Position numbers and translations under genes: made by a program
Notes under the pieces: generated by a model
The model's input: only the letters and a program-made list of their open reading frames with translations
Database searches by the model: none
What the model was told of the DNA's origin: nothing
Assembly: GCA_022508485.1 (NCBI GenBank)
Contig: JAFLVD010000002.1
Span: 18,226-82,225, forward strand
DNA from: Clostridiales bacterium
GTDB taxonomy: Bacteria; Bacillota; Clostridia; Christensenellales; Pumilibacteraceae
Length of the DNA: 64,000 bases
Direction of reading: 5' to 3'
Part shown: positions 1 to 64,000 of the stretch, one piece after another
Layout of the letters: each line of letters starts with the position of its first letter
Numbering within the stretch: the first letter of the stretch is position 1

Positions 1-1288
1 AAGCATTTCCGCCAATAATTTCGCGTATATCTGAATCCTTTAAAGGTCCTACATCTACGGAACAATCGCTTAATTTAGGCATACCACCTTCAAAAAAACG
101 CAATACCTTTTCAGCATCAATTGTTCTACATACAAATATTAATTTGACATTTCCATAGTATATTGCTTCTTTAACTAATTCGCAGCACACTGCAAAAGCA
201 GAAGTTGAATTAGTAACACTCCAACGAATTGCGTCCAACTGATCAATAATTAAATACCCGATACGTTTATTAGCAATCTTTGAAAGCGTTAATATAGGAG
301 AAGCGCTTAAACCAAGTTGTTTCCCAAATTCATGAGCACTCCCATTAGGCATACGAGCATCCAGACTTACAGGCAAATACAATTCGTTTTTCTCATCAAA
401 ATATTCACATAATTGATATACAAGCCCGCTCTTTCCTGCACCGGCTTTGCCATGTATTATGACTACATTCTCATTATCAATTTTCTTTATCAGCTCAGTA
501 AATTCGTTACGTTTATAGCTTTTTTTATTGATTAATTTTCGACTTATATTTATTTTATACTCGCTACATAAGTCATGCATCTGTCTTGTTGCATTGGGTT
601 CATCAATAACATATTTCTTTACACCGTTATCGGACAAATATTTCCATAATTCATCCGCATATATTTCTTGTGATAATTTATTATTTCTTATTGCATAGTG
701 TCTCAGTAATTGAAAAGCCTTATATCCCCCATCAACGGCTTTTATATTATTCTGAAAGTCAATAATAAACTTTTCCAAATCGTCATCAATCATTTTCAAG
801 AAGAATTTCTTATAAAAATGAATGATGTCATCACCATTAAAATATTTTGTAATCTCATTCTCAAGCTTGATGAAATCTTGGGAATTGTCTTTAGTTATAA
901 ATTCCTTTCTAAAATCTACATAACTATTAAATGCAAGAGCGTGACGACACAAGTCTCTTAGAAAAATAAAAGATAATGGCGATACCAAAACATAATTTCT
1001 TCCTTGCGAAATATGATAACAAGCGTTTTTTATAATACCAATACTAATTAGTGTGTCTACACTCCACGAATCGTCATTACCGTGACGAGACTTAACTTGT
1101 ACAACTGTTAATTGATTATCATCGTCACGCAAATATATATCGCCACCTGATTCTAGTGTGCGATTGAAGGATTCAGACATCACGGACAAATATTTGCCAT
1201 CTAACATTTGTCCGTAATAGTGTATTAAAACATTATCTTCATAAAAATTAGAGTTTTTTTCGGCCTCACCGCCGGGTCTATGTGACAT
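1..1288 (-). CDS. Partial CDS (C-terminus lies outside the window). N-terminal Cap4/DUF4297-like PD-(D/E)xK nuclease region fused to a NACHT/STAND-like P-loop NTPase (Avs/NLR-like defence protein).
   Basis: Absent from the ORF track because it runs off the left edge. Hand translation from ATG 1288 (AAGGA SD upstream) gives MSHRPGGEAEKNSNFYEDNV...GGDIYLRDDDNQLTVVQVKSRHG. Walker A IIHGKAGAGKSGL is at 428-451 (about residue 280), followed by a Walker-B-like YLIIDQLDAIRW. The frame stays open to nt 1. Confidence 0.6.
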   Translation of the reverse strand, partial: MSHRPGGEAEKNSNFYEDNVLIHYYGQMLDGKYLSVMSESFNRTLESGGDIYLRDDDNQLTVVQVKSRHGNDDSWSVDTLISIGIIKNACYHISQGRNYVLVSPLSFIFLRDLCRHALAFNSYVDFRKEFITKDNSQDFIKLENEITKYFNGDDIIHFYKKFFLKMIDDDLEKFIIDFQNNIKAVDGGYKAFQLLRHYAIRNNKLSQEIYADELWKYLSDNGVKKYVIDEPNATRQMHDLCSEYKINISRKLINKKSYKRNEFTELIKKIDNENVVIIHGKAGAGKSGLVYQLCEYFDEKNELYLPVSLDARMPNGSAHEFGKQLGLSASPILTLSKIANKRIGYLIIDQLDAIRWSVTNSTSAFAVCCELVKEAIYYGNVKLIFVCRTIDAEKVLRFFEGGMPKLSDCSVDVGPLKDSDIREIIGGNA

Positions 1289-1496
1289 ATTATAATTCCT
1301 TTTCGTTTGTTAAAACAATTAAACAAAAATCTTGCTCATCGTGAAGTTTTACGGATGTCTACGATCGTATTTTACGATTATCAGAAAGTATAGAATAATT
1401 TATATTAATTATAACATAATTCTATATTTTTTCAAAGCTGTTTAAATATAAATAAAGAGTTTTAAACTGCGCTTATATGGCTTCATCTTAAAGTTT

Positions 1497-3023
1497 TTAT
1501 ATAACCACACCGGGTATTCCCAATATTTTTATTTTTTCCTCATGTAATAACCTAATTCTTTTAAGGCTATTCCTGACAATATTGATTATAGACTTATAGT
1601 AATTGGATTCTTCAACTGTTCTGTGAACTTTAAACATATTTAGAATAGCTTCCAATATAAACATCAAACATATATCTGCACCAAAAATAACTCCGTTTGT
1701 TTCGCCCCATGCACCACTATTGGCATACCACATATATCCATTTGCATGAGAGAGCATTTGACTCTCCATGTAATTCAAAAGCATATTTCTATCCCATGAA
1801 ACTTCAGCATTAGGATCGACAAACTTTTTTATAAAATCTCTCACAAGGCTTGTAAAATTATTTACCTTCCCCTTCTCATCTATTGTATAACCACATGTCG
1901 ATATAAATGTTTGTTCAAATGCTGTTTGTTCTATACCATTCGGATAAAGCGCTTTATATAATCCGTAAGCATTATCTATTGAGTATTTTTCCCCTATGTT
2001 GCGACTTAATTGAATTCGCTCATGCTCTTCTAACAATTTAAAACGCTCTTCATGTGGGAAATAAGTGATATAACATTTGTAAAAACATGAAAACATATCT
2101 AACACTATTTTCCATTTTGACTTAACTTGTTCGCATAATCCAAGGAGTTTATCAGAACAAACTTCACTCATAAGAAGATTTATAGACATTAGAGTATCTG
2201 ACACATAGTTCTTATTGAAATATTTCTCGAAAACTTTGCTTATATCAATTAAAATTTTGCATTCTTGTCTTACTATATCTTCATATGCGCGAGCAATTTC
2301 TGATGAATATATAGTTGCACTAAAACTATTAAAAGTCAATTCAGCCACAGGTAGTGAATTATACTCTTCTATCATAAGAAGTAACATATTGGGTATTGTT
2401 CCCCATATGCCTTCATTCATATAAAAATCATTTACAGAAGGATGTATTGCTTGGCTATAAATACCATATAATTGTGCATAGTCCTCTCCCAAGTTTTCTC
2501 CAATTAATTTCCTATAATTTGCACTAGGGTCACAAAGGAAAGGCTTATTCGTTTTCAATATTGCGGCTATTTGTTTTTCACTATATGTTTCTGATAATTC
2601 TTCTTGGAAAAACTTTACTGCATCATCTTTGTCTTTTTCTAATTTTTCTGGAATCAATATTTTATCGGCAATATCGTCAAATTCTTTGTAATAATTATAT
2701 TCAATTATAAAGACCTGCTTATGTAATAATTTAACTTGTATATCACTTATTTTTCCTTTTTCATACATGCGTTTTAAGGCCAATCCCTCAAGAAAGCAAC
2801 GCGCAGTAAGCAACATACCAGGACTGCCTATATGCGACAAAAGGATATCTTTGATAAAGCATTGTGCCTGAGATGTTAAATAGAAATCTATCACATCGAT
2901 AAACGACTCAGAACCAAATTGCGCTTCATCCTCTGATCGTTTCATAAGGGCATGATTATAAGTAAACAATCTGCCCCAAAGCGAATTAAGTTGATTTAAA
3001 AATTCTTTTTCTTGAAAGTCCAT
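1497..3023 (-). CDS. Hypothetical 508-aa protein, third gene of the SIR2-HerA operon. I recognise no motif in it.
   Basis: The ORF-track start at 3047 is TTG. The first ATG is at 3023, 8 nt after the HerA stop (TAG 3032-3034). Same strand and same AT-rich composition as SIR2 and HerA. Confidence 0.7.
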   Translation of the reverse strand: MDFQEKEFLNQLNSLWGRLFTYNHALMKRSEDEAQFGSESFIDVIDFYLTSQAQCFIKDILLSHIGSPGMLLTARCFLEGLALKRMYEKGKISDIQVKLLHKQVFIIEYNYYKEFDDIADKILIPEKLEKDKDDAVKFFQEELSETYSEKQIAAILKTNKPFLCDPSANYRKLIGENLGEDYAQLYGIYSQAIHPSVNDFYMNEGIWGTIPNMLLLMIEEYNSLPVAELTFNSFSATIYSSEIARAYEDIVRQECKILIDISKVFEKYFNKNYVSDTLMSINLLMSEVCSDKLLGLCEQVKSKWKIVLDMFSCFYKCYITYFPHEERFKLLEEHERIQLSRNIGEKYSIDNAYGLYKALYPNGIEQTAFEQTFISTCGYTIDEKGKVNNFTSLVRDFIKKFVDPNAEVSWDRNMLLNYMESQMLSHANGYMWYANSGAWGETNGVIFGADICLMFILEAILNMFKVHRTVEESNYYKSIINIVRNSLKRIRLLHEEKIKILGIPGVVI

Positions 3024-3031
3024 TTGAGTAG

Positions 3032-4804
3032 CTATTTCAATCCCCAAATATCGATTAAATTCACATTATCACTATTCGGTGCAACTGTTTTATCTAAACA
3101 ATCAATTTTTGCCAGTAAAGGAAAATTAGCAGCAATACCAGAAAACAAACAACCTCCAGCAGGCAAAATTGGAATCATGTTATTAGAAACTGAATCAGAG
3201 AAAGCAACCGATTTATAAATACGCTTTAAATCTTCAGTATTTACTAGGCGGTGAACAAAAAAGTTATGCAACTGTGATATTATTGTTTCTGAAATATCAG
3301 ACGGTCTTTGGCTAGCAATTGTCAAAAATACACCAAATTTTCTTCCCTCTTTAATAATTTCTTCAAAAGTTTCTAATCGTGTGCTCTTCCACTCCTCACT
3401 CTCGCGCGCAGAACCATAAGATAAAATATTATGTGCCTCCTCAATTATTAAATGGAGAGACGATTGCAATCGATCATTTCCACGATGTTTTTTGTGTTTT
3501 TCGTATTTGTCCTTACAAATTATATAAGTCGCTAACTTCTTCATTTCTGCATTTAAATTAAACAAAGATATTACAACAACATGTTCATTCGGACAATTAT
3601 CACTCCTAAATTCAAATATTTTTCCCAGCTCACATATTATTTTATCCATACGATTAAATAATTGAATAATATATTGAGCTGAAATCTTCCCTTTTATTAA
3701 CTCTTTACAATACGTATAGTAAACAATTAAAGAAAAAATTTGTAAATCATTCAGATGCCTTAACGAAACAACGCTATTTTCCATGTTATCAAACAATTCG
3801 ATATACGTCGTAATATAATCCAACTCCCCACGAGTATTGCTTACAAGTTTTTTATATTCAATACTTATATTGTCATCAAAGGATATAATCTCATCTTCAA
3901 ATCCTAGACTTGTAAAAATATGAATTATGAATGCCCTAATTTCCCCATAATTTTTTGAGCTTTCCAAAACTAAATCGCTTAATTTTTGAGTCGTAAAATA
4001 ATCATTGGACTGTTTACATTCTTTATAATTTTTAATACATTCGTTGATAAACGGTTTTTGTGTTTTTTCAGAAGCTTGTAGTACTACCGACCAAAATTCA
4101 ATATCTGTTAAATATCTCTCATCTAATGGATATTTTTCATTTGTGGCAGAGTTTAATTCATAATAATGTCCATTAGGAAATGTTTTTCTATATTCTCCGT
4201 TTAAGTCAAAGAAAACAAACGACGAATTATTTTTAAATTGTTGATTATTCGAATATACTTCAAATAGTTCAGTATATATCTTTGCCAAAGTATTTGACTT
4301 ACCACTTCCGGTATTCCCAAATATTCCGATATGACTGCATATCAATTCTTGTAAATCCAATTTAAACGGATAATTATCATATTCAATTAAAGTACCTAAA
4401 TTTAATGTAAACTTCGAATGATGATCCAATATTTTTTTTTGTAATACCTCATCAATAATGTATACAAAATTACCAATTAACGGAAGTTCAATAACACCGA
4501 ATACAAATTGTTCGTTTTCTAAATGTCCCAAAATCGACACATCCAACGTTCTTGCTATGCCACGCCCTTTTTCCGCATAGCCACTCTCTAAAGGCGTAGC
4601 AGTTATAAACTCCCCATCTACTTTCCCTATTATATTCAAAAACCCTTTTCTAATAATGATAAAACTACCTATGCCTACATTTTTAATAGGCATGCCATCA
4701 TAATTTAAATATTCAACATTTTTCTCGCTATAAATACCAACTTTGATCTTATGTCCATATACTTCTCGCACTTCACCAATTTTCAATAATTCATTCAATA
4801 TCAT
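3032..4804 (-). CDS. herA: HerA-like (FtsK/HerA clade) P-loop ATPase, partner of SIR2.
   Basis: Walker A IGIFGNTGSGKSNTL; Walker B LHLIIEEAHN; GRKFGVFLTIASQRPSDISETIISQLHNFFVHRL. ATG 4804 follows an AAGGAG SD and overlaps the SIR2 3' end by 14 nt. Confidence 0.85.
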   Translation of the reverse strand: MILNELLKIGEVREVYGHKIKVGIYSEKNVEYLNYDGMPIKNVGIGSFIIIRKGFLNIIGKVDGEFITATPLESGYAEKGRGIARTLDVSILGHLENEQFVFGVIELPLIGNFVYIIDEVLQKKILDHHSKFTLNLGTLIEYDNYPFKLDLQELICSHIGIFGNTGSGKSNTLAKIYTELFEVYSNNQQFKNNSSFVFFDLNGEYRKTFPNGHYYELNSATNEKYPLDERYLTDIEFWSVVLQASEKTQKPFINECIKNYKECKQSNDYFTTQKLSDLVLESSKNYGEIRAFIIHIFTSLGFEDEIISFDDNISIEYKKLVSNTRGELDYITTYIELFDNMENSVVSLRHLNDLQIFSLIVYYTYCKELIKGKISAQYIIQLFNRMDKIICELGKIFEFRSDNCPNEHVVVISLFNLNAEMKKLATYIICKDKYEKHKKHRGNDRLQSSLHLIIEEAHNILSYGSARESEEWKSTRLETFEEIIKEGRKFGVFLTIASQRPSDISETIISQLHNFFVHRLVNTEDLKRIYKSVAFSDSVSNNMIPILPAGGCLFSGIAANFPLLAKIDCLDKTVAPNSDNVNLIDIWGLK

Positions 4805-5789
4805 TATCAATCTCCTTAAAAAACTGCGATACTTTTTCAATATTGCATTCGCTATTATTACGCAAAACAACTACATTGTGATATCTATTAAATTTCTCTT
4901 TATATGAATCTTCATCCCATTTTCTAAAGGCAAATATAACTACAGTTAAAGTAGGATTAAGTAAAGCTCTTTCTACTATTGTTCTTATATGTTCATCGTT
5001 AAACGAAAAACCATATACGAGTAATAAAGAATTCCTTTGCTCAAGTTCATTCCCAAATATTCTTAATTGATCATAATAGTTCGCATTTAAAACTGTTGTG
5101 TTAAATTTTTCTTTATTGGGATTAATAATCAAAAACTCTTTTTCATAAACTTGCATAAACTCATCATCATTTTCCAAACATTCTTTAACTCTCTCAATCT
5201 TTTTTAAACAATTTTCATAAGTTATGCCTACGTCCGTTTGCGTCCAATTCAAAGATCCATGTAATTTTAATAAATTTGCGGTGACTATTTCTGTTGATTT
5301 ATGCGCTAAAGCGCTTGTCTTTTTTATAACTCTTCCAAAATTAGTCGTAGAATACAATGGATTAAGGCGTCCAGAAAACCCATCTGAATATTCTATTCTG
5401 TTACACTCCAATGATTGTTCTATAAGCACATCATAATTAGTGGTAAAAATGTTAAACATTTTATGCAAAACCGAACTATGCCGTTTGTCTAATATATTTT
5501 TAATTGAATTTAAAAAATAATCTCGATATTTTTTATTAGCGTCTAACTTTTCTTGATAAAGAATCGGTAAAATGCTATTATTAAAAAATTCTTTTTCCAA
5601 TATAATCTTTTGTCTTATATCACCATTATCAATAGCTCTTGTTAATCGTTCTTCAAAATCATCTAAAACTTTTAAAAACGGCATACTAAATCCAGCACCC
5701 AACAATAAACTTATATTGTTAGATGAAAGACATTTTATCAAATATGATTTCACAACTTGCCGTTGCTCTTCTATATTATAAATTCTCAT
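4791..5789 (-). CDS. SIR2-family (SIR2_2-type) NADase-like protein.
   Basis: LLLGAGFSMP (GAGxS), IFTTNYDVLIE (TTNYD) and LLKLHGSLNW motifs. ATG 5789 follows an AAGGAG SD. The upstream part of the track ORF overlaps the XRE gene. Confidence 0.85.
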   Translation of the reverse strand: MRIYNIEEQRQVVKSYLIKCLSSNNISLLLGAGFSMPFLKVLDDFEERLTRAIDNGDIRQKIILEKEFFNNSILPILYQEKLDANKKYRDYFLNSIKNILDKRHSSVLHKMFNIFTTNYDVLIEQSLECNRIEYSDGFSGRLNPLYSTTNFGRVIKKTSALAHKSTEIVTANLLKLHGSLNWTQTDVGITYENCLKKIERVKECLENDDEFMQVYEKEFLIINPNKEKFNTTVLNANYYDQLRIFGNELEQRNSLLLVYGFSFNDEHIRTIVERALLNPTLTVVIFAFRKWDEDSYKEKFNRYHNVVVLRNNSECNIEKVSQFFKEIDNDIE

Positions 5790-5817
5790 CAAAAATCTCC
5801 TTAAAAACAAATAAGTG

Positions 5818-6060
5818 TTAATCAATCTCCAAGTCGGGATTCTCAAAAATTGGATCATCAAAGAATTGAGCAGCTGTCATACCAAGTCCACGGACAATCT
5901 GCATAACCGTTTTAAGATTTACACTCTTGTTCCTTTCGCCCATTAATGTTTTCATTGTGTTATGCGGCATAGCTATATCTCGCTCAAGTCGATACTGCGA
6001 CATACCCTTTTCACCCAATATGTTGCTTATTCTTAACGCTACTGCTGTACTTAATTTCAT
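5818..6060 (-). CDS. XRE-family helix-turn-helix transcriptional regulator (80 aa).
   Basis: LGEKGMSQYRLERDIAMPHNTMKTLMGERNKSVNLKTVMQIVRGLGMT is a typical Cro/C1 HTH. ATG 6060 has a GAGG SD. It lies 28 nt upstream of SIR2 on the same strand. Confidence 0.85.
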   Translation of the reverse strand: MKLSTAVALRISNILGEKGMSQYRLERDIAMPHNTMKTLMGERNKSVNLKTVMQIVRGLGMTAAQFFDDPIFENPDLEID

Positions 6061-6070
6061 ACTTGCCTCT

Positions 6071-6191
6071 ATGGTTGTAATTACAACTCCATTGTATCAA
6101 AAAAAATTTTTACTGTAAGGACATAATTACAACCATAAATGATTGTATTTATCATTCATTACTGCTATAATATGGTTGTAATTGCAACCAT
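6071..6191. promoter_or_regulatory. Divergent control region with three copies of an ATGGTTGTAA/TTACAACCAT operator-like palindrome, plus a candidate plus-strand promoter.
   Basis: Site 1 is 6071-6088 (core GTTGTAATTACAAC is a perfect 14-bp palindrome). Site 2 is a half-site, TTACAACCAT, at 6127-6136. Site 3 is 6172-6191, ATGGTTGTAATTGCAACCAT (19/20 palindromic). Candidate promoter: -35 TTGTAT at 6143-6148, 17-nt spacer, -10 TATAAT at 6166-6171, abutting site 3. Confidence 0.5.
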
Positions 6192-6204
6192 AGAGAGAGT
6201 AGTA

Positions 6205-6636
6205 ATGAAAATATGCTGTGCGTCAGGTAATCGTCCACACAAGTTTCCATGGGAGTACGGCGAAGAAAAAGAACATGAAAAATGCCTCGCAGATTTAGCA
6301 AGACAGATTGAAGAACTAATAAGATACGGCCATACATATTTCATATCAGGTGGCGCGCTCGACGTAGATCAGGACTTCGCGGAAACTGTACTTCGTGCAA
6401 AGAAAATACGCACAAATATCAAGCTTAAAATTGCAGTTTCTTGCAAAAAACAAGATGAACGTTGGAGTGAATCCGACAAGTCCCGGTATATAACCATTAT
6501 TGATAAAGCTGACAAAGTAACTTTCCTATCTGAGCATTACACACGATACTGTATGCAAAAACGCAACGAATACATGGTAGATAAATCAAATCTCAATCTA
6601 GTTTATTGGAACGGCGAAGAAAAAGGCAGTACATGA
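6205..6636 (+). CDS. DUF1273 / YpsA-like SLOG-superfamily protein (143 aa).
   Basis: From ATG 6205: MKICCASGNRPHKFPW...YFISGGALDVDQDFAETVL...IAVSCKKQDERW. This parallels the B. subtilis YpsA layout (GYKP...ISGQLGVE...). The track start at 6139 lies upstream of the predicted promoter. Confidence 0.65.
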   Translation: MKICCASGNRPHKFPWEYGEEKEHEKCLADLARQIEELIRYGHTYFISGGALDVDQDFAETVLRAKKIRTNIKLKIAVSCKKQDERWSESDKSRYITIIDKADKVTFLSEHYTRYCMQKRNEYMVDKSNLNLVYWNGEEKGST

Positions 6637-6801
6637 TATACGATGAAGTACGCAAATAGAAAACAAAAATTTTTGATAATTAAATCACATAGCAAATTAT
6701 AAAAAAAGCAAAATTATTTAGAGTTGCAATAAACTTTTCCTACAATTGAATAATACCCTTTCCTCTTCTAAAACACAAATTTGTCTATTCTTAATTTACA
6801 T

Positions 6802-6842
6802 AATCGTGATTTGTAAATCGTGATTTGCTAAATTACGATTTG
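6802..6842 (+). repeat. Three tandem iteron-like direct repeats (period 14-15 nt).
   Basis: AATCGTGATTTG at 6802-6813, AATCGTGATTTG at 6816-6827 and AATTACGATTTG at 6831-6842, all in non-coding DNA. Confidence 0.7.
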
Positions 6843-6866
6843 CAAAAATATGTTCAACTGCTGAGT

Positions 6867-6897
6867 GACTAATCTCGATTCAGATTCGAGATTAGTC
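6867..6897. repeat. Perfect 12-bp inverted repeat (hairpin) with a 7-nt loop.
   Basis: GACTAATCTCGA-ttcagat-TCGAGATTAGTC. An extremely AT-rich stretch follows (6915-6970). Confidence 0.75.
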
Positions 6898-7369
6898 GCA
6901 GTGAGTTAGAATTTACTCGCCCATATTTAATTATAATGATATATGTATTTTAAATATAAATATATATCGTTTTTTACGCGTAAAAGGACTGGAAGTCCGT
7001 CATTAAAACACAAACTCCCCAATCAGTAAGTAATCGGGGAGATTGTGGGGCGTGGGGATTTGAGGGTCTGTCAAAAAGCGCAAGATATAGTATCTAATAT
7101 ATCATCTATATACAATATTTTGTATTTTTCGCTTTTACCCTCTTCCTCTGACTCCGTCACTTCGAAAGGTTGAAGAGTTTCGCCTGCTGCTAACACTATA
7201 TCTGCCGCGAATCAGAATTTTCTACTAAAACATATAGTATTTAGTTTTTGGGGAATAAATTTGGCAGTAAATTTGGGAGAGACTCCACAATTTTCTCTCA
7301 ACTCACCCTGAAACCAAAATTATATGCAACCGTTTTCATTAACAAAAGCTTCCATAGTCAGTAATATTG

Positions 7370-7915
7370 CTATATGTTATCTCCGTTTGCTACCATAATC
7401 ATTCCGACATTCACCTCTACTGATTTACTATCGTTTTGGTTAAACCAATCTTCTATGCAATCTTTATACCGGTCGGTTAAGCAAATTATACGCTGATTTG
7501 CCGAACCGAGAATGCGCCTTTTACTCTCCGCTTTGTCGGCAATATATGCGCCGTCCAGCACGACGTCGCAGCCGCGCAAAATATCTTTGACTTCGTCGTA
7601 AAGCCTGCCTGTAAAAGATATTACGCCCAGTCCGAGATTATGGATTGCTTCGGTGAGATGAGGTAAGTTTTGCTGTAGAGTAGGCTCTCCACCCGAATAT
7701 GTCACACCATCTATCCCGAACTCGTCTTTTGCTTCGGCGATGATTTTAACAAGCTCATCAAGAGTTAAAAGATTTTTCGGCACAAGCGGTTGATAGTCTG
7801 GATTACAACATCCTTTGCAATGAATATTGCAGCCCTGAAACCAAATGCACAACCTCTTGTACGGGCCTTCTACTTCGGTACACCGATTGATGCTTGCAAT
7901 ATTAAACTTAATCAT
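7370..7915 (-). CDS. NrdG / activating-enzyme-like radical-SAM protein (181 aa), last gene of the eight-gene operon.
   Basis: EVEGPYKRLCIWFQGCNIHCKGCCNP (CxxxCxxC cluster) and GVTYSGGEPTLQ (GGEP SAM motif). ATG 7915 overlaps the stop of the upstream ATPase gene by 8 nt. The track start at 7927 is TTG. Confidence 0.8.
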   Translation of the reverse strand: MIKFNIASINRCTEVEGPYKRLCIWFQGCNIHCKGCCNPDYQPLVPKNLLTLDELVKIIAEAKDEFGIDGVTYSGGEPTLQQNLPHLTEAIHNLGLGVISFTGRLYDEVKDILRGCDVVLDGAYIADKAESKRRILGSANQRIICLTDRYKDCIEDWFNQNDSKSVEVNVGMIMVANGDNI

Positions 7916-9740
7916 TGTCAAATTCAAAATGCAGCTTATCTTTCACTACACTTACAACTATTTTTGCACCTCTGAACGATAACAAATCTTGCTTATTTTC
8001 AAACATAAACATAGCGAGCTCGTCCAAAAGCTTATCATTGATTGCATTGAGTATATCGCGACCGCCCTTACTGCTATCTGTTCCTCCTAAAATATAATTG
8101 ATGAATTTTAACTCGTCGGCGAATTCCAAATCTATACGGTATTTTTCGGCGATTGCGCGTTGTACGGGACGAAGCTTGGAGCGCGCAATCTTTACGCTGA
8201 ACTCTTTATCTTTGATAAAGTTGAATGGAACGATATTGCTGTATCCGATACGCCCTAAAATTTCGGGACGCTTGATTTCGTTGTCAAAATAGTTCTTTAC
8301 AATCTTGATAAACTCTTCGGCTATCTCTTCGTTAGATCCGCTCGACGACACTTCCGAAGCGCCGAGATTGGATGTGAATATTATGACGCTTTCGCTGAAA
8401 TAAACCGTTTCGCCTTTGCTATCGGTCAAACGCCCGTCTTCGAGGATTTGCAGAAAAATGTCCAATATGCGCGGATTGGGTTTTGCCGCCTTTTCAATCT
8501 CGTCAAACAGTATAATACTGAACGGTTTTTCCTTAACGGCATTTGTCAGTTGTCCGCCCTCTTCATAGCCTACATATCCCGGAGGCGCGCCGATAAGCTT
8601 TTGGTCGCTGTTCTCCTGCGCATACTCGGACATATCAAAGCGAATACAAGCCTGCTCGTCTCCGAACAGGAATTTTGCAAGGGCTTTGCTGAGCTCGGTT
8701 TTACCCACGCCAGTAGGTCCGACAAAGAACAGCACACCTTTGGGCGCGGAACGACTGGACGATTTGTGAATTCCTGTCAATCCCATATATGCCTTAACTA
8801 CGACTTTTTCTATCTTCTCGATAGCTTCGTCTTGCCCGACCACGCGCTCGGAAAGAATCTTTTTAATGTTCTTTACTGCTTTATAGTCAAGCTTTTCCCA
8901 AGGATTGTCTTTCTCTCCGTACTTAAACAGAAGATATAATTGTTCAAACGGCATTTTACCTTCTTTGCGAGAAAGCCTGGCAAGCTGAATAATCTCACGA
9001 TTTGTAAAATCGTCGAGCATATCGATATACTCGTTCTTTTTATCGCAGGTCATAAGCGTTTCGCCCGGCTTTAGCTTTACTTCAAAACCGCTCTCGATCT
9101 TTTCCATCATTTTTTCGCGTTCTTCTCTATCCGGTTTGGAAAGCGTCAGGCAAGACACTTCGGCATTGCTCTGATAGAAAGAAATCGGAAACATAGCAAG
9201 TTTGCTTGTTACAAGCACAATTGTACTCTCGTTTACTTCCGAGGAAAGATAATCGACTTTTTTATCTTTTATGGCTTTGCCGAGAAGAGTCAATAGCTCG
9301 CGCTCGTCCGGCGGCAACACGCCGCCCGTCGAAAACAAATAGTCCGCCCAGTTCAACACAAACGCCGTTTTGCGATTGGGCTTTTTTAAGTTTTTAAATA
9401 TAATATTGAAAATCTCGGCAGTATCCTTAAAAAGTCCGCTGCCCGTTTTTTCTTCTTTTTTGGTATCTTCGTCGTCGTCAAACGAATATGCGTCGCCCTC
9501 TATCTCCACCTCGTCTATGACGGAAAGTCGAGATATATCACCGTCCACGCCGTCGATGCGATCCCAATACAGCACATCGTCAAAATCCATGGACTTCAGC
9601 ATATCCATAAGATATTGCTTTAAATCGACGATTTGCTTCTTTTCGTTGAGATAAACATCGCCAACATTACCCTCGACTATTACGCATCTTTTGATGCCTA
9701 TTTCGCGTCTTAATCTGTTAAATGTAGTGATAAGTGCCAT
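7908..9740 (-). CDS. ClpA/ClpB D2-like AAA+ ATPase with a degenerate N-terminal AAA-like half (610 aa).
   Basis: VVGQDEAIEKI; Walker A FFVGPTGVGKTELSKALA; GAPPGYVGYEEGG; Walker B SIILFDEIEKA; sensor-1 VIIFTSNLG. The N-terminal half has only VIVEGNVGDVY and FVLNWADY in place of Walker A and B. AAGGAG SD before ATG 9740. Confidence 0.8.
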   Translation of the reverse strand: MALITTFNRLRREIGIKRCVIVEGNVGDVYLNEKKQIVDLKQYLMDMLKSMDFDDVLYWDRIDGVDGDISRLSVIDEVEIEGDAYSFDDDEDTKKEEKTGSGLFKDTAEIFNIIFKNLKKPNRKTAFVLNWADYLFSTGGVLPPDERELLTLLGKAIKDKKVDYLSSEVNESTIVLVTSKLAMFPISFYQSNAEVSCLTLSKPDREEREKMMEKIESGFEVKLKPGETLMTCDKKNEYIDMLDDFTNREIIQLARLSRKEGKMPFEQLYLLFKYGEKDNPWEKLDYKAVKNIKKILSERVVGQDEAIEKIEKVVVKAYMGLTGIHKSSSRSAPKGVLFFVGPTGVGKTELSKALAKFLFGDEQACIRFDMSEYAQENSDQKLIGAPPGYVGYEEGGQLTNAVKEKPFSIILFDEIEKAAKPNPRILDIFLQILEDGRLTDSKGETVYFSESVIIFTSNLGASEVSSSGSNEEIAEEFIKIVKNYFDNEIKRPEILGRIGYSNIVPFNFIKDKEFSVKIARSKLRPVQRAIAEKYRIDLEFADELKFINYILGGTDSSKGGRDILNAINDKLLDELAMFMFENKQDLLSFRGAKIVVSVVKDKLHFEFDND

Positions 9741-9751
9741 TATCAGTCTCC

Positions 9752-10864
9752 TTATTTCTTATTTTTGTTGGTGTTTGTTGCTTGATATTTCATCGTAGCA
9801 ATTTTATCGGGATTGCTCCAAATTTCTGTCTGTTTGGTAACGCGAATGCCGTACACTTCTTCCAAATCGTGCATAAACGGCTCAATATCCTTTTGGCAAG
9901 CCTGACCTTCATATCCGTGAAAATCGTAAATAAATCTGCCATCGAGGAAAATTCGAAACTCTGCTTTCTCTCCGCTCGCCTTTAAAGCGACTAAAATCAC
10001 TTCGTTTGTATCGCGTTTGATTTTTATGTTCTTCTTATCTACAATAAATCCGCGCTGCTTAATCGCATCCATGATAATTTTAAGAGATTTTTGCCGAACC
10101 TTTTCGCCGACAATTTCGGCCGTAGCGCTCCGGCGCATTGCCGCAAGCTTTTCGCGAGCCGTGCCTTGAGCCCCCTCTGTCACTTTTCCAAGCGTTTCCG
10201 GCGCCACTCGAGACGCTTCCAATTCGGCGCGAATTTTGGCGCGTTCCTCTTCGTAACGGGTCTCATAAGTTTGATTTACTGTTTGCTCCATAAGCTGCTT
10301 GCCGGCCTTAATGAGAGCATCACCGATAAGCGTATTATCGCGAATGTATGCAAGAAATGCAAACTGCCGCAAAACCTCGTCGCTTATCCCACCCAACACG
10401 GCTCGTGTGCGCGAATCGACGGTTACCACTCCGCTGTTCTGCTCGCGCAATTTGCGTTGATAATCCCCTATACTATCTTTAAGCAGCGCTTCAAGCAAGC
10501 TTTCGAATTCCATCAACCGTTGCGACGCGAGAGTATCGACTTTTTGCTGTAATTGCTCCGCTGCCCTGATAGTGTCATTACGGTGCGCGTAGCGTGCTTC
10601 CATGTCGTCCATTCGCACCGAGCCCTTTTTAGCGTCGGTTTCCGCTTTTTTGCTCACATCGTTAATTTGATTGTCAAGCAAACTACGTTCCTGTCTAATT
10701 ACATCGGCAAGCTGTTGAACTTGCTCTGTTGCAATACGAGACGAAGATGCCTCTATCCTTGCAATCATGTCGTCCAATTCTTGCAGTCTTACCCTTGCAA
10801 CTTCGCAAACACTATTGCATTGAATAGCTATTTGCTGATAATCTACTTGAACCTGCCGACTCAT
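9752..10864 (-). CDS. Coiled-coil protein (370 aa) with a small C-terminal alpha/beta domain. Function unknown.
   Basis: ATG 10864 forms an ATGA overlap with the stop of the upstream gene. It is rich in long heptad-like E/Q/R/L segments (RLQELDDMIARIEASS..., EERAKIRAELEAS...). The track start at 10900 is less likely. Confidence 0.65.
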   Translation of the reverse strand: MSRQVQVDYQQIAIQCNSVCEVARVRLQELDDMIARIEASSSRIATEQVQQLADVIRQERSLLDNQINDVSKKAETDAKKGSVRMDDMEARYAHRNDTIRAAEQLQQKVDTLASQRLMEFESLLEALLKDSIGDYQRKLREQNSGVVTVDSRTRAVLGGISDEVLRQFAFLAYIRDNTLIGDALIKAGKQLMEQTVNQTYETRYEEERAKIRAELEASRVAPETLGKVTEGAQGTAREKLAAMRRSATAEIVGEKVRQKSLKIIMDAIKQRGFIVDKKNIKIKRDTNEVILVALKASGEKAEFRIFLDGRFIYDFHGYEGQACQKDIEPFMHDLEEVYGIRVTKQTEIWSNPDKIATMKYQATNTNKNKK

Positions 10865-13059
10865 TTCAATCCTCCTACCATAAATACTAAATCGCGCCAT
10901 TTTTCTATCGTGGCCTTATCGAAAGGTATCTGTGCGGCTCCCGGATGTTGGAATCCGTTTCTGCACTTACGAAGGATGTGCAAGTCGTCGGCCTGCGGTT
11001 TTGTGATAAGCTTTTTGCTTAGTGCGTCGTTTATGGTGTCGTTGACAGGCGTCGACTTGTCTAACTGCAATTTTTTGCACAAATCGTATTGCAATCTTAT
11101 AAGCAAATCGCAAACTGCGTCCTTATATTTGCCCCTGGAAATAAAATCGTTTATGTACTTTTCGGTTATATTTTCGGGATGGAACGCCGCCGTCCGCTCG
11201 ATAGACAAAAGCTCGTGTATAGGCTTGAATATTGCAAGGTAACGATCGTACTTTTCGTATTCATTACCCGCAAACTGCCTGTATTTTTGTATCGTTTTCG
11301 AAGTGTTTAAGAGCGTTCCGTAGGCGTTGAAAAACGCGTCGTTGTTGTAGTCGTCCTTTAACGTATATTCGGCGCTGTTTGTGACACCGAGCATATCGCA
11401 CAGCTTCCACAGATTAACCCGAACTGTCTTATACTTACTTGCAAGCTCGGTGTCGGAATTGATCGACGTGTTTTCCAGCACGGCATTCATAAACGTTTCT
11501 ATCACATTGGCAACCGAAAGAATTTCCATCTCCATATCGGGCAATGCCGAATTAAGCGCCTCGTATGCGATCTCGCGCGTTTCGGTTTTGCAAATATTAT
11601 CCGAAAATCTGCGCACGTATTCGATATTCGGGATTCTCAGAGCCGTTTTAAGCGGCATCAAAACCGTGTTTTTGTAAATGACGTTTTCTACCTTAACCTC
11701 GCTTACGCTTCTGTTGTACAGCTCAGTTGCAGCCTTTGCAAAATATTCAGTCCAAGGCTGATGATTTTTGAACGCCGAATTAATCTTTAACAGCAGCTCT
11801 GTTTGCTCGTCCGCCGTTTTAACCGACTTAAGCTTTTTGTCTATAAATTTTCCGAAGTATTCGGCGCCTAAACAGTCTGCGACATAGGTGACTATACGCC
11901 CTACCTCGTCGTCAAACGGCTTTTCGCAATATTGATCGTACAGGCTTTCGACAATTCCTCTAAAAATTTCATCATCAGCCTTGCTTTCTATCAAAAGCGG
12001 CAAAGTAAATGTGTCGCCAAAGTTTTTGCACGACATAGCCATGTTGACCGCACTAAACGCTCTGCATCCCGACTTATCCAAAAGCGCACAATACGCGTGT
12101 TCATCGATTTCATCCAAAAGTCGGCAAGAGAGATCTAAATCAGCACAAATAGCGTCGTTACGATCCACCGCCGTCCCTCTCTGTAAAAACACAACACATG
12201 GGCGCTTTGCTTGCTTAGACAAATCTTCGGGTAGATATAACGCCGTCAAATTGGACACGGTCGCAATACCCACCGTCGGAATGCGGCCTACGGACTCTGG
12301 AAATTTAAATTTGTTTTTCATTACCATTCCGCTTTCCATGATAGCGGACGAATAGTACTTATCGAAAAACGCCCTTTCCGCAGTGGTTGCAAAAGTAAAC
12401 TCTATGTGCGAAGGATATATATTTAGGGTGATATTCTCTTCCGAACGAACGTGCATTTTTTGCGGAGGATCTGTCTCGAATGAAATCATGCGTTCCTCCG
12501 CCTTTAACCCCACCTTAGTAGGATTTACGTTGAGATAATCCCCTAAGCCGCTTATGTCTATATCCACATGGTCCAAAAACTCCTCGCCCAAAAAACAGTT
12601 TGCAATCGGAGAGTATGTCATGTCGGAGTACACATCAAAGCGATTAGTTACAGGGCTGTAAAAAATATCCTTAGCCTTTTCCTTTTCCACGCCTGTGGGG
12701 ATTGCCCCCTCGCTGAACAGCTTTTTGCCTTTTGGTGTAATGGCGACCTCGTTCAGCTTGATTTCCGCAAAATACTTTGGATTGGAAAAATGCGACGCCG
12801 CATACTTGGATTTTACTATTTCGGTATTGATAAGCCCCTCTAACTCCCTGCCGAAAAGGCTGTGGAGCTCGGTGGGTATGCCGAATTTTTTCAACGCCTC
12901 GGAAAAACGCATATCGGACTTTTGCTTGTCTATAAGCTCGAGCAAGATGTAGGCTATACCGGAGGCCTTGCGCACCTCGTTATACTTGATGCGCGTCTTG
13001 TAAATCAACAGCGGAAAAGGACATTGCGTTTTTATCTGCTTTATTAACTTCTCTTCCAT
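10861..13059 (-). CDS. 732-aa protein with a C-terminal HEPN-like domain (putative RNase effector).
   Basis: The C-terminus reads ...DDLHILRKCRNGFQHPGAAQIPF.... RNGFQH is an Rx4H motif encoded at 10945-10962, checked codon by codon. An AGGAGG SD sits inside the 3' end of the helicase gene, with a 1-nt gap to the helicase stop. Confidence 0.55.
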   Translation of the reverse strand: MEEKLIKQIKTQCPFPLLIYKTRIKYNEVRKASGIAYILLELIDKQKSDMRFSEALKKFGIPTELHSLFGRELEGLINTEIVKSKYAASHFSNPKYFAEIKLNEVAITPKGKKLFSEGAIPTGVEKEKAKDIFYSPVTNRFDVYSDMTYSPIANCFLGEEFLDHVDIDISGLGDYLNVNPTKVGLKAEERMISFETDPPQKMHVRSEENITLNIYPSHIEFTFATTAERAFFDKYYSSAIMESGMVMKNKFKFPESVGRIPTVGIATVSNLTALYLPEDLSKQAKRPCVVFLQRGTAVDRNDAICADLDLSCRLLDEIDEHAYCALLDKSGCRAFSAVNMAMSCKNFGDTFTLPLLIESKADDEIFRGIVESLYDQYCEKPFDDEVGRIVTYVADCLGAEYFGKFIDKKLKSVKTADEQTELLLKINSAFKNHQPWTEYFAKAATELYNRSVSEVKVENVIYKNTVLMPLKTALRIPNIEYVRRFSDNICKTETREIAYEALNSALPDMEMEILSVANVIETFMNAVLENTSINSDTELASKYKTVRVNLWKLCDMLGVTNSAEYTLKDDYNNDAFFNAYGTLLNTSKTIQKYRQFAGNEYEKYDRYLAIFKPIHELLSIERTAAFHPENITEKYINDFISRGKYKDAVCDLLIRLQYDLCKKLQLDKSTPVNDTINDALSKKLITKPQADDLHILRKCRNGFQHPGAAQIPFDKATIEKWRDLVFMVGGLK

Positions 13060-13060
13060 A

Positions 13061-16000
13061 CTACTTTCCTCCTATGGTGTCGCGCATGGGAATGATATCT
13101 CGTGCCGGAATTATTTTTCCCTTAAAATCTATCGTTGAAATAATTTCTTTGTAGACGTGGAAATTAAGTTTGCCAGCACCGCACCCGTCCATATCCGGTA
13201 AATCGATTATGCCGTAATCGGACAAGAATTTTCTGGCTCCAACTACAATAAGCAGCTTGCGCGCCCGAGACAGCGCCACGTTGATGCGCTCGAACTTTTT
13301 AAGAAATTCCAGGTCGAATTTCTTTCCGGGTGCAGGGTTTCTGACCATGGAGAGAATTATGATATCTCGCTCGTCGCCTTGAAAGTCGTCAACTGTGCTT
13401 ATTACCAGTTTTTCGTCTTGCTTGCCCGAAAAGTTGCCGAACTGCTTATTTTTGCGTTTTTTCTTAATAAGAGAAGCCTGGTCGCCGTATGTACAAATTA
13501 CGCCCACGCTCGGCCGCTCATCTATGCGCCGATCCTTGTTTACTTTGATTTTGCCTGTCCTAATAAGCTCTCCGCTTGCCGCATCAATTTGCCGCAAAAG
13601 CTCGATTGCAACCTGTGCTTCCTGCTCGTTGGACTTGGATGTGCTGCCATCGTCGGCGCTGGATTCCCTTTCGTCGCAATCGACAAAGTAAATGTGATGC
13701 TCGGGATCGATAACGGTATTGCCGTTGATGCGGACTGTAAGGTTGTGCTGCTTTTCGTTGTCTTGTTGCGGAAATCCCACTTGCAAGCCTTTTTGACTAC
13801 CGCCGTAAAAATGGTTGAAAACCTCCATTATGTGGCTGTGGCAACGGTATTGCTTGTTGAGCATGACCTTAAAGTCATCGGGTACTTCCTCGTAAAGTTT
13901 CTTAAAGAAGCACTCTTCGTATAATTCGGTGTACTTTTTGTTGATACTTTGATTGATAATGTCGTCGTTCAACCCCTCAAAGTCTTCTTCTCTCATGTGG
14001 CGCAAATCGTACATGGGCGGCAGCTGTCTGTGGTCGCCCACAAGGATGACCGTTTCCCCGTACAAAATGGGAATGAGCAAATCGAGGAAAGAGGACTTGG
14101 ACACCTCGTCGATAATGACCACATCAATCCCTTGCGTGCGTATGTTTACATCCTCTATGCCGTACCGACCGAGCTCTTCTAACTGCTGTCTCGTAAATCT
14201 GTCGCGACTGGTGCAGGTAATACCGAACACATTAGCCTTATCGTACAGAGCGCGAGTGTACTCTTGTCTGTCCTCGTCCAAGATTTCTTGCTGCGCAAGA
14301 TATTTGCATATTCCACGGTACATCGGAATTTTTACTGCGTTTTCTGCTTGCGTGGATTTATAGTCGCGTTCCAACTTTTTCCACTCGTCTGCAATAATGG
14401 AGAACGCCTTTCCCATATCGTTCGGATCGTACTCACACACAATATCAAAGTCTTGCATAAACCGCGAAACGCTCTGCTTTAATGCGGAATTAAGCTCAGA
14501 ATATTCCACAAGCGTTTGATCCTCGCCAAGATCCTCAAGCTTTTGTTTCAGTTTGTTGATGTTTATCTGTTTTTCTCTTATGTCGCTATCCAGCCGGTCT
14601 TGCTGCGCGAGGATAGATTTCATGTCCTCTTCTATTCTGTCCTTAATCTCGCTTACAGTGCGCTGCACTTCTATTTTGAATGCCGTTAACTCGTCGGGCA
14701 GCTTTTTAAGCTTATCTTTATCTCCGGCGATTTGCGGAAGAACGGAAAACACGACGGTATCCGAAATGTCGAACTTGCTTGTCTCCTGCGCCCGACGCAA
14801 TTCGCCTGCAACAGACATCAATTCTTTTTGATATTTTTTATATTGCTCAAAATAATCGTCACCTTCCGTTGGCGGCTCGTCCGTTTCGGGGTCGCGCAGT
14901 TCGGAAAGAATTTCCTTTAGCTCTCGTTGTCTGTTTTTAAGCCTAATCGTTTTATCATTGTCATCGGACAACAGTGCGGCAAGTTCTTGCTTTACAGCGT
15001 TCACATCCAATTTGATTAGCTCACCCACCTTTTCCTTGGACAGCTTGTTAAAGCAAGAATATTTTTTGAGTAAAAAATCGATTGCGTCCGCAAAATCTGT
15101 TAAGTACTGCTCTTTGACGTCTTCTCCGGCAAAGCGGTATGTTTCGATATATTTAATCGTACGCCTAAACTGCTCTATCTCGTCACACACAACGGATAAT
15201 TCCCCACGCAAGTTATCTAGCATTTCATTAAGCTTATTTATATCTGCGGAAACGGAGCGCATCTCCTTTTGCACCTGTGCGACCTGTCCTTCCAATCTCA
15301 AAACCCTATCGTAGTCAAGGCGCAGTTTTTTCATCATTTCGCCAAAGGTTGCCTTTGTTTCCTCAAAATGTTCAAACCTATCCACCTGTTTTTCCAGATT
15401 GCGGCTGATATTAAGATAGAAATTATCCACCAATCTTTCAGGGCTGTAATTTGTTTCTTTGCCGTTTTGTGACGGAATAAGCCTAAGCGGTCGTATTTCC
15501 GGTATTTTAGGTAGCCTTTCAAACACATTGTCGATTGCCTTATGCGTTTCGGAGGAAACCAACACCTTTTTGCCGCGCTTACACAGCTGTGCGGCTATCT
15601 CGGCTATAACCTGCGTCTTTCCGGTGCCGGGCGGACCCTGCAAGAGAAAGATACTCTCGCTCGCGAGCGCCTTTTGTACGGCGAGTTTTTGCCTGTCGTT
15701 AAGACTTTCCAAGCACCAATCTATATCGTCCGCCGTCCTCTTTGTACTGCCGAGCGATTTAGCATCAAATAGATATGCCGGCAAATACGGATTCTTTACA
15801 TAACCGCCCATAAATGCGACGAGCGCACGCTCCTGCCTTTCTATCTTAGTCCGCTCAGCGCGACTGTCGTATGTAAGATAATGCGCATCTACTGTAGCTA
15901 TTTCCTTTCTAAGTCCGGAAAGAGTTTTGTTGCTGTCATCCGGACGGAAGTAAACACTGTAGCGGCGTATAGTTTCATTTTCGATTTTTACGGCTATTTC

Positions 16001-17692
16001 TTGATCGCGCTTTTGGGCAAGATCCTTTTGTGCCGTCGCCTTTTCGGCGCTAATCGCACCTTCGTATTGGGTTTGTAATTGATGCTCTTTTTCGCGTTTG
16101 ACTTTTTCCAACTCGGCCTGCTTGGCAATATAAAGGCTCTTGCGCTTGTTTGCAATCAACTTATTATTTCGTGCGATATAAAAATCCCGAAGATTCAGTT
16201 CTTTCGCCGCATAAGCACAGTCTTCTTCGTATTTATATTTTAATGCGGCAAGGCTTTCTTGTTGCTTTGCAATTTTCACTTTATCGCCATCTTTTTTATA
16301 TTTGACGAGTTGTTTCTCAACTTCCTGCCGCTCTCTGTCGTATTCGGATTTAAGCGGCTTGGTAAGCTCGGTGACGGCACTTTCGAATTCTTTTTGAACG
16401 TCTCTATCATGGTTTTCGCGCACATCGTCGTCCAGCGCGTCATTAAGCCCACGTTCGTAATCGCTTAACTGACGAGTATATTTTGCCGTTATTGTGGGCT
16501 CTTGCGCAGCCATAAACTTTGTAAGCTCCGCAAAAATAACGGCGACATACTTGTCGTCAATCGCTTTTTCCGCCGCCTTGCGGCTTCTTTCATACTTGCT
16601 TACTATCGCCTCGCAGTCCGGTTCGATATCGGTAAATGTAAACAAATATCGCTCGCCCAAAAGATATTGGTCGAACTTATACCCCTTGGGCAAATTGCCG
16701 TTGTCATCAAATTTCGGCTCGGTGGGCGATAGACCCATCGCATTCTTTGTGTAGCGTTGCAAATCCGCCTCGTACTTAGGCTTGCCTTTGCCGAACTTTC
16801 CGATAGTTTCGCTAAGCACCTGTTTGCGGTTTTTTTCTATGTCGACGCGAATGAGCGGAAAGCTCTCCGCGCCGCTCACGTCCTTTGACAAAATAACCTG
16901 CTCACTGCGAGCAAACGCCGAAATGCCGTCGAGAAGCAGCGGAGCATAATCGTCCTCCCTCCGCCTATACGCCTCTCTGGAAATCATATAAGCATCACAC
17001 ACCTCCGCAGTGTAGATGCGCTCGCACTTTTCCGATTGCTTAGTGAGATAATATTTTCTGAATTCTATGTACTTTTGCCAGGTATCGAAGACGCTTAAAA
17101 CCTTCTTGTACTCAGTTTTAGGCACCGGTGATAAATCCTGAAAAAGCTCGTTCACAAAGTCGTTTGTAAGCACAGATTCATGCAACTCTCTTGTGCCATA
17201 ATCCGGAACAGATGCACCCGTACGCAGTGTTGTCCGCGAAAAAGCACAAGCCGCATTGCATTCTACACTCTTTTCCCCGAACTTTTTCATCGACTTGTCG
17301 ATGATGTCAATACCCTTAACCGAAACGGAAATAACACTACCGAGCATGACATCGCCGATTAGTATAAGCTCGTAGTTTTCGGGTAGCACGCCGCGAGAAT
17401 ATGGGGCCCCGGTAGGACGAATAACCATATTATTAATGTAGTTATTTTCTCTACCGCTTCTGTTGACAACGGTGCTGATTTTTCTGTCAAAACTCGGCAG
17501 TGATATAAAGTATTCCGAAACGCTGTACGGACAAAACATATCGATAAAATCGACAAGCGTTTCCGGAAAATTGCCGTCGAACCTTTGACGCAACACCCCA
17601 TACTGCTCAGTGAGCGACGTGTTGTACAAGTCGTTGGGATTGCGACTACCAGCTTCCAAATTGTCCACAAAATTCAAATATAGATACGCCAT
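13061..17692 (-). CDS. Giant (1543 aa) Upf1/DNA2-like SF1 helicase (AAA_11/AAA_12 type) with a ~685-aa N-terminal extension and a coiled-coil insertion.
   Basis: Motif I FLLQGPPGTGKT (15614-15637, residue ~686); motif II VVIIDEVSK (DE at about residue 1195, nt 14105-14110); VGDHRQLPPM; LNKQYRCHSHI; STVDDFQGDERDIIILSMVR; INVALSRARKLLIVVG. Confidence 0.85.
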   Translation of the reverse strand: MAYLYLNFVDNLEAGSRNPNDLYNTSLTEQYGVLRQRFDGNFPETLVDFIDMFCPYSVSEYFISLPSFDRKISTVVNRSGRENNYINNMVIRPTGAPYSRGVLPENYELILIGDVMLGSVISVSVKGIDIIDKSMKKFGEKSVECNAACAFSRTTLRTGASVPDYGTRELHESVLTNDFVNELFQDLSPVPKTEYKKVLSVFDTWQKYIEFRKYYLTKQSEKCERIYTAEVCDAYMISREAYRRREDDYAPLLLDGISAFARSEQVILSKDVSGAESFPLIRVDIEKNRKQVLSETIGKFGKGKPKYEADLQRYTKNAMGLSPTEPKFDDNGNLPKGYKFDQYLLGERYLFTFTDIEPDCEAIVSKYERSRKAAEKAIDDKYVAVIFAELTKFMAAQEPTITAKYTRQLSDYERGLNDALDDDVRENHDRDVQKEFESAVTELTKPLKSEYDRERQEVEKQLVKYKKDGDKVKIAKQQESLAALKYKYEEDCAYAAKELNLRDFYIARNNKLIANKRKSLYIAKQAELEKVKREKEHQLQTQYEGAISAEKATAQKDLAQKRDQEIAVKIENETIRRYSVYFRPDDSNKTLSGLRKEIATVDAHYLTYDSRAERTKIERQERALVAFMGGYVKNPYLPAYLFDAKSLGSTKRTADDIDWCLESLNDRQKLAVQKALASESIFLLQGPPGTGKTQVIAEIAAQLCKRGKKVLVSSETHKAIDNVFERLPKIPEIRPLRLIPSQNGKETNYSPERLVDNFYLNISRNLEKQVDRFEHFEETKATFGEMMKKLRLDYDRVLRLEGQVAQVQKEMRSVSADINKLNEMLDNLRGELSVVCDEIEQFRRTIKYIETYRFAGEDVKEQYLTDFADAIDFLLKKYSCFNKLSKEKVGELIKLDVNAVKQELAALLSDDNDKTIRLKNRQRELKEILSELRDPETDEPPTEGDDYFEQYKKYQKELMSVAGELRRAQETSKFDISDTVVFSVLPQIAGDKDKLKKLPDELTAFKIEVQRTVSEIKDRIEEDMKSILAQQDRLDSDIREKQININKLKQKLEDLGEDQTLVEYSELNSALKQSVSRFMQDFDIVCEYDPNDMGKAFSIIADEWKKLERDYKSTQAENAVKIPMYRGICKYLAQQEILDEDRQEYTRALYDKANVFGITCTSRDRFTRQQLEELGRYGIEDVNIRTQGIDVVIIDEVSKSSFLDLLIPILYGETVILVGDHRQLPPMYDLRHMREEDFEGLNDDIINQSINKKYTELYEECFFKKLYEEVPDDFKVMLNKQYRCHSHIMEVFNHFYGGSQKGLQVGFPQQDNEKQHNLTVRINGNTVIDPEHHIYFVDCDERESSADDGSTSKSNEQEAQVAIELLRQIDAASGELIRTGKIKVNKDRRIDERPSVGVICTYGDQASLIKKKRKNKQFGNFSGKQDEKLVISTVDDFQGDERDIIILSMVRNPAPGKKFDLEFLKKFERINVALSRARKLLIVVGARKFLSDYGIIDLPDMDGCGAGKLNFHVYKEIISTIDFKGKIIPARDIIPMRDTIGGK

Positions 17693-17731
17693 ATTTTGTT
17701 TCTCCTAATTCCTACTCATCGAAAAACTATT

Positions 17732-18622
17732 TTAAAATTTTCTTAGCTCCGCCAACTTAGTCTTGAAAGTGTCGTATGCGCGGCTGAAGCTTGGTGGTAA
17801 CACTCCGCACATGGCCGCCAACTGATTGTCCTTCGGAACTTCCCCTTCATTTTTATAAAAATCGTACACTTCGTCGGTAAAGAATGCTGTTCGTCGCTTT
17901 ATCTTATGTATCCTCTCATCATCACCGTCAAGCACCGATATAAGTAGCGCCGTAAGCTTGTAGCGTACCGTGCGCTGCGTGTCCTTTCGGCATGCGGCAT
18001 AAGCCTTTTCGATTTCGATGACGAGCTCAACAAGACTGTCCTCTTCTATTATCCGCTCGCCCAAGTCTCCTTTAACCACCACACTGTCAAACAAGTCAAT
18101 CTCACCGTCGTCGGTTGTCGTTATGTTGCTTATTGGTGCCGCCTCGTAATTTGCGATTAACGCCTTACGGACGACGTCGATAGCGATGTTAAACCGCTCG
18201 GATATTCGCTGTTGCACAAATTCGTCGTACACGTCCAAGCCCTTGCTATCGGCGTATCTGAACACTGCTCTAACAATGGCGTCCTGCTTTTTACCGATGT
18301 TTACGCCAATTCGCCTTTCGTCAATTTGGCGTTTTGCACGAACTCTTTTTATGTTGGTGGAAAGACTGCTTATAAAATAATTTAAAAAAGGCATCGCCCT
18401 GTCGTAACCGGCAAGACAGAGCTTGACCGTCTGCATAAATTCAACACCGAATTCGGACAGTATGCCGTCGCCAAAAGCAAACGCATCGGCGTACTCGTAA
18501 AGATCTCCGGTAAACCGACGAAACGCGGCGGCGTATTCCGCCTCCATTCCGCTCTCCTCTCGCATCAAAAGGAATGGCGAAGAATTTATTGCGTTTTCCA
18601 ATTGTTCTTTTGTACGCTTCAC
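17732..18622 (-). CDS. Possible divergent sigma-70-family/HTH regulator (296 aa).
   Basis: PFLNYFISSLSTNIKRVRAKRQ resembles ECF region 2 (F..WL..I..N...D..R). The C-terminal NQLAAMCGVLPPSFSRAYDTFKTKL resembles a region-4 HTH. The start is GTG 18622, 10 nt after the upstream stop. Resemblance by eye only. Confidence 0.3.
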   Translation of the reverse strand: MKRTKEQLENAINSSPFLLMREESGMEAEYAAAFRRFTGDLYEYADAFAFGDGILSEFGVEFMQTVKLCLAGYDRAMPFLNYFISSLSTNIKRVRAKRQIDERRIGVNIGKKQDAIVRAVFRYADSKGLDVYDEFVQQRISERFNIAIDVVRKALIANYEAAPISNITTTDDGEIDLFDSVVVKGDLGERIIEEDSLVELVIEIEKAYAACRKDTQRTVRYKLTALLISVLDGDDERIHKIKRRTAFFTDEVYDFYKNEGEVPKDNQLAAMCGVLPPSFSRAYDTFKTKLAELRKF

Positions 18623-18632
18623 AGGTTCCCGC

Positions 18633-19256
18633 CTAAAAATCTATAATCTCGTCTAAAGCTTTAAGCGCTTCTTTACTCGATGAAAACTCCATGGTATTAG
18701 TAAGATTATTAAGATAATACAGCGGCGATAAGTCAAAAATTATAGGGTTTTGCGGCACCTTTTCTCCGCATACAAAATCGACCTTGCCGTACACGATATA
18801 CTTGATTTCCGAACCGAAAAACTTTTCCGCAAAGTTCAAAACCGAAAACATTATAATTGGCAGAGGCTTAGGCCCATATGTGATATCGGCTATTATCTGT
18901 GCGCCATCCTCAAGCTTTGCAGCCATATCGCGGAACAACTTTTCGTGGACTTCGCGCGTTTCGATAAACGGAGTGGTTATCGTAACATACTCAATGTGGG
19001 CGCCGATCTTTTCGTTGATCGCATTCAGCTCTTTTTGGAACAGTCCGGCATTGACCGCACTGTTGCCATCCACATCGGTTTTGCTAAGCAGTACGATTTT
19101 AATGTCATCTTCTTTCTTCAGTGTGCGAGCCAGCACGGCATTTATAGGAAAAGCGACAACTCCATCGTATTCCAAAGCCTTGTTACCGTCGACACGGTAC
19201 CTAAGATCGAACAATTGCTTTTTCATTGGCAAATCGCTAAAAACTATCTTTTTCAT
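18633..19256 (-). CDS. CARF-like Rossmann protein of the DxTHG / TM1812-like type (207 aa).
   Basis: IIADITYGPKPLP sits where CARF/Csx proteins carry DxTHGFR. YGKVDF....PIIFDLSPL resembles the conserved YGAFE...PI.DLT tail. An IKIVLLSKTD strand follows the first helix. GAGGTG SD before ATG 19256. Confidence 0.4.
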   Translation of the reverse strand: MKKIVFSDLPMKKQLFDLRYRVDGNKALEYDGVVAFPINAVLARTLKKEDDIKIVLLSKTDVDGNSAVNAGLFQKELNAINEKIGAHIEYVTITTPFIETREVHEKLFRDMAAKLEDGAQIIADITYGPKPLPIIMFSVLNFAEKFFGSEIKYIVYGKVDFVCGEKVPQNPIIFDLSPLYYLNNLTNTMEFSSSKEALKALDEIIDF

Positions 19257-19276
19257 GTTTTCACCTCACTATGCTG

Positions 19277-19693
19277 TTATCCGGCAAACGCCATTTCCGC
19301 AGCGGCATATTTTTGCAACAACTTGTTTTTGATGTTGTTAAGGCGGATGCGTGCCTGCCTCTTTTTGTCCATTTCGCCGCGGTTCTTTTCCGGCCTGATC
19401 TCGTCCTCTATGTACTCCTCAATTTGATCGAGACATTCCCGTTGCTGTTGAATGTTGACGCACGAGTAATACATATTTTGGCGGCGCTCTATCCGGCCTG
19501 CATCATATTCCTCTTTGTCAATCTGCCTAACCGACAATATGGCGTCCTTGTGATCGTGCTTGACACGCGGCATCTGTCTTACAATGGCAGCAGCCTCGCT
19601 GCCCGTATATGCGCGAACATAAAACGTTCCCCTAAAGAATCTGCCCCTGCCAACGTGTCCGCACTTTGCTTGTACTTCGTAAAAATTCTTCAT
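19277..19693 (-). CDS. Small basic protein (138 aa), first gene of the operon. Function unknown.
   Basis: MKNFYEVQAKCGHVGRGRFFRGTFYVRAY.... ATG 19693 follows AAAGGAG. A 20-nt gap separates it from the next gene. Confidence 0.6.
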   Translation of the reverse strand: MKNFYEVQAKCGHVGRGRFFRGTFYVRAYTGSEAAAIVRQMPRVKHDHKDAILSVRQIDKEEYDAGRIERRQNMYYSCVNIQQQRECLDQIEEYIEDEIRPEKNRGEMDKKRQARIRLNNIKNKLLQKYAAAEMAFAG

Positions 19694-19800
19694 TGTTGTT
19701 GCTCCTTTTTATTTGATACTCATATATAGAGCCCATTTAATCGGGAGTTAACACTTTATAAAAAATTTCCAAAGAATTTTTCGCATCATGCTCTAACAAT

Positions 19801-19829
19801 ATTATATCATTCTCATGCAACAAAAGCAA
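19801..19829 (-). promoter_or_regulatory. Candidate sigma-A promoter (extended -10) for the eight-gene operon.
   Basis: On the minus strand: TTGCTT (19829-19824), 17-nt spacer, TGaTATAAT (-10 at 19806-19801). It lies about 100 nt upstream of ATG 19693. Confidence 0.5.
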
Positions 19830-20104
19830 GGAGGTTGACTGTCTAACACAAAAACCTGTTCCATTTAATTCTAAGTTTTAAGATAGTCAAATTAAATGTG
19901 TGCCATTGATTATCCCGACACAAACTTGCTATACTTTGAATTTGGGAGCAAAAGGCTGAAAATCGTCGAAATTTACAACATATTGATGTGCCTAACAATG
20001 CAATTTGTGTTTCCACTACTCCTTTGACTTCGTCAGTTGGGATTGATAACTTCAGTATTGAAAACAATTTACGGGTGTTTGGGGAATGATTTTATTAGTA
20101 AGTA

Positions 20105-20133
20105 TTGCAAGTTGAGGTGAGGCGTGGTATAAT
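20105..20133 (+). promoter_or_regulatory. Near-consensus sigma-A promoter with extended -10, immediately upstream of the lipase ATG.
   Basis: TTGCAA (20105-20110), 17-nt spacer, TGgTATAAT (-10 at 20128-20133). The ATG at 20142 is only 8 nt after the -10 box. Confidence 0.55.
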
Positions 20134-20141
20134 ACGACGGA

Positions 20142-20930
20142 ATGGAAGTGTGCAAGACGAAATATCCTATAATACTCGTTCACGGGGTCGCGCTTAAAGA
20201 GTGGCGGTTTTTTAAGTCGTTCGGGCGCATCGAAAAAATTCTGCGCGAGGCCGGCTACACGGTCTATTCGGCGCGGACGGACGGCTTCGGTTCAATAGAA
20301 AACAACGCCGCGCAGCTTAAAGCCCAGATAAAAGAAATTCTTGATGCAGAGCATGCCGACAAGGTTAACATAATCGCTCATTCGAAGGGCGGACTCGACT
20401 CCATCCACATGATTAACAATCTCGACATGTTTGGCTGCGTCGCGTCGCTCACCACCCTTTCCACGCCGCACCGTGGGTCGAGCATGGCGTCAAAGATATA
20501 TTCGCTGCCGCGCTGGCTCACGCGGTTTATAGCGTTTTGGATTAACCTATGGTACAAAATACTCGGCGACAAGCATCCGGACGCACTTACGGTATGCAAA
20601 CAGCTACAGCAAGTCCCAAGCGACAATCCCGAAAGCTTTAAACCTATCGACGGGATATACTGCCAAAGCTATTCCTCAACCATGAAGCGAAGCCGCGACG
20701 ATTTTTTGATGTTCATTCCCCTATTCTTTTCGCGGCGCTGGGGCGAGGACGCTACGGACGGGCTGGTATCCGTCGAGTCGGCAAAGTACGCCGAGTATCG
20801 CGGCGACTGTATCGAAGAATCGCTTTCCCACAGCGAAATGGTGGGATTGAGCCTAAAAAAGAAAAAGCGGCGCAAGGTGTACGCATTTTACCTTACCCTT
20901 TGCCGCGATCTGGCCGAACGTGGGTTTTAA
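20142..20930 (+). CDS. Alpha/beta-hydrolase, triacylglycerol lipase/esterase-like.
   Basis: KYPIILVHG near the N-terminus and the nucleophile elbow IIAHSKGGLDS. Confidence 0.75.
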   Translation: MEVCKTKYPIILVHGVALKEWRFFKSFGRIEKILREAGYTVYSARTDGFGSIENNAAQLKAQIKEILDAEHADKVNIIAHSKGGLDSIHMINNLDMFGCVASLTTLSTPHRGSSMASKIYSLPRWLTRFIAFWINLWYKILGDKHPDALTVCKQLQQVPSDNPESFKPIDGIYCQSYSSTMKRSRDDFLMFIPLFFSRRWGEDATDGLVSVESAKYAEYRGDCIEESLSHSEMVGLSLKKKKRRKVYAFYLTLCRDLAERGF

Positions 20931-20933
20931 ACC

Positions 20934-21473
20934 ATGAGCAAAAAACTATCCGAAATGACACTCGAAGAGCTTTGGGCGCTGTTCCCAATCGTCCTTACCG
21001 AACACCGCGACTGCTGGGGAAAATACTTCTCGGAGGAGGAGGCGGCGCTTAAAGCCGTCCTGCCGAGCGACGCCGTAATATCTCATATCGGAAGCACGGC
21101 GATTAATGGCATTTTAGCTAAGCCGATTGTGGACATACTGGTCGAGGTTGGCGGCGATTTGCGCACCGTTTCCGAAATAATAGAAAACGCCGGCTATATA
21201 AAAATGAGCGAGGATGACTCACGTATTTCTTTTAACAAAGGCTATACCGAGAACGGCTTTGCGGAAAAGGTTTACCACCTCCACCTCCGACTTTTCGGCG
21301 ATAACGACGAGATATATTTCAGGGATTATCTGATTGCGCACTCCGAAGTTGCAAAAGAGTACGAGGCGCTTAAAAAATCGCTTAGCAAAAAGTACGAGCA
21401 CGACCGCGACGGCTACACTCGCGCAAAAACAGAATTCGTACAAAAATACACATCGATTGCCAAAGCGAATTAG
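20934..21473 (+). CDS. GrpB (UPF0157) family protein.
   Basis: ISHIGSTAINGILAKPIVDILVEV and HLHLRLFGDNDEIYFRDYL are typical GrpB signatures. Confidence 0.85.
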   Translation: MSKKLSEMTLEELWALFPIVLTEHRDCWGKYFSEEEAALKAVLPSDAVISHIGSTAINGILAKPIVDILVEVGGDLRTVSEIIENAGYIKMSEDDSRISFNKGYTENGFAEKVYHLHLRLFGDNDEIYFRDYLIAHSEVAKEYEALKKSLSKKYEHDRDGYTRAKTEFVQKYTSIAKAN

Positions 21474-21553
21474 CTTTTATCTCGTTTCGATACCGCCCTT
21501 CTCGCTTGACAATTAGTGCGCGGAGTGATATACTTACAAAGTAAAAATACAAA

Positions 21554-21597
21554 GACAGTTCGTAACCATCCTGTCTATAAACAAAACTACGGAAGGA
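21554..21597 (+). promoter_or_regulatory. preQ1-I riboswitch aptamer.
   Basis: GACAG-UUCGUAACCAUC-CUGUC-UAUAAACAAAACUACGGAAGG. It has a 5-bp P1, a UUC-initiated loop and an A-rich tail ending in CUA. It aligns with the B. subtilis queC aptamer AGAGG-UUCUAGCUACAC-CCUCU-AUAAAAAACUAA. The tail runs into the GGAAGG SD of the downstream VUT transporter. Confidence 0.75.
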
Positions 21598-21607
21598 TGG
21601 GCGCACT

Positions 21608-22459
21608 ATGCGCCTTTTCGGTTGCGAATTTTTCGTCTCTCTTTCGGGAAACAAAAAAATGGGAAAAATCAAGACCGAAATTAAAGAATTCGTAATTTTG
21701 CTGAAATCGGTGCCGGCGGCAATCACCGTTCTGTTCGTGATGACGCTTATTGCAATGAACCTTCTTGCGAACAAGAGCATAGATATTCCGCTCGACTTTT
21801 TGGCGCTCGACTGCGGAATCGCGGTATCGTGGTTCGCGTTTTTTGCAATGGATGTCGTTACAAAGCACTTCGGGCCAAAAGCCGCTACGCAGCTTTCGAT
21901 ATTCGCACTGATCGTCAACCTGACGTTTTGCCTTTTTATGTTTATAGGAAGCATAATCCCCGGCTCGTGGGGCGAGGCGTTTACCGAGGTCGGAATCGAC
22001 GGGAATGTTAACAGCGCGCTCGATAAAACTTTCGGCGGAACGTGGTACGTGCTTGTTGGAAGCTCTGTCGCTTTTATCGCGTCGGCGATAATAAACAACT
22101 TTTCCAACTATGCAATTGGAAAACTATTCAAAAAGAATCCGGACGGCGCCCCTGCGTACATACTTAGAACATATGTATCGACAGCAATCGGACAGTTTGC
22201 CGACAACCTTATTTTTGCGCTTATAGTCAGTCATTTCTTCTTCGGATGGACGATACTCCAATGCGTTACGTGTGCCGCTACCGGCATGGTCGCGGAACTG
22301 CTTTGCGAGGCGATCTTCACCTTTTTCGGATACAAGATAACAAAGCGCTGGAAGGCGCGAGGCGTCGGAAAGGAATACTTCGACTTTACCGAAAGCAAAA
22401 ACCAAAGCGGAATTGCTGCAACCGAAAATCAAGAAATAACGGAAGGAAAATCGTCATGA
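21608..22459 (+). CDS. VUT-family queuosine-precursor transporter (YhhQ/DUF165-like).
   Basis: Multi-pass membrane protein with LANKSIDIPLDFLALDCGIAVSWFAFFAMDVVTKHFGPKAA and STAIGQFADNLIF. It lies directly downstream of the preQ1 aptamer. Confidence 0.8.
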   Translation: MRLFGCEFFVSLSGNKKMGKIKTEIKEFVILLKSVPAAITVLFVMTLIAMNLLANKSIDIPLDFLALDCGIAVSWFAFFAMDVVTKHFGPKAATQLSIFALIVNLTFCLFMFIGSIIPGSWGEAFTEVGIDGNVNSALDKTFGGTWYVLVGSSVAFIASAIINNFSNYAIGKLFKKNPDGAPAYILRTYVSTAIGQFADNLIFALIVSHFFFGWTILQCVTCAATGMVAELLCEAIFTFFGYKITKRWKARGVGKEYFDFTESKNQSGIAATENQEITEGKSS

Positions 22460-23100
22460 AAATACTCGTAACGGGATCTTCAAGCGGAATAGGCAAAGCT
22501 ACGGCCCTTAAATTCGCATCCTGCGGCCACGAAGTCGTAGGGCTTGATATTTTACCGTCCTCGATAGTTAACGCCGCGTACACGCATGTAACGGCCGATA
22601 TCACGGCCTCTCTTCCCGAAATAGACGGCGTGGAAATACTTATAAACAACGCCGGAGTTCAGGACAGCGGACGCGATATCGACGTCAACCTTAAAGGCAC
22701 AATCGCTGTTACAGAAAAGTACGGAGTGCGGAAAGGCATTAAGAGTGTGCTGTTTATCGCCTCCTCGAGCGCATCGACGGGTTCCGAATTTCCCGAATAC
22801 GCCGCGAGTAAGGGCGGAATTGTTTCGTACATGAAAAACGTTGCGCTAAGGCTCGCACCGCTAAACGCGACCGCCAACAGCCTCTCCCCCGGCGGAGTTA
22901 TTACCGAACTGAATAAGCCGGTCATGACAGATAAAACCAAGTGGAAAAAAATAATGTCGCTCACTCCGCTTAAAAAGTGGGCTACTCCCGAAGAGATAGC
23001 CGAGTGGGCTTACTTTGTTACGGTCGTGAATAAATCGATGACGGCACAGGATATCCTTATAGATAACGGCGAAGCTTCAAAAGCGGAATTTATTTGGTAA
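22456..23100 (+). CDS. Short-chain dehydrogenase/reductase (SDR).
   Basis: MKILVTGSSSGIGKAT (TGxxxGxG), NNAG and YAASKGG (YxxxK). ATG 22456 forms an ATGA overlap with the transporter stop. Confidence 0.85.
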   Translation: MKILVTGSSSGIGKATALKFASCGHEVVGLDILPSSIVNAAYTHVTADITASLPEIDGVEILINNAGVQDSGRDIDVNLKGTIAVTEKYGVRKGIKSVLFIASSSASTGSEFPEYAASKGGIVSYMKNVALRLAPLNATANSLSPGGVITELNKPVMTDKTKWKKIMSLTPLKKWATPEEIAEWAYFVTVVNKSMTAQDILIDNGEASKAEFIW

Positions 23101-23112
23101 AAGACATAAAAC

Positions 23113-23140
23113 AAAAGTGCGGCAGTTTGCCGCACTTTTT
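23113..23140. terminator. Bidirectional rho-independent terminator between convergent genes.
   Basis: AAAAGTGCGGC-agttt-GCCGCACTTTTT. Confidence 0.7.
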
Positions 23141-23570
23141 ATTTGTCCGATTTATCCTGTTTCGGTTCGACGGGTTGTTTTTGTTTGCCGTTTAACAGCT
23201 CGTCGGAAAGTGAGAGTATTTTTTCAGAGTACTTCCGTCCTATAACCTTAGAGAGGTAGTATACAATAGGCACCGACGCAAGAACGAGCATACCGCCGAT
23301 AAGGCAAAGCGAAATTCCGCCGGGGACAAGTTCCCACACCAAAATCATCAGCAGTCCGAACGTGAAGCAGAGCATACCCACGACGACGGACGTAATGCCG
23401 AGCGCGGCAGGCGTCCTGCGTGCGCGCACGTCCATCTGCCTAAGCCGCGGCAAGCCGTACTCGATAGGCTCGTCCTCGATATACCTGGAACGAATCTGCT
23501 CTATCTCGGTTCGCTCTTTTTCGGTAGCCGCGGAATACGTTATAGAAAATCTTTTATTCTGCTCTTCCAT
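23139..23570 (-). CDS. Small two-TM membrane protein downstream of the two-component system.
   Basis: Starts at ATG 23570 (MEEQNKRF...). Two hydrophobic segments (ALGITSVVVGMLCFTFGLLMILVW and ISLCLIGGMLVLASVPIVYY). No recognisable motif. Confidence 0.5.
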   Translation of the reverse strand: MEEQNKRFSITYSAATEKERTEIEQIRSRYIEDEPIEYGLPRLRQMDVRARRTPAALGITSVVVGMLCFTFGLLMILVWELVPGGISLCLIGGMLVLASVPIVYYLSKVIGRKYSEKILSLSDELLNGKQKQPVEPKQDKSDK

Positions 23571-24639
23571 TGCCGCTGTCCCCCATTCCGGTGTCGAAGC
23601 GCACCGTAAATATACTTCCGACGCCCAGCTCGCTCTCGACGGTGATTTCACCGCCGATAACGTCTATTACGCGCTTGACAAGCGCCATGCCCAGCCCGTT
23701 ACCCTCTTTCGAGTGCGAGCTGTCCGCCTGATAAAACTTATCGAAAATATGTCGTCCCGATTCCTTGGTCATGCCGATACCGAAGTCCTCGACTGTGAGC
23801 ACCGCCCTGTCGCCGTCGCGTTTTAAGCTTATATTGATTTTGCCGCCGTCGTGCGAGTATTTAATCGCGTTGGAAATAAGGTTGCTGAACAGAATATCGA
23901 GCACCGCCGTTTCCGCGTACGCATCGAATTCTTCAATGTCGCAGACAAGCTCGATATTCTTTTTGTCCAGCGCGGTCTCGAACTGCAAAATGTTGTCGCC
24001 GAGCAGACTGTCCAGCCTGACGAGCTTTTTGGGCGTTGTGATAGTGCGGTTTTCGAGCTTACTTAGTTTAAGAATATTGGACACGAGGTTGCTTATGCGC
24101 TTGGATGCGTCGATAAGCGAGCCTGCGTACTCGACGCGATCTTTTTCGGTGAGATTTTTGTCCTGCATAAGCGTAGCGTAGTTTTGAATAATGGAAAGCG
24201 GCGTTTTTATCTCGTGTGAAACGTTTGCGATAAAGTCGATTTTAAGCACCTCGTTTTTGGACAGCTCGTCGAGCATTCGCTTGACGTTAACCATTATCAT
24301 ATCATACTCGTCGTACTTACCCTTGACGTGCGCCGGAATAAGATCCACCTTAAAATCGCCGGCCATTATTTTTTCGGTGGCGTCGAGAATTTTGTTAACC
24401 TGCCTGTCGACGGTCAGTTTTCTCCGCACGGTGTAAGCGAAAACGATTAAGACCGAAACGATAACGCTTGCAAGAATCATGATGACCGCAACCGCGACCT
24501 CGTTTACACGCCACGTTTCCGCAATCGTAATGTACAAAAAGACCGAGCCGAGCACGAGAAGAAACACGCCCAGCGTAAATATAATTATTGTGCTTATTTT
24601 TTGTGAAAGCCGCTGCTTATACCTTGTCTGTGATTTCAT
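23554..24639 (-). CDS. Sensor histidine kinase (HisKA + HATPase_c).
   Basis: H-box NVSHEIKTPLS, N-box FSNLISNAIKYS, G-boxes VEDFGIGM and GNGLGMALV. Two N-terminal TM segments. Confidence 0.9.
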   Translation of the reverse strand: MKSQTRYKQRLSQKISTIIIFTLGVFLLVLGSVFLYITIAETWRVNEVAVAVIMILASVIVSVLIVFAYTVRRKLTVDRQVNKILDATEKIMAGDFKVDLIPAHVKGKYDEYDMIMVNVKRMLDELSKNEVLKIDFIANVSHEIKTPLSIIQNYATLMQDKNLTEKDRVEYAGSLIDASKRISNLVSNILKLSKLENRTITTPKKLVRLDSLLGDNILQFETALDKKNIELVCDIEEFDAYAETAVLDILFSNLISNAIKYSHDGGKINISLKRDGDRAVLTVEDFGIGMTKESGRHIFDKFYQADSSHSKEGNGLGMALVKRVIDVIGGEITVESELGVGSIFTVRFDTGMGDSGNGRAE

Positions 24640-25307
24640 TTCGGTACCACCTTATAACCGAGACCGTGTACGGTAACAACGTCGAATCCGTTACAGCCCG
24701 ATATTTTTTTCCTGAGTTCGGCCATAAACACGTCGATTGCGCGCGACGAGCCGGACGAATCGTAACCCCAAAACTCTTCCATGAGCTGCGAGCGCGAAAA
24801 AGTTCGTTTAGGGAACGACAAAAGCTTAAAAAGCAGCGCAAACTCTCGCGCCGAAAGAGATAACGGCTCGCCGTCGATATATGCGGCGTGCTCTGTTCTG
24901 TCCATAACGAGGTTGCCAATTTTGACCTGCGAGCTTGTTTCTATCTGAACGCGCCTGAGTATCGCGCCGATGCGCATGTTCAGCTCGGACAAGTCGAACG
25001 GCTTAACAAGGTAATCGTCGATGCCTATTCCGAATCCGCGTTCTTTTGCGGACATGTCGTCGCGCGCGGTTAAAAACAGAATGGGTATGCGCTTATTGGT
25101 GGTTCTCACCCTCTCGGCAAACTCGAAGCCGTCGACCTCGGGCATCATAATATCCGAAATGATAACGTCAAAGTCCTGACCTGCAAGTTCTATAAACGCG
25201 CTGTCAGCATTGTATGCGCTCACCACCTCGTAGTCGCACCCGGTAAGATACTTGTTGATACTGTCGTTTAGACTTACGTCGTCGTCGACCAATAATATTT
25301 TTGTCAT
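24636..25307 (-). CDS. OmpR-family response regulator.
   Basis: MTKILLVDDD...DVIISDIMMPEVDG...LTA receiver domain, and a C-terminal winged helix (LSAREFALLFKL...VHGLGYK). ATGA overlap with the kinase gene. Confidence 0.9.
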   Translation of the reverse strand: MTKILLVDDDVSLNDSINKYLTGCDYEVVSAYNADSAFIELAGQDFDVIISDIMMPEVDGFEFAERVRTTNKRIPILFLTARDDMSAKERGFGIGIDDYLVKPFDLSELNMRIGAILRRVQIETSSQVKIGNLVMDRTEHAAYIDGEPLSLSAREFALLFKLLSFPKRTFSRSQLMEEFWGYDSSGSSRAIDVFMAELRKKISGCNGFDVVTVHGLGYKVVPK

Positions 25308-25407
25308 ATAAAACTCCTTTATAGCGATTATATCTTACCATTTATCTAAGCAAAAATCAAGCCGCTTTTATAATTCGACAAATAATCCCGATACTTATTT
25401 CGGGATT

Positions 25408-25953
25408 TTAACTTTCAGCGCTATCAAACTTAGCCTCTTTTAATATCAACACCTCGTCGTATTTAGGTGAATATAAGATATCTATTCTTTTATTCGCATA
25501 AGGCTTGAAAGTTCCAAGATATCCGGGTCTTCCCCCAAAGCATGTCGCACTACTCTCACGCACATATTTTATTCCATTCAAACTAAACTCTACACGTATC
25601 TTAACGGCGGAAGGTTGAAATCCTGCTCTGTACTCATCAACTTTTTTTGAAAATGCCGTTGTTTTTATTGCATCCGATAACCACATGACAACTTGCCTTT
25701 TAGTCTTTTTATCCTTAACAAAACAGTAAATCAACACGCTAAAAAAACCCATTCCCACTAATATACCCAGAAGAGCAACAATAAACATCTGACTATTCCA
25801 TTCCGTGCAAGATAGCACCATTAAAATAATTCCCACGACAATAAGCAAGGAAGAGCTTATATTTCCAAGCCACAACACAACAAAATGCTTAGTACCGTAT
25901 AATTGTCCTTGACTTAAAGATACATCTACGTCCGAATATTTATTCATTACCAT
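25408..25953 (-). CDS. AT-rich orphan membrane protein (two TM segments plus a beta-rich C-domain, possibly DUF3592-like).
   Basis: Two TM segments, then IRVEFSLNGIKYVRES...KRIDILYSPKYDEVLIL. One 60-nt line (25441-25500) counts 28% GC. Confidence 0.45.
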   Translation of the reverse strand: MVMNKYSDVDVSLSQGQLYGTKHFVVLWLGNISSSLLIVVGIILMVLSCTEWNSQMFIVALLGILVGMGFFSVLIYCFVKDKKTKRQVVMWLSDAIKTTAFSKKVDEYRAGFQPSAVKIRVEFSLNGIKYVRESSATCFGGRPGYLGTFKPYANKRIDILYSPKYDEVLILKEAKFDSAES

Positions 25954-26007
25954 TCCTTTTTAAGTTTTTGACATTCGTTAATTCTAATCCGCCACTCCTT
26001 TTATCAC

Positions 26008-26051
26008 AAAAAAAGCCAAAAACAAGAGCAGCGAGGAATCTCGTTGCTCTT
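26008..26051 (-). terminator. Rho-independent terminator after the ABC exporter pair.
   Basis: AAGAGCAGCGAG-gaat-CTCGTTGCTCTT (one G.U pair), followed on the minus strand by GTTTTTGGCTTTTTTT. Confidence 0.7.
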
Positions 26052-26058
26052 AGTGTTT

Positions 26059-28026
26059 TTATTCAAGCTCGAAGGCGCCGGTGTAGAGCTGGTAGTACTG
26101 TCCGCGCTCTTCTATAAGTTTTTCGTGGCTGCCGCGCTCTATAATTCTGCCGTGGTCGAGGACTATTATTACGTCTGAGTTTCGGACGGTGGACAGTCTG
26201 TGGGCGATTACAAAAACCGTTCTGCCCTGCATCAGCGCGTCCATGCCGCGCGAGACTATCGCCTCGGTGCGCGTATCGATTGAACTTGTCGCCTCGTCGA
26301 GTATCATGACCGGCGGATCGGCAACAGCGGCGCGCGCTATTGCAACAAGCTGTCTTTGCCCCTGCGAGAGATTTGCGCCGTTGCCCGTAAGAAGCGTATT
26401 GTATCCGTCGGGCAGTCGCGTAATAAAGTCGTCCGCGCCCGCAAGTTTTGCCGCGGCGATACACTCGTCGTCCGTTGCGTTCAGCTTGCCGTAGCGAATG
26501 TTATCCATAACGGTGCCGGTAAACAGATTGGTCTCCTGCAAAACTATGCCGAGCGAACGCCTTAAATCCGCCTTTTTAATCTTGTTGATATTAATTCCGT
26601 CGTAGCGAATTTTGCCGTCGGCAATATCGTAGAACCTGTTAATAAGGTTTGTGATAGTTGTTTTTCCCGCGCCCGTCGCACCGACGAAAGCAACCTTTTG
26701 CCCGGGCTTTGCGAATATTGTAACGTCGTGAAGAACGGGCTTGCCCTCCTCGTACTCGAAGTCGACCTCGCTTAAAACGACGTCGCCGCAAAGCTTGGTG
26801 TACGTAGTCGTGCCGTCGCCGTGCGGATGCTTCCACGCCCACATTTTGGTAAATTCCTCGCACTCGACTATTTCGTCGTCTACTTCTTTGGCGTTTACGA
26901 GCGTAACATAACCGTTATCCACTTCCGGCTTTTCGTCTATAAGGTCGAACAATCTTTTGGCGCCTGCGATACCCATTACGACGGAGTTAACCTGGTTGGA
27001 CACCTGGTTGATATTGTTAAAGAACTGGCGCGTCATTTGCAAGAACGACACTACGAGCGGAATACCGATTATACTTACTACCGAACCGACCGCAACGCCA
27101 AGCGAAACGTTTCCTACTCCGTTAAGGATAAACACCCCACCGAGAATAGCCACGATAACATACATAACGTGCCCGATGTTGCCGAGTATCGGCATAAGCA
27201 TATTGGCGTATCGGTGCGCGCGGTTGGACTGGTCGCATAAAAAGTCGTTAACCTTATCGAAGTCAGCTTTTGCTTCTTCCTCGTGGCAGAAAACCTTAAC
27301 GACCTTCTGTCCGTTCATCATTTCCTCGATGAAGCCTTCCATTTTACCGGTAGCGCGCTGTTGAGCGAGGAAGTATTTGCCTGCACCGCCACCGACCTTC
27401 TTGGTTACGAGAAGAATAAAAACAATACCTATAAGCACGACGAGCATAAGCCAAACGCTGTACCATAGCATTATAAAGAACAGCGTAATTACCATTATGG
27501 ATGAAGTAATAAGCTGCGGAATTGATTCGCCCACCATCTGCCTAAGCGCGTCGATATCGTTGGTGTAATAGCTCATTATATCGCCGTTGTTGTGCGTGTC
27601 GAAATACTTAATGGGCAAGTCCTGCATACCGTTAAACATCTGTTCGCGCGTCTTTTTAAGAAAGCCCTGCGTGATAATGGCAAGTAGCTGCTTATTTATA
27701 GCGCCCGAAATTAGCGACACGACGTAAAGCGAAATAAGTATAAGCATGTATTTAATTATTTCCGCACCGTACGCGGTCCAGCCAGCGTTGACCGCAATCT
27801 TTCCGTCGGCTATGGCTTTGAGAGCGTCGCCTACAACGGTGAAAATGCGTTCCATAAATACGGACGGAATAGAGCTTATAATCGCGTTTACGATAATCAG
27901 CACAAGCGTTATCGGTACCATTTTGGGGTACGATTTAAAGAGCATTTTAATCGTGCGGCCGAGCACGCCCTTTTGGACGGGCATTCCGCGCCCGGCGCCC
28001 TTAGGGGTTCTTTGTCTCATTGCCAT
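26059..28026 (-). CDS. ABC transporter, fused permease/ATP-binding subunit (exporter, heterodimer partner).
   Basis: Six-TM domain, then Walker A GATGAGKTT, signature LSQGQRQ and Walker B VMILDEATS. ATG 28026 follows a GGGGGG SD. The track start at 28116 lies inside the upstream gene. Confidence 0.9.
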   Translation of the reverse strand: MAMRQRTPKGAGRGMPVQKGVLGRTIKMLFKSYPKMVPITLVLIIVNAIISSIPSVFMERIFTVVGDALKAIADGKIAVNAGWTAYGAEIIKYMLILISLYVVSLISGAINKQLLAIITQGFLKKTREQMFNGMQDLPIKYFDTHNNGDIMSYYTNDIDALRQMVGESIPQLITSSIMVITLFFIMLWYSVWLMLVVLIGIVFILLVTKKVGGGAGKYFLAQQRATGKMEGFIEEMMNGQKVVKVFCHEEEAKADFDKVNDFLCDQSNRAHRYANMLMPILGNIGHVMYVIVAILGGVFILNGVGNVSLGVAVGSVVSIIGIPLVVSFLQMTRQFFNNINQVSNQVNSVVMGIAGAKRLFDLIDEKPEVDNGYVTLVNAKEVDDEIVECEEFTKMWAWKHPHGDGTTTYTKLCGDVVLSEVDFEYEEGKPVLHDVTIFAKPGQKVAFVGATGAGKTTITNLINRFYDIADGKIRYDGININKIKKADLRRSLGIVLQETNLFTGTVMDNIRYGKLNATDDECIAAAKLAGADDFITRLPDGYNTLLTGNGANLSQGQRQLVAIARAAVADPPVMILDEATSSIDTRTEAIVSRGMDALMQGRTVFVIAHRLSTVRNSDVIIVLDHGRIIERGSHEKLIEERGQYYQLYTGAFELE

Positions 28027-29773
28027 CGCCGTTCCCCCCTTTATTTTGCGTAGTGTAAACCTCGGTATAAATCGCGTTACTGCCGAGAAGCTCTTTGTGC
28101 GATCCCACGGCGTCAATCTTTCCGCCGTCGATTACTATAATTCTGTCGGCGTCTTCCACCGAGCTTGTGCGCTGCGCTATAATGATTTTCGTCGTTTCGG
28201 GCGCGTACGATTTAAGCCCGTCGCGAATAAGCTTATCCGTGCGAGTATCGACGGCGCTCGTCGAGTCGTCGAGTATGAGAATTTTCGGATTCTTTAATAA
28301 CGCGCGCGCAATACATAAGCGCTGCTTTTGTCCGCCCGACACGTTGGTACCGCCCTGCTCGATATGCGTATCGTACCCGTCGGGGAAAGAGCGAATAAAC
28401 TCATCTGCTTGGGCAAGCTTGCAAACGGTTTCCATTTCCTCGTCGGTAGCATTGGGATTACCCCACCGCAAATTTTCTTTTATCGAGCCGGAAAACAGCT
28501 CGTTCTTTTGTAAGACAACCGCTACTTGATTTCTAAGCGCGGTGAGGTCGTATTCCCTAACGTCCCGACCGCCGACCGATACGGACCCTTCGGTAACGTC
28601 GTAGAGGCGCGAAATCAGATTTACGAGCGAAGTCTTGCTCGAACCCGTTCCGCCGATTATACCTATCGTTTCACCCGATTTAATGGATAAATTTATGTCG
28701 TCGAGGACGAACCTCTCGGCCGCCGCCGAATACTTAAACTTAACGCCCTTAAATTCTATCGAGCCGTCTTTAACTTCCGTAATTGCGTTTTCGGGGCTTG
28801 CGAGCGTACTCTTTTCGTCGAGCACTTCCACAACGCGGCGAGCGCTTTCCGCAGACATGATAATCATGACGAATACCATCGATACCATCATGAGCGACAT
28901 AAGTACTTGCATTCCGTAAACGATAAGCTGCGACACTTCGCCGACGTTTACGGTGGCACCGGCGTATTTCAGAATAACGTAAGAACCTATCCAAAGAGTC
29001 GCGCACAAAACACCGTAAAAGAAGAACTGCATGATGGGGTTGTTCATTGCGAGTATGCGTTCCGCTTTTGTAAAGTCTATTTGAACGTCTGTCGCAGCTT
29101 TATCGAACTTTTTCTTTTCGTATTCCTCGCGGTTAAACGACTTAACGACGCGCATGCCACGGATGTTTTCCTGAATAGATTCGTTTAGGTTGTCGTACTT
29201 TTTAAATACGCGCTTAAACAGCGGCATCGCCTTTTTGGCAAGCAGCAGCAAAAACAGAGTAAGCGGCGGAATTACGGCAACGAATATCCAGCCGAGCGAG
29301 CCGCCCATTACAAACGCCATTACAAGCGAAAAAACAATCATAAGCGGACCGCGCACCGCTATGCGTATAATCATCATGTACGAAAACTGAACGTTGTTAA
29401 CGTCCGTCGTCATACGCGTAACGAGCGAGGCGGTGGAAAACTTGTCGATATTTTCGAACGAGAAATTTTGTATCTTATAGTACATGTCCTTACGCAGATT
29501 TTTGGCAAAGCCGGTGGAGGCCTTTGCGCAGAACATGCCGGAAAGAGCGCCGCACGCAAGCGACAGAATAGCCATGCCTATAAGAATGCCACCGTACTTG
29601 ATAATGTCGTAAATGTTAATTTCCTCTACCACGCTTACGTCGATAGATGCGACAAGCTTAGAAATTATCCATGGAATAAGGCACTCCAAAACGACTTCCA
29701 GCGAAACGAAAAGCGGAGACAGAATTGACGCTACCTTATACTCTCGGATACTTTTGGCAAGTTTCTTAATCAT
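28001..29773 (-). CDS. ABC transporter, fused permease/ATP-binding subunit (exporter).
   Basis: Walker A GGTGSSKTS, signature VSGGQKQR and Walker B ILILDDSTS. Confidence 0.9.
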   Translation of the reverse strand: MIKKLAKSIREYKVASILSPLFVSLEVVLECLIPWIISKLVASIDVSVVEEINIYDIIKYGGILIGMAILSLACGALSGMFCAKASTGFAKNLRKDMYYKIQNFSFENIDKFSTASLVTRMTTDVNNVQFSYMMIIRIAVRGPLMIVFSLVMAFVMGGSLGWIFVAVIPPLTLFLLLLAKKAMPLFKRVFKKYDNLNESIQENIRGMRVVKSFNREEYEKKKFDKAATDVQIDFTKAERILAMNNPIMQFFFYGVLCATLWIGSYVILKYAGATVNVGEVSQLIVYGMQVLMSLMMVSMVFVMIIMSAESARRVVEVLDEKSTLASPENAITEVKDGSIEFKGVKFKYSAAAERFVLDDINLSIKSGETIGIIGGTGSSKTSLVNLISRLYDVTEGSVSVGGRDVREYDLTALRNQVAVVLQKNELFSGSIKENLRWGNPNATDEEMETVCKLAQADEFIRSFPDGYDTHIEQGGTNVSGGQKQRLCIARALLKNPKILILDDSTSAVDTRTDKLIRDGLKSYAPETTKIIIAQRTSSVEDADRIIVIDGGKIDAVGSHKELLGSNAIYTEVYTTQNKGGNGDGNETKNP

Positions 29774-29800
29774 AAATTCATCTATAATCCTTTCGCAATT

Positions 29801-29829
29801 ATTGTATCACCCACGCGCTTTTTTGTCAA
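29801..29829 (-). promoter_or_regulatory. Near-consensus sigma-A promoter for the ABC exporter operon.
   Basis: On the minus strand: TTGACA (29829-29824), 17-nt spacer, TGaTACAAT (-10 at 29806-29801). Confidence 0.55.
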
Positions 29830-29860
29830 ACGAATACCGTATAAATTATTACACTTGCAT

Positions 29861-29893
29861 AAAAAAAGCAAAGCGTTTTCGCCTTGCTTTTTT
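29861..29893 (-). terminator. Rho-independent terminator downstream of spoIVA.
   Basis: GCAAAGCG-tttt-CGCCTTGC, flanked by an A-run and a T-run. Confidence 0.7.
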
Positions 29894-29914
29894 ATGACTT
29901 ATCGGATAAAGCGC

Positions 29915-31387
29915 TTACAGCAGAATGCAGATTACGCCGCCGCGACCTTCGTTGATTATGCGCGAGAGAGTCCTGCGCATTTTCTTTTGCGTGTCCGAAG
30001 GCATTGAGCTTAGCTTGCTGTTTATACCCTCGTTAACAAGGCTGTCGAGCGATTTTCCGAAAATGTTCGTCTGCCAGATTCCGCCCGGGTTTTGCTCGAA
30101 CTCGCTTAATAAGTAGCTTACAAGGTCCTCGCTCTGCTGCTCTGTGCCCACCACGGGACAGACCTCCGTTTCTATATCGACACGCATAATGTGAAGCGAC
30201 GGCGCCGAGGCCTTCAACTTAACGCCGAAGCGGCTTCCCTGCTTAAAGATTTGCGGATCTTCGAGCGTCATTTCGTCGATAGAGGGCGTAACCACGCCGT
30301 AGCCCGTTTCGGCGACCGACATAAGCGCTTTACTCATCTTGTCGTACGCGCGCTTTGCCTTTACAAGCTCGCCGAGCATACTCATAAGCTCGTACTCGTC
30401 GTTTATCTCTATTCCGCACTCTTCTTTAAGCGCGCGGTAGAACAGTCCGTCTTTTTCCTTTGCTTTGTAAATCGCCCTGCCTTTATCAAGCTCGACGGAC
30501 ACGAGCGTTAACCCGTCGAAGTATTCGCTTTCCGACGCGCATTCGGAGATACAGTCGCGCATCTTGTTCATAGAACCGGCAAGATCGGACGATATTCCCA
30601 CAAGCTCGGTAACGATGGGATTGGCGCCGTCCATCGCCTTTATCCACTCCGACGTTTGAATTATAACGTCTCTGAGCGGAAATTCGTAAAGCACGGTTTC
30701 GAACAGCTTTAATACGTCCGCCTTGTCGAGCTTAGCCGCATTAAGGGTAAGCACCGAGCAGCCGTACTTTTCGCCGAGCGCCGCGGCGAGCTTTTGCGTT
30801 TCCTTAGAGTTGGGCACCGACGAGTTGAGAACAATTACAAACGGCTTGCCGAGCGATTTCAGCTCGTTTACGGTGCGTTCCTCGGCGGCTACGTACGCGT
30901 CGCGCGGAAGGTCGGTTTTAATCGAGCCGTCGCTCGTCATTACGACGCCGATAGTCGAGTGCTCTGCAATAACCTTTTGCGTTCCGATTTCAGCGGCGCG
31001 CTCGAACGGAATGGGGTCTTCCGACCACGGCGTGCGAACAAGGCGCGGTTCTCCGTCCTCGAGGTGGCCGGTTGCGCCGTCGACCATGTACCCTACGCAA
31101 TCGACGAGTCTGACGTTTATCTCCGCCGTGTCGTTAAGCTTTACCCTGGCGGCTTCGCTCGGCACAAACTTAGGCTGAGTCGTCATAACGGTTTTGCCCT
31201 CCGCGCTCTGCGGCAGTTCGTCGCGCATACGCTCAAGCTCGTAACCGCTTGCCGACGGAATTACAAACGTGTTCATAAAGTTTGTTATAAACGTCGATTT
31301 TCCCGAACGGACCGGACCTACGACGCCGATATATATATCGCCGCCAGTCCTTTCCGCTATATCGCTGTAAACATCGAATTCTTCCAT
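29915..31387 (-). CDS. spoIVA: Stage IV sporulation protein A (spore-coat morphogenetic ATPase).
   Basis: DIAERTGGDIYIGVVGPVRSGKSTFI Walker A N-terminus, 490 aa, and the C-terminal ...GRGGVICILL typical of SpoIVA. Confidence 0.92.
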   Translation of the reverse strand: MEEFDVYSDIAERTGGDIYIGVVGPVRSGKSTFITNFMNTFVIPSASGYELERMRDELPQSAEGKTVMTTQPKFVPSEAARVKLNDTAEINVRLVDCVGYMVDGATGHLEDGEPRLVRTPWSEDPIPFERAAEIGTQKVIAEHSTIGVVMTSDGSIKTDLPRDAYVAAEERTVNELKSLGKPFVIVLNSSVPNSKETQKLAAALGEKYGCSVLTLNAAKLDKADVLKLFETVLYEFPLRDVIIQTSEWIKAMDGANPIVTELVGISSDLAGSMNKMRDCISECASESEYFDGLTLVSVELDKGRAIYKAKEKDGLFYRALKEECGIEINDEYELMSMLGELVKAKRAYDKMSKALMSVAETGYGVVTPSIDEMTLEDPQIFKQGSRFGVKLKASAPSLHIMRVDIETEVCPVVGTEQQSEDLVSYLLSEFEQNPGGIWQTNIFGKSLDSLVNEGINSKLSSMPSDTQKKMRRTLSRIINEGRGGVICILL

Positions 31388-31419
31388 ACTACCTCCCGAA
31401 GGTTTCTATTACTGCACAC

Positions 31420-31448
31420 AATATATGTTACGCGTCAGCTCTTTATGC
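31420..31448 (-). promoter_or_regulatory. Candidate sigma-E-type promoter of spoIVA.
   Basis: On the minus strand: GCATAAA (31448-31442), 14-nt spacer, CATATATT (31427-31420). Compare the remembered B. subtilis SigE pattern kmATAww ... CATACAnT. It is 33 nt upstream of the ATG. Confidence 0.4.
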
Positions 31449-31483
31449 CGAACTTTGCTACGCTTTAATCTATGCGGCATGCA

Positions 31484-31512
31484 AAATAAAAAGAACGGGT
31501 TTTACCGTTCTT
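31484..31512 (-). terminator. Rho-independent terminator downstream of plsY.
   Basis: AAGAACGG-gtttta-CCGTTCTT, followed by a T-rich tail on the minus strand. Confidence 0.65.
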
Positions 31513-31552
31513 TAAAATTATATGACTATTTATTTTTTACGATTATTTATTA

Positions 31553-32269
31553 CTATTCCGCGACGATTACTTTTTCAAAGGCCATAGAGCGGTCGACGTA
31601 TTTTTGAGGCTTATGTGACTTTTTGAGCACGACTCTTCCCTCGCAGCCCGAAAACAGTTTAACAAGATTTCCTCGGTGCGCAAACAGCGTTAACGCGAAC
31701 ATGCACATAACGAGTATCGCGCTCGGAAGCGCCGACGGCGATCCGAAGCTTAGGTACCCTTCCAAAGTGAGCGGCGCGCACAAGAGTATAAACGACGTAA
31801 GCGAGCCTATCTTTACATAAATAAGCAGCAACACTCCTATCGCAAACGAAATAAGCATTGCGATAGGCTTACACACCATACACACGCCGAAAACGGTGGC
31901 TATGCCCTTTCCGCCTTTAAACTTCATAAACACCGGATAGATATGCCCTATCTCGACGCAAATTCCGCCGACAAGTATTCCTATTCTGTCCGAGCCGAGA
32001 GTAAGAAACTGACCGTTTCCCATAAACAGCCAACCGAGCAGCGAAGGGATTACGCCTTTAAGCACGTCGAGAACGAGCGTAAGCGCGCCGATAGGCTTTC
32101 CGAATGTTCTAAGCATGTTCATCGTGCCCGGATTGCCGCTTCCGCATGTGCGTATATCCTTGCCTTTAAGCTTACTTATCATAATGGCGGTATTGACGTT
32201 TCCGAGTAAATACGACAGCACACCAACAAGCACGCCGGTAAGTATTTGATAATTAAAAGGTATTTCCAT
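31553..32269 (-). CDS. plsY: Glycerol-3-phosphate acyltransferase PlsY.
   Basis: GSGNPGTMN motif, KGGKGIAT, multi-pass membrane protein. It shares one nt with the der stop (TAATG). Confidence 0.9.
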   Translation of the reverse strand: MEIPFNYQILTGVLVGVLSYLLGNVNTAIMISKLKGKDIRTCGSGNPGTMNMLRTFGKPIGALTLVLDVLKGVIPSLLGWLFMGNGQFLTLGSDRIGILVGGICVEIGHIYPVFMKFKGGKGIATVFGVCMVCKPIAMLISFAIGVLLLIYVKIGSLTSFILLCAPLTLEGYLSFGSPSALPSAILVMCMFALTLFAHRGNLVKLFSGCEGRVVLKKSHKPQKYVDRSMAFEKVIVAE

Positions 32270-33573
32270 TATTCGCTTCTTCCCACAAACTTCATTTGTA
32301 TAGGTGTACCCGAAAAATCGAACGCGCGGCGCAACGAGTTTTCGAGGTACCGCTCATAAGAAAAGTGTATGAGCTTAGGGTCGTTTACTTTAAACACAAA
32401 CAGCGGCGGATTGGTGCCCGGCTGCGATACGTAAAAAATCTTGGGACGCTTACCCTTGTGCGCCGTCGGCTCGGTCGCGGATATCGCCTGCCCGACAAGC
32501 TCGTTAAGAAGTCCCGTGGAAATTCGACGCGAGGCGTTTTCCCACGATTTTTTGGCTTCCAAGAGAATTCTGTCCGCGCGAAGTCCGCTCTTTGCCGACA
32601 CCGTAACCGACGTAAAGTAGCTCATGAACGACAATCGTTCTTTTAACTCGTCGGTGAACTTGTTTATCGTGTGCGTGTCTTTTTCTACTGCGTCCCACTT
32701 ATTTAAAACTATTACGGACGGTTTCCCCGATTCGTGAACAAGCCCGGCTATTTTTTCGTCCTGCTCGGTAATGCCGGCTTCCGCGTCCATAACTACCGCC
32801 ACTGCGTCCGCGCGCTTAATGGCGGCAATCGAGCGTAAAACCGAATACCTTTCTATCGAGCCGGAAGCGATATCGCGCTTACGGCGCATACCTGCCGTGT
32901 CGATTAGTACGAAGTCCTCGCCGCCGACCGTAACGACCGAATCTATCGCGTCGCGCGTAGTGCCGGCAACGTCGGAAACGATACTGCGCTCGTAGCCGCA
33001 AAATCTGTTAAGAAGCGAGCTTTTGCCGACGTTCGGCTTTCCGACAAGCGCGATTTTAAGCGCCGACTTTTCCTCGCCTTCCGTAAAAGTAAAGCTTTCG
33101 GTAACCGCGTCGAGAAGATCGCCCACGCCCGAACCGTGCTCTGCCGAAACGGGATAAGGGTCGCCCAGCCCGAGCGAATAAAAATCGTAAACATTGTCCT
33201 TAGGCGCGGCGTCCGCCTTGTTGACCGCAAGGATAACCGGCTTTTTGCACCGCCTTAACACCTCGGCGATGTCGGTATCGCCGGAAAGGACGCCCTGTTT
33301 AAGATCGGTCAAAAACACAACGACGTCGCTAAGCTCTACCGCGTCGTATGCCTGACGCTTTACGGACAGCGTTATGTCGTCCTGCCCGTCGTCTATTCCG
33401 CCCGTATCGATAAGCGTAAAAGACTTTCCGCACCACTCGCAGTCTGCGTAAAGTCTGTCGCGCGTAACACCCGGCATATCGTCCACTATGGAAACGCGCC
33501 TGCCGGATACTCTGTTCATTAAAGTCGACTTACCTACGTTCGGTCTGCCGACGATAGCCACTACGGGAATCAT
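32269..33573 (-). CDS. der: Ribosome-biogenesis GTPase Der (EngA), with two GTPase domains plus a KH-like domain.
   Basis: GRPNVGKSTL and GKPNVGKSSL P-loops; DTGG and DTAG; NKAD and NKWD. Confidence 0.95.
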   Translation of the reverse strand: MIPVVAIVGRPNVGKSTLMNRVSGRRVSIVDDMPGVTRDRLYADCEWCGKSFTLIDTGGIDDGQDDITLSVKRQAYDAVELSDVVVFLTDLKQGVLSGDTDIAEVLRRCKKPVILAVNKADAAPKDNVYDFYSLGLGDPYPVSAEHGSGVGDLLDAVTESFTFTEGEEKSALKIALVGKPNVGKSSLLNRFCGYERSIVSDVAGTTRDAIDSVVTVGGEDFVLIDTAGMRRKRDIASGSIERYSVLRSIAAIKRADAVAVVMDAEAGITEQDEKIAGLVHESGKPSVIVLNKWDAVEKDTHTINKFTDELKERLSFMSYFTSVTVSAKSGLRADRILLEAKKSWENASRRISTGLLNELVGQAISATEPTAHKGKRPKIFYVSQPGTNPPLFVFKVNDPKLIHFSYERYLENSLRRAFDFSGTPIQMKFVGRSE

Positions 33574-33709
33574 GCCGTAATTATAACATCTTTTTTCGAT
33601 TATGTAAACAATTTTATCGCTTCGCGCATTTTTTACCCCATTTTCATCTCTTATAATAAAACATCTCGGTCGATTGTCTAAAACTACTTAACAATTCGAA
33701 ATGTGTTTT

Positions 33710-34369
33710 TTATTCGTCGAAATACTTTTTGTACTCGTTTGGGTCGATATCTTCCGCTGTTTCCGCCACTATTCGCCTTTTCTTGGCGTACACGGCGTGC
33801 TTTACGGCATACACGATTTCGTATAAAACGACGGCAAACACCGCCGCTATTATAAGCGCGTTAAACGCCGAAGCGCCGCCGACGGCGAACCTGTCGCCGT
33901 ACGCAAAACGGTTTGTAACGCCGACGGCAATCTCGCCGAGCGGAACGCCCAAAAACGTGCCGGCAAGCGCCGCAAGCTCGGTTTTTCCGACGAGGTACGC
34001 CACGAAGCCGCATAACAGTCCCTGAACGATAACGATAACTGCGTCGCTTGCGATAATAAAAAGCAGAAGCTGTACGGACGTATACACGGCGGCGGACGTT
34101 ACGGCTGTTACAAGCGAACGAACAAGCTCGCGCCGCCTCGACGCAAGATATATAAACACCGCGGATATTCCGAGCGGAACGATAAACCCTGCCGATCCTA
34201 CGGTGGCGCCCTCCGTCCTTACGGCAGGGATAAACGCGCCGCCGAGAAGCAGTCCCACAACGGTAAACGCAAGCGGAAAAGGCATTCCGCAGTTTTTAAA
34301 AACTCTGCCGCAAATACCGAAAAACATAAGTGCCGCAACGATTCCCAAAAGAATAAGTCCTACAAGCAT
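33710..34369 (-). CDS. Multi-pass membrane protein of unknown function.
   Basis: 219 aa, very hydrophobic, Gly/Ala/Val-rich, with an acidic C-terminal tail. No motif recognised. Confidence 0.5.
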   Translation of the reverse strand: MLVGLILLGIVAALMFFGICGRVFKNCGMPFPLAFTVVGLLLGGAFIPAVRTEGATVGSAGFIVPLGISAVFIYLASRRRELVRSLVTAVTSAAVYTSVQLLLFIIASDAVIVIVQGLLCGFVAYLVGKTELAALAGTFLGVPLGEIAVGVTNRFAYGDRFAVGGASAFNALIIAAVFAVVLYEIVYAVKHAVYAKKRRIVAETAEDIDPNEYKKYFDE

Positions 34370-34470
34370 ACAAAGATTATTTCCGTATCTGTCGCCGTAT
34401 ATACTTTTCGGTCAACAAAAAAACGAGGCTAAAACCTCGTCTTATTTAATAACTTATTTACACGTATATA

Positions 34471-35007
34471 TTATTTAATTCTTTTTCCAAGCTCGTACGC
34501 TTCCGCCGGATATACCGAATGCGCCGTCTTATCGGGCGTACTGCAACCTTTACCGAGTACCATTCCGACGTCCGTCATATTGAGATAACGCGCAAGCGTT
34601 TTGTAGTGGAATACGAGCGAATCGAACGTCCAGTCGTCTGTCTTTGTCGCGACCGAGATAAGCGCCGATTTTAATTGCTTGCCTTGAAGCGTTTTATTTA
34701 TCGAACACAGTCTGTCAATAAAAAGCTTTAACTGGGCGGTCATTCCATAGTAATAAACGGGTGTTACAAATACAAGCATATCCGCGGCAAGGACGTGCGG
34801 ACGGACTTTTTCCATCTCGTCCTTTTGCACGCACGGCCCGTTATATCCGCAGGCTAAGCAACCGCTGCACGGACGAATGGGAAGATGAGCGCAGTCTACT
34901 ATGCCGACCATGTTGCCGGCTTCCCTTGCACCTTTTATAAAATATTCCGCAAGCAGGTTGGACGAACCTTTGGGGTGCGGACTTCCCGTTAAAACAAGAA
35001 TTTTCAT
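34471..35007 (-). CDS. Flavodoxin-fold NAD(P)H-dependent FMN reductase / iron-sulfur flavoprotein-like.
   Basis: MKILVLTGSPHPKGSSNLL N-terminus, a CSGCLACGYNGPC cysteine cluster, and VFVTPVYYYGMTAQLK. Confidence 0.7.
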   Translation of the reverse strand: MKILVLTGSPHPKGSSNLLAEYFIKGAREAGNMVGIVDCAHLPIRPCSGCLACGYNGPCVQKDEMEKVRPHVLAADMLVFVTPVYYYGMTAQLKLFIDRLCSINKTLQGKQLKSALISVATKTDDWTFDSLVFHYKTLARYLNMTDVGMVLGKGCSTPDKTAHSVYPAEAYELGKRIK

Positions 35008-35134
35008 AAGACTCCTTTCCCTCGAAGCGTTAAATCGTGGGAACGTCGTTATTCCGTCCGTAAAACCGCATAGCCGAAAATAAATTATGTAAAATTTCGC
35101 GGCGCCTAACCGAACGGTTTTTGTTAAATCGATA

Positions 35135-36166
35135 TCAGGTAAGCAGACCGGTGTAATACTGCGTGCGTCTCGAACCGCTCGGAGTATTACCCATCATATA
35201 GTCGATAAAGTTAAAATCACGCCACTTGTCTTTGTTGAGATTGTACACTTTAACGCTGTTTATATAAATCGTAGGTTCGGGCGGTTTCCACATATATCCG
35301 TACGTTACGGTGGATTTATCCGCCGCCTTTTTGGATATTGCGATAAGGTTTTTAACCGTTTCGCCGTCCGGACCGTCAAGCGCATAGCCGACCATAGTAG
35401 GCTCGAGAGTGGACGTGCTTGTGCCGCCGCCGCTTTCGCGTCTGTCCATAGTGTCGACCGGCATATCGTCGTACGTCATCTGGAACTCGGTGCTCGTGTC
35501 GTTATAAAGGAAGGTCAGCGCGCCTATTCGGTGAATAAGACTGTCAACCTCGCCGCCCTTATCGGCATTAAGCTTGTATCCGAATTTATAGCTTACGTCG
35601 CCGTTACGGAATCTGTTTGTCGGGATTGCGGAAAACGCGGAACAATACTCTTTGTTTTGCGCGTGGTGCCGAGTGTTTTCGTAATCGGTAGAGGACGTGG
35701 CAAGACGAGGCTGTTCCTCGTAGCCGCCGAAGCGCAAATAACCGTTTTGCGCGTCGAAAAACACCGTATTGTCAAAATAGCCGGTGGTTGCGAGGAATAT
35801 AAAATTCGTCGCCGCGATATCGTACTTTTCCTCGTCGATAACAAACTCGAGCTTCATGCCGTTGCTCAAATTAAACCGAGCGATTACGTTTTTGTAGCCG
35901 CGGTACGGATTGACCAAAAATGATATAACCGGAATCAAAATGGCGGAAAGAACGAGAATAATCGCAACGGCAACAACCGCCCCTATAACTACGGTCGTCC
36001 CTCGTGAACGTTTTTGCGAGGCTATCATCGCCTTCTCTTGCGCAACGCGTACCTCGGTATAGTCGACGGACTTTTCGGTCGGCTCATCCCTTGTAACGTT
36101 CATTGCCTTTGCGCGTCTTGCTTTTCGCTCTTTTGCCGTAAGCGAATATGTGCGTTTTTCTTTCAA
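35135..36166 (-). CDS. Membrane-anchored, degenerate cyclophilin-type peptidyl-prolyl isomerase-like protein.
   Basis: One TM segment (TTVVIGAVVAVAIILVLSAILIPVISFLV), then ATNFIFLATTGYFDNTVFFD (compare cyclophilin V.NF..L...G.YDG..FHR). The start is ambiguous: TTG 36166 or ATG 36103. Confidence 0.45.
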   Translation of the reverse strand: MKEKRTYSLTAKERKARRAKAMNVTRDEPTEKSVDYTEVRVAQEKAMIASQKRSRGTTVVIGAVVAVAIILVLSAILIPVISFLVNPYRGYKNVIARFNLSNGMKLEFVIDEEKYDIAATNFIFLATTGYFDNTVFFDAQNGYLRFGGYEEQPRLATSSTDYENTRHHAQNKEYCSAFSAIPTNRFRNGDVSYKFGYKLNADKGGEVDSLIHRIGALTFLYNDTSTEFQMTYDDMPVDTMDRRESGGGTSTSTLEPTMVGYALDGPDGETVKNLIAISKKAADKSTVTYGYMWKPPEPTIYINSVKVYNLNKDKWRDFNFIDYMMGNTPSGSRRTQYYTGLLT

Positions 36167-36172
36167 GGTGTC

Positions 36173-37855
36173 CTACTTTCTTCTAAGATTTCTGAGGCGC
36201 TCTTCTCTCTCGCGCCTTGCTTGTTCCCTGTCTATCGGCGTAGCCGAAGAAGTATCTCTCGGTCTTACGCTCGGGCGTTCTGCGCCCGGCCTTGCACTCG
36301 GCCGTTCTACTCCGGGCCTTACGCTCGGGCGCTCGACTCCCACTCTTGCGCTCGGTCGCTCTACACCGGGTCTTACGCTCGGTCGCTCTATCGGCGTAGG
36401 TTCTGGCGTAGGCTCGAGTGTGGGTTCGGGTGCGGGCTCGGGCGGAGGCTGCGATATTATAGACTCGACGTTTTCCGTTTCCGCAATGGGCGGATCGTCG
36501 ATAATCGTTTCGGGGTTTTCCACCGTATTGCCGGTCTTACGCTGCTTTAACGGAGTAAACTTCGCTTGCGGAGTGGGAACGTCGAAACCGCTGATAAACG
36601 CCGCAAAATCCGCGTCGCTCATAACGGACGGAATAGGTTCGCCGTCGTCCTCGGGAATTTCCTCTATGACCGGCTCGTTGTCCTCTACTGCGTACGCCTC
36701 TTGCGTTACGAAATCGTTTGCGCCCTGCGGACCCTGCGCAGACATATAGTCCTGCTGCGGCTGTTCGGGAGTAATAGGCTCGCCGGAGAACATTGCGTCG
36801 ACCTGTCTGTCGTAAACGTGCGAAGCGTCAACCTCTTCGGTGGAAAGCGGCTTTACTGTTTCCACAAACAAATCGGACACCGGCTCGGCTTGGGCCGCGT
36901 CGTTCTGCTGCGTCCTTGCCGGCGGAGTAATGGCAACTTCGGGTATATCCGAAGCGGTCGTCCCGACCGGCTCGCCGCCGAAATCGCGTATTGCCTGGTT
37001 CATATCCTCTACGTCGTCTACGGGCAGCGCCTCTATCGGCGGAACCTGTTGCATCTGCTGTGCCTGCTGCTGTGCCTGCATCTGCTGATATTGCATCTGC
37101 TGGGCTTGCATCTGGCGCGCCTGCTGCTGCATTTGCTGCATCTGCACCTGCTGCGCCGCCTCGGGAATGGGACTGACCGGCTGAACGGGCACGGTATAAA
37201 CGGCTTTATCGCCTGCCAATACGCGCTTATAGTATGAGGCCTTAACCATATTGATATACGGCGCGACGAATATAAAGCCGATACCGAGCGTTATAACGCC
37301 TATAAGAATCCAGCCGAACATGGAAAACATCATTCCGATGTACTTACCCATTTTCCCGGTCATAACCTTGCCGGACGCTTTAAGCGCGGTCGACGGCTTC
37401 ATATTGGGATTGGCGTTAAGAAGATAGTTTGCCATCGACGTGCGAGTAAGATAAAAGACGCCGGGCACGATTAAACAAAGCAAAAGCAAAAATCCGAGTA
37501 CCGCTCGAACGAGATTAAGCCTTATTATCTTGCCTATTCCGTTACGCGACACGACGTCGGCAAGCCGCCTGACGTTATACGGCATACAGCGGTACGAAGC
37601 AAGATAAAAGTCGGCCATAGCAAAGCTTATAACGCCGGCAAACACGCTTACAAACGTAAGCATTATAACGCCGTATAAAAAGATAAGCACGGCGGAAGCG
37701 ACATGTCCCGATTCCGAAGCTAAAATACCGGCCGTAAGTATAAGCACGCCCAGCGTTACGAAAATTACATACTCGATAAGGTAAACGACTATCGCTTGAT
37801 GTAAGTTTATGGGAAGCTTTTGCCTCGCTTCCGATTTTATGTCCTTTACAGTCAT
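36173..37855 (-). CDS. DUF975-like integral membrane protein with a long low-complexity C-terminal half (poly-Q/M tract, acidic region, tandem ERPSxRPGx repeats).
   Basis: The N-terminus MTVKDIKSEARQKL plus four or more TM segments resembles DUF975. The C-terminal 330 aa are repetitive. Confidence 0.55.
   Translation of the reverse strand: MTVKDIKSEARQKLPINLHQAIVVYLIEYVIFVTLGVLILTAGILASESGHVASAVLIFLYGVIMLTFVSVFAGVISFAMADFYLASYRCMPYNVRRLADVVSRNGIGKIIRLNLVRAVLGFLLLLCLIVPGVFYLTRTSMANYLLNANPNMKPSTALKASGKVMTGKMGKYIGMMFSMFGWILIGVITLGIGFIFVAPYINMVKASYYKRVLAGDKAVYTVPVQPVSPIPEAAQQVQMQQMQQQARQMQAQQMQYQQMQAQQQAQQMQQVPPIEALPVDDVEDMNQAIRDFGGEPVGTTASDIPEVAITPPARTQQNDAAQAEPVSDLFVETVKPLSTEEVDASHVYDRQVDAMFSGEPITPEQPQQDYMSAQGPQGANDFVTQEAYAVEDNEPVIEEIPEDDGEPIPSVMSDADFAAFISGFDVPTPQAKFTPLKQRKTGNTVENPETIIDDPPIAETENVESIISQPPPEPAPEPTLEPTPEPTPIERPSVRPGVERPSARVGVERPSVRPGVERPSARPGAERPSVRPRDTSSATPIDREQARREREERLRNLRRK
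36261..36395. repeat. Five tandem 27-nt repeats inside the DUF975 gene (in-frame 9-aa ERPS[VA]R[PV]G[VA] units).
   Basis: Units start at 36261, 36288, 36315, 36342 and 36369, for example GGTCTTACGCTCGGGCGTTCTGCGCCC and GGCCTTACGCTCGGGCGCTCGACTCCC. Confidence 0.85.
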
Positions 37856-37943
37856 TCAGTATATTTTACAGCAAAAATCGATTTTTGTCAATAACTATAA
37901 TAATATTTTAAATAATTTGGATTGCGGCTTTTTGGAGTAAATG

Positions 37944-38783
37944 TTAAATAACGGTAAGCCGATTTAAAAAATCGCCGTCAAATTGCGGCTTTACCGAAAA
38001 AACCTTGCCGTTAAGATAGCTCAGTCGTCCGCCGAGTCCGTTAAACTCGATTGAATTTGCACGAAGCAGTTGACTGTCTATCCCCTTTGCCTTTCTGCCG
38101 CCGTACTTATCGTCGCCGACTACCGGGCATCCGACATACGCAAGGTGCGCGCGGATCTGGTGCATTCTTCCTGTGTGCGGAACAACGGAAAGAACCGCAA
38201 CATTACCCAGTCTGTTTTTTACCGTGTACTCGGTAACGACGCTTTTACTTTCCGCCGTGCTTTTTTCGGTTATAAAAGCCGTTTTGTCGTTGACGGTAAG
38301 GAACGCGGACAAAACCGCGCTGTCCGGCTTAGGTACGGGCGAGACTACCGCCTCGTACACTTTTTTCGTTTTGCGCTCTTTGAATGCGGCGGCAAGCATG
38401 TCCGCGGCGCTTTCATTTTTAGCGAAAACTATAACGCCGGTCGTGTTGGTATCGAGACGGTGTACGGCAATAAGCGGCATTCCCGATAGCTGCGGTACGG
38501 CGTCGAACGGCGTGTGCTTGGGTTTATCGAACACGACGATATTTTCGTCCTCGTAGATAATATCAATTTTCCTTTCGGCGGCGACTGAATCGGGCACGAA
38601 TACGGAAACGGCGTCGCCAACTTCGAGCGAAACGTTTTTTCTTATCCGAACGCCGTTAACGCGCACCTCGCCGCTTTTTACGAGTAAATGCGCCTTCGAC
38701 CGCGAGAGCGTAGGTACGGCAACAGAAAGGAATGCCGCGACGCTTTCCTTTCTTTCTGTTACAAACTCGTATTTTTTACCCAC
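37944..38783 (-). CDS. RluA-family pseudouridine synthase with an N-terminal S4 domain.
   Basis: HRLDTNTTGVIVFAK catalytic motif and HQIRAHLAYVG. GTG start at 38783 after an AGGAG SD. Confidence 0.85.
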   Translation of the reverse strand: MGKKYEFVTERKESVAAFLSVAVPTLSRSKAHLLVKSGEVRVNGVRIRKNVSLEVGDAVSVFVPDSVAAERKIDIIYEDENIVVFDKPKHTPFDAVPQLSGMPLIAVHRLDTNTTGVIVFAKNESAADMLAAAFKERKTKKVYEAVVSPVPKPDSAVLSAFLTVNDKTAFITEKSTAESKSVVTEYTVKNRLGNVAVLSVVPHTGRMHQIRAHLAYVGCPVVGDDKYGGRKAKGIDSQLLRANSIEFNGLGGRLSYLNGKVFSVKPQFDGDFLNRLTVI

Positions 38784-38802
38784 TTTTTTCTCCTACCGTA
38801 TA

Positions 38803-40773
38803 TTATGCGCGAGCCCTTCTTTTTACACGCATAATGCTTGTAATTATAATGGCGGCAACAAGTAGCGCTACGACCGCCGCCGCGACCGCAATAAACAGCT
38901 TCACGTCGTACATAAACAGCTTAAACGCGCCGTAAAAGACAAGCGAAGCGATATAAGCCGCCGCTGTTTGTATAACGACGGAAAGCGTAGCAAGCTTTAT
39001 TCCGCACTCTTTGGATATCGCCGCGACCGTCGCAACACACGGCACGTACAAGCTGACGAAAATCAAAAACGAAAACGCTTCCGCACCGCCGCCTATTACC
39101 TCGCCTATTCCGCCGAGCGCCGAAATAACCGAAATTACGGTCTCTTTTGCGGCAACGCCCGAAATAAGCGCCGCGACCGCCTTCCAGTTGCCGAAGCCGA
39201 GCGGAGTAAACACGGGCGCGATAAAGCCGGCCACAGTACTCATTATACTCGATTCTATTCCGCCTGTAAAGCCGTACGCGACCGAAAAATTGCAAAGTAC
39301 CCACATTATTACACTTACGCCGAGAATAACCGAGCCGACGCGCCCCACAAACGAGCCGATATTTACAAGAGTCGACTTAAACACCCTCTTTACGGAAGGA
39401 ATTCTGTACGGCGGTATTTCCATAATAAGCGAGTCGTCGCCGCTCTCTTTTTTGATTACCGTCATTATTTTCAGAACGAGTAAAGCGGCAAAAAGTCCTA
39501 TTATGTACAGCGCGGCAACGGCAACCGACGGAATGGAAAAGTACGCCGCGACCGCGGTAAACACCGCAAGGCGCGCACTACACGGACAGAACGGCGCGAC
39601 AAACGCGGCGCGTTTTCTCGCTTCGCCCTTTATTCCGCGCGTGGAAAGTACCGCGGTTACCGAGCAGCCAAGCCCCAACACGACCGAAAACGCCGCGCGG
39701 CCGTTAAGCCCAAACCGCCTGAAAAATCCGTCCGTTAAAAACGCCACCCTGCTCATATATCCGCTGTCTTGAAGCACGGCAGTCAAAATAAAAAGAATCG
39801 TAACCTGCGGCAAAAATCCGAGCACTCCGCCTACGCCCGATATAACGCCGTCCGACAAAAGCGAACGCGCCCAATCGGGAAGGTTCGCTTTACTTGCAAG
39901 TCTCGAAAGCGCGGCAATACCTCGCCCTATTAAATCGGACAAAGGCTTTCCTGCCTCGAAGGTTATGACAAAAACCGCCGTCATTATAAGAAGAAAAATA
40001 GGCAAAGCGAACCTGCCGAGCGCCGCTCTGTCTATCTTATCCGTTTTTTCGTATACGTTTTTTTGCTCTACCACGCCGTACAGAACTCTGTCGATATAGG
40101 CATAACGCATTGCCGCCGGACTGTCTCTGTCCGTACACCCGGCGCAAATGTCGCCGCAGTTTAAACACGGCCTCATTTTTTGGATAACGTACTCGTCCTT
40201 CTCCACAACTTTAAGCGCACCGAAAACGGGATTTATCCCGGCACGCCTTGCGGCGGAAACTACCGAAAAATTTATTTTGTCGGCGTAAGGAACGCTCGGC
40301 GGCGGCGCGCTTAAAGCAAGTCTCGCCGCGGCAAGAATCTCGCCTTTCGGGTTTTTCCACCTTTCGGACGAGCCTACGACTGGGATTGAAAGCCGCTCGG
40401 AAAGCAGTTTAAGGTTTACCTTGCCTTTTGCCTCGTCCATCATGTTTACGACAAGTACTGTTCTTTTTCCGGCTTCCATAAGCTGGACGAGAAAATAAAG
40501 ATTGCGCCGCAGATTGTTAACCTCGGAGGCGCAAACCAAAACATCGTAATCGCCGAACAGCGCCTCGTCGCGCGTTATGCACTCTTCGGGCGTGCGCGCC
40601 GTAAGCGAGTACGCGCCGGGAAGATCGCTAACCGTGTCGCCGCTGTTTAAGCGTTTTGTTTTTATGTCGACCGTAACCCCGTGCCAGTTTCCGACCGGCG
40701 CGGAAGAATTGGTAATTCTGTTAAAAAGCGTCGTTTTACCGACGTTTGGATTTCCGCAGAGCGCGATTTTCAT
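38803..40773 (-). CDS. feoB: Ferrous iron transporter FeoB.
   Basis: MKIALCGNPNVGKTTLFN G-domain, DLPG, a polytopic C-terminal permease, 656 aa. Confidence 0.92.
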   Translation of the reverse strand: MKIALCGNPNVGKTTLFNRITNSSAPVGNWHGVTVDIKTKRLNSGDTVSDLPGAYSLTARTPEECITRDEALFGDYDVLVCASEVNNLRRNLYFLVQLMEAGKRTVLVVNMMDEAKGKVNLKLLSERLSIPVVGSSERWKNPKGEILAAARLALSAPPPSVPYADKINFSVVSAARRAGINPVFGALKVVEKDEYVIQKMRPCLNCGDICAGCTDRDSPAAMRYAYIDRVLYGVVEQKNVYEKTDKIDRAALGRFALPIFLLIMTAVFVITFEAGKPLSDLIGRGIAALSRLASKANLPDWARSLLSDGVISGVGGVLGFLPQVTILFILTAVLQDSGYMSRVAFLTDGFFRRFGLNGRAAFSVVLGLGCSVTAVLSTRGIKGEARKRAAFVAPFCPCSARLAVFTAVAAYFSIPSVAVAALYIIGLFAALLVLKIMTVIKKESGDDSLIMEIPPYRIPSVKRVFKSTLVNIGSFVGRVGSVILGVSVIMWVLCNFSVAYGFTGGIESSIMSTVAGFIAPVFTPLGFGNWKAVAALISGVAAKETVISVISALGGIGEVIGGGAEAFSFLIFVSLYVPCVATVAAISKECGIKLATLSVVIQTAAAYIASLVFYGAFKLFMYDVKLFIAVAAAVVALLVAAIIITSIMRVKRRARA

Positions 40774-40981
40774 TTACACCGTCCGAAATGATAATTTGCT
40801 TTGCGGTATCCTTTCCGACTGACGCGCGGAACTGCCCGAAGTCAACCAAAACGGCCGAGCTTACCCTTGCCTTAACGACTACGTTCGAGCCGATAAGCCC
40901 CAGGTCGACAAGCCGCCTGTGCGTATCGACGTCGCCGCCGACAAGTCGTATTCGTCCCGAGGAACAGTCGAAAAGTGTCAT
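40736..40981 (-). CDS. feoA: FeoA-family small protein.
   Basis: 81 aa with RLVDLGLIGSNVVVK, an SH3-like FeoA pattern. It overlaps the feoB start. Confidence 0.7.
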   Translation of the reverse strand: MTLFDCSSGRIRLVGGDVDTHRRLVDLGLIGSNVVVKARVSSAVLVDFGQFRASVGKDTAKQIIISDGVNENRALRKSKRR

Positions 40982-40987
40982 AAACCT

Positions 40988-41434
40988 CTACTTGAATTCG
41001 TTAATGAACTCGATAAAAGTAGTAACGTCGCGGAACTGCCTGTACACAGAAGCAAAGCGAATATACGCAACCTGGTCCAATTCTTTAAGCCGTTCCATTA
41101 CAAGCTCGCCTATTTTTTGGGTGGTAACCTCTTGCTCGAGCGAGTTGTAAATCTGCTTTTCCACCGACGATACGAGCGCATCGATATCGCGAACGGCTAC
41201 CGGCCGCTTTTCGCACGCCTTAATTATCCCCGATTTGATTTTGAGTGGGTCGAAAGGCTGACGCGCACCGTCGTTTTTGACGACAAGGATAGGCGTGGAT
41301 TCTATCACTTCGTACGTTGTAAAGCGCTTGCCGCATTGCAGACACTCGCGCCTGCGCCTAATGCTGTTGCCGTCGTCCGTCGAACGCGAGTCGACAACCT
41401 TGCTTTCCGCGTTACCGCAATAGATGCACTTCAT
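40988..41434 (-). CDS. nrdR: Transcriptional repressor NrdR (zinc ribbon + ATP-cone).
   Basis: MKCIYCGNAESKVVDSRSTDDGNSIRRRRECLQCGKRFTTYE, followed by an ATP-cone. Confidence 0.95.
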   Translation of the reverse strand: MKCIYCGNAESKVVDSRSTDDGNSIRRRRECLQCGKRFTTYEVIESTPILVVKNDGARQPFDPLKIKSGIIKACEKRPVAVRDIDALVSSVEKQIYNSLEQEVTTQKIGELVMERLKELDQVAYIRFASVYRQFRDVTTFIEFINEFK

Positions 41435-41590
41435 ATTACGCTCTCTCCTATGTAAATATGTATATTTGAAATAAATTTATAAAAGAATGTTTCGTAGAAG
41501 CAATAAACATTATTCTACTTATATCATTATACCTCAATAATTGATTTTTGTCAACATTTATCGATATTATGCAGGGATATAAAACGCAAT

Positions 41591-41619
41591 AAATCCGCGC
41601 CGAGCTTTGACGCGGATTT
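41591..41619 (-). terminator. Hairpin terminator downstream of ylmC/ymxH.
   Basis: AAATCCGCG-11 nt-CGCGGATTT. Confidence 0.55.
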
Positions 41620-41634
41620 AATTCCCGATATTTT

Positions 41635-42012
41635 TTACGCCGTTTCCCACCGCCCCGAGCAGTCGAACAGCATGCACTTTTCGCACTTGCCGTCGCAGTC
41701 TCTGTCCTTCTTTTTCTTGGGTACTGGCGAACATTCGTCTTTGTCCTTTGGCGGCGGCGGAAAGACCACGCCCGATTCCGCAATCTCGACTATTATAACG
41801 TCCTCGCCTATTTTTTGCACGCACTGCCACGGAATAAAAAGGTCCTGCGGTTTAGCGAAAAAGCTCTTTTTTCCGTACGGAAGAATAATGCCGCGCACCC
41901 TGCCGTCCTTGACCGAAAACACAAGGTCGACTATGTGTCCCATTCTGCGCCCGTCGCTGCCGTTAATAACCTCGCGGCGTCTTAAATCGGTATAAGTGAT
42001 GTCTGTATCCAT
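41635..42012 (-). CDS. YlmC/YmxH-family (PRC-barrel) sporulation protein with a Cys-rich C-terminal extension.
   Basis: DLRRREVINGSDGRRMGHIVDLVFSVKDGRVRGIILP. ATG 42012 (the track start at 42033 is TTG). Tail: ...DECSPVPKKKKDRDCDGKCEKCMLFDCSGRW. Confidence 0.75.
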   Translation of the reverse strand: MDTDITYTDLRRREVINGSDGRRMGHIVDLVFSVKDGRVRGIILPYGKKSFFAKPQDLFIPWQCVQKIGEDVIIVEIAESGVVFPPPPKDKDECSPVPKKKKDRDCDGKCEKCMLFDCSGRWETA

Positions 42013-42194
42013 AATCGGTATATATGCCGGCAAGCGAAAAAGTGTTACCGCATTTTACCGCCGAAAAGGTAAATTCGACATTCTTAGTATTATTTGTGTA
42101 GTTACATCTTCCGTTAAATGAATACCTTCCGAGCGATTAAGCCAAACTTAAATTCGTGGGCAACACGTCCAACTTCTATGCAAAAGAGGTATTT

Positions 42195-42962
42195 ATGAAC
42201 GGAAGAGTGGAAATCTGCGGACTCGACACCTCGACGCTGCCTAAGTTAAAGCACGAGGAAATGATGGAGTTAATAGTTAAGGCGCAAAACGGCGACGAAC
42301 AAGCTCGCGACAAGTTTATTATGGCTAACCTTCGGCTCGTGCTGTCTGTCTCTCAACGCTTTGCGCAGAAAAAGCAAAGTATGGACGACATCTTTCAGGT
42401 CGGTTGTATCGGGCTTATCAAGGCTATGGAAAACTTCAACGTCGCATACAACCTGCGTTTTTCCACCTACGCCGTGCCCATGATAATCGGTGAGATACGG
42501 CGCTATCTTCGCGACTGCTCGGCACTTAGGGTATCACGCTCGGTGCGCGACACTGCGTACCACGCTCTTCGCGCGCGTCAGGAAATAGAACGCGAACGAG
42601 GCGACGTGGCAACCGTCGACGATATTGCCGCGGCTCTTAACCTTCCCGTGTCGGACGTAGTGTACGCGCTCGACGGGATATCCGACCCTATCTCGATATT
42701 CGACCCGGTGTATCACGACGGCGACGATACCGTTCTCGTAATGGACCAAATCGCCGGCTCGGACGATCAAAACGCCCTAACCCGTATCGATATCGACGAA
42801 GCCGTGGAAAAGCTCGACGAACGCGAAAGGAAAATACTTTCCATGCGCTTTTTCGAAGGCAAAACCCAAATGGAAGTCAGCCGCGAAATAGGCATATCGC
42901 AGGCGCAGGTCAGCCGCCTCGAAAAAACAGCTATCAAAGCCATTCAAAACAGAGTTATGTAA
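42195..42962 (+). CDS. sigG: Sporulation sigma factor SigG (forespore, late).
   Basis: Collinear with B. subtilis SigG: VEICGLDTSTLPKLKHEEM, NLRLVLSVSQRF, FSTYAVPMIIGEIRRYLRD, GKTQMEVSREIGISQAQVSRLEK. ATG 42195 follows an AAAGAGG SD. The track start at 42156 is GTG. Confidence 0.85.
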   Translation: MNGRVEICGLDTSTLPKLKHEEMMELIVKAQNGDEQARDKFIMANLRLVLSVSQRFAQKKQSMDDIFQVGCIGLIKAMENFNVAYNLRFSTYAVPMIIGEIRRYLRDCSALRVSRSVRDTAYHALRARQEIERERGDVATVDDIAAALNLPVSDVVYALDGISDPISIFDPVYHDGDDTVLVMDQIAGSDDQNALTRIDIDEAVEKLDERERKILSMRFFEGKTQMEVSREIGISQAQVSRLEKTAIKAIQNRVM

Positions 42963-43045
42963 CGTTACGCGGCGTGTGTTTTAAAATGTTAAATATATGT
43001 CCTATTTAATCCGACAGTCAAATCGAGTTAACCTGATTGTCGCAG

Positions 43046-43077
43046 AAAAAAAGAGGCTCGTAAAGAACCTCTTTTTT
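43046..43077. terminator. Bidirectional terminator between convergent sigG and the glycopolymer operon.
   Basis: AAAAAAAGAGG-11 nt-CCTCTTTTTT. Confidence 0.65.
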
Positions 43078-43107
43078 GTTAAACGCACTACTTTTTATGC
43101 GACGGTG

Positions 43108-45000
43108 TCAATGCTTTTTCTTTCCTCGTGACGCACGATTTGACAGCTTCGATTTAAGCTTTTTTGAAACTTGCACTTTCCGTCGTGTCGAGGAACTTGG
43201 CGATTGCGGTTGTAGCTTAGTCGTTGTGGTCGCCTCTTCCGTCATGCATATTTTCGGTACTGTCTCAATTATAGTTGCGGCAGACTGCGTTTCTTCCATT
43301 GTGTCGAGCGACTTGAACGCCACTGAAGTTACGTCAGGCGATGAAATATCCTCTTTTGTGGATTCGGATTTTTCGTTTATCGTGTCGGGTTCTTCTACCG
43401 TGATAATTATCTCGTCGCTCGTTGTCGCCGCTACGGCTTGTTTTTTACCGAGCTTGGATTTCAGTCTGCGCCACGTTACGGCGGCGTAGTGGCGAAAATC
43501 CTTGTTCAAAAACGCAGCGGCTACGCAAATGGGAATGGACAATCCCAGCGATATAAATCCGTTTGCGAAAAAACTCGCAACGTTGGAACTCAAATCCACC
43601 GAACAGAAATGCATCGCAGTCAGCGCGGCGGCGAAAATCAAAATATAAACGTAATTTTTTAAGTAGTAGCTTTTCGCATTCGACTTAAAGGCGTATTTAA
43701 ACAGAACGTGCGGTTCTACGATATGGCAGATAGTCATGTTTGTTATTATAGTCGCGACTATTACCCCTACGACCGCAAACTCCTCACCCCACAATCGATT
43801 GAAGAGGAATACGAACGCTATGGATAGGCCTATGTTTACCCCTCCTTCTATAAGCGGCTTCCATCTGTCGTGGTAGAAGGTACCAGTCGCGTCTCTAAAC
43901 AGCAACGACGCGTGCCGCATAAACTGAATAAAGTAGTTAAGGGTAATAATAAACGACACGGCGCGAATCATTCTTAAATCGACGCCACCGGCTTTTTGGA
44001 ACAAAAACACGATAAGATAGTCTATTATCGAGTAATATCCCAAAAAGAACACCGCGCCCAAAACGAAATTAAACGTGTGGAAAAACGAGTGGTACTTTCG
44101 CGCGGTTTCCGCGTTTTCCTCCACAAACATGTGCCCTATTACCGACGTGAGCGGCGAAAAGCAAAGCGCGAGAACGCCGGTCATCGCTACCATAATCGTC
44201 GTGTAGTTGGAATACTTTCCGAGTATCTCTATGCCGATAAACGCCGAAATGATAATGCTGTCCGCGGTGTTGACAAGCACGGCTCCTATCTTGTGCATAA
44301 ACATCGCTTTGACTTTTTGCGTAACGTCCTTTTTAGTGTCGGCATCGATACGCTGTTTGTTTTTAATAATTCCGCCGTGCTTTTTACGGGCAATAAGCTC
44401 TGTTACGCCCCACTGAACGGCAACCGCGACGATTCGGCAGACGAGATACCAAACAAACGATTTCGTAAGTATCAAAACGACTATTTGAAGTCCGCATTGC
44501 AAAAGCTGACCGAGCGACGAAATAGTAGTCGTAATGTAGTTGTTTTTATACGCGTTGATAAGCGACGTTTTCGAGCTGAACATGTACGTCATAACGACGG
44601 ATAAAAGCATAAGCGCAAACGTCAGGTACAGATTGACGTCCACGCTCTCGTAATCCTTTGCAAGGAACGGAAGCGCCGGGATAACCGCGCAACCGACTAC
44701 GGCTATTATTCCGCCGATAATAAGGTACAGCTTGGTAAATAAGCCGTACAGCGCCGAAACCTTATCGTTATCCCCTTCCACAATCGGCTTATACATGCAG
44801 AAGGTTATAGCGCTACCCACACCCAGCTCTGCGACCGCCAAAAAGTTGAGAATGGACTTAAACAGCGAGTTAATTCCGTTAACGCCGTTGCCGATATATT
44901 GGATAAGGAACCGACGCACAAGCACGTCGGCAATCAAAATCAGTATTTTAAACGCAATCGAAACAGCTACGTTTTTTACACCGCGTTTTTTATCCAACAT
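43108..45000 (-). CDS. Wzx-like polysaccharide flippase (MOP superfamily) with a ~130-aa S/T/E-rich, Lys-terminated tail.
   Basis: About 12-14 TM segments over the first ~500 aa. Tail: ...TTSDEIIITVEEPDTINEKSESTKEDISSPDVTS...SRGKKKH. Confidence 0.75.
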   Translation of the reverse strand: MLDKKRGVKNVAVSIAFKILILIADVLVRRFLIQYIGNGVNGINSLFKSILNFLAVAELGVGSAITFCMYKPIVEGDNDKVSALYGLFTKLYLIIGGIIAVVGCAVIPALPFLAKDYESVDVNLYLTFALMLLSVVMTYMFSSKTSLINAYKNNYITTTISSLGQLLQCGLQIVVLILTKSFVWYLVCRIVAVAVQWGVTELIARKKHGGIIKNKQRIDADTKKDVTQKVKAMFMHKIGAVLVNTADSIIISAFIGIEILGKYSNYTTIMVAMTGVLALCFSPLTSVIGHMFVEENAETARKYHSFFHTFNFVLGAVFFLGYYSIIDYLIVFLFQKAGGVDLRMIRAVSFIITLNYFIQFMRHASLLFRDATGTFYHDRWKPLIEGGVNIGLSIAFVFLFNRLWGEEFAVVGVIVATIITNMTICHIVEPHVLFKYAFKSNAKSYYLKNYVYILIFAAALTAMHFCSVDLSSNVASFFANGFISLGLSIPICVAAAFLNKDFRHYAAVTWRRLKSKLGKKQAVAATTSDEIIITVEEPDTINEKSESTKEDISSPDVTSVAFKSLDTMEETQSAATIIETVPKICMTEEATTTTKLQPQSPSSSTRRKVQVSKKLKSKLSNRASRGKKKH

Positions 45001-46243
45001 TCACCCCGTTTTCGGTGCCGAGAGGCAGGCTCTTTCCGCGCTTTCGTAAAATATGACAGCAACTTATAAACCCGAACGATACAATAATCATGGACACAGT
45101 CTGTTGGTAGAAAAACAGCGTTTCCAAATAATTCATTACGGTAATAACGCTTATATATAAAATCGGCGCCAAGTCTACGTATTTGTGTTTTTTGGAAGTA
45201 ACCTCGCTGCTTTTAGTTACCAAGCGCGAAAACAACAGATAGAACAAAATAAAATGAATAATCCCGAACGAAGCCAAAACGGCAAGCGGCATATTGTGAG
45301 CGTTTCTGTAAAGGTCGTTGCCCGTCGCCAAAATCGCGTCCTCGTTTACGTGGCTGCCGACGCCGAACCAAAGGTTTTCCTTAATCAAATCGAAGGTCAT
45401 CGCCCATATTTTTTGTCTGCCGGTAAACAAATCCTTGCCGAGTATCGTTATTTGTCCCTTGCCTATCGCCTCGTACAAAACGGTAGAATAAATATACGCC
45501 ACCAAAATTCCGAGCATACTCAGCGCAAAGACAAGCACAAACGCGGAACTTGCTTTATACTTCCTTTTCCATGCCTTAAAAATACAGAAAGAAAGCGCAA
45601 ACAGTATACATCCGCCGAGTGCGTTACGCGAAGTAAAATAGAACTGCAAGGCGATACAGAGCGCCGCAATAATAAGATACAAAACTCTTTTTCTGTGCGC
45701 AAGAATAACAAGACTTGCGCAAAACAGCATCATTAAGCTAATCGCGCACTGGTTGGAATTGAATTTAGTCGTATCGTTTGAGTTTTCCGCAGTCGTACCG
45801 TTTGCTATCTTAATCAAAACCATAGCGGCAAACACATAATAAAGCGTAATCAATTCGCTTTTTTTAAGCGGATATTTTTTAAATATCATTATTCCGGTCA
45901 ACAGTGCGGACAGCGTAATTACCCTCTCGAGACCGGAACGCAAAAATATATATTGAAGTACGACAAACAGAAAGTACGCCGTTATAAGGTTCATTTTATA
46001 TTTACCGAAGTACAAATCTTTTAGCAAATGATAAAACTGATATGCCAAAATAACCGCCACAGGCACGACGCGGAAATAATAGTCCGAATTGTCGTCGTCG
46101 AAAACGTACGCTTTAACGTACGCTATAATAACGGCATAGAAAAGCCAAGCAACGGACGCGACAAAAGACGCGCTGTGCCTTTTTACTGCACGCGTGGGTT
46201 TTACCGCTCTATTCTGTATGGTAAGTGCCATTGCCTGTTTCAT
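44990..46243 (-). CDS. O-antigen ligase / Wzy-like polymerase family membrane protein.
   Basis: 417 aa with 10 or more TM segments and a large loop. Its position between the flippase and a GT2 is typical of Wzy. Confidence 0.6.
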   Translation of the reverse strand: MKQAMALTIQNRAVKPTRAVKRHSASFVASVAWLFYAVIIAYVKAYVFDDDNSDYYFRVVPVAVILAYQFYHLLKDLYFGKYKMNLITAYFLFVVLQYIFLRSGLERVITLSALLTGIMIFKKYPLKKSELITLYYVFAAMVLIKIANGTTAENSNDTTKFNSNQCAISLMMLFCASLVILAHRKRVLYLIIAALCIALQFYFTSRNALGGCILFALSFCIFKAWKRKYKASSAFVLVFALSMLGILVAYIYSTVLYEAIGKGQITILGKDLFTGRQKIWAMTFDLIKENLWFGVGSHVNEDAILATGNDLYRNAHNMPLAVLASFGIIHFILFYLLFSRLVTKSSEVTSKKHKYVDLAPILYISVITVMNYLETLFFYQQTVSMIIVSFGFISCCHILRKRGKSLPLGTENGVNVG

Positions 46244-47236
46244 TTATTTATACACCATAGCCAACAGCCCGAACATTTTGTTTTTAAGTAGCTTTAAAAG
46301 CAGTCGCTTTTTTCCGGGGGCGTTAGCTAAATTAACTTTTTTAAGTAAAGCGCGCACGTCGGAATCGTTACCGATAAATGCGTATTCCTTTTTGCGTTCG
46401 GTAAACGAAAATCCCGAACGGCGTATACTTTTAAGGCAGTTCTGGATAAGTAAGCCTACCGCGCTTTCCTCTATGTTTACGCCTCGGTAATCATACTTTT
46501 CCGCGGCGTGCGCAAAAATTTTAATATTATTTTTCCAGTCGTCCAAGTTTTGCCTCGTATACGTATGGACGATGGAATCGCCGCGCTGAACGTAATGGTA
46601 CAAGCACTTATCTACATACACTATTCTTTCCGACGCCATAATAGCCGGAACGATAAGCGCCATGTCCTCGCCCATTCGGATACCGTTATTCTTAAACGAC
46701 GGCAAGCCGACGAGCTTTTCGCGCCGATAAAGCTTGTTCCAGCGCATTGCCGCAACGTACTTACTGTCGGCGAGCGTGGGTAAAATCGAAAAATCGAACT
46801 TTCCGTTTGTCTTAGTATAAAGTCCGGGCGCACCGACGCCGAAGTTGCGCCGGTGAGAGCGGCTGCCGGATTCATCCTCGTCGTCGTAATCGCAAAACGC
46901 TATGTCGGCATTGTGCTCTTCTATCGCTTGCGCGAGAGAGGAAAACATATCCGGCTCTATATTATCGTCGCTGTCCGTAAAGCCTATATACTCGCATTTC
47001 GAAGCGTTAACGCCGTCGACAATAGCCTGCTCGGTGCCTTCATTAACCTTATCGATTATTTTTATTCGCGAGTCTTTTTGCGCGTATTCGCCGCAAATAT
47101 CGAGGCTGCTATCGGTACTGCCGTCGTTAACGAGGATAATTTCCTTAACGCAGTCGTTCTGCGCACAAACGCTGTCCAAGCATTTACGCAGGTACTTTTC
47201 GCAGTTATATACGGGTATTACGATTGCTATATCCAT
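46244..47236 (-). CDS. Family-2 glycosyltransferase.
   Basis: MDIAIVIPVYNCEKYLRKCLDSV...NDGSTDSS...FTDSDD (DxD). Confidence 0.85.
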   Translation of the reverse strand: MDIAIVIPVYNCEKYLRKCLDSVCAQNDCVKEIILVNDGSTDSSLDICGEYAQKDSRIKIIDKVNEGTEQAIVDGVNASKCEYIGFTDSDDNIEPDMFSSLAQAIEEHNADIAFCDYDDEDESGSRSHRRNFGVGAPGLYTKTNGKFDFSILPTLADSKYVAAMRWNKLYRREKLVGLPSFKNNGIRMGEDMALIVPAIMASERIVYVDKCLYHYVQRGDSIVHTYTRQNLDDWKNNIKIFAHAAEKYDYRGVNIEESAVGLLIQNCLKSIRRSGFSFTERKKEYAFIGNDSDVRALLKKVNLANAPGKKRLLLKLLKNKMFGLLAMVYK

Positions 47237-47239
47237 TCC

Positions 47240-48262
47240 TTAACCGTTAATCTCGCCTGCGCGAACCTCTTTTAAAATATCGTACGTTCTTTTTAACGCC
47301 GATTTTACGCCGTAAAAAGGCTTCCAGCCGATTGCTACAAGCTTACTCGTATCGATAAGCGCACGCACCGACTTGGAAACGCCTTTATTGTTGTTTCCGC
47401 TCAAATCGAACACGACCTTTTTACCGGCAAGTCCTGCGATGTACTCCGCATATCCGCCGAGCGTAACGCCCTCGTCGTCATCGGAAACGTTGTAGGCGTC
47501 GCCGCTTTTTCCGTCGAGCAGCACCTTTATTATTCCGCTGACCGCGTCCGCCACATAGCAGTACGAAAAGAATTGATCGCCCTTGCTTTTAAGCACTATA
47601 TCCTCGCCGCAAAGCGCGCGGTCCAAAAACTGCGCAACCGCCTTACTGTCCGCTTTTCTGTCCGCGCCGAAGCAGCGCGCAAGCCGCGCAATAACGCAGT
47701 CCACACCGTACTGTGCGGTAAATGACTGACACAAGCTTTCGGACAGTCGCTTCGCCTCGTTGTAGCCCGCCCTCGCCGTATTGCAGTCGATATAACCGCA
47801 GTAATCCTCCGCCATGGGTTTATCGCTTCCGTCGCCGTAAATTTCGACGCTGGAAGCGAGAAGGAAGCGCGTTACCTTTTTTTCGACGGCAAGGTTTAAA
47901 AGATTGTACGTTCCGAAAATATTGGTGGTAACCGTGCCGACTGGGTCTTCCGAATACTGCTTGGGGTGAGTGTTGGACGCGAGGTGAAGCACGTAATCGA
48001 CCTTTCCGTCTATTTTAATCGGCTTTGTAACGTCGGCGGACAGATACGTAACGTTTTTCTCGCTTTTTCCGCCGCGCCGCGACAGACTTACAACGCTTAT
48101 CTTATTGCCGAACTTCTCGTTACGACACTTTATGACGTTAATTAAAAACTGCCCGATAAAGCCGGTGCCGCCGCTTATAACAAGCGTTTTGGCGTCGAGC
48201 CTATTCCACTCGTAACCGAGCGAAGCGATTATTTCTATATCCTGTAACTCTAAATCGGTCAT
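47240..48262 (-). CDS. NAD-dependent epimerase/dehydratase-family SDR (likely the reductase partner of the cytidylyltransferase).
   Basis: VISGGTGFIGQ Rossmann motif and YNEAKRLSE (YxxxK). Confidence 0.75.
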   Translation of the reverse strand: MTDLELQDIEIIASLGYEWNRLDAKTLVISGGTGFIGQFLINVIKCRNEKFGNKISVVSLSRRGGKSEKNVTYLSADVTKPIKIDGKVDYVLHLASNTHPKQYSEDPVGTVTTNIFGTYNLLNLAVEKKVTRFLLASSVEIYGDGSDKPMAEDYCGYIDCNTARAGYNEAKRLSESLCQSFTAQYGVDCVIARLARCFGADRKADSKAVAQFLDRALCGEDIVLKSKGDQFFSYCYVADAVSGIIKVLLDGKSGDAYNVSDDDEGVTLGGYAEYIAGLAGKKVVFDLSGNNNKGVSKSVRALIDTSKLVAIGWKPFYGVKSALKRTYDILKEVRAGEING

Positions 48263-48266
48263 GATT

Positions 48267-48983
48267 TTACTTTAACCAGTCGTCGCCCTTTGCGGAAATG
48301 TACGCTCTGAATATATTGAAATCGTCCTTTGTGGTGAGCTTGATATTCTTATCCGAGCCTTTTGCAAAGTACAGTGTTTCGCCAAGCTCTACCATCATCG
48401 TGTTTGTGTACGACGAGCCGGTAATCCCGATATTTTCTTTAAAGGCGCGCTCGTAGCACGAAAACAGCTTTCCGAGCATGTACGCCTGCGGTGTGGAAAC
48501 GCGCCGAAGCGTTTCTCTCGGAATGTATTTATCGGTGCTGTACTCGTCCTTGACAATAAAGATTTGCTCGTTGTACGGCAGCGAGGTTACGGCATTTCCG
48601 CGCTGATGACATTTTTCTATGACATCGTTTAATACGCTTTCGTCGACAAGCGGACGAATACTGTCGTGGATAATAACGCAAGTGTCATCGGGATAGACCT
48701 CGTGGATTTTATTTACACCATTCCTTATGGACTCTTGCACGCTCTCGCCGCCGCTTACAATATACTTAAGCTTGGTGATGTTAAACTGCTTTGCAAACGA
48801 CGAAAGTACGTTATGCCAGCCGTCGATACAAACGACGAGGATATCGTCTACCAAAGGATTTCTCTGAAAGTTTTCAAGCGTATAGATAATAATAGGCTTA
48901 TCGTTAACGGTTAAAAACTGCTTGGGTATTTCCTGCCCCATTCTTTTGCCGGAACCGCCGGCGACTATTAAAGCTACGTTCAT
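48267..48983 (-). CDS. IspD/TarI-family cytidylyltransferase (CDP-ribitol type).
   Basis: MNVALIVAGGSGKRMGQEIPKQFL... is a typical IspD/TarI N-terminus. Confidence 0.8.
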   Translation of the reverse strand: MNVALIVAGGSGKRMGQEIPKQFLTVNDKPIIIYTLENFQRNPLVDDILVVCIDGWHNVLSSFAKQFNITKLKYIVSGGESVQESIRNGVNKIHEVYPDDTCVIIHDSIRPLVDESVLNDVIEKCHQRGNAVTSLPYNEQIFIVKDEYSTDKYIPRETLRRVSTPQAYMLGKLFSCYERAFKENIGITGSSYTNTMMVELGETLYFAKGSDKNIKLTTKDDFNIFRAYISAKGDDWLK

Positions 48984-49037
48984 GATAGTTTACTCCTTCG
49001 CGCTATAATAAGTTATTTCGTATTTGTCGTTTTACTG

Positions 49038-49853
49038 TTATTGAACAATCTCGTCGGCCTCGTCCTTACGGTATACCGTAAAGCCGTGATTTACGCGCTC
49101 GCTTTCGGGCGGAAGCGTCATATAATCGCCGTAAAACTCGGTCAAAAATTTATGTGGGTCTGCGCAACACGCAAAGCTTTCGCCCTCAAACGACACCTCG
49201 GTAGGTTTTTCGTACTGCCACTTTTCCACGCATTCGCGGTATGCGCCGTTAATGTATCCCACGTAATTGCTTTGCTCTATACCGTACTTGCGCCTTGCGT
49301 CGTCTATTTTTTTAAGCGCTCTTTTAAGTCCGTACAGCTTTGCAAAGCGGCTGCCTATCCATTTGGGAATATAAAGCAGTTTGTTTTTGGGCGGATTGAA
49401 TTTTTCCGCAATCAACCAGCTTCGGTACTTAATGGGAAGGCGCACTTTTTTTTGCAGCGCGTACGCCTCTTTTTTCGTTGCGCCGAGCGGATACAGCGGA
49501 AACACGTCTATATGAAGCCCGATAGGATATTTAGTATGCCGCGACGCGTGAAGAATTGTGCCAGGGTCGTAAAGCTTGGTAATTGCGGTTGTGGACTTTC
49601 CGTCGAGATCGAAAGAAATCAGCTTGTACTTTAAAACGGTAAAGTCGTCGTGAATGAATTTATAGTAATCGTCCGCCGGCATAAGCACGTCTATATCGTC
49701 GTCCCACGGAATAAATCCGCCGTGCCGCACCGCCCCGAGCAGCGTTCCGCCGGTTATAAAGTACCTGTAACCCTTTTGGTTACAATAATCCCGAAACCAT
49801 ACAAGGATTTGAAGTAATTGTTGTTTAATCTGTTGTGGAGAAAGCTTTTCCAT
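49038..49853 (-). CDS. LicD-family phosphotransferase (paralogue 1).
   Basis: YFITGGTLLGAVRHGGFIPWDDDIDVLMP and DYMTLPPESER. Confidence 0.85.
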   Translation of the reverse strand: MEKLSPQQIKQQLLQILVWFRDYCNQKGYRYFITGGTLLGAVRHGGFIPWDDDIDVLMPADDYYKFIHDDFTVLKYKLISFDLDGKSTTAITKLYDPGTILHASRHTKYPIGLHIDVFPLYPLGATKKEAYALQKKVRLPIKYRSWLIAEKFNPPKNKLLYIPKWIGSRFAKLYGLKRALKKIDDARRKYGIEQSNYVGYINGAYRECVEKWQYEKPTEVSFEGESFACCADPHKFLTEFYGDYMTLPPESERVNHGFTVYRKDEADEIVQ

Positions 49854-49905
49854 AAATACCCCACCGTAAATAAAACGAGCAAAACGTTCTTTATATAACT
49901 GCGGT

Positions 49906-50991
49906 TTACTTTGCGTAAAACTCGCTGAATCGGTTGTACGTTTCTATACCGTAATCACCGAAATCAAAGCACGGACGATTGGGCGACAGCTTGTTATACC
50001 ATGCCAAAACCGTATTCATGTAAGGCGTATCGACTCGGCTCAAACGGGCGATTTCGCATAACAGTTTAAGCCCGTACGGAAAATCCGCTGTAAAGTAACG
50101 CGAATCGAAATCGGGCACGTAGCCGTTGCCCTTCGGTATGGACGGCGTTTGCAAGCCTTGAAAACCTTTTATACTCTTGATTTTATCCGTCATTTCTTTT
50201 ACGGTGTAGCTTTCGTAATGTTCTTTAAGCGACTTAACGCCCGACATATCAAAGCCGCTCAGTTCGCGTATCTTACCGCAAATACTCTGAACTTCGTCGT
50301 CGCACTTCAATAATAAATCGGAAGTCTCGTCCGTCCACTCTTGATAAAACAGCGGTATTCTGTCATACACTTTGCCTGCCGAATAGTCGTTAAACAGCGA
50401 GTACAATCGGCAGGTATGAAGAATTGGATTGGACGGAACCATAGTAACGTTTAAATAATTATCCATAACGTCGCAAGGGATATCGAACAGACATTCAAGC
50501 ATTTCCTTTCCGAATTGTGCTTCGGATTTAGGCAAAGAAGCTATATAAAGCCTGTCTCTGTACCCTTCGCAATACACCAAGCCGTTGCCTTTAAGTCTTG
50601 TAACCGACGGCACGCGTTGCAACCCGTACAGCGAACACCCTTTACCCAAAGCAGCTTTAAACGCCCATTCCATTCCTCCGCTTCCGGGGATAAAAAATAT
50701 TTTCGTGCCGTTTTCGATATAAGGCAACAGTTTTTCGGCAAGCTCTTTTGCAAGAAATGCGGGCGTCGTGATAAAAACAACGTCGCTGTTCTTTACTGCA
50801 ACGCTCGGATTAAAGGTAATGCAATCGACAGTGCCGCCCGAAACAACGGTCCCCTCTGCGTCGACCTCTTTTACTTCGGATAAAAACGTACCGACCTTTG
50901 ATGTGAATACGGTTACTTTGTGTCCGTGCGCGGAACAGCGAACCGCAAACTGCGTGCCGATATTTCCGCCGCCGATTACGGTTACGTTCAT
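49906..50991 (-). CDS. NAD(P)-binding opine (octopine/nopaline) dehydrogenase-family oxidoreductase.
   Basis: MNVTVIGGGNIGTQFA Rossmann N-terminus, 361 aa. The family call rests on overall resemblance only. Confidence 0.5.
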   Translation of the reverse strand: MNVTVIGGGNIGTQFAVRCSAHGHKVTVFTSKVGTFLSEVKEVDAEGTVVSGGTVDCITFNPSVAVKNSDVVFITTPAFLAKELAEKLLPYIENGTKIFFIPGSGGMEWAFKAALGKGCSLYGLQRVPSVTRLKGNGLVYCEGYRDRLYIASLPKSEAQFGKEMLECLFDIPCDVMDNYLNVTMVPSNPILHTCRLYSLFNDYSAGKVYDRIPLFYQEWTDETSDLLLKCDDEVQSICGKIRELSGFDMSGVKSLKEHYESYTVKEMTDKIKSIKGFQGLQTPSIPKGNGYVPDFDSRYFTADFPYGLKLLCEIARLSRVDTPYMNTVLAWYNKLSPNRPCFDFGDYGIETYNRFSEFYAK

Positions 50992-52808
50992 GTTTCTTTC
51001 CTTAAAAGCGTCGACAAAGCCTTTATCAGTTTATCGTTATCTTCGGTGTTTCTGACGGCTATACGCACGTACTGCGCTTTTCCTTGCGTTTTTGACGATA
51101 GGTCTTTTATGAGAATATTGTGTTTTAAATATAACTCTTGGGTAAACACCGTCGCGTTTAACCCACCGATTAGCTCTACCGTTACGTAGTTAGCCTGCGT
51201 GGGAATAACGCGCAAATACTTTTTAAAAGATTTAAGTCCGCGGATAAACTCCTTTCGTACTTCCTTGAATTTTACCAGCGCGGAAACGTAATCCTTTCGA
51301 TATTTTTCTTCGATTTGCAAGTAAAACTCGGCAAACGAGTTTATGTTCCAAATGCCTACGTCCTTTTTTAGGTAATCTATCAATTCCGTATCGCCCGAAA
51401 CAGCTATACCAAGCCTTAAACCGGGCACGCCGTAGCTTTTGGATATGCTTTTAACGATACAAAGATTGGTGTACTTTTCGATTAAGCCTTGCTCTATAAG
51501 CGAGTTGTCTTCCCCATCCGCAAAGTCGACGAACGATTCGTCCAAAATCAAAGAGACTTTGTTGTCGGTAGTCCACGAAAGAATTTTACTTAGCCCGTCC
51601 TTTTTAATAAAATTACCGGTCGGGTTGTCGGGGTTTATTAAAATCAAGCAGTCGATATTTTTACCGGAATAGTAACGAATCAAGTCGTCGGCGGTATAGG
51701 AAAAATCTTTGTTGTCAGGATAATAAACCACCTGTTTGTCCGCGTCGTAACGGTTGGGATATTCCTCAAACGTCGGACGAATTACACCCACTCTTCCGTT
51801 CATGCGCGACATTAACGATTTAATCAGTTCAGCGGCGCCGTTACCTACGGCGATGTTCTCGACTCTTACACCGAAATTTTTTGCCGCCAGCAAGCTGTTA
51901 ACTCGCATACCCGATGGGTACTGTGTCGCCAAAATATCAAAATTCGCCTTGATTTCGTCAAGTAGCTTTTGCGGCGGAAAATACGGGTTTACAAGGTAGC
52001 AAAAGTCCAAAAGCTTTGGATAACGCCAATATCCGCCGTACCTGCCTTGTATTGCTTTGAGTTTTTTTCCGTCATCCGCAAACATCGACGAAGCAATATC
52101 CAAATCCTGAATATCGTCTATTTCGTACCAAAGCTGACCGTTTAAACGCTTAGCCTTGATTTCGGGGTCGTCGAGCATGGTTATTATCTTTAACACCTGC
52201 TCGTAATACTCGTTGTTGCCGACCGCGTTGCAGTACGCTTCCAAAAACGGAACGTAATGCGTTTTGGAGAAATGCTTGCCGAATTTATAAATATTAACCG
52301 TCTTGTAGTAAGACTTTATATCCTCGAACTTGAATTTTTTCCCGGGCACGAACTCTATAATATCGTCGTTATCGGACAGCTTGACGCACGTACCGTCCAT
52401 CCAGCTCTCGTACTTATCGACAAGCGCCAAAGTATCACGCTCGTCGTTTAACAGTAAATCGATTACGCCGTCCTCCACAATCAAATCGGATTCGAACAGA
52501 AGCGTATCGTCCTTGCACAAATAATCTTTGGCAAGGGACAGCGAATAAATATTGTTCGTCTTGTCGTAGACGGGATTGTTTATAAAAACCAACGGGGTCG
52601 AAAGAGAAAGGCCTTTAACGTAGTCGATAAGCTTTTCCGCCTCGTATCCGACTACCATAACAACGCGCTCGAGCTTGTATTTTTCAAGCTGGTACAGCAA
52701 TCTGTATATAAGCGGAACTCCGTTAACTTCAACCATACATTTAGTATTGTTTTTAGTCAGTTCCTTTAATCTTTTGCCCATTCCCGCGGCAAGTATAACC
52801 GCTTGCAT
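50988..52808 (-). CDS. Fusion of an N-terminal sugar/alcohol-phosphate nucleotidyltransferase (LicC-like) and a C-terminal class I/II aminotransferase-fold domain.
   Basis: MQAVILAAGMGKRLKELTKNNTKCMVEVNG, then ...VGNGAAELIKSL...ILINPDNPTGNF...SISKSYGVPGLRLG (PLP lysine context). Confidence 0.75.
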   Translation of the reverse strand: MQAVILAAGMGKRLKELTKNNTKCMVEVNGVPLIYRLLYQLEKYKLERVVMVVGYEAEKLIDYVKGLSLSTPLVFINNPVYDKTNNIYSLSLAKDYLCKDDTLLFESDLIVEDGVIDLLLNDERDTLALVDKYESWMDGTCVKLSDNDDIIEFVPGKKFKFEDIKSYYKTVNIYKFGKHFSKTHYVPFLEAYCNAVGNNEYYEQVLKIITMLDDPEIKAKRLNGQLWYEIDDIQDLDIASSMFADDGKKLKAIQGRYGGYWRYPKLLDFCYLVNPYFPPQKLLDEIKANFDILATQYPSGMRVNSLLAAKNFGVRVENIAVGNGAAELIKSLMSRMNGRVGVIRPTFEEYPNRYDADKQVVYYPDNKDFSYTADDLIRYYSGKNIDCLILINPDNPTGNFIKKDGLSKILSWTTDNKVSLILDESFVDFADGEDNSLIEQGLIEKYTNLCIVKSISKSYGVPGLRLGIAVSGDTELIDYLKKDVGIWNINSFAEFYLQIEEKYRKDYVSALVKFKEVRKEFIRGLKSFKKYLRVIPTQANYVTVELIGGLNATVFTQELYLKHNILIKDLSSKTQGKAQYVRIAVRNTEDNDKLIKALSTLLRKET

Positions 52809-52859
52809 ACTCTCCTCCTAAACCGTTTAACCGTCGTTTGTTACAGATCCGCAAACGCG

Positions 52860-53681
52860 TTACGTTTCCTCGGTATTAAAACTGATATCGGTGTAACTAT
52901 GGTGCGGCTTGCGCTCTTCTTCCGGCGGCAGAAGCATATAGTCGCCGAATACTTGTCTTAAAACCGCGTCGTAGTTTTCGGGTATCATAAACTCGGTATT
53001 CTCGAATTTGTGCATGACTCCGTTTCCGAACCACTCTCTTTTGTAAGAAAGCTTAAAGCTTTTCATCGAACCCGACCAGCAAACAACCTCGTCGCATTCG
53101 TCGTATGGAAACCGAGTTATTTTTTCGAAAAGCTTTTTTTGTGCGCGAGCTTTACCTTTTTTCGTCTTTAACTTTAATAGAAACGACGAACCTGCGCGCA
53201 TTAGGGCGCCGTGATTTTTTACCGGCTCGTCCAATAGATACAGCGCCCTTTTCATTGCTCTGAATATCTGGATTTTTCTTTTGTTTTTAGGCGCGGCACC
53301 GTACATCGGATATATATCCACAAAGATACCGTGGTGAATTTTTTTGTCCGCGGTTTCTTTTTCTATCAACAGCGTATTGTCTTTGCATACTCGCATAATA
53401 GACAGTCTGTACTCGGGATCGGTTTCGGGCGACTGGTAAAAATAACCTTGCGGCAAATCGGTTTTGCACGCCTCTTCGAACTTTAATAAGTCGGGATACG
53501 GCATCATGATATCGATATCGTCGTCCCACGGAATAAAGCCGTCGTGTCGGATTGCGCCTATAAGCGTACCGTATGCCAAAAAATACCTAATCCCGTTCTT
53601 TTCGCACACGTTTTTTATGACGCCGGCTATCTCAAGCTGAACGTCCTGCACTTTTTTCATTAACTCTACGTCGTAATCCAT
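52860..53681 (-). CDS. LicD-family phosphotransferase (paralogue 2).
   Basis: YFLAYGTLIGAIRHDGFIPWDDDIDIMMP and DYMLLPPEEER. Confidence 0.85.
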   Translation of the reverse strand: MDYDVELMKKVQDVQLEIAGVIKNVCEKNGIRYFLAYGTLIGAIRHDGFIPWDDDIDIMMPYPDLLKFEEACKTDLPQGYFYQSPETDPEYRLSIMRVCKDNTLLIEKETADKKIHHGIFVDIYPMYGAAPKNKRKIQIFRAMKRALYLLDEPVKNHGALMRAGSSFLLKLKTKKGKARAQKKLFEKITRFPYDECDEVVCWSGSMKSFKLSYKREWFGNGVMHKFENTEFMIPENYDAVLRQVFGDYMLLPPEEERKPHHSYTDISFNTEET

Positions 53682-55162
53682 TATACACTTGCCTCGTTGC
53701 CGTTAACCGGAGTAACCGTAAAACTGTGGTGATGCTTTTGCTGCTCTATCGGCGGCAACCGCATATAATCGCCGTACCGCACAGACAAAACGCTGTCGTA
53801 GTTTTTAAATATACAAAACTCTCTGTCCTCGAACTTCGACAACATCACTTCGTCAACCCAATCCCTTTTATACGCTATATGACAAACGGCAAAAAGGTCG
53901 TTGGATATAAACTTGTCCTTAGTCTCTTGTTTGTTATAGCGAACCGAGGTTTTAAAATACGACTTAACTATACTTTCCACCGAGCGGCCGGCGCCGAGCA
54001 GCTTCGTGCAAAAAAGCTGAACTCTTCTTTTAAAGCTGAACCTCGACCAGTCGATTTTTCCCTTGTGCATCATACCCTGCAAAACTTTTAGTTTAAGCAA
54101 AAAGCGATTTCTTTCCGACTTTTTGTCGGGCAGGTTGTCTATTAAGAATATATCGACCTTAATTCCGCCGATTTTATTGCCGTTAAGCACCGGGTCTTTT
54201 ACAAACCTCACGCGCGGCGTTCTTCTGTACAAAAAGAACTCGAACTCGCCGCTACTGTCGCAGTACGACTTGATAACGGACGAAAACCTGTCGTACTCTT
54301 CCCGAAGCATTACAATATCTATATCGTCGTCCCAGGGAATAAAGCCTTTATGCCTGACCGCGCCGATAAGCGTTCCGCCGCTGAGCGAGTACTTGATTTT
54401 TTCCTTAACGCACACCTCGTGGATAAAATCCATTATGCAAAGAAGCTTGCCTTTTACAAAGTCGAGTAGTTCTGCGTCGCTTTCCGCCTCGCCCAAGCTG
54501 TCTATAACCTCGATAAGCTCGCCGAGCGACGAAATCTGTTTATTCTCTTTGATCCCTTCCGCATAGTCGCAGTTGCGGTAAACGCCGCCAGAAAAAAGTC
54601 TAACGGTAGTAATGCCGTACTTACCCACCACAAAATCCTTTCGGGGATTGTCGCCGACGTACAGCATTTCGTCAAGGGACGCGCCGAAGTATTCCGCCAT
54701 AAGCTCGAACGCTTTTACATTGGGTTTTCTGTATTCTTTTCCGCCGAGCGTGTCGGTTAAAATAATCTTATCTACCAAGCCGCTAACGTTAAGCGAATCT
54801 ATTTTGTTTTGCTGTCCCTCGGGGCGTCCGTCGGTGATTATTCCGAGCTTAAAGCCTTTTTCGCGTAAAACCTCAAGCGTGCGCTTAGCTTCCTCAGAGA
54901 GCGAAATTTCGGGCTTATGCGCGCGGTAAATATCCAAAAGCTCGCCTACCGCACTTTCGGATGCGTCTAATCCGTGCGCAATCATGTAGCGGTCGATCAC
55001 CTTTGCGCCGTCCGAATTGTACAGCTCTAAAAGCTCGTCCGCGGCATTCTTAATTCCGTATTTTTTTTCGATTTCATTTGCTACGGCACGGTAGCCCGAT
55101 TTAACGTAATCGTACTCGGGAAAAAGCGTATCGTCCAAATCGAAAACGACGACCTTAATCAT
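53681..55162 (-). CDS. Fusion of a HAD-superfamily phosphatase and a LicD-family phosphotransferase (paralogue 3).
   Basis: MIKVVVFDLDDTLF (DxDxT) and VGDNPRKD, then YSLSGGTLIGAVRHKGFIPWDDDIDIVM and DYMRLPPIEQ. Confidence 0.8.
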   Translation of the reverse strand: MIKVVVFDLDDTLFPEYDYVKSGYRAVANEIEKKYGIKNAADELLELYNSDGAKVIDRYMIAHGLDASESAVGELLDIYRAHKPEISLSEEAKRTLEVLREKGFKLGIITDGRPEGQQNKIDSLNVSGLVDKIILTDTLGGKEYRKPNVKAFELMAEYFGASLDEMLYVGDNPRKDFVVGKYGITTVRLFSGGVYRNCDYAEGIKENKQISSLGELIEVIDSLGEAESDAELLDFVKGKLLCIMDFIHEVCVKEKIKYSLSGGTLIGAVRHKGFIPWDDDIDIVMLREEYDRFSSVIKSYCDSSGEFEFFLYRRTPRVRFVKDPVLNGNKIGGIKVDIFLIDNLPDKKSERNRFLLKLKVLQGMMHKGKIDWSRFSFKRRVQLFCTKLLGAGRSVESIVKSYFKTSVRYNKQETKDKFISNDLFAVCHIAYKRDWVDEVMLSKFEDREFCIFKNYDSVLSVRYGDYMRLPPIEQQKHHHSFTVTPVNGNEASV

Positions 55163-56829
55163 AACACCCTCACGCTCTCGTCGAAGCGCGAATATACCGC
55201 GCCGTCATCGTAATCCTCGTTGTATTCGAGCGTTTCGCCGCGAAGCAGTCTGTAAAGGTTTTCGCAGCTGTCCGCGCCGGCGTCTATGCTCATGGGCGCG
55301 CCGCCGCCGAACCTCGGGTTAATCTCGATATACTTGACTTTGTTGTCTTCCGTCAAAAAGCACTGCACGGTTATTTGTCCGATAAATCCGAACTCGGTTA
55401 AGAGCCGTTTTACGTCGTCCGTTATGTATTTGTTCTTTTCGACCCTGCCTTTTAAAATTTCGCCGCCGCGCGTAGCGATACGTTCTCTCGGCACAACCGT
55501 TATAATCTTTCCGTCAAAATCCAAAAAGCAGTCGACGGTGTATTCCTTGCCGACGACGCACTCTTGCAAAATAGGACTATTCACATACTCGGCGAAAAAC
55601 TCGAGCTGCTTTTTGTTTTCCACCTTGTACGCGCCGATACTCGAGCTTCCGTCAAGCGGTTTGATAAACAGCGGATAGCTATAATCACGGTCGAGGTTTA
55701 CGCCGTCGTAAGTTAGAGGGCAATCAAACCCGTGCTCGGCGAAAAATTTAGCGGTAAGCGTTTTGTCGCAGCACACTTTAACGGCGTCCGGTGCGGAAAT
55801 AAGCACTTTTGCGCCGCTTTTTTCCTCTATTTCGGTTTTGTTTTCGGCAAGCACGACAAGCTCGGTATCTATCGTGGGCACGACGAGCGAAACTTCGTTC
55901 TCCTTGCAAATGTCTATTATTTTCGGAATGTATCCGTCGTCCGCGATTTTCGGGACGATAAACCTCTTGTCGGCAAACTTGAGCGCCGGCGCAAGATCGG
56001 ACATATCAGCGGCGCACACGTCGCCTTTTATTCCCAGTCTGTCGCGCGCCGCCTTGAAGGCGTTAACAAGCTCGACTCGCCGCCCCGCGCTTAGTATCAA
56101 CACATTGTAGCGTTTGTTCCCGGTAAAAAATTCCATTGTCGCTTGACCTTCCTGCGAAATTCCGCTTCGCTTAAACACCTTGCCCACCGTCATTAAAATA
56201 ATCTTTATATCGCCGAAGAACGATATCTTTTTAACGTATTCGCAGTCGTATCCGAACTTATCATCCCACGAAATGGCGTTTCTGCCGTTTACCTGCGCAA
56301 GGCCGGTAAGACCGGGCCGAACGGTATGACGGCGGCGTTGTTCCTCGTTATATAAAGGCAAGTACTGCACCAATAACGGGCGCGGTCCCACTATCGACAT
56401 TTGTCCGGCAAATATATTAAGAAGCTCGGGAAGCTCGTCGAGCGATGTTGCGCGAAGAAGCTTTCCGTATCTCGTAAGCCGCTTCTCGTCGGGAAGAGGA
56501 TTGCCGCTGCCGTCCTTTTCGCACGTCATGGTGCGGAATTTAATAAGCTTAAATATCTTTTCCTTGCCTGTCTTTTTGTTTATCTTTCCGGGCCGGTCCT
56601 GCGTAAAAAACGGATTGCCCTTCATGTTAATCGCGCCGAGTATTACGAGAATCAACAGTAGAGGCAAAAGCACGATAATTGCTAATCCGCTTAATACCAG
56701 GTCGTAAAACCGCTTAAAAAACACACGGTACAGCGCGACAGAGAGAATAAGCCACACTATAACGCATACCGCGCATATTATAAGTATTCCCCACCATTCG
56801 GCGGTTAACTTGTCCAAAAGCTCTTTCAT
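55159..56829 (-). CDS. Fusion of an initiating phosphoglycosyl transferase (Bac_transf, PglC/EpsL-like) and an ATP-grasp ligase domain.
   Basis: FKLIKFRTM...RATSLDELPELLNIFAGQMSIVGPRP, then an ATP-grasp half (PLFIKPLDGSSSIGAYKV...YIEINPRFGGG). ATG 56829 overlaps the upstream stop (TGATG). Confidence 0.8.
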   Translation of the reverse strand: MKELLDKLTAEWWGILIICAVCVIVWLILSVALYRVFFKRFYDLVLSGLAIIVLLPLLLILVILGAINMKGNPFFTQDRPGKINKKTGKEKIFKLIKFRTMTCEKDGSGNPLPDEKRLTRYGKLLRATSLDELPELLNIFAGQMSIVGPRPLLVQYLPLYNEEQRRRHTVRPGLTGLAQVNGRNAISWDDKFGYDCEYVKKISFFGDIKIILMTVGKVFKRSGISQEGQATMEFFTGNKRYNVLILSAGRRVELVNAFKAARDRLGIKGDVCAADMSDLAPALKFADKRFIVPKIADDGYIPKIIDICKENEVSLVVPTIDTELVVLAENKTEIEEKSGAKVLISAPDAVKVCCDKTLTAKFFAEHGFDCPLTYDGVNLDRDYSYPLFIKPLDGSSSIGAYKVENKKQLEFFAEYVNSPILQECVVGKEYTVDCFLDFDGKIITVVPRERIATRGGEILKGRVEKNKYITDDVKRLLTEFGFIGQITVQCFLTEDNKVKYIEINPRFGGGAPMSIDAGADSCENLYRLLRGETLEYNEDYDDGAVYSRFDESVRVL

Positions 56830-58043
56830 CAATCGAGACACGCTCTAATAATTTCTATTACCTTGTCCTGATCCTTTTCCGTCATCTTAACGTCGCTCGG
56901 CAAGCACAAGCCGCGATTGAATATATCCTCGCCGACGTTGTCTTTATCGACGCCGTCTGCCGTTACGAAACCGTTGTTACGGTAAATAGGCTGCATGTGC
57001 ATAGGCTTCCAAATCGGCCTGCCCTCTGCGTTATTTTCCGCAAGCGTTTCGAGTATTTCGGTCGGACACGATTTTCCGTGCTCGGGAATATAGCTCGCTT
57101 TTAAATCGCCGCGAGTCTGCTTGCACATTGCGTTTTTGTCGATAATCATGCACGACAGCCAGTAATTGGGAACCGAGTTTACGCCGTCGAAAGGATTCAT
57201 AGCAACCGGGAGCCCCTTTAAACCGGCTTTGTACCGTTCGTAAATAGCGCGTTTCAGAGCGATATGCTCTTCCAAATAAGGAAGCTGTCCTCTTATGACG
57301 CCTGCGACTACGTTACTCATGCGGTAATTGTAGCCGAGTTCTTCGTGCTGGTACCAGGGCGCGCTCTCGCGCGACTGCGTGGACCATTTACGGACGCGGT
57401 CGGCGCTTTCCTTGTCGTTTGTAAGAAGCATTCCGCCCGACGAGCCGGTAATAATCTTATTGCCGTTAAAGCTTATAACGCCGATATCGCCTAAGGAACC
57501 CGTTTGTCTGCCTTTATACGTCGCGCCGAACGATTCCGCGGCGTCCTCAATTATAACCGCGCCGTGCTTTTCCGCTACTGCGCGAAGCTCGTCGATTTTT
57601 GCCGGCGTGCCGTACAGATTGACAAGTACTATATGCTTGACGGAAGGATACAGCTCGAACGCCTTTTCGAGCGCGACGGGGTCCATGTTCCAGGTATCGC
57701 GTTCGGTGTCGATAAATATCGGTTCGCCGCCCTCGTACACGACCGGGTTAAGCGTTGCGGCAAAGGTCATATCCGAGCAGAACACTTTGTCGCCGCGCTT
57801 TATTCCTGCTATTTTTACGGCAAGGTGAAGCGCCGCCGTGCCGCAAGAGAGGCCAACCGCGTAATTAACGCCTATCTTTTGTGCGGCGATACGCTCGACC
57901 TCGTTTATATTTTCGCCGACGGTAGACATCCAATTTTTATTGAACGCGTCGGTCATCCATTTTAACTCCTCGCCGTGCATGGTGGGAGTCGCAAGCCAAA
58001 CTTTATTGTTAAACGGAGTAAATTTCTTGTCGTTGGTAAACAT
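56829..58043 (-). CDS. DegT/DnrJ/EryC1/StrS-family PLP sugar aminotransferase.
   Basis: VWLATPTMHGEELKWM...AVGLSCGTAALHLA...ISFNGNKIITGSSGGML (PLP-Lys). ATG 58043. The longer track ORF adds 48 non-conserved residues. Confidence 0.85.
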   Translation of the reverse strand: MFTNDKKFTPFNNKVWLATPTMHGEELKWMTDAFNKNWMSTVGENINEVERIAAQKIGVNYAVGLSCGTAALHLAVKIAGIKRGDKVFCSDMTFAATLNPVVYEGGEPIFIDTERDTWNMDPVALEKAFELYPSVKHIVLVNLYGTPAKIDELRAVAEKHGAVIIEDAAESFGATYKGRQTGSLGDIGVISFNGNKIITGSSGGMLLTNDKESADRVRKWSTQSRESAPWYQHEELGYNYRMSNVVAGVIRGQLPYLEEHIALKRAIYERYKAGLKGLPVAMNPFDGVNSVPNYWLSCMIIDKNAMCKQTRGDLKASYIPEHGKSCPTEILETLAENNAEGRPIWKPMHMQPIYRNNGFVTADGVDKDNVGEDIFNRGLCLPSDVKMTEKDQDKVIEIIRACLD

Positions 58044-58235
58044 GGTGTTATTCTGTTTTATGTATATTTTTGTGTGCTTCGCCGATTCGAACCGATAGGT
58101 TCGAATTATCTTTGGTTTGTCCGCCGAAGCCGCTGCCGAGAACGGTCCTACGAGCATTAGCTTTCGGTTTCTTAAAGGGTTAATCACATAGCAGAATATT
58201 CGCCTATAACAAATAGGCGAACCTTTGCCTTTTTA

Positions 58236-58264
58236 ATTATAATATATTATGTACGCAATTGCAA
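58236..58264 (-). promoter_or_regulatory. Candidate sigma-A promoter of the glycopolymer operon.
   Basis: On the minus strand: TTGCAA (58264-58259), 17-nt spacer, TATAAT (58241-58236). It would give a ~185-nt leader. Confidence 0.45.
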
Positions 58265-58380
58265 GGGATTAAAGCCCAAACGGCAAAATATGTGCGCTTT
58301 CCGTCGTGTCTTTATGGTACATTTTTACCTTTTGCCGCCATATTATTACGGTTTGCAAAGCCTTGTTACCGCCCTATTTT

Positions 58381-59097
58381 CTACACGCCCAGTGCCTTTG
58401 TTATGTCCTTTTTTAGGCGGAAAATTATCTTTTTTTCGAGTCTTGAAATGTACGACTGGGAAATTCCGAGTATATCCGCAACTTCCTTTTGCGTTTTTTC
58501 TGTAACGCCGGCAAGTCCGAAGCGCATTTGCATAATCGCGCGCTCACGTTTACTGAGCCTGTCGAGCGCCTCGTTAAGAAGTCTTGTTTCCGCCTGCGCT
58601 TCGAGCTCTTTACCCACCTCGTCGGGATCGGTGCCGAGTATGTCCGCCATTACAAGCTCGTTGCCTTCGTTATCCACATTGAGCGGCTCGTCGAGCGACA
58701 CCTCGGCATGAAGGCGCACCACTCGTCTCAGGTGCATAAGGATTTCGTTTTCTATACACCTCGACGCGTACGTCGCAAGCTTTATATTCTTGTCGGGGTC
58801 GAAGGAATTGACCGCCTTTATAAGCCCGACCGTGCCGATCGAGATTAAATCCTCTATGTCGACGCCGGTATTGTCGAACTTCCGCGCTATGTACACCACA
58901 AGCCTGAGGTTGTGTTCTATAAGCATAGATCTTACGGTGGGGTCGGTTTTTATTCTGCAAAGCGCCGCCGCTTCCTCGCTCGGTTCGAGTGGGTGCGGAA
59001 GCCCCTCGCCCGACGTGATATAGTCGAGCGTGCTTTCCGAGCAATCGGACCGCGCTATCATTTTCATGATTTTTTGAAGCATTTTTATAAGTTTCAT
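58381..59097 (-). CDS. sigE: Sporulation sigma factor SigE (pro-sigma-E).
   Basis: An N-terminal pro-sequence, then [49 protein letters not shown] and [24 protein letters not shown] overlap with spoIIGA. Confidence 0.9.
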
Positions 59098-59915
59098 ACT
59101 CCCTCCGTAAGAGCCGAACCGTTAAGAAGCATTTCGTGTCCGCGCGAGGCGAAGCCTTTGACAGCCAGTCCGAGCACTGCATTTATTTTATGTTTTCGCT
59201 TGTCCGAATAGACCGTTATTCGGTCGGGTCGAAGAATAAAAATATCCGCTTCCCCTGCCGCCGTTACAATCCTGCGCTTTCTGAACCTGTCGACGCGCTT
59301 AATAAATTCCGCCGACGACATCGCGTCGAGCTTGTATGTAAACAGCCCCAAGTCGGTGATAACCACCGGCAGGCCCGTTCTGTCGTCGAACACGCAGTTT
59401 CCCGTATCCAAAAAAGCATCGAACGACAAAACCTGCTTGAATATTTCCACCTCGGTACGGTAAACGTAGGGCGCGGCGGCACGGGCAAGCCGAAGCCGCT
59501 TTACGACGTACTCTACGCCCAAAAACACGACGGCACCCACTCCGAGCGTTAAAAACAACGGACACTCGCCCAAATACTTAGCCGCTGCGCCCGTTCCGCC
59601 GACAGCGTACCAAAGCGCGTAGCACGCACCGGCGAATGTAAACGTACAGCCGAAAAACAGCAGGCTCGACGTAATAAACCGCGGGGTTTTAACGTACATA
59701 ATCACGCAAAGTGTTATTCCGAGCGCGACCTTTATAACAATCTGCAAAACGACATGCACTGTAAAAAACGGATAAAACACCGCGACGACCGTCCCTATCG
59801 CGGAGGCGGTAAGCAGGCGGAAAATATTAACGTGCTTGTGGCATAGCCGTGCCGCCGCCGCGCCGGCGAGAAACGTCAACAGAAAATTATCGGCAATAAC
59901 AAACTCGATATACAT
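59094..59915 (-). CDS. spoIIGA: Sigma-E processing aspartic peptidase SpoIIGA.
   Basis: Five N-terminal TM segments and [19 protein letters not shown] (DTGN active site). ATG 59915 matches the B. subtilis N-terminus position. The track start at 59951 is GTG with no usable SD. Confidence 0.85.
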
Positions 59916-59959
59916 GCCGTAATTATACAACCTGGGTCGCCAAAACGCCACTCCGATTA

Positions 59960-60042
59960 TGTCGAAACGGACCGCATGTTTTGAAATAAATCAATTGATT
60001 TTGTCGGTAAGTGTACCGCGCCGTCGAAATCTTTTTTCGACT
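59960..60042. promoter_or_regulatory. Cluster of Spo0A-box-like heptamers upstream of spoIIGA.
   Basis: TGTCGAA at 59960-59966 (7/7), CGTCGAA at 60022-60028 (6/7) and TTCGACT at 60036-60042 (6/7, opposite orientation). Confidence 0.4.
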
Positions 60043-60064
60043 CGGTTCGTTTATTTTCGCGCAC

Positions 60065-60099
60065 AAAAAAACAGCAACCCTATTAAATACGGATTGCTG
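60065..60099 (-). terminator. Rho-independent terminator downstream of ftsZ.
   Basis: On the minus strand: CAGCAATCC-10 nt-GGGTTGCTG, followed by TTTTTTT. Confidence 0.75.
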
Positions 60100-60113
60100 T
60101 CGATTTTTGGTTT

Positions 60114-61403
<1,290 letters not shown>

Positions 61404-61414
61404 GGCGAATCTCC

Positions 61415-62650
61415 TTATTTGGTAGTGCGGCGTTTGTTAATCCAGCGCCTGAATTTTCCTATTAGCCCGGTGTACGGCATCTCGCCTATAAGCACCATGT
61501 CCATAAGTCCGAGCGCCGCCGACATCTGAGGGTTCTCGAATATGGGCAGCGACGGCTTTACAAACTCGACGTCGCGGCCTATTATGTCCGAAATGTATTC
61601 CGCGGCGCCGCGGATGTTAAGTCCGCCGCCCGTTATCGACAGCGCGGTAAATTCGGGATAATCGTAATCGCACGACTTTAACGCCTTTTCAACGAACATG
61701 GCAAAGAGAGCTATCTCGTCTCTCACGACGTCGTTTACTTTGTCGACCGGAAAAGTTAACGTTTCGTTATTGACCTCGATACTGTATTCGTTGCAGATTA
61801 TATACCTTTCGTCGGAAGGCGGCTCGTTAGGGTCGCGTTCAACCTGCGGCGGAATATATTCCGGGTCGAGTGAAAGGTTAAGCTTTTGTTTGATAAGCTT
61901 TGCCGTTTCCTTATCGACGGAAAGAGCGTTCATAAGCGCGAGCGTTATTCGCTCTCCGCCCCACGGAAAATCGTACTGGGCGCAAATACCGTCGCCCCTG
62001 CCTATTACGAGCGTCGTATCGTAAGCGCCGGCGTCGGCGAGCATAACGCAGCTGTCGCGCTTATAATCGTCGAACAGAAATAACATCTCGGCAAGCGGCG
62101 CAAAAATATATTCCGTTTCCGTAACGCCGGCGCCGCGTACGGCGGCGTCGACAACGCTTATAAACCTGTTATCGCACAGCGTGTACGAAATGCTTCCCGA
62201 AAGGCGCGTAGACGACATTCCGACGGGTAGAATAAGCTTTCTGTCGTCGTCGAGAGTGTAGTATATGGGCTGAATGTTAATGACCGTGCAGCTCGGATCG
62301 CCGGCGTAGTAATTGCCCTGCGCGTGGAGTGCTTCCACGTCGGAATCGAGCACTCGGCGCTTTTTCCCGAGCGAAATGGTTACCGAATTTACTTCCGTTA
62401 TGCAAAACTGGCTCGGAACGCCGATATAAAGCTTATTTATTTTAAGCCTGGCGCTGCTTTCGGCACGCGAAATAACTTGGTTTACGGCCTCGCCGAGCCT
62501 TTCCGGCTCAAGCCACGTTTCGCCGGTAAAACCGCCGTACTCACAAATCCCGATACCTTCCATAGCTATCGAGTTATTTATTCCGCGAGCGCCGATAAGA
62601 ACGGTAATTCTGCTCGTGCCGAAATCCAATATCGCTACGCAATCTTTCAA
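61415..62650 (-). CDS. ftsA: Cell-division protein FtsA (actin-like).
   Basis: AILDFGTSRITVLIG, DAGAYDTTLVI, and a C-terminal amphipathic tail GLIGKFRRWINKRR. TTG start after an AGAGG SD. Confidence 0.8.
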   Translation of the reverse strand: MKDCVAILDFGTSRITVLIGARGINNSIAMEGIGICEYGGFTGETWLEPERLGEAVNQVISRAESSARLKINKLYIGVPSQFCITEVNSVTISLGKKRRVLDSDVEALHAQGNYYAGDPSCTVINIQPIYYTLDDDRKLILPVGMSSTRLSGSISYTLCDNRFISVVDAAVRGAGVTETEYIFAPLAEMLFLFDDYKRDSCVMLADAGAYDTTLVIGRGDGICAQYDFPWGGERITLALMNALSVDKETAKLIKQKLNLSLDPEYIPPQVERDPNEPPSDERYIICNEYSIEVNNETLTFPVDKVNDVVRDEIALFAMFVEKALKSCDYDYPEFTALSITGGGLNIRGAAEYISDIIGRDVEFVKPSLPIFENPQMSAALGLMDMVLIGEMPYTGLIGKFRRWINKRRTTK

Positions 62651-62765
62651 GCTGAACCTCTTGATAAATAAGGATAAAGTCTACCGAATAAATTATACAA
62701 TCAAGAGGCAATTTTGTCAAGTATACTATGTAAATTACCGAAAATATAATTTATAAGCGCGTAAA

Positions 62766-62795
62766 ACAAAAAACCGCGGACGGTCCGCGTTTTTT
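62766..62795. terminator. Hairpin terminator between ftsQ and ftsA.
   Basis: AAAAAACCGCGGA-cgg-TCCGCGTTTTTT. Confidence 0.65.
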
Positions 62796-62796
62796 C

Positions 62797-63633
62797 TTAT
62801 GCTTGTATTTTGTCTAAATAGTTTTCGTGGTAACGAAGCTCGCCGTCGCAGTCGATATACGAAGTAACAAACGAATCGCCGCTCGCCCTCGGAATAACGT
62901 GGAAAACGCCTCTCGACGGGCTTGTGTAATCGCTTCCGGCAAGCTGCGGCGCGGCGACAAACGCACTCCACCCCCTATCGAGCATGGGAATAAAGCTGTC
63001 GCGAACGTCTTCAAGCTCGATGTAGCTTCCCGCGCGCGTACGAATCATAATATTGTTTTCCTTGCGGAGCTCGATAAAATCGATACGCTCGGCAATCTGC
63101 TTATCATTTATTCCGGTAGAGCGCAGATAAGAGATAAAGCTCATAAGAGTCTTATACTCGTAGCCGTTTTTGTTTTGGAAAATCTGTCCGGGCTTTGTCG
63201 AAATGCCGGAGGAAAGCTTAACGGTAAAGTAGCCGCCGAGCGGCGCGGTAGATACGCTTCCTATCCTGCCCGAGGAATAACACTGATAAAAAGAATTGTC
63301 CTTTTCTATCTGGAAAAGATTATCGTGAATAACAAAGTTAATGGAAACGCTATCGGGGAATTTGCGCTCGATATTGATTACTTCAACGTCGTAGTACGCG
63401 CTTTCTATATTTTGCTTAACGCCCACCTCGTCGATAAAAAACATATGGTCGAGGTAGTTTATTCCCGACGCCGCTATTACCTTGTTTTTGTACTGAGCTT
63501 CCAGCTCGTCGCTCATTATGTAGTAGGTATACGCGTCGATATCCCTGACAAGGAACACTGCGCAGCTGACTATTATCAAAACGACAATAGCCCCCACAAC
63601 GGATAATAGCGCTATAAGCTTTTTGTTCCTCAT
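62797..63633 (-). CDS. ftsQ: FtsQ/DivIB-like cell-division protein (single TM segment plus a POTRA-like ectodomain).
   Basis: MRNKKLIALLSVVGAIVVLIIVSCAVFLV, then a beta-rich ectodomain. The call is by position, between murA and ftsA. Confidence 0.65.
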   Translation of the reverse strand: MRNKKLIALLSVVGAIVVLIIVSCAVFLVRDIDAYTYYIMSDELEAQYKNKVIAASGINYLDHMFFIDEVGVKQNIESAYYDVEVINIERKFPDSVSINFVIHDNLFQIEKDNSFYQCYSSGRIGSVSTAPLGGYFTVKLSSGISTKPGQIFQNKNGYEYKTLMSFISYLRSTGINDKQIAERIDFIELRKENNIMIRTRAGSYIELEDVRDSFIPMLDRGWSAFVAAPQLAGSDYTSPSRGVFHVIPRASGDSFVTSYIDCDGELRYHENYLDKIQA

Positions 63634-63696
63634 GATAAAAATTATACCAAACGCAACAACGAATGTCAATAATTTGATATAACTTTAACCAATCTT

Positions 63697-64000
63697 CTAT
63701 TCGCTCTCGCGTCTTACCGCCGCGCCGAGCGCAGACAGCATACTTTCTATTTTTTCGTAACCTCTGTCGATATGGTTTACGCCGTAGATAACCGACCGCC
63801 CTTTTGCGCCGAGCGCCGCCACGACAAGCGCCGCACCGCCCCTAAGGTCGAGAGCGCGAACGGTCGCACCCGAAAGACTCCTAACGCCGCGGATAACCGC
63901 CACTCTGTCCTTTACTGTTATCGCCGCGCCCATTTTTTGCAGTTCCGCGGTAAATCCGAATCTGTTTTCGAAAAGGTTTTCGACAACTACCGAGCTTCCA
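63697..64000 (-). CDS. murA: UDP-N-acetylglucosamine 1-carboxyvinyltransferase MurA, C-terminal part (N-terminus lies outside the window).
   Basis: ...ENLFENRFGFTAELQKMGAAITV...VRALDLRGGAALVVAALGAKG...HIDRGYEKIESMLSALGA. The frame is open to nt 64000. Confidence 0.85.
   Translation of the reverse strand, partial: GSSVVVENLFENRFGFTAELQKMGAAITVKDRVAVIRGVRSLSGATVRALDLRGGAALVVAALGAKGRSVIYGVNHIDRGYEKIESMLSALGAAVRRESE

Follow-up and report, generated by a model that had tools for sequence, protein, structure and literature searches.

The window, that is, the whole stretch of 64,000 nucleotides that was analysed, carries on its minus strand four ORFs, which lie at the coordinates given by a preliminary description of this DNA. 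The first ORF encodes a small XRE protein of 80 aa (6060-5818; Pfam HTH_26, E 1.2e-8). It is followed by a SIR2 NADase gene (5789-4791, 332 aa; Pfam SIR2_2, E 1.5e-14), a HerA ATPase gene (4804-3032, 590 aa; Pfam DUF87, E 3.6e-21), and a gene (3023-1497) for a 508-aa protein of an uncharacterised, predicted all-helical family; this gene and its protein are here called G3. The coordinates place 28 nt between the XRE stop and the SIR2 start, an overlap of 14 nt between SIR2 and HerA, and 8 nt between the HerA stop and the G3 ATG, in agreement with the spacing reported initially. On the plus strand, a gene of the YpsA/SLOG family (6139-6636; Pfam YpsA, E 1.2e-16) diverges from XRE, with its likely true start at the ATG at 6205. 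Next after G3 on the minus strand lies the 5' part of a gene whose translation indicates a STAND-type NTPase (1-1288; nSTAND3, E 5e-6), which is preceded by a promoter-like site of its own (1435->1408, TTGAAA-16-TATAAT, 11 of 12 positions matched). As had been noted, G3 is AT-rich like SIR2-HerA (GC 0.27-0.34 over 1500-6000). The entire stretch from 500 to 7000 is equally AT-rich, including the NTPase gene with its separate promoter, so that a shared base composition is no sign of a link between G3 and SIR2-HerA.

The SIR2 translation contains the motifs GAGFS, TTNYD, and LHGS, and the HerA translation contains a Walker A motif (GNTGSGKS), a Walker B motif (EEAH), and SQRPSD. Both proteins match the PADLOC models for SIR2-HerA over their full length (SIR2, PDLC04080, E 7.9e-64, residues 12-319; HerA, PDLC04097, E 1.1e-136, residues 5-588). 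The locus has the features of a SIR2-HerA (Nezha) system, namely SIR2-family NADase motifs and an adjoining HerA/FtsK-type ATPase with Walker A and Walker B motifs, and its first assignment to this type is borne out. Against the NCBIfam models, SIR2 reaches 102.8 bits (SIR2_antiphage NF042942, cutoff 500) and HerA reaches 135.2 and 114.6 bits (HerA_antiphage NF042943 and NF042944, cutoffs 850 and 800). These scores, which are far under the equivalog cutoffs, place the pair in a divergent Firmicutes sub-family outside the equivalog clade. SIR2 assembles with HerA into a single large complex, in which phage triggers the HerA nuclease/ATPase and the SIR2 NADase, leading to NAD+ depletion; the published mechanism and every published class comprise two genes (PMC11472057, PMC11514289, PMC13434337). 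Two-gene anti-phage systems of this kind are exemplified by Paenibacillus, E. coli (types I-III), and V. cholerae (PMC11472057, PMC11514289, PMC13434337, PMC11559045). The locus resembles them in its SIR2_2 NADase gene overlapping a HerA/DUF87 ATPase gene, but differs in having a lineage-specific XRE gene with putative palindromic operators upstream and an unrelated gene downstream.

At the HerA-G3 junction, neither a terminator-like nor a promoter-like site was found between the genes, and G3 is probably on the same transcript as SIR2-HerA here. No Shine-Dalgarno-like sequence of its own was seen in the alignment just 5' of the G3 ATG. As G3 has no such site and no promoter-like site upstream, its expression at this locus would depend on the SIR2-HerA operon.

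The arrangement of the window, with G3 behind SIR2-HerA, recurs in two loci, L026 and L027, which are 93-95% identical to it at the nucleotide level. Two further loci, L028 and L029, encode a SIR2-HerA pair that is 88% identical at the amino acid level, with both ORFs and their motifs intact, from which G3 is gone. All that is left of G3 there is a stretch of 26 nt from its 5' end, 9 nt past the HerA stop. This remnant indicates that SIR2-HerA and G3 were already adjacent before this SIR2-HerA clade split into lineages that now share 84% nt identity. At the same time, this natural deletion of G3 beside an intact pair argues, if indirectly, against the proposal that G3 is an antitoxin-like brake. 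In Lachnospira eligens contigs, a 48%-identical SIR2-HerA pair is followed by a KAP NTPase in place of G3.

The XRE gene, located 28 nt upstream of SIR2 as originally described, encodes an XRE/Cro-C1 HTH domain (HTH_26, 35.5 bits vs. a Pfam cutoff of 22) and yields weak PADLOC matches to PDC-M64C and 'Control_protein'. It is 96% identical in L026/L027. L028 and L029 have no XRE, and their homology to the window stops 13 nt before the SIR2 gene begins. Among these relatives, XRE is lineage-specific and not conserved together with the SIR2-HerA pair, which speaks against XRE as part of a wider variant of the system; it would have been acquired by the pair in this lineage. A 22-bp palindrome of the type TATGGTTGTAATTACAACCATA is present in three copies (6070-6091, 6116-6137 as a half-site, and 6171-6192; repeat families D1 and I1-I4), which span the region where the promoters of XRE and YpsA diverge. 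The palindrome search returned two matches within 3 mismatches, vs. 0.04 expected by chance, and no matches elsewhere in the 64-kb window; the palindrome core is kept in L026/L027 only. Palindrome site 1 is abutted by a minus-strand promoter-like site (6119->6091, CTTACA-17-TACAAT, with TG). Because the three palindromes cover the divergent promoters, XRE looks like a real local repressor and is likely an autorepressor of the operon. Judging from the positions of the sites, XRE probably binds the three palindromes overlapping both promoters, and this binding would keep the toxic operon and the divergent YpsA/SLOG gene low. With a small HTH protein encoded first in the operon and palindromes, as putative operators, over the promoter of its own gene, the locus resembles the C-protein/XRE controller genes of restriction-modification (R-M) and other defence operons; in contrast to these, the putative operators of the locus also cover the divergent YpsA/SLOG gene.

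The closest relative of G3 (L025, 97% aa identity) is located behind PDC-S01, a DdmD-like protein, and a 578-aa protein. Positions 1-3023 of the window, comprising G3 and the 5' part of the STAND-type NTPase gene (1489 aa in L025), are 98.4% identical to L025 at the nucleotide level, and the homology breaks exactly at the G3 ATG. L026 shares the adjoining segment 3024-6793, which L025 lacks, and the YpsA/SLOG gene lies inside this swapped segment. The XRE-SIR2-HerA-YpsA block would form a single cassette that can be exchanged as a whole within an AT-rich defence island. Its far end is marked by a conserved non-coding segment of 370 bp (6794-7162), which is 89% identical to L025 (809-1177) and 82.5% identical to L026, though the flanking genes differ on both sides. 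The GC content climbs from about 0.30 to 0.43 in this segment, which is probably the island boundary. It has no Rfam or tRNA match, and an RNA gene or tRNA serving as integration site was not found in it.

The distribution of G3 was assessed in 107 collected G3-encoding loci, in which HerA was sought with an HMM. HerA is present in only two of them, L026 and L027, which are near-identical copies of the window: none of the 23 loci from the genome scan has HerA, and among the 72 further loci from the metagenome scan the HMM matches only these two. In the 83 loci with a readable upstream gene, the upstream neighbours fall into 35 unrelated clusters. These include RhuM/PDC-S05, DUF2971/PDC-S31, stand-alone SIR2, HamB, SoFic, AbiLii/RloB, and HsdR as well as PDC-S39, PDC-S49, a trypsin-like protease, AAA_21, an RNase III-like protein, and a DdmD-like pair. 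PADLOC matches were obtained for eight of ten further upstream-neighbour representatives, and the neighbours within two genes of G3 match type I R-M, SoFic, DdmD, PDC-S04, PDC-S31, and others. The preliminary description had proposed G3 as a conserved third component defining a new variant of the system, and had held that finding the gene independently of SIR2-HerA in other genomes would make it an unrelated neighbour. It does occur independently, and decisively so: HerA is confined to 2/107 loci, the upstream genes are diverse, and a 97%-identical G3 lies behind the DdmD-like pair. Co-occurrence of G3 with SIR2-HerA or DUF4297-HerA pairs across genomes is thus not borne out. What stands of the extended operon is the pair with XRE 28 nt upstream and a probably co-transcribed G3 8 nt behind; the new three- or four-gene variant is not supported.

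About half of the G3 loci have an upstream spacer of at least 190 nt or a divergent neighbour, which shows that G3 can have its own promoter. In a second sub-clade, the gene that ends 15-16 nt before G3 encodes another SIR2 protein, which stands alone. This second pairing leaves a slight chance that G3 has a SIR2-related functional link. G3 was not found in IMG/VR, 50,697 phage records, or 72,556 plasmids, and an origin from mobile elements was rejected on account of its absence from these collections. A hidden conserved partner was sought by all-against-all clustering of every ORF within 4 kb of G3, and no family was shared throughout the G3 tree. DUF2971-like ORFs made up the largest clusters together with a 163-176-aa ORF, which is confined to a sub-clade of 31-35% and has no sequence match in the PDB. 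No junction motif common to all loci was seen upstream of G3.

The statement that the 508-aa ORF has no recognisable motif holds for PADLOC, NCBIfam, and PHROGs, in none of which G3 has a match. Its match to Pfam DUF5677 (PF18928; 20.2 bits, E 6.8e-4, residues 109-201) does not reach the gathering cutoff of 27.1, and 7 of 41 family members match this model at E <= 0.01. Membership in DUF5677 is not supported: the match is sub-threshold and extends over less than a fifth of G3. In total, 133 relatives were found, none of which is annotated. An exhaustive HMM search showed that the family has sharp limits, with 253 clusters at 50% identity and no link into a large superfamily. Almost all matches are full-length proteins of 500-560 aa, and G3 appears to be a single coherent unit. 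A set of polar residues is kept even where members share no more than 17% identity (R75, E79, Y112, Y186, S190, H194, D291, E298, K303, K305, E309, Y418, E420, S425, H426, and Y430).

According to a confident AlphaFold2 model (pLDDT 93.4, pTM 0.93), the G3 family is one of all-helical proteins of about 510 aa. The Foldseek comparison that had been recommended gave no fold match in the PDB or BFVD; for the full model the best hits were generic helical or membrane proteins (E ~0.15, TM <= 0.2). Residues 1-228, re-predicted alone (pLDDT 88), had no fold match in the PDB either, and a sequence-profile search of the PDB returned only noise (EB3, E 0.2). The two similar helical halves, which had been flagged as a weak resemblance, are not supported: hhalign assigns a probability of 0.8% to the N half vs. 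the C half and aligns other segments, and an internal duplication was rejected. HEPN-type RNases fold as a four-helix bundle that carries a conserved Rx4-6H motif. A HEPN-type RNase (AbiV and similar) was rejected for G3, which has no conserved Arg 5-7 residues before H194 or H426, no HEPN Pfam match, and no fold match of the whole protein or the N-terminal domain. Reading the conserved His motifs as Fic or HD-like was also rejected, with the defining motifs absent and no model matches, and no ATPase or recognisable nuclease domain was detected in G3.

Taken as a whole, we consider it probable that the locus encodes a canonical SIR2-HerA (Nezha-type) abortive-infection system of two genes, controlled by a small repressor of its own, and that G3 is an autonomous, uncharacterised gene and no component of this system, residing in defence islands of gut Firmicutes and often found as the last, tightly appended gene behind whichever defence operon is present. 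G3 would then ride on the SIR2-HerA transcript here. Our best guess is that it acts as a stand-alone anti-phage or anti-mobile-element protein, whose conserved polar residues would form a catalytic or ligand-binding site.

A rather unlikely alternative would make G3 a portable module with an accessory or 'guard' function, a promoter-less cassette at the 3' ends of many front-line defence operons that works with or behind them. It could, for example, sense phage inhibition of the front-line system and fire as a back-up effector, like PrrC for EcoprrI. In 43 of the 83 informative loci, G3 is located at most 100 nt downstream of a defence gene on the same strand, involving about 18 clusters and gaps of 0-3, 8, 9, 11, and 15-16 nt. 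The hosts would comprise SIR2-HerA, SIR2, type I R-M, Hachiman, RhuM, DUF2971, Fic, and DdmD-like operons, and G3 often ends type I R-M operons, beside RhuM or DUF2971 genes. Furthermore, breakpoints between loci lie at, or within about 27 nt of, the G3 start codon, and leftovers of earlier upstream genes persist before it. However, about half of the loci have long spacers or divergent neighbours, the chemistries of the partners are unrelated, and gene-dense islands yield tight spacing by default. The different upstream partners of 97%-identical G3 copies give no sign of partner-specific co-evolution. It is equally doubtful that G3 founds a new portable defence module, of about 510 aa, all-helical, and with no detectable structural relative, that would be expressed together with the front-line system as its back-up or guard effector and might be triggered by phage inhibition of that system.

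Slightly less likely still, G3 could have no defence role and be a selfish or unrelated passenger of mobile AT-rich islands, serving for example island maintenance, with the defence neighbourhood being incidental. This would agree with the missing match to any defence model and with frequent pseudogenisation and deletion chimeras (L009, L012, L021, and L022; P0081 and P0098). DUF5677 was reported to be enriched on defence contigs (PMC12632615). The one DUF5677 ORF assayed in that study was not among the active ones, a point that also favours a passenger. Yet the neighbours across the 35 contexts are overwhelmingly known or candidate defence genes, no integrase or transposase recurs as a partner, and G3 is missing from the plasmid and phage collections; defence genes, too, typically show decay and turnover. 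Finally, a specific third SIR2-HerA component, such as a trigger sensor, a brake, or a second effector, is very improbable: the 8-nt spacing with probable co-transcription, the arrangement shared by L026/L027, the ancestral adjacency in this clade, and the second SIR2-G3 pairing are outweighed by the two near-identical loci out of 107 with HerA, by at least 7837 HerA relatives (E <= 1e-30) vs. the 253 G3 clusters, by the loss of G3 beside the intact 88% relative, and by the other partner of the 97% relative.

With the three-gene variant not being real, no addition to the catalogue of SIR2-HerA architectures is needed. The locus offers a candidate XRE switch with defined putative operators for a toxic NADase operon, and a clean natural case of cassette swapping, in which the slot filled by SIR2-HerA in one locus is taken by a DdmD-like pair in another, and the breakpoints fall where a gene starts. 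In its habitat, which comprises defence islands and the 3' termini of type I R-M operons of gut Firmicutes, G3 resembles the PADLOC single-gene candidates PDC-S05 RhuM, PDC-S31 DUF2971, PDC-S39, and PDC-S49 as well as R-M-embedded back-up genes such as PrrC/RloC, and it is often their immediate neighbour. Unlike these, it matches none of their models and has no ATPase or recognisable nuclease domain. The G3 family is an uncharacterised structural orphan and a consistent defence-island resident in uncultured gut Firmicutes, and, with its conserved residues in hand, G3 can reasonably be put forward as a candidate new single-gene defence system.

The genes for an 80-aa XRE protein, SIR2, HerA and a 508-aa protein (G3) lie consecutively on the minus strand of the window in the ORF list. 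The XRE gene (6060-5818; Pfam HTH_26, E 1.2e-8) is followed by the SIR2 gene, which extends from a conserved start (MRIYN...) at 5789 to a stop at 4791 (Pfam SIR2_2, E 1.5e-14; PADLOC PDLC04080, E 7.9e-64), by the HerA gene from 4804 (MILNELL...) to 3032 (Pfam DUF87/HerA, E 3.6e-21; PADLOC PDLC04097, E 1.1e-136) and by G3 from 3023 (MDFQEKE...) to 1497. The gaps of 28, -14 and 8 nt between these genes given in the preliminary description are correct, the motifs GAGFS, TTNYD, LHGS, GNTGSGKS, EEAH and SQRPSD are all present in the translations, and the AT-rich composition was confirmed with a GC content of 0.27-0.34 in the region; AT-richness spans from about 500 to about 7000 and includes the next gene after G3. 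The PADLOC models for SIR2-HerA cover the full length of both proteins, and both score far below the cutoffs of the NCBIfam equivalog models, for which reason the pair is assigned to a divergent Firmicutes branch of the family. The identity of the pair, the upstream XRE gene and the physical linkage to G3 were borne out, and the pair, which satisfies the sequence-level definition of SIR2-HerA, is a divergent addition to an already known system. The published SIR2-HerA/Nezha systems found in the literature are described with two genes (PMC11472057, PMC11514289), and a third component is not mentioned in a 2026 classification into E. coli types I-III (PMC13434337). In published systems, SIR2 and HerA are joined in a single large assembly; phage proteins activate the nickase/ATPase function of HerA and the NADase function of SIR2 (PMC11472057, PMC11514289, PMC13434337).

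Relatives of G3 (n=133 in a 90%-clustered protein database) are all about 500-520 aa long and all unannotated. A scan covering a single genome for each GTDB species revealed 23 loci in Clostridia, Christensenellales and Bacilli MAGs and in single Prevotellaceae- and Lachnospiraceae-labelled contigs. None of these 23 loci had a tblastn match to the window HerA, and the window SIR2 matched only weakly, in two loci, to a different, stand-alone SIR2 gene. The genes directly upstream of G3 in these loci encode RhuM, DUF2971 (twice), stand-alone SIR2_2, a trypsin-like protease, AAA_21, an RNase III-like protein and one protein without a Pfam match. A metagenome scan added 72 loci. Among 83 loci that retain the 5' end of G3 and at least 1.5 kb of upstream sequence, the upstream neighbors fall into 35 clusters, of which SIR2-HerA is one; further representatives are labelled Hachiman HamB, SoFic, AbiLii/RloB, metallophosphatase, DUF2971/PDC-S31, NERD-type helicase, type I HsdR (gap 8 nt), PDC-S39, PDC-S49 and DdmD-like protein. 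A family-wide recurring partner downstream of or farther from G3 was not found.

The neighbors of G3 are overwhelmingly known or candidate defence genes, and searches of IMG/VR contigs, 50,697 phage records and 72,556 plasmids found no G3. The family has many pseudogenized copies and many chimeras in which a deletion has fused G3 to an upstream gene (NERD::G3-C, KAP::G3-C); also common are remnants of former upstream genes, including 3' ends of RhuM or DUF2971, in front of an intact G3. This decay, together with the remnants, is turnover typical of defence islands. G3 is read as an autonomous defence-island gene, with a putative role in defence assigned by guilt by association only. In the chimeras, the N-terminus of the upstream NERD-helicase or KAP NTPase is joined in frame to the C-terminal half of G3; chimeras or upstream-gene remnants are found in P0081 and P0098 and at L003, L046, L056 and L072, and recombination and deletion appear to be frequent around the 5' end of G3.

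A reading in which G3 serves as a portable back-up module without a promoter, inserting behind many different defence operons, is improbable. G3 follows a same-strand gene within 100 nt in 43 of the 83 loci; in the remainder it has a divergent neighbor or a long spacer, so that it can carry its own promoter there. A protein resembling RNase III but unusually long (327-358 aa), with Dicer-dimerization-like and dsRBD regions in addition to the RNase III domain, is encoded near G3 in four loci (L011:2231-3220, L016:325-1401, L020:2407-3390, L013:15638-16693) and lies about 200 nt upstream of it in three of them. In the most distant sub-clade (31-35% identity to the window), an ORF of 163-176 aa directly precedes G3 at a distance of 40-97 nt (L086-L095, L107). 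It occurs in two lineages, whose copies are mutually only 38% identical, has no match in Pfam, PADLOC or PDB and may be a sub-clade-specific partner of G3; a relative precedes HsdR-G3 in L074 (1799-2299).

The proposal that G3 is a conserved third component of SIR2-HerA, acting as sensor, brake or second effector, is very probably wrong, as each occurs apart from the other. The expected co-occurrence in other genomes did not hold: an HMM built from 31 HerA sequences detected HerA in 2 of 107 G3-encoding loci, L026 and L027, which were themselves retrieved via HerA and are near-identical to the window (93-95% nt). Both (97% aa) have the gene order XRE-SIR2-HerA-G3 as in the window. In two more distant relatives, L028 and L029 (88% aa, 84% nt), the ORFs and motifs of SIR2 and HerA are intact, and neither XRE nor G3 is found beside them. 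All that remains of G3 there is its first 26 nt (ATGGATTTTAACGCAAAAGAATTTAT, reading MDFNAKEFI), which begin 9 nt behind the HerA stop and give way to unrelated sequence. The version from Lachnospira eligens (48% aa, hundreds of contigs) is arranged as NUDIX-SIR2-HerA-KAP NTPase; in L030-L033, the KAP NTPase gene lies 26 nt downstream of SIR2-HerA and the NUDIX gene upstream, and the HerA protein was seen on 630 contigs. The remnant and the layouts of these relatives show that G3 adjoined this SIR2-HerA clade for some time. Its loss left SIR2-HerA without visible damage, and G3 also persists elsewhere without the pair, which argues against an obligatory partnership and, given the intact SIR2-HerA of L028 and L029, especially against an antitoxin-like brake.

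The closest G3 (P0001, 97% aa) has another partner. It is encoded on a 441-kb contig (L025) downstream of PDC-S01, a DdmD-like 1148-aa protein and a 578-aa protein, and upstream of a 1489-aa STAND-type NTPase (nSTAND3, weak PDC-M54A match; L025:9736-14205; window 1-1288, minus strand), after which HTH_26 and SEFIR/TIR_2 genes follow in L025. Window positions 1-3023 align to this contig with 98.4% nt identity, and the alignment stops exactly at the ATG of G3; beyond it, homology returns only in a 370-bp non-coding piece (6794-7162, 89%). These breaks indicate that XRE-SIR2-HerA together with a divergent 165-aa gene forms one exchangeable cassette (3024-6793), for which G3 and the STAND gene are the conserved flank. 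The 370-bp segment is 82-89% identical (nt) in L025 and L026 despite different genes on either side, lies where GC rises abruptly from about 0.30 to 0.43, includes a hairpin resembling a terminator (7041-7015, minus strand), has no Rfam or tRNA match and may mark one end of an AT-rich mobile island. Just outside the island, a 185-aa radical-SAM activase-like gene (Fer4_12, weak pVip matches) overlaps the end of a 610-aa ClpB-like AAA_2 gene (PADLOC PDC-M37B, E 5e-33; DolB, E 5e-20); the two (7370-9740, minus strand) look like a candidate defence pair. The following row of three large minus-strand genes (9752-17692), encoding proteins of 382 aa and 732 aa without Pfam match and a 1543-aa SF1 helicase (AAA_11, AAA_12), may form one more operon of the defence type.

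The XRE gene has a 96% identical counterpart in L026/L027 and none in L028/L029, and is therefore a lineage-specific addition. The 144-bp region between it and a divergent YpsA/SLOG-family gene (6139-6636, plus strand, probable real start 6205; Pfam YpsA, E 1.2e-16) contains three copies of a 22-bp palindrome, at 6070-6091 (left half perfect), 6116-6137 (right half perfect) and 6171-6192 (nearly perfect). With up to three mismatches allowed, two matches were observed versus 0.04 expected by chance, and the rest of the 64-kb window contains none. The palindromes adjoin or overlap promoter-like sites of both directions (6119->6091, minus strand, CTTACA-17-TACAAT; 6126->6155, plus strand), which is the layout of a Cro/C-protein-type switch. 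Via these putative operators, XRE would repress its own SIR2-HerA(-G3) operon as well as the YpsA gene. The latter lies within the swapped cassette, has the putative operators in common with XRE-SIR2-HerA and is absent beside the 88% SIR2-HerA relative. Since the predicted ligands of SLOG domains are nucleotides or molecules of the ADP-ribose type, the gene could conceivably be linked to the SIR2 NADase. Between XRE and the end of G3, no terminator-like site and no promoter-like site on the minus strand was found, and the STAND NTPase gene is preceded by its own strong promoter-like site (1435->1408, 11/12 positions); therefore, G3 in the window is most likely transcribed together with SIR2-HerA.

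As the preliminary description had noted, the 508-aa protein has no recognizable motif, and it matches nothing in PADLOC, NCBIfam or PHROG. In Pfam it gives only a sub-threshold hint of DUF5677 (residues 109-201), and it belongs to no described family. A single DUF5677 ORF tested for defence is absent from the active candidates (PMC12632615). Exhaustive searching of 1.84 billion representatives with an HMM yielded only 253 clusters at E ≤ 1e-3. Most of the complete matches are full-length (500-560 aa), shorter entries resemble fragments, and a few members carry a short N-terminal extension with a SEC-C or HExxH motif; the unit of about 510 aa is therefore taken as the functional module. Such extensions occur in some distant members (P0276, P0285, P0252), either as a SEC-C zinc motif at the N-terminus (GRNDPCPCGSGKKYKKCC) or as about 135 additional residues with a HExxH motif. 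The AlphaFold2 model of G3 (41-sequence alignment) is all-helical and confident (pLDDT 93.4, pTM 0.93). Foldseek searches with it against PDB and BFVD gave no meaningful match (best E about 0.15, TM ≤ 0.2), residues 1-228 modelled separately (pLDDT 88) had no structural match either, and a comparison of the sequence profile with PDB chains returned nothing. The suggested similarity of two halves is unsupported by profile-profile comparison; in each half, a helix terminates in a conserved His that is preceded, at a distance of eight residues, by a Tyr (Y186...S190...H194-P and Y418.E420...S425-H426). Over 58 members as distant as 17% identity, R75, E79, Y112, Y186, S190, H194, P195, D291, E298, K303, K305, E309, F369, Y418, E420, S425, H426 and Y430 are invariant or at least 90% conserved, as would be expected for a catalytic or ligand-binding site; Rx4-6H, HD and Fic motifs are absent. 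The remaining interest lies in three points: the clean exchange of cassettes, the set of candidate XRE operators, and G3 as a structurally orphan family resident in defence islands.

Follow-up and report, generated by a model that had tools for sequence, protein, structure and literature searches.

A candidate mobile defence operon combining a CARF-sigma regulator with a five-gene helicase-HEPN-unfoldase-radical-SAM cassette

We have analyzed an eight-gene operon contained in a 64-kb window, i.e., the complete stretch of 64,000 nucleotides of Clostridiales DNA under study. Our preferred explanation, which taken together with the mechanism discussed below we consider reasonably probable without being secure, is that window positions 19951-6904 correspond to a mobile cassette of ~13 kb made up of two evolutionarily separable, co-transcribed modules. 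On this view a regulatory switch with an inferred private promoter precedes an effector cassette, the whole forming a probable mobile defence unit. The five effector genes g4-g8 most likely constitute an anti-phage system, although this role is inferred and there are no phenotypic data. The composite nature of the operon is directly observed, in that the CARF-sigma pair at its front, a portable regulator, is found with other cargos as well.

RESULTS

Organization and expression signals of the operon

An ORF check of the window reveals eight co-directional and tightly coupled minus-strand genes, running from 19693 down to 7370 (Table 1). All eight reading frames claimed in the preliminary description are present at the positions it gave. 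Its intergenic distances of 20, 10, 39, 1 and 11 nt agree with the ORF coordinates, from which both overlaps also derive, ATGA at 10861-10864 and 8 nt at 7908-7915. The g6 start at 10864 is favoured because the family is conserved from M13 of the longer ORF onward, and the g8 start at 7915 because g8 homologues are 181 aa long. SD-like sequences are found upstream of g1, g2, g4, g5, g6 and g7. Those of g5 and g6 fall within the preceding gene; the preliminary description had named g5 and g7. No SD-like sequence was found upstream of g8, and its translation is taken to rely on the overlap with g7.

Table 1. Coordinates of the genes and expression signals of the operon within the window
Feature	Position	Strand	Description
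sigmaA-type promoter-like site	19829-19801	-	TTGCTT-17 nt-TGaTATAAT, extended -10, read directly
Bipartite promoter-like motif	19759-19718	-	A-tract, TGTTAAC (19753-19747), 17 nt, CTATAT (19729-24); before g1
g1	19277-19693	-	138-aa basic protein, motif KCGHVGR...PRVKHDHKDAI, fold not assigned
g2	18633-19256	-	stand-alone CARF, Csx1/DxTHG type, motif D-I-T-Y-G-P-K
g3	17732-18622	-	divergent sigma-70-family protein, 296 aa, GTG start
g4	13061-17692	-	1543-aa Upf1-like SF1 helicase
g5	10861-13059	-	732 aa: conserved N-terminal region, alpha/beta middle, helical body, C-terminal HEPN
g6	9752-10864	-	370 aa: helical coiled-coil-like N-terminal ~250 residues, conserved C-terminal alpha/beta domain
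g7	7908-9740	-	610-aa AAA+ protein with ClpB/ClpC D2-like ATPase
g8	7370-7915	-	181-aa minimal radical-SAM enzyme, glycyl-radical-activase (NrdG/PflA) type, C29-x3-C33-x2-C36
Intrinsic-terminator-like hairpin	7041-7015	-	11-bp stem then T-run, downstream of g8

The extended -10 promoter reported previously upstream of the operon is present. It was missed by a consensus scan because its -35 element agrees at only three of six positions. The site is identical in L006 and L008, both close relatives, and is unconserved in L033, a distant one. Basal expression may originate from it. The sole strong minus-strand terminator-like hairpin is located 3′ of g8 and is likely to mark the end of the transcript; those within the genes are few, short and weak. 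In L008 this hairpin falls within a 349-nt block (7252-6904 in the window) that is carried along with the cassette.

A CARF protein paired with a sigma-like factor

The identification of g2 as a CARF protein is well founded. It matches the PADLOC model CARF2--CARF across its full length (4e-79), as well as Csx1 (1.4e-44) and the NCBIfam model TIGR02221 of the TM1812 family (6e-10). Its homologues number more than 512, and some of them carry the name 'TM1812 family CRISPR-associated protein'. The motif given in Table 1 is conserved. We regard g2 as a putative ligand sensor.

The sigma-like assignment of g3 rests on its family. A profile of 45 members matched regions 2-3 of the solved sigma factors RpoS (3.8e-7), SigA (1.3e-6) and SigF (3.8e-5), and the Pfam models Sigma70_r3 and Sigma70_r4 matched 15 and 8 of these members, respectively. 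The AF2 model of g3 (pLDDT 52.6) was too poor for use.

In nearly all loci the sigma-like gene directly follows the CARF gene, with a spacing of 8-20 nt, and this holds across very different cargos. At least five types of conflict cargo are found downstream of the pair: TerY-P with an MkoA-like helicase, an 835-aa helicase with a 473-aa protein, an AAA protein with a helicase, MoxR with VWA, and the five-gene core g4-g8. GreA_N-domain proteins, which bind RNA polymerase, recur beside it. The basic protein g1 is a frequent but non-obligatory companion of the pair. Homologues lie upstream of the CARF gene in six further loci (L070, L082, L092, L096, L114 and L135), while elsewhere the position is taken by a GreA_N-domain protein, a DEDDh exonuclease or a SLOG protein. 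No match to g1 was found in Pfam, PADLOC, NCBIfam or PHROG, and its role in the switch is a matter of inference.

A promoter-like motif accompanies the CARF-sigma pair

The CARF-sigma pair is always accompanied by a bipartite motif with the consensus AAAAAnTGTTAAGT-N16-CTATATA. Within the 64-kb window the copy before g1 alone matches exactly, and it is also the lone match to a position-weight matrix (26.9 bits). In 879 kb of CARF-sigma loci the motif occurs 77 times on the plus (operon) strand and 3 times on the minus strand, compared with none in 937 kb of control loci lacking the pair and none in shuffled sequence. Since the matrix was trained on CARF-sigma loci, independent evidence can be drawn solely from the control sets and from the held-out loci; the latter (the window, L006, L008 and L033) score 16-28 bits. 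In other loci the same motif is found upstream of g1-like genes, CARF genes and cargo genes, and L033 has one copy immediately before g4. The co-occurrence of motif and sigma gene is an observation; we infer, in the absence of expression data, that the motif is the cognate promoter of g3. The support for this conserved non-sigmaA motif as a promoter is stronger than that for the sigmaA-type site.

The effector genes move together behind exchangeable front ends

In all 58 genome loci with a contig that reaches far enough, the order g4-g8 is kept. The block recurs, and the operon is more than a chance association. Its hosts are Clostridia, Erysipelotrichaceae, Anaeroplasma and Malacoplasma (Bacilli/Mollicutes), and Bacteroidales and Cytophagales (Bacteroidota), gut and other anaerobes as judged from names and sources. 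The Malacoplasma helicase is intact when read with genetic code 4.

The proposed division into front end and effector module is also borne out. Three alternative front ends are found before the block: an HTH protein, a ~310-aa protein, or g1 with the stand-alone CARF and g3 as in the window. DNA homology to the HTH-type relative L012 begins exactly at the start codon of g4 (17692). In the very distant locus L106 the CARF-sigma pair is again upstream of the five-gene core.

Domain content of the effector module

The domain calls made previously for g4, g5, g7 and g8 are all supported by profile matches. The helicase g4 matches Pfam AAA_11 (5e-28, in two stretches) and AAA_12 (8e-40), and PADLOC MkoA (1.6e-88). 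Its PDB matches (SMUBP-2, SEN1, DNA2 and UPF1) are divided between residues 659-738 and 1188-1492. Walker A (686-693, containing K692 as reported) and the Walker B DE (1195-1196) are separated by ~500 residues, and the N-terminal ~650 aa are uncharacterized.

The family of g5 comprises 168 clusters at 50% identity. Its HEPN motif R700-N-G-F-Q-H705 is encoded at 10962-10945, as previously located, and RxxRNxxxH is nearly invariant in the family; R697, R700, N701 and H705 are conserved at ≥90% in 52 sequences with identity down to 18%. The C-terminal domains of the family match the Pfam models DUF4145 (17/23), HEPN_RiboL-PSP (7), HEPN_Apea (6) and HepT (3). No family match for the whole protein was found in Pfam, PADLOC or NCBIfam, nor any significant PDB match to the AF2 model (pLDDT 73) with Foldseek. 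Profile comparison detected no similarity between its N-terminus and the MkoB/CnuE-like proteins found after other helicases. We considered G702 as a glycyl-radical substrate, but this residue is not conserved, and no such substrate was identified.

The C-terminal domain of g6 carries the conserved motif G.F.Y.F.GYEGQAC.KDI.PF...SNPDK. No family match was found in Pfam, PADLOC, NCBIfam or PHROG, and in the PDB its profile gave only weak matches of coiled-coil type, e.g., keratin, lamin and designed bundles.

The unfoldase g7 has a Walker A (341-348), a GYVG pore loop (388-391), a Walker B (410-414) and a D2-small domain. It matches Pfam AAA_2 (7e-51) and ClpB_D2-small (4e-4), profile positions 558-852 of NCBIfam ClpB (4.8e-75), and ClpC/ClpB structures (~1e-58). 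The matches to PADLOC PDC-M37B (5e-33) and DolB (5e-20) cover the AAA+ core only. The N-terminal ~280-aa domain is very conserved, with an unassigned fold. For g8 we found matches to Pfam Fer4_12 (9.5e-24) and Radical_SAM (3.4e-12), NCBIfam NrdG (3.3e-23; 82 bits, under the 126-bit cut-off) and PflA (3.6e-17), and the PHROG 'anaerobic ribonucleotide reductase small subunit' (1.4e-24).

Genomic neighbourhood

The SIR2-HerA locus said to adjoin the operon was recovered (SIR2 1e-63, HerA 1e-136). As for the nuclease-STAND gene also said to adjoin it, the ORF at 1497-3047 gave a weak DUF5677 match and nothing else. The eight-gene version occupies different neighbourhoods in L006 and L008, adjoining AAA_21/RloB, a reverse transcriptase and BREX in the latter. 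No Cas10, CD-NTase or mCpol was found within 10 kb of the CARF genes inspected or in the window flanks, and the 64-kb window has no CRISPR-like repeat array.

DISCUSSION

How might such an operon function? In the switch module (g1, g2 and g3), g3 would act as a dedicated sigma-70-family factor that guides RNA polymerase to the private promoter, represented here by the bipartite motif. The CARF protein g2 would bind a nucleotide-type infection signal and gate the activity of g3; both ligand and coupling are inferred, and there is no evidence for a g2-g3 interaction. A published analogue is CalpL/T/S, in which an ECF sigma factor is released in response to cA4 (PMC12751052). The sigmaA-type site, 70 nt upstream of the private promoter, could provide basal expression, with the private promoter generating positive feedback. 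The effector module g4-g8 may be an RNA-directed machine, RNA being the presumed target. The Upf1/CnuH/MkoA-like helicase g4, with its long helical insertion, would load onto RNA that is then cleaved by the C-terminal HEPN RNase of its partner g5, with either restriction of viral transcripts or growth arrest as the outcome. We suppose that g6 is the scaffold of the complex, and that g7, whose pore loop is intact, makes up an obligate accessory pair with g8. This pair would act on either a member of the complex or a target protein, by remodelling and radical modification. The radical-SAM chemistry fits the apparently anaerobic character of the hosts.

Other readings have to be weighed. A small stand-alone CARF without an effector domain could be a ring nuclease or sponge that degrades or sequesters cyclic oligoadenylates, i.e., an off-switch or anti-signalling protein, with g3 then a dedicated, constitutive sigma factor doing no more than insulate the cassette's expression. 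Ring nucleases are known among stand-alone CARF proteins (PMC12409355, PMC8284326), and no cyclase lies nearby in the loci inspected. However, the near-obligate CARF/sigma-like adjacency across differing cargos would be unexpected for a free-standing ring nuclease, and the pair is usually distant from type III CRISPR genes, the usual site of ring nucleases. We consider this reading unlikely.

The assignment to anti-phage defence is also open to challenge. The core could be a mobile-element module that does something else, e.g., controlling RNA quality or rescuing ribosomes during stress, acting for integrative elements as an addiction or exclusion module, or serving as a weapon in conflicts between bacteria. 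Some copies have mobile-element genes next to them, PcfK/PcfJ for L001 and a serine recombinase for L003. Both Upf1-type helicases and ClpB-type unfoldases count housekeeping proteins among their relatives, and no validated PADLOC defence model matched g5, g6 or g8. The defence-island settings in the window and L008, the patchy distribution across phyla and the presence of the same regulator before conflict cargos of the TerY-P, Mokosh-like and MoxR-vWA kinds all count against this, as does the HEPN plus MkoA-like architecture, which is typical of immunity systems (PADLOC; PMC11090510), and we find it improbable. Within a defence system, g8 might itself be the main effector, assisted by the unfoldase and with helicase-HEPN as sensor only, making a toxic or chain-terminating nucleotide in the manner of viperin, or cross-linking or cleaving a protein into an active toxin, for instance the C-terminal domain of g6 with its invariant Gly and Cys residues. 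No proteins of the cassette are better conserved than those encoded by the overlapping g7 and g8, g7 matching at ~1e-270 where g5 is just ~23% identical, and g8 weakly matches prokaryotic viperin models (4e-7 to 2e-5, PADLOC). Yet those matches are confined to the generic radical-SAM core, glycyl-radical activases match best, g8 lacks the C-terminal substrate domain of viperins, and the HEPN catalytic residues of g5 are under strong purifying selection. This possibility seems to us very doubtful.

The earlier claim that the system is undescribed survives comparison with PADLOC 2.0, NCBIfam 20.0 and Pfam, and also with the searchable literature, where no paper that we found names the cassette. 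The closest known systems are the CnuH-CnuE modules of CoCoNuTs, and Mokosh; in comparison with these, McrBC and PLD are missing from the window system. CnuH-CnuE helicase/HEPN modules and CARF-dependent transcriptional control have both been described (PMC11090510). The g4-g5 pair has a described analogue in CnuH-CnuE, and the cassette is therefore not unrelated to everything known.

Organization of the operon

The eight co-directional genes of the operon, termed g1 to g8 in the order of transcription, are all present in the ORF listing, which also agrees with the gaps of 20, 10, 39, 1 and 11 nt and with the two start/stop overlaps that the preliminary description had given. The extended -10 promoter that it placed upstream is found as a sigmaA-type site, and its failure to notice an internal terminator is matched by our search, in which the sole strong terminator-like hairpin on the minus strand lies outside the genes. 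Shine-Dalgarno (SD)-like sequences precede g1, g2 and g4 to g7, with none for g8. Those of g5 and g7 had been placed inside the preceding gene; this holds for g5, whereas g7 has an SD-like sequence but the second gene-internal example belongs to g6. We place the start of g6 downstream of the ATG at 10900 that opens a longer ORF because of the conservation pattern of its homologues, that of g8 at 7915 because the homologues have 181 aa, and that of g3 at a GTG codon because residue 3 is where similarity to distant homologues sets in. Positions and assignments are collected in the table. The eight-gene arrangement is real and non-random, and its architecture is a direct observation.

The G+C content is 43-46% in the operon block, about 30-32% in the SIR2-HerA region (1-6000) and 44-54% in most of the remaining window. 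These steps in composition suggest that at least two separately acquired islands may lie side by side. Neither Rfam nor tRNA scans returned a match in the window, which also contains no CRISPR-like array. Elsewhere in the window, two adjacent, apparently paralogous ORFs match the C-terminal ATPase parts of PADLOC models; we read them, most probably, as ABC-type ATPases and not as defence genes. A further ORF, with internal tandem repeats, probably encodes a repetitive protein unrelated to the operon.

Positions and assignments of the features discussed, in the window unless another locus (L number) is named
Feature	Position (strand)	Length	Assignment	Matches or remarks
SigmaA-type promoter	19829-19801 (-)		extended -10	TTGCTT-17-TGaTATAAT
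Private promoter motif	19759-19718 (-)		single copy	TGTTAAC 19753-19747; CTATAT 19729-19724
Operon g1-g8	19693-7370 (-)			
g1		138 aa	identity unknown	no match in Pfam, PADLOC, NCBIfam or PHROG libraries
g2		207 aa	stand-alone CARF, Csx1/DxTHG type	CARF2--CARF 4e-79; Csx1 1.4e-44; TIGR02221 6e-10
g3	start GTG 18622 (-)	296 aa	sigma-70 family (by homology)	45-member profile matches solved sigma factors, regions 2-3
g4	start 17692 (-)	1543 aa	Upf1-like SF1 helicase	AAA_11/AAA_12; MkoA 1.6e-88; PDB SMUBP-2, SEN1, DNA2, UPF1
g5		732 aa	C-terminal HEPN	RxxRNxxxH at least 90% conserved down to 18% identity
g5/g6 overlap	10861-10864			ATGA
g6	start 10864 (-)	370 aa	helical N-part and conserved alpha/beta C-domain	no family match
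g7		610 aa	N-domain and ClpB/ClpC D2-type AAA+	AAA_2 7e-51; ClpB 4.8e-75
g7/g8 overlap	7908-7915	8 nt		
g8	start 7915 (-)	181 aa	NrdG/PflA-like radical SAM	NrdG 3.3e-23, under family cut-off
Terminator-like hairpin	7041-7015 (-)			
YpsA/SLOG gene	6139-6636 (+)			Pfam YpsA 1.2e-16
Paralogous ORFs	26059-28116; 28001-29773 (-)	685; 590 aa	most likely ABC-type ATPases	mad3 (1e-27, 5e-22) and mad8
Repetitive ORF	36173-37855 (-)			tandem repeats 27/54 nt and 15/42 nt, at 36260-36390 and 37049-37145
Front-end proteins of unknown family	L015 4422-5351; L049 4561-5496	~310 aa		
GreA_N or DEDDh genes 5' of CARF	L033 1827-2867; L074 3192-4262; L079 8196-10001; L074 1983-3128			
Extra protein, Bacteroidaceae copy	L033 4391-5296	301 aa		R-N-x-x-x-H motif (RCARNVYIH)
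Sel1/TPR-repeat protein	L068 11367-13064	565 aa	possible HEPN Rx4H	LRNPASH end
g1-like gene	L028 17880-18293			2e-23
Core in Malacoplasma MAG	L052 5482-9996			helicase intact under code 4

A conserved and mobile five-gene core

The family of g5 is large: clustering at 90% identity yields more than 536 groups, and clustering at 50% yields 168. One genome per species was scanned with a narrower g5 alignment as seed, the most diverse alignment containing no sufficiently conserved stretch, and 58 loci were returned. Wherever the contig reaches far enough, g4-g5-g6-g7-g8 are found in identical order and orientation. The preliminary description had asked whether the helicase, HEPN, ClpB-like and radical-SAM genes recur as a unit; the neighborhood scan shows that they do, with synteny kept throughout the 58 loci as far as the contigs permit. 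We refer to these five genes as the core.

The core is carried by Clostridia, Lachnospiraceae, Ruminococcus, Christensenellales, Erysipelotrichaceae, Anaeroplasma, Malacoplasma, Bacteroidales/Bacteroidaceae and Cytophagales MAGs. Judging by names and sources these hosts appear to be gut or other anaerobes, which would suit the oxygen-sensitive chemistry of a radical-SAM enzyme. In the Malacoplasma MAG, translation with table 11 fragments the core genes. The helicase frame has five internal stops there, each of them TGA, and is uninterrupted when read with code 4; we conclude that this code-4 Mollicute has the cassette as an established resident.

The surroundings of the cassette vary from locus to locus and contain mobile-element and defence genes: RloB/AAA_21, a reverse transcriptase and BREX in L008, PcfK/PcfJ in L001 and a serine recombinase in L003. 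In the window the neighbor is SIR2-HerA, as had been recognized earlier. DNA homology to a relative with a different, HTH-type front end (L012) begins exactly at the g4 start codon. Homology to eight-gene relatives extends from 19951 to 7371 and again over 7252-6904, and the mobile unit in the window therefore spans approximately 19951-6904.

Proteins of the core

The domain identities of the core proteins are a direct observation. In g4 the Walker A motif (residues 686-693, including K692) and the Walker B DE (1195-1196) are separated by about 500 residues. The AAA_11 match is in two stretches, and PDB matches fall into residues 659-738 and 1188-1492.

The whole g5 protein has no family match. 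The C-terminal domains of 23 members of its family match DUF4145 (17 of the 23), HEPN_RiboL-PSP (7), HEPN_Apea (6) and HepT (3). An AF2 model (pLDDT 73) is mostly helical with an alpha/beta middle part, its N-terminus giving only a helix-helix-helix-strand pattern at pLDDT 60-80. Foldseek comparison of this model with the PDB returned nothing significant, only non-specific helical-repeat matches. Because the CRNGFQH sequence lies 30 residues from the C-terminus and the operon encodes an NrdG-like activase, we also considered G702 within it as a glycyl-radical site. The idea was rejected: G702 is not conserved in distant members, while the R, N and H are.

For g6, comparison of its profile with PDB structures gave coiled-coil noise only. 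The most conserved core protein by far is g7, which still scores about 1e-270 where g5 is only about 23% identical. Its N-terminal ~280 aa are highly conserved, both Walker motifs are intact, and a GYVG pore loop and a D2-small domain are present; no ClpP-docking IGF/IGL tripeptide was seen on reading the sequence. In g8 the cluster motif is C29x3C33x2C36. None of g1 to g7 matched the PHROGs.

Interchangeable front ends and a portable CARF-sigma pair

Three families occupy the slot directly upstream of g4, and this modular evolution of core and front end is an observation. A 175-aa HTH/coiled-coil protein is present at 20 loci. A protein of about 310 aa and unknown family, sometimes accompanied by a small HTH protein, is present at 18. 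The third is the g1-CARF-g3 triad of the window, L006, L008/L009/L011 and L033. The ~310-aa family, present in L015, L049 and 16 other loci, had no Pfam or PHROG match; five loci have a protein of about 85-95 aa upstream of it, HTH-like in L049.

Homologues of g2 are numerous, and a g3-like gene nearly always follows the CARF gene by about 10-20 nt (80 metagenomic loci and several assemblies). The cargo behind this pair differs widely. It may be a TerY-P triad (VWA, PP2C, kinase) with an MkoA-like helicase of 1050-1150 aa and further proteins, an 835-aa MkoA-like helicase with a 473-aa protein, a SpoVK-type AAA ATPase with a helicase, MoxR with VWA, or the five-gene core, of which L106 has a very divergent copy. 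The upstream partners vary as well, comprising g1-like proteins, GreA_N-domain proteins, DEDDh exonucleases and YpsA-SLOG with WYL proteins. Inspected neighborhoods of the pair contained no cyclase, Cas10 or cas genes. The operon of the window is flanked by SIR2-HerA, SLOG and housekeeping genes, and thus lacks adjacency to type III cas genes or Cas10. We also considered a phage origin of the pair, and discarded it in the absence of matches in IMG/VR viral contigs or PLSDB plasmids; one unverified 'Bacteriophage sp.' contig carries the pair.

Several further features of these neighborhoods were recorded. GreA/GreB N-terminal-domain proteins and DEDDh (RNase_T) exonucleases recur immediately 5' of the CARF gene, and in L001 and L003 the core itself has a DEDDh neighbor. 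Judging by the GreA-like coiled coil, the module may contain a second RNA-polymerase-binding factor. A YpsA/SLOG gene, oriented opposite to the operon, separates it from SIR2-HerA in the window, and a SLOG-like protein with a WYL regulator lies directly 5' of the pair in L073, L140 and L145. SLOG domains bind nucleotides, so the gene in the window might be linked to signalling. The Bacteroidaceae copy L033 has an extra protein between its sigma-like gene and helicase. This protein has an R-N-x-x-x-H motif close to its N-terminus, its C-terminal segment is hydrophobic, and a copy of the promoter motif comes after its gene, at 5293. In L068 a Sel1/TPR-repeat gene stands downstream of the pair, and next come genes for a kinase, two VWA proteins and a PP2C. 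In L028 the core cassette has no CARF-sigma front end, and a g1-like gene is found about 2 kb beyond it on the downstream side; g1 may therefore have a role independent of the pair.

Residues 1-205 of g2 align to positions 1-203 of the PADLOC CARF2--CARF profile, its full length, and the motif D124-I-T-Y-G-P-K is invariant in 14 sequences. Both marks of the CARF superfamily, a full-length match to a curated model and a DxT[HY]G motif, are satisfied. Single-sequence searches of the PDB with g2 or g3 gave no match. The profile of the g3 family (45 members), by contrast with g3 alone, does match solved structures, aligning over regions 2.x-3.x of RpoS (3.8e-7), SigA (1.3e-6) and SigF (3.8e-5). 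Pfam finds Sigma70_r3 in 15 of the 45 members, Sigma70_r4 in 8 and r4_2 in 2, with no match for the window g3 alone. An AF2 model of g3 from a five-sequence alignment (pLDDT 52.6) was too poor for its fold to be read. By homology g3 is a member of the sigma-70 family; that it would bind RNA polymerase and direct it to a promoter is supported only indirectly, by a bipartite motif of fixed 17-nt spacing that strictly accompanies the gene.

A probable private promoter motif

Alignment of the regions upstream of g1-like genes revealed a bipartite motif of fixed spacing, AAAAAnTGTTAAGT-N16-CTATATA-N3-GT, also written as TGTTAAGT-N16-CTATATA. For counting matches, 34 distinct instances were combined into a position weight matrix. 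The CARF-sigma loci L068-L153 (879 kb) contain 77 matches on the operon strand and 3 on the other. Core loci without the pair (937 kb) and shuffled sequence contain none on either strand. At loci held out of matrix training, the motif scores 26.9 bits in the window, L006 and L008, and 16-28 bits in L033, which has three copies, one directly 5' of g4. Sites precede g1-like, CARF, helicase, VWA and other cargo genes; that of the window falls between the sigmaA-type site and g1.

The link between motif and sigma gene is thus observed. The motif strictly accompanies the g3 gene, is spaced like a sigma-factor site and favors one orientation; for these reasons it is likely to be the cognate promoter of g3, an inference made without transcription data.

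A proposed mechanism

We infer the following scheme. The operon would be expressed at a basal level from the sigmaA-type site, and g3 would drive it from the private promoter, giving positive feedback. The CARF protein would couple a nucleotide-type infection signal to the activity of g3. We further infer that g4 and g5 may form a helicase-HEPN pair acting on RNA, with g6 as a possible scaffold. Inferred roles are weakest for g7 and g8, which might remodel and radically modify a protein component or target; no substrate has been identified, and our confidence in this step is low.

Taken together, a CARF-gated, dedicated sigma factor would read a private promoter placed before interchangeable conflict cassettes in gut anaerobes. 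The cassette of the window would be an undescribed RNA-targeting helicase-HEPN machine that relies on an unfoldase of ClpB type together with a radical-SAM enzyme resembling glycyl-radical activases. We offer this combined reading as a tentative one, somewhat doubtful in its entirety. If true, radical-based protein chemistry would be a step in anti-phage immunity. The presence of the core in at least three phyla would add a branch to immunity by Upf1-like helicase and nuclease (Mokosh, CoCoNuT), one in which an unfoldase and a radical-SAM enzyme, a pairing without a described immune role, replace the McrBC or PLD partners. Control by a CARF-sigma pair through a dedicated promoter motif would account for the joint silencing and induction of cassettes that are otherwise unrelated and may be toxic. 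The parts for testing are in hand (a 42-nt promoter, a sigma factor, a small sensor and defined catalytic residues), and the motif could serve to find unknown cargo genes in gut metagenomes.

Comparison with known systems

Does the operon belong to a system already described? The preliminary description had not recognized the combination, and our search of the literature on radical SAM/ClpB/helicase/HEPN and CARF-sigma combinations, which did not cover the 2020 CARF census, likewise found no named system and no description of either core or switch. Its reading is supported and sharpened: the locus is a composite mobile operon, made of a portable CARF-sigma switch and an unnamed five-gene cassette.

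For the switch, the nearest parallels are systems in which a nucleotide-sensing domain is tied to a transcription or sigma factor that activates downstream genes. CalpL-CalpT-CalpS consists of a SAVED-Lon protease, an anti-sigma and an ECF sigma (PMC12751052); Csa3 is CARF-wHTH, and RtcR is CARF-AAA+-HTH with sigma54 (PMC4012209, PMC11090510). Here the sensor is a stand-alone CARF without protease, HTH or AAA+ domain. Unlike CalpS, g3 has homology in regions 2/3 with weaker region-4 matches and is not ECF, and there is no recognizable anti-sigma. Interchangeable, non-CRISPR cargos under a private promoter motif also set it apart from all three. As for g8, it shares with NrdG and PflA the CX3CX2C motif, the minimal size and its best HMM matches. 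However, no NrdD, Pfl or other glycyl-radical enzyme is encoded in or near the cassette. The sole candidate for the conserved C-terminal glycine loop (RVxG[FYW] type) of such an enzyme is G702 of g5, which distant family members do not retain. The NrdG match, although the best, reaches 82.3 bits against a cut-off of 126.1, and g8 is not established as an NrdG equivalog.

Three defence systems compete for the core, and in each case a defining partner is missing. In keeping with the preliminary description, family searches and inspected neighborhoods gave no McrB/McrC, PLD or Cas10 partner. The ClpB-like AAA+ domain of g7 recalls Dodola and PDC-M37 (DolB 5e-20, PDC-M37B 5e-33), but these matches are restricted to the AAA+ core (residues 272-471), and neither DolA (DUF6414) nor another PDC-M37 component is matched; membership of Dodola fails because DolA is absent. 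With Mokosh type I the core shares the helicase, the best PADLOC match of g4 being MkoA (PDLC03920, 1.6e-88, residues 395-1497), and the order of a helicase followed by a nuclease-bearing partner. Yet g4 is about 430 aa longer (1543 aa against 1112 profile positions), three additional conserved genes (g6-g8) are present, and the absence of a PLD domain or MkoB match in g5-g8 leaves Mokosh without its PLD partner, so that this assignment also fails.

In the CnuH-CnuE modules of Type II/III CoCoNuTs, the Upf1-like helicase carries a helical insertion behind its Walker A motif and precedes an effector that joins an elongated wHTH N-terminus to a HEPN domain; coiled-coil partners and a CARF gene on the 5' side are frequent. 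The CoCoNuTs themselves are defined by a McrB-type GTPase of the NxD branch (CnuB) and McrC/DUF2357 (CnuC) (Bell et al. 2024, PMC11090510). The large helical, putatively coiled-coil insertion after Walker A in g4 satisfies the description of CnuH, the HEPN RxxxxH gene g5 follows 1 nt after it, and there are a separate, CnuA-like coiled-coil protein and an AAA+-superfamily NTPase partner. That NTPase is of AAA_2/ClpB-D2 type, with the McrB model reaching only E=1e-3 on g7, far under cut-off. The cassette has no other NTPase gene that could be CnuB, and none of the eight proteins matches McrC/DUF2357. In place of CnuB and CnuC stand a ClpB-D2-type ATPase and a radical-SAM enzyme. The window cassette also lacks a TerY-P triad, and its CARF is of stand-alone Csx1 type with a sigma-70-like partner, not an RtcR-like CARF-AAA-HTH activator of sigma54. 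Profile-profile comparison of g5 with MkoB/CnuE-like post-helicase proteins gave no similarity except to the L106 orthologue. Membership of the CoCoNuTs fails because the McrB-type GTPase and McrC are absent. A defence function has not been demonstrated; the operon is best filed in the Upf1-like helicase/nuclease class of conflict systems, where the CnuH-CnuE module of the Type II/III CoCoNuTs is the closest arrangement described.

Follow-up and report, generated by a model that had tools for sequence, protein, structure and literature searches.

Inspection of a 64-kb stretch of DNA from a Clostridiales bacterium (the window) had drawn attention to two adjoining genes, encoding a ClpB-like ATPase and a radical-SAM (rSAM) enzyme, as an unusual pairing. 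These genes are the last two of eight in an operon on the minus strand, which comprises in order a 138-aa gene, a CARF gene, a 296-aa gene, and genes encoding an MkoA/Upf1-like SF1 helicase, a HEPN protein, a 370-aa coiled-coil protein, the ATPase and the rSAM enzyme (Table 1). The pair singled out in the initial annotation is real and conserved, but was too narrow a unit: the last five genes of the operon (helicase, HEPN/PIN RNase, coiled-coil protein, ATPase and rSAM enzyme) constitute a fixed cassette, and the chief guide to their function is this five-gene setting.

Table 1. Features of the operon and their coordinates in the window
Feature	Coordinates	Strand	Remarks
138-aa gene, first in operon	19277..19693	minus	No family match
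207-aa stand-alone CARF protein	18633..19256	minus	Cyclic-oligoadenylate-sensor-type domain
296-aa gene	17732..18622	minus	Variable slot directly 5' of helicase; no database match
SF1 Upf1/MkoA-like helicase, 1543 aa	13061..17692	minus	N-terminal region of ~660 aa without assignment; long coiled-coil insert
732-aa protein, C-terminal HEPN RNase domain	10861..13059	minus	R700-N701-x3-H705, nt 10945-10962
370-aa protein (g382)	9752..10864 (mechanical ORF to 10900)	minus	Third constant member alongside ATPase and rSAM enzyme
ATPase, 610 aa	7908..9740	minus	ORF with ATG start
ATPase N-terminal half, aa 1-285, family-specific domain	8886..9740	minus	GNVGDVY loop, nt 9651-9671; acidic disordered insert, aa 63-105
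ATPase C-terminal half, aa 286-610, intact ClpB/ClpC-type D2 AAA+	7908..8885	minus	Pfam AAA_2 and PDB matches
181-aa NrdG-family rSAM enzyme (Fer4_12)	7370..7915	minus	CX3CX2C, aa 29-36 (nt 7808-7831); GGEP, aa 75-78; GSxNQ, aa 137-141
Terminator-like hairpin	7015..7041	minus	11-bp stem, then T-run, about 330 nt past the rSAM stop

Organization and conservation of the cassette

Where enough sequence was available, all five cassette genes were present in 43 of 46 loci retrieved with the rSAM sequence as seed, and in each of 55 metagenome loci retrieved with the helicase. In a set of 63 rSAM-seeded loci, restricted to one per species with at least 2 kb of upstream sequence each, the ATPase gene lies immediately 5' of the rSAM gene without exception; the 370-aa gene is present in 59 of 60 rSAM-seeded loci, and in 61 of 62 distinct loci the rSAM gene begins before the ATPase gene has ended. 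In the window the ATPase stop and rSAM ATG have 8 nt in common (7908-7915, within GACAATGATTAAG), as originally read from the sequence. The two genes are translationally coupled, and their overlap suggests that the products interact physically. Identities to the window proteins range over 57-96% for the ATPase, 44-87% for the rSAM enzyme, 36-90% for the helicase, 28-77% for the 370-aa protein and 20-84% for the HEPN protein, so that the ATPase and rSAM enzyme are the slowest-evolving and most conserved components. The operon probably ends at the hairpin beyond the rSAM gene; no Rfam family was found in the interval 6600-7420.

The slot directly 5' of the helicase is filled at other loci by unrelated genes of ~309 or ~175 aa, the occupants being non-homologous to one another. 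Its occupant in the window has no match in Pfam, PADLOC, NCBIfam or PDB; examined by eye, the 296-aa protein may be sigma-70-like, with a candidate region 2 and region 4 HTH. The 207-aa protein matches PADLOC CARF2--CARF (PDLC01820, E 4e-79) along the whole 205-position profile (residues 1-205), a full-length match that assigns it to the CARF family of sensors; Csx1 models also match, and NCBIfam cas_TM1812 does so below its cutoff (E 6e-10). The CARF gene occurs at only three of more than 100 loci (the window, L121 and L122) and is a lineage-specific addition to the cassette. Homologues of the 138-aa gene are found 5' of the CARF gene in L121 and L122, and 3' of the rSAM gene in L022, L030 and L080.

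A ClpB-type D2 motor with a family-specific N-terminal half

The ATPase was first described as having one complete ClpA/B D2-type module, and searches identify a genuine ClpB/ClpC-type AAA+ module: residues 333-498 match Pfam AAA_2 (PF07724) at 173 bits, and residues 289-577, the only part of the protein that aligns to ClpC, were aligned by phmmer to ClpC/ClpB D2 domains in PDB (E 1e-55 to 1e-58, best 3e-58). Its features include Walker A (GPTGVGKT, aa 341, nt 8697-8720), the GYVG pore loop (PPGYVGY, aa 386), Walker B (DEIEKA, nt 8487-8510, within LFDEIEKA, aa 411), sensor-1 TSN (FTSNLG, aa 455) and sensor-2 GGR. The Walker, sensor and pore-loop residues are invariant across the broad family, with G388 and G391 invariant and Y389 nearly so (alignment A7).

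In common with the Clp/Hsp100 proteins ClpB, ClpC and ClpA, the ATPase has the D2 AAA_2 catalytic and pore-loop residues and a D2-small-like lid, and its predicted two-tier architecture aligns on ClpC/ClpA chains in a low-confidence model. In contrast to them it is without an M-domain, an N-domain (no Pfam Clp_N match) or a ClpP-docking loop, the segment opposite ClpC ...YVGFN... being shorter and missing the (I/V)G(F/L) tripeptide; it has a family-specific C-terminal beta-hairpin; and its upper tier bears, instead of Walker A and B, an invariant GN(V/I)xD loop and an acidic disordered insert. Scores against ClpB/ClpA equivalog models are about one fifth of the cutoffs (ClpB TIGR03346, 253 bits versus 1232). 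Assignment to the class 1 Hsp100 proteins (ClpB, ClpA, ClpC) was rejected, as two functional nucleotide-binding domains are lacking and only D2 is intact. Human CLPB/Skd3 has a single D2-type module.

The N-terminal ~285 aa have no Pfam or PDB sequence match, and comparison with the protein's own D2 profile by hhalign is marginal at best (E 0.48 and 0.006). In an AlphaFold2 (AF2) model of low confidence (mean pLDDT 61), strands alternate with helices in a core that leads into a helical lid, and Foldseek aligns 530-710 columns of this model onto two-ring ClpC/ClpA/ClpB chains at TM 0.40-0.48; this half, which has neither Walker motif, may adopt a D1-like AAA fold. The initial annotation had called it a dead AAA half. 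GNVGDVY (aa 24) and NWAD (aa 130) do stand in place of Walker A and B, and an AAA outline is plausible from the low-confidence model; the label "dead" is misleading, however, because G24, N25 and D28 of the GN(V/I)xD loop, together with P203 and R208, vary little or not at all even among relatives whose identity falls to 22-30%, and 21 diverse relatives all lack a Walker A in this half. The domain is carried by 205 representative clusters, and its Walker-less state is old and under selection rather than a product of recent decay.

A minimal activase-type rSAM enzyme without a glycyl-radical partner

The rSAM ORF extends over 7370..7927, and gene callers place the start at the ATG at 7915, giving a 181-aa product with CNIHCKGCCNP at aa 29 and GGEP at aa 75. 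It matches Pfam Fer4_12 (E 9.5e-24) and Radical_SAM (E 3.4e-12). The top NCBIfam model is NrdG TIGR02491 (82.3 bits versus a cutoff of 126.1), with lower values for PflA TIGR02493 (62.5 versus 231.75), NrdG NF008335 (44.7 versus 199) and other activase models (TIGR02494, YjjW, CutD and others), so that the protein scores under every curated NCBIfam cutoff. A phmmer search of PDB gave the PFL-activating enzyme as closest solved relative, and MoaA is a weaker match than NrdG or PflA. We retrieved 552 relatives; C29, C33, C36, G75-G76-P78, D121-G122 and G137-S138-N140 are invariant (alignments A1 and A8), and the N-terminal GP..R loop (EGPGxR in proteobacterial members) is retained along with the DG and GSxNQ motifs, which we take to be typical of NrdG. 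Pfam and the alignments revealed no extra domain, whether RNA-binding or auxiliary-cluster.

These profile searches support the activase type proposed at the outset and place the enzyme, by sequence, in the NrdG/PflA lineage. Like NrdG (TIGR02491) and PflA (PDB 3C8F/3CB8), its top sequence matches, it consists of a minimal Fer4_12 partial-TIM-barrel core (about 155-245 aa in this group) with CX3CX2C, GGE(P), the GP..R loop, DG and GSxNQ. It differs in its sub-cutoff scores, the lack of a nearby NrdD, PFL or RVxG[FWY] protein, an AAA+ unfoldase as constant partner and its presence on plasmids of strict aerobes. Similarity to PADLOC prokaryotic viperin (pVip) models is weak (E 4e-7 to 2e-5, 23-27 bits) and confined to 70-80 residues of the cluster region, and the QueE_Clost match is also weak (28 bits). 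The view that 181 aa is too short for a viperin holds, since the viperin profiles span 257-474 positions and the C-terminal extension that binds the nucleotide substrate is missing; with no full-length match, identification as a pVip was rejected.

That the window contains no glycyl-radical enzyme was likewise borne out. Pfam scans found no NRDD, PFL or Gly_radical domain in any large ORF, and a six-frame scan of window ORFs of at least 150 aa for R[VIT]xG[FWY] gave three chance matches, of which one falls within a lipase-like ORF and the others within non-gene ORFs, one of these antisense to the 370-aa gene. No RVxG[FWY]-type motif occurs in any operon protein or plausible window ORF, and an invariant YxGxxC in the 370-aa protein does not fit it.

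Helicase, RNase and coiled-coil components

The helicase matches Pfam AAA_11, AAA_12 and AAA_30, PADLOC MkoA PDLC03920 (296 bits; 320 bits for the Acinetobacter cassette helicase) and the NCBIfam IGHMBP2 family (177 bits), and is homologous to the helicases of plasmid cassettes (E 8e-80). In the 732-aa protein, R700, N701 and H705 of the RNxxxH motif are invariant in 16 diverse members, 15 of which match Pfam DUF4145 (PF13643; best E 2.7e-5), some family members also matching HEPN_RiboL-PSP or HEPN_MAE_28990; an Rx4-6H motif in an alpha-helical C-terminal domain places it, as a predicted RNase, in the HEPN superfamily. Proteobacterial cassettes have a PIN-domain protein at the same position, and the N-terminal domain of the 732-aa protein is homologous to these plasmid PIN proteins (hhalign E 4.6e-6). 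The 370-aa protein is homologous to plasmid "hypothetical" proteins (hhalign probability 99.7%); none of its 607 relatives has a Pfam domain, and no significant fold match was found. Its AF2 model (pLDDT 73) consists of a long bundle of helices (aa 1-270), a small sheet of four strands with a helix, in which YxGxxCxxD and WxNPD are invariant, and a conserved disordered tail.

Dispersal among plasmids and defence islands

Cassettes occur in several bacterial phyla, in defence islands and on plasmids, with HEPN in Firmicutes and PIN in Proteobacteria. The PIN version resides on plasmids of Acinetobacter, Moellerella, Polaromonas, Leisingera and Photobacterium, and homology between window and plasmid copies was confirmed for each component. 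Plasmids that bear the ATPase-rSAM pair itself come from four bacterial classes, Clostridia and three classes of Proteobacteria, and the pair or triad also occurs without helicase and RNase: loci L067 and L070 have only the 370-aa protein, ATPase and rSAM enzyme, and on an Aristaeella plasmid the pair stands alone within a kinase/FHA/PP2C/DUF4011 system, in inverted order, with a 4-nt overlap and no RNase. With 63 of 63 rSAM-seeded loci, plasmids of four classes and this second system architecture, the co-occurrence check shows the pairing to be conserved. Another AAA+/rSAM pair was observed at locus L082.

SIR2-HerA adjoins the operon in the window. Type I restriction-modification (R-M), SymE, HipA, VakA and a pVip-like gene lie near cassette loci elsewhere, as do a gene for an RE_NgoFVII/PLD-domain helicase protein and, next to it, one for a DNA methylase, and recombinases and transposases flank cassette loci. 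Accessory genes are overwhelmingly RNA-directed: at 17 of 64 loci an RNase III-like gene shows translational coupling to the rSAM gene, and 11 of 64 have a DEDD exonuclease gene. Seven cassette loci lie in IMG/VR contigs; none was found in 50,697 phage genomes. The cassette is horizontally mobile, residing among defence and mobile-element genes.

Relationship to known systems

PADLOC and NCBIfam contain no model for the cassette, and it is undescribed in open-access papers and bioRxiv; we regard the five-gene helicase-RNase cassette as undescribed. Its nearest counterpart is Mokosh type I (MkoA helicase plus MkoB PLD nuclease), with which it has in common the MkoA-like helicase (296-320 bits), the order helicase then nuclease, and a weak match between the N-termini of the Acinetobacter PIN protein and MkoB (E 1e-5). 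The nuclease, however, is HEPN or PIN rather than PLD, and the coiled-coil protein, ATPase and rSAM enzyme are three further obligatory genes without a Mokosh counterpart; lacking the MkoB PLD partner and having these additional conserved genes, the cassette was not classified as Mokosh type I proper. Dodola (DolA plus ClpB-like DolB) and the PADLOC candidate PDC-M37 likewise have a ClpB-D2-like ATPase; the window ATPase matches DolB (70 bits) and PDC-M37B (113 bits) only within D2, and no operon protein matched the DolA model in a PADLOC scan. To our knowledge, neither system includes an rSAM enzyme.

Radical-SAM enzymes are components of other anti-phage systems, as proposed here for the cassette: the viperins, Ophion, which combines rSAM, PHP and PRTase (bioRxiv 10.1101/2025.09.30.679545), and the radical-SAM-containing defence system HXS (PMC13128918). 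These represent other rSAM subfamilies with other partners and no AAA+ unfoldase pairing, prokaryotic viperins are larger than the 181-aa enzyme, and the viperin, Ophion and HXS enzymes either have nucleotides as substrates or bring a peptide effector to maturity. In the type III CRISPR pathway CalpL-CalpT-CalpS, signalling leads to a sigma factor (PMC11229360), and the window operon similarly places a stand-alone CARF gene before that of a candidate sigma-like protein; it differs in having no SAVED-Lon protease, and almost all other cassette copies are without CARF. The 64-kb window contains no CRISPR array, and its scanned ORFs revealed no cas genes, including cas10; we rejected the operon as a type III CRISPR-Cas ancillary module.

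Proposed role of the ATPase-rSAM pair and alternative readings

We give an even chance to the proposal that the pair forms the core of an undescribed conflict system, most likely anti-phage or anti-plasmid and related to Mokosh, in which ATP drives protein-directed radical chemistry; the defence role is suggested by genomic context. Helicase and RNase would constitute a Mokosh-like arm that senses and cleaves nucleic acid (RNA), and the ATPase, rSAM enzyme and coiled-coil protein a separate effector or activation module. A hexameric ATPase, using its D2 motor and GYVG pore loops, would engage and unfold a polypeptide, exposing backbone or side-chain C-H groups to the rSAM enzyme, whose 5'-deoxyadenosyl radical would abstract a hydrogen atom; NrdG and PflA carry out this step on an extended glycine loop in the proteins that they activate. 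The target would thereby be altered covalently and irreversibly (a radical, cleavage, crosslink or epimerisation), and may be a system component, such as the 370-aa or RNase protein, or a foreign or host protein. In the window, the addition of CARF and a possible sigma-like protein upstream suggests that cyclic oligoadenylate signalling controls the system. The closest characterised relatives of the rSAM enzyme, NrdG and PflA, activate glycines in proteins and so favour protein-directed chemistry, together with the retained activase motifs and the invariant D2 catalytic and pore residues. The inclusion of obligate aerobes (Acinetobacter, Polaromonas) among the hosts argues against a classical long-lived glycyl radical.

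The rSAM enzyme might instead modify or cleave RNA delivered by the helicase (viral transcripts, tRNA or rRNA), with the Clp-like ATPase remodelling a ribonucleoprotein. The other recognisable activities of the cassette, an Upf1/MkoA-like helicase and HEPN or PIN RNases, do act on RNA, as do the accessory RNase III-like and DEDD genes. We nonetheless consider this rather unlikely, given a minimal activase-type core without RNA-binding or auxiliary-cluster domains, characterised relatives that, the weaker MoaA match aside, act on proteins, strict coupling to a protein unfoldase, and recurrence of the pair in the RNase-free kinase/FHA/phosphatase setting. Still less probable is synthesis of an antiviral small molecule or signal from a nucleotide or metabolite in the manner of viperin or QueE, with the ATPase as regulator or downstream effector: the pVip and QueE matches to which it appeals cover about 75 generic cluster-binding residues and fall far under the NrdG/PflA scores, the viperin substrate-binding extension is missing, the core cassette has no nucleotide kinase or cyclase, and the CARF sensor, by which nucleotide signalling touches the system, is confined to three loci.

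Residence on plasmids beside recombinases and transposases, and the IMG/VR loci, would also fit a non-immune module for mobile-element addiction, competition or RNA/protein quality control that travels with defence islands. To this we assign a similarly low probability, since the helicase resembles MkoA, the phage genomes surveyed are devoid of the cassette, and the HEPN/PIN exchange, fast-evolving sensor-side genes, CARF, and SIR2-HerA, type I R-M and pVip/VakA neighbours compose a standard defence signature. Mokosh is a validated defence family. Finally, despite NrdG being the top NCBIfam model, a JGI label of NrdG on one relative and gut anaerobes as hosts of window-type cassettes, we discard as highly improbable the notion that the cell's housekeeping anaerobic RNR activase NrdG and an ordinary Clp chaperone are chance neighbours, in view of the sub-cutoff scores for both, the lack of NrdD in the window, the invariable location of the rSAM gene behind the ATPase in a mobile five-gene cassette, the occurrence of that cassette on plasmids of obligate aerobes, and its patchy distribution with flanking recombinases. 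Both conditions that the initial annotation had set for its own refutation, the housekeeping activase among them, failed.

Implications for bacterial conflict systems

A more specific form of the protein-directed proposal, which we offer tentatively and think improbable in its full detail, is a new class of immune effector in which an Hsp100-type unfoldase, acting much as ClpA/ClpX do towards ClpP, hands a threaded polypeptide not to a protease but to a minimal NrdG-type rSAM enzyme that places a radical on the chain. If so, 5'-deoxyadenosyl-radical chemistry would cleave, crosslink or activate a viral, host or system protein, and the effector would work even in aerobes and serve as a plug-in module for unrelated sensor sets, among them helicase/RNase, kinase/FHA and possibly AAA+/rSAM pairs like that of L082. 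The conservation of the pair in a mobile cassette points to radical chemistry of a new kind in bacterial conflict systems.

An unfoldase-type ATPase coupled to an activase-type radical-SAM protein

The gene pair under study occupies the 3' end of a compact, co-directional operon of eight genes, in which the ATPase stop and the radical-SAM (rSAM) start have 8 nt in common. The motifs quoted for both proteins in the initial annotation were all found in the window at the positions it gave, and its designation of a ClpB-type D2 module in the ATPase was borne out by Pfam (AAA_2, 173 bits, with an additional ClpB_D2-small match near threshold) and by alignment of residues 289-577 to the D2 modules of ClpC and ClpB (E about 1e-55 to 1e-58). 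Across 21 aligned members D2 does not vary at its Walker A, Walker B, sensor-1, arginine, sensor-2 and pore-loop glycine positions; the threading motor is intact, and the protease-docking loop is absent. The C-terminal half of the ATPase is a genuine ClpB/ClpC-type D2 module.

The rSAM protein matches Pfam Fer4_12 and Radical_SAM, and among NCBIfam models it scores highest against NrdG (82 bits; cutoff 126), followed by PflA (62 bits; cutoff 232). The only solved relatives found by sequence were the PFL-activating enzyme and, more weakly, MoaA. Matches to QueE, MoaA and viperin-type models are confined to the cluster region, and a viperin-like or QueE-like identity was rejected on that ground. 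By sequence, the protein is assigned to the activase lineage, outside every curated family. Its reported lack of a glycyl-radical partner holds within the window, where Pfam identified no glycyl-radical enzyme in any large ORF and a six-frame scan for the glycyl-radical motif returned only three chance matches.

Features of the operon and of other segments of the window
Feature	Coordinates	Strand	Evidence or remarks
516-aa gene	1497-3047	minus	unassigned; overlaps HerA stop
HerA	3032-4870	minus	PADLOC, 455 bits
SIR2	4791-5861	minus	PADLOC, 213 bits
165-aa YpsA/SLOG-family protein	6139-6636	plus	PF06908, E 1e-16
Terminator-like hairpin, strong	7041-7015	minus	about 330 nt past rSAM stop
Operon gene 8, rSAM	7370-7927	minus	gene-caller ATG at 7915 (181 aa)
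Operon gene 7, ATPase	7908-9740	minus	610 aa
Operon gene 6, 370-aa protein
Operon gene 5, 732-aa protein			C-terminal HEPN domain
Operon gene 4, 1543-aa SF1 helicase			AAA_11, AAA_12; MkoA 296 bits; IGHMBP2-family 177 bits
Operon gene 3, 296-aa protein	17732-18622	minus	no match
Operon gene 2, 207-aa stand-alone CARF protein	18633-19256	minus	PADLOC CARF2--CARF, E 4e-79, full length
Operon gene 1, 138-aa gene
560-aa DUF975 gene	36173-37855
27/54-nt tandem repeat in DUF975 gene	36260-36390		2.3-4.9 copies, 76-81% matches
Second short repeat	37049-37145
Surface-polysaccharide cluster	43108-58187	minus	Wzy_C, GT2, epimerase, LicD-HAD, DegT; sugar transferase fused to ATP-grasp domain
630-aa ORF in polysaccharide cluster	43108-45000		no Pfam match

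The N-terminal half of the ATPase

Neither Pfam (E up to 5) nor phmmer against the PDB gave a match for residues 1-285. In one hhalign comparison the profile of this half did not match that of D2 (E 0.48), and in another the match was marginal (E 0.006), with the sensor-1 strands aligned. An AF2 model built from 29 input sequences is poor (mean pLDDT 61); at that confidence it shows alternating strands and helices followed by a helical bundle, an order that fits an AAA+ core plus lid, and in Foldseek the 610-residue model aligns over 530-710 columns to two-ring ClpC, ClpA and ClpB chains. Given this strand and helix order and the two-ring alignment, with sequence comparison marginal, the N-terminal half probably adopts a D1-like fold.

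A phmmer query with the N-terminal half only, against 1.84 billion representatives, retrieved 205 clusters, in which most full-length matches measure 600-690 aa and carry the same N-terminal half followed by D2, at identities as low as 22-30%. Only this architecture was recovered, and no Walker A-bearing intermediate toward AAA domains was found among these representatives. Across 21 aligned relatives G24, D28, P203 and R208 are invariant, and N25 almost so. The initial annotation had called this half a dead AAA domain; the absence of Walker A stands, since none of the 21 relatives has one at the N-terminal loop position, whereas the word dead is at odds with loop residues that are invariant across relatives. 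Because this invariance extends to distant relatives, the loop, whatever its ligand, is an ancient feature kept by selection. The same invariant motifs rule out a decayed, pseudogene-like half.

Other proteins of the operon

The 732-aa protein has a HEPN domain at its C-terminus: R700-N701-x3-H705 is invariant in 16 diverse members, 15 of which match DUF4145 (HEPN clan). The 370-aa protein comprises a long helical bundle, a small four-stranded sheet plus helix with invariant YxGxxCxxD and WxNPD, and a tail that is disordered yet conserved (AF2 pLDDT 73). In some relatives the bundle repeat is triplicated: P0241 and P0270, of 613-630 aa, bear three copies of the approximately 120-aa N-terminal helical unit before the same C-terminal domain, from which we infer that the helical part acts as a spacer of variable length. 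No sequence relative of the 370-aa protein was found by Pfam (single sequence plus 10 members) or by PDB profile search, and Foldseek returned no significant fold match in PDB or BFVD; the N-terminal domain of spermine synthase matched locally with a probability of 0.98 (E 0.8). An apparent likeness of its domain to DUF2997 found no support from hmmscan.

No solved-structure homologue was found for the helicase N-terminal region, the 296-aa protein or the CARF protein. The 296-aa protein, which matches no model, gives the impression of a sigma-70-type factor. The presence of the CARF protein suggests that it may provide an input to the cassette in the window, which contains no CRISPR array or cas gene. 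The non-coding stretch between the hairpin and the rSAM gene (7015-7370) matched no Rfam family and contained no trace of an RNase III or RNase T gene.

Conservation of the cassette

With the rSAM protein as seed and one genome per species, a scan gave 78 loci, most of them in MAGs from gut or rumen that represent Clostridia, Bacilli (Anaeroplasmataceae and Erysipelotrichaceae among them), a small number of Bacteroidales, and other groups; a scan of metagenomes with the helicase N-terminus as seed added 80 further loci. Most relatives are thus MAG or metagenome contigs, and the following counts are restricted to loci with sufficient flanking sequence. The ATPase gene lies immediately 5' of the rSAM gene in every locus (63/63), the two genes overlap in 61 of 62 distinct loci, and the 370-aa gene was found in 59 of 60; the pairing is therefore conserved in other genomes. 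All five core genes (helicase, RNase-domain protein, 370-aa protein, ATPase and rSAM) are complete in 43/46 rSAM-seeded and 55/55 helicase-seeded loci. The exceptions are the truncated remnants L021 and L080, and the lineage of L067 and L070 (the latter on a shorter contig), which keeps only the 370-aa gene, ATPase and rSAM, beside a tRNA synthetase gene. A further cassette remnant, L002, adjoins a transposase.

Identity to the window proteins is highest for the ATPase (57-96%), then the rSAM (44-87%); the helicase (36-90%), 370-aa protein (28-77%) and HEPN protein (20-84%) diverge much faster. The slot directly 5' of the helicase is variable. Elsewhere it is filled by a gene of about 309 aa or by one of about 175 aa, which are unrelated; in the shorter product an HTH can be seen by eye near the N-terminus. 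The three alternative slot genes have no mutual homology, and the trio of CARF, 296-aa and 138-aa genes was confined to the window and two other loci (L121, L122). At the opposite end, in 17 of 64 distinct loci, a 166-aa RNase III-like gene is translationally coupled to the rSAM gene, its start lying 3 nt ahead of the rSAM stop codon; in 11/64 a DEDD (RNase_T) exonuclease gene follows. Loci with accessory RNase genes include L172-L179 (approximately 12353-14147), L023, L040, L050 and L165; neither accessory gene is present in the window.

Plasmid-borne cassettes and other architectures

A tblastn search with the ATPase N-terminal half matched 12 plasmids. By annotation, the same five-gene cassette occurs on plasmids of Moellerella wisconsensis, Acinetobacter sp. 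WCHA55, Polaromonas naphthalenivorans, Leisingera thetidis and Photobacterium toruni, as an AAA domain-containing protein (the helicase), a PIN domain-containing protein, a hypothetical protein (~370 aa), an AAA family ATPase (~615 aa) and a 4Fe-4S single cluster domain-containing protein (~195 aa). Homology to the corresponding Firmicute protein holds for each component: the plasmid rSAMs are 33-38% identical to the Firmicute rSAM and retain every motif, and hhalign relates the helicases (E 8e-80), the N-terminal domains of the RNase-domain proteins (E 4.6e-6) and the C-terminal domains of the 370-aa proteins (99.7% probability). Since the components are homologous and the second gene carries PIN, the RNase domain has been swapped (HEPN for PIN) with the rest unchanged.

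On an Aristaeella lactis plasmid (L183, NZ_CP069422.1, 1-16000) the rSAM and ATPase genes occur in inverted order with a 4-nt overlap, embedded in another system of DUF4011 helicase, two protein kinases (one Ser/Thr), FHA, PP2C phosphatase, a DUF6273 protein and a 430-aa coiled-coil protein that, on inspection, seems to resemble the 370-aa protein. A Geminocystis plasmid carries the ATPase alone. NrdD is likewise missing beside more distant NrdG-like Fer4_12 rSAMs (32-36% identity) from the rSAM-seeded genome scan. In a Nautiliales MAG (L082, 578-6813) the operon of one such rSAM ends with a Cdc48-like double-AAA ATPase of 791 aa; another, in an archaeal MAG (L084, 5894-10564), lies 3' of SbcD- and SbcC/Rad50-like genes.

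Genomic neighborhoods

Immediately downstream of the operon lies a SIR2-HerA defence pair in a low-GC segment (~30% vs ~45% adjacent), and this segment (1497-5861) and the operon constitute a defence island. The YpsA/SLOG-family gene lies between the two defence systems. Because SpoIVA, Der and FtsZ/FtsA are encoded in the window, it comes from the chromosome of a spore former within the Clostridia. Neighbors across cassette loci include type I R-M, SymE, HipA and VakA/pVip-like genes, recombinases and transposases. In L181 (Acinetobacter pNDM1_010055, 11712-13694) a VakA-like kinase (PADLOC E 5e-19) lies just past the cassette, as does a 328-aa pVip-like radical-SAM protein, so that two distinct rSAM systems adjoin on this NDM-1 plasmid.

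Relation to known systems

PADLOC v2 contains no model of the cassette, the 370-aa protein has no PADLOC match, and no family of NCBIfam release 20 scores above cutoff for any of the five core genes, whose products bear source annotations such as "AAA family ATPase", "4Fe-4S single cluster domain-containing protein" and "hypothetical protein". The DolB and PDC-M37B matches of the ATPase cover D2 only, and membership in Dodola was rejected. The cassette helicase matches MkoA of Mokosh; a plain Mokosh system was rejected as the identity of the cassette, which extends this helicase-nuclease theme by HEPN/PIN swapping and by addition of RNase III or DEDD exonucleases. No cassette was found in 50,697 phage genomes or in complete E. 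coli genomes, and it is rare in IMG/VR (7 loci). The literature covered, namely open-access papers and bioRxiv preprints, yielded no description of any CARF/rSAM/ClpB/HEPN/PIN/helicase combination; it took in the CRISPR-Cas classification of 2025, a survey of type III effectors and the preprint on Ophion.

Discussion

Within a mobile cassette of several genes the ATPase and rSAM form a dedicated module, co-inherited and coupled in translation; a housekeeping NrdG and an ordinary Clp chaperone are both ruled out. A role of the cassette in conflict or defence is strongly suggested by its MkoA-like helicase, interchangeable HEPN/PIN RNases, fast-evolving "sensor-side" genes and CARF add-on, and by the defence genes, recombinases and transposases around it, and we consider it highly probable that the pair is a dedicated module of a conflict system.

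The nearest characterized relatives of the rSAM remove a hydrogen atom from a glycine that sits in an extended loop of a protein. From this kinship with glycine activases, and from a threading motor without protease docking, we propose that the ATPase would unfold a polypeptide, or expose it, so that the rSAM could attack it by radical chemistry; the gene overlap points to a physical interaction between the two. The 370-aa protein may be adaptor or substrate, and the helicase and RNase may form a separable, RNA-directed arm. Such a protein-directed radical mechanism is advanced tentatively, and its combination with a conflict module we judge evenly balanced. RNA as the rSAM substrate is a serious rival, because the RNase III, DEDD, HEPN/PIN and Upf1-like components give the system an RNA theme. 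A small-molecule product of the rSAM is less likely. A classical glycyl-radical switch is disfavored by the absence of an RVxG[FWY] motif, chance matches aside, from the operon proteins and the window, and by the cassette's occurrence in obligate aerobes, which several of the plasmid hosts are.

To our knowledge, NrdG/PflA-type radical-SAM activases are known solely for serving glycyl-radical enzymes, and unfoldases of the Hsp100 type solely for disaggregation or for feeding proteases. That the two are strictly co-inherited and coupled in translation, from gut Clostridia to Acinetobacter plasmids, implies chemistry beyond the known repertoire of either family, and complete cassettes on sequenced plasmids of cultivable Proteobacteria make the question open to direct testing. 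If the pair is an immune effector, protein-directed radical chemistry would join nucleases, NADases, pore-formers and nucleotide analogues, and the pair would account for many "orphan NrdG" annotations in genomes without a matching glycyl-radical enzyme.
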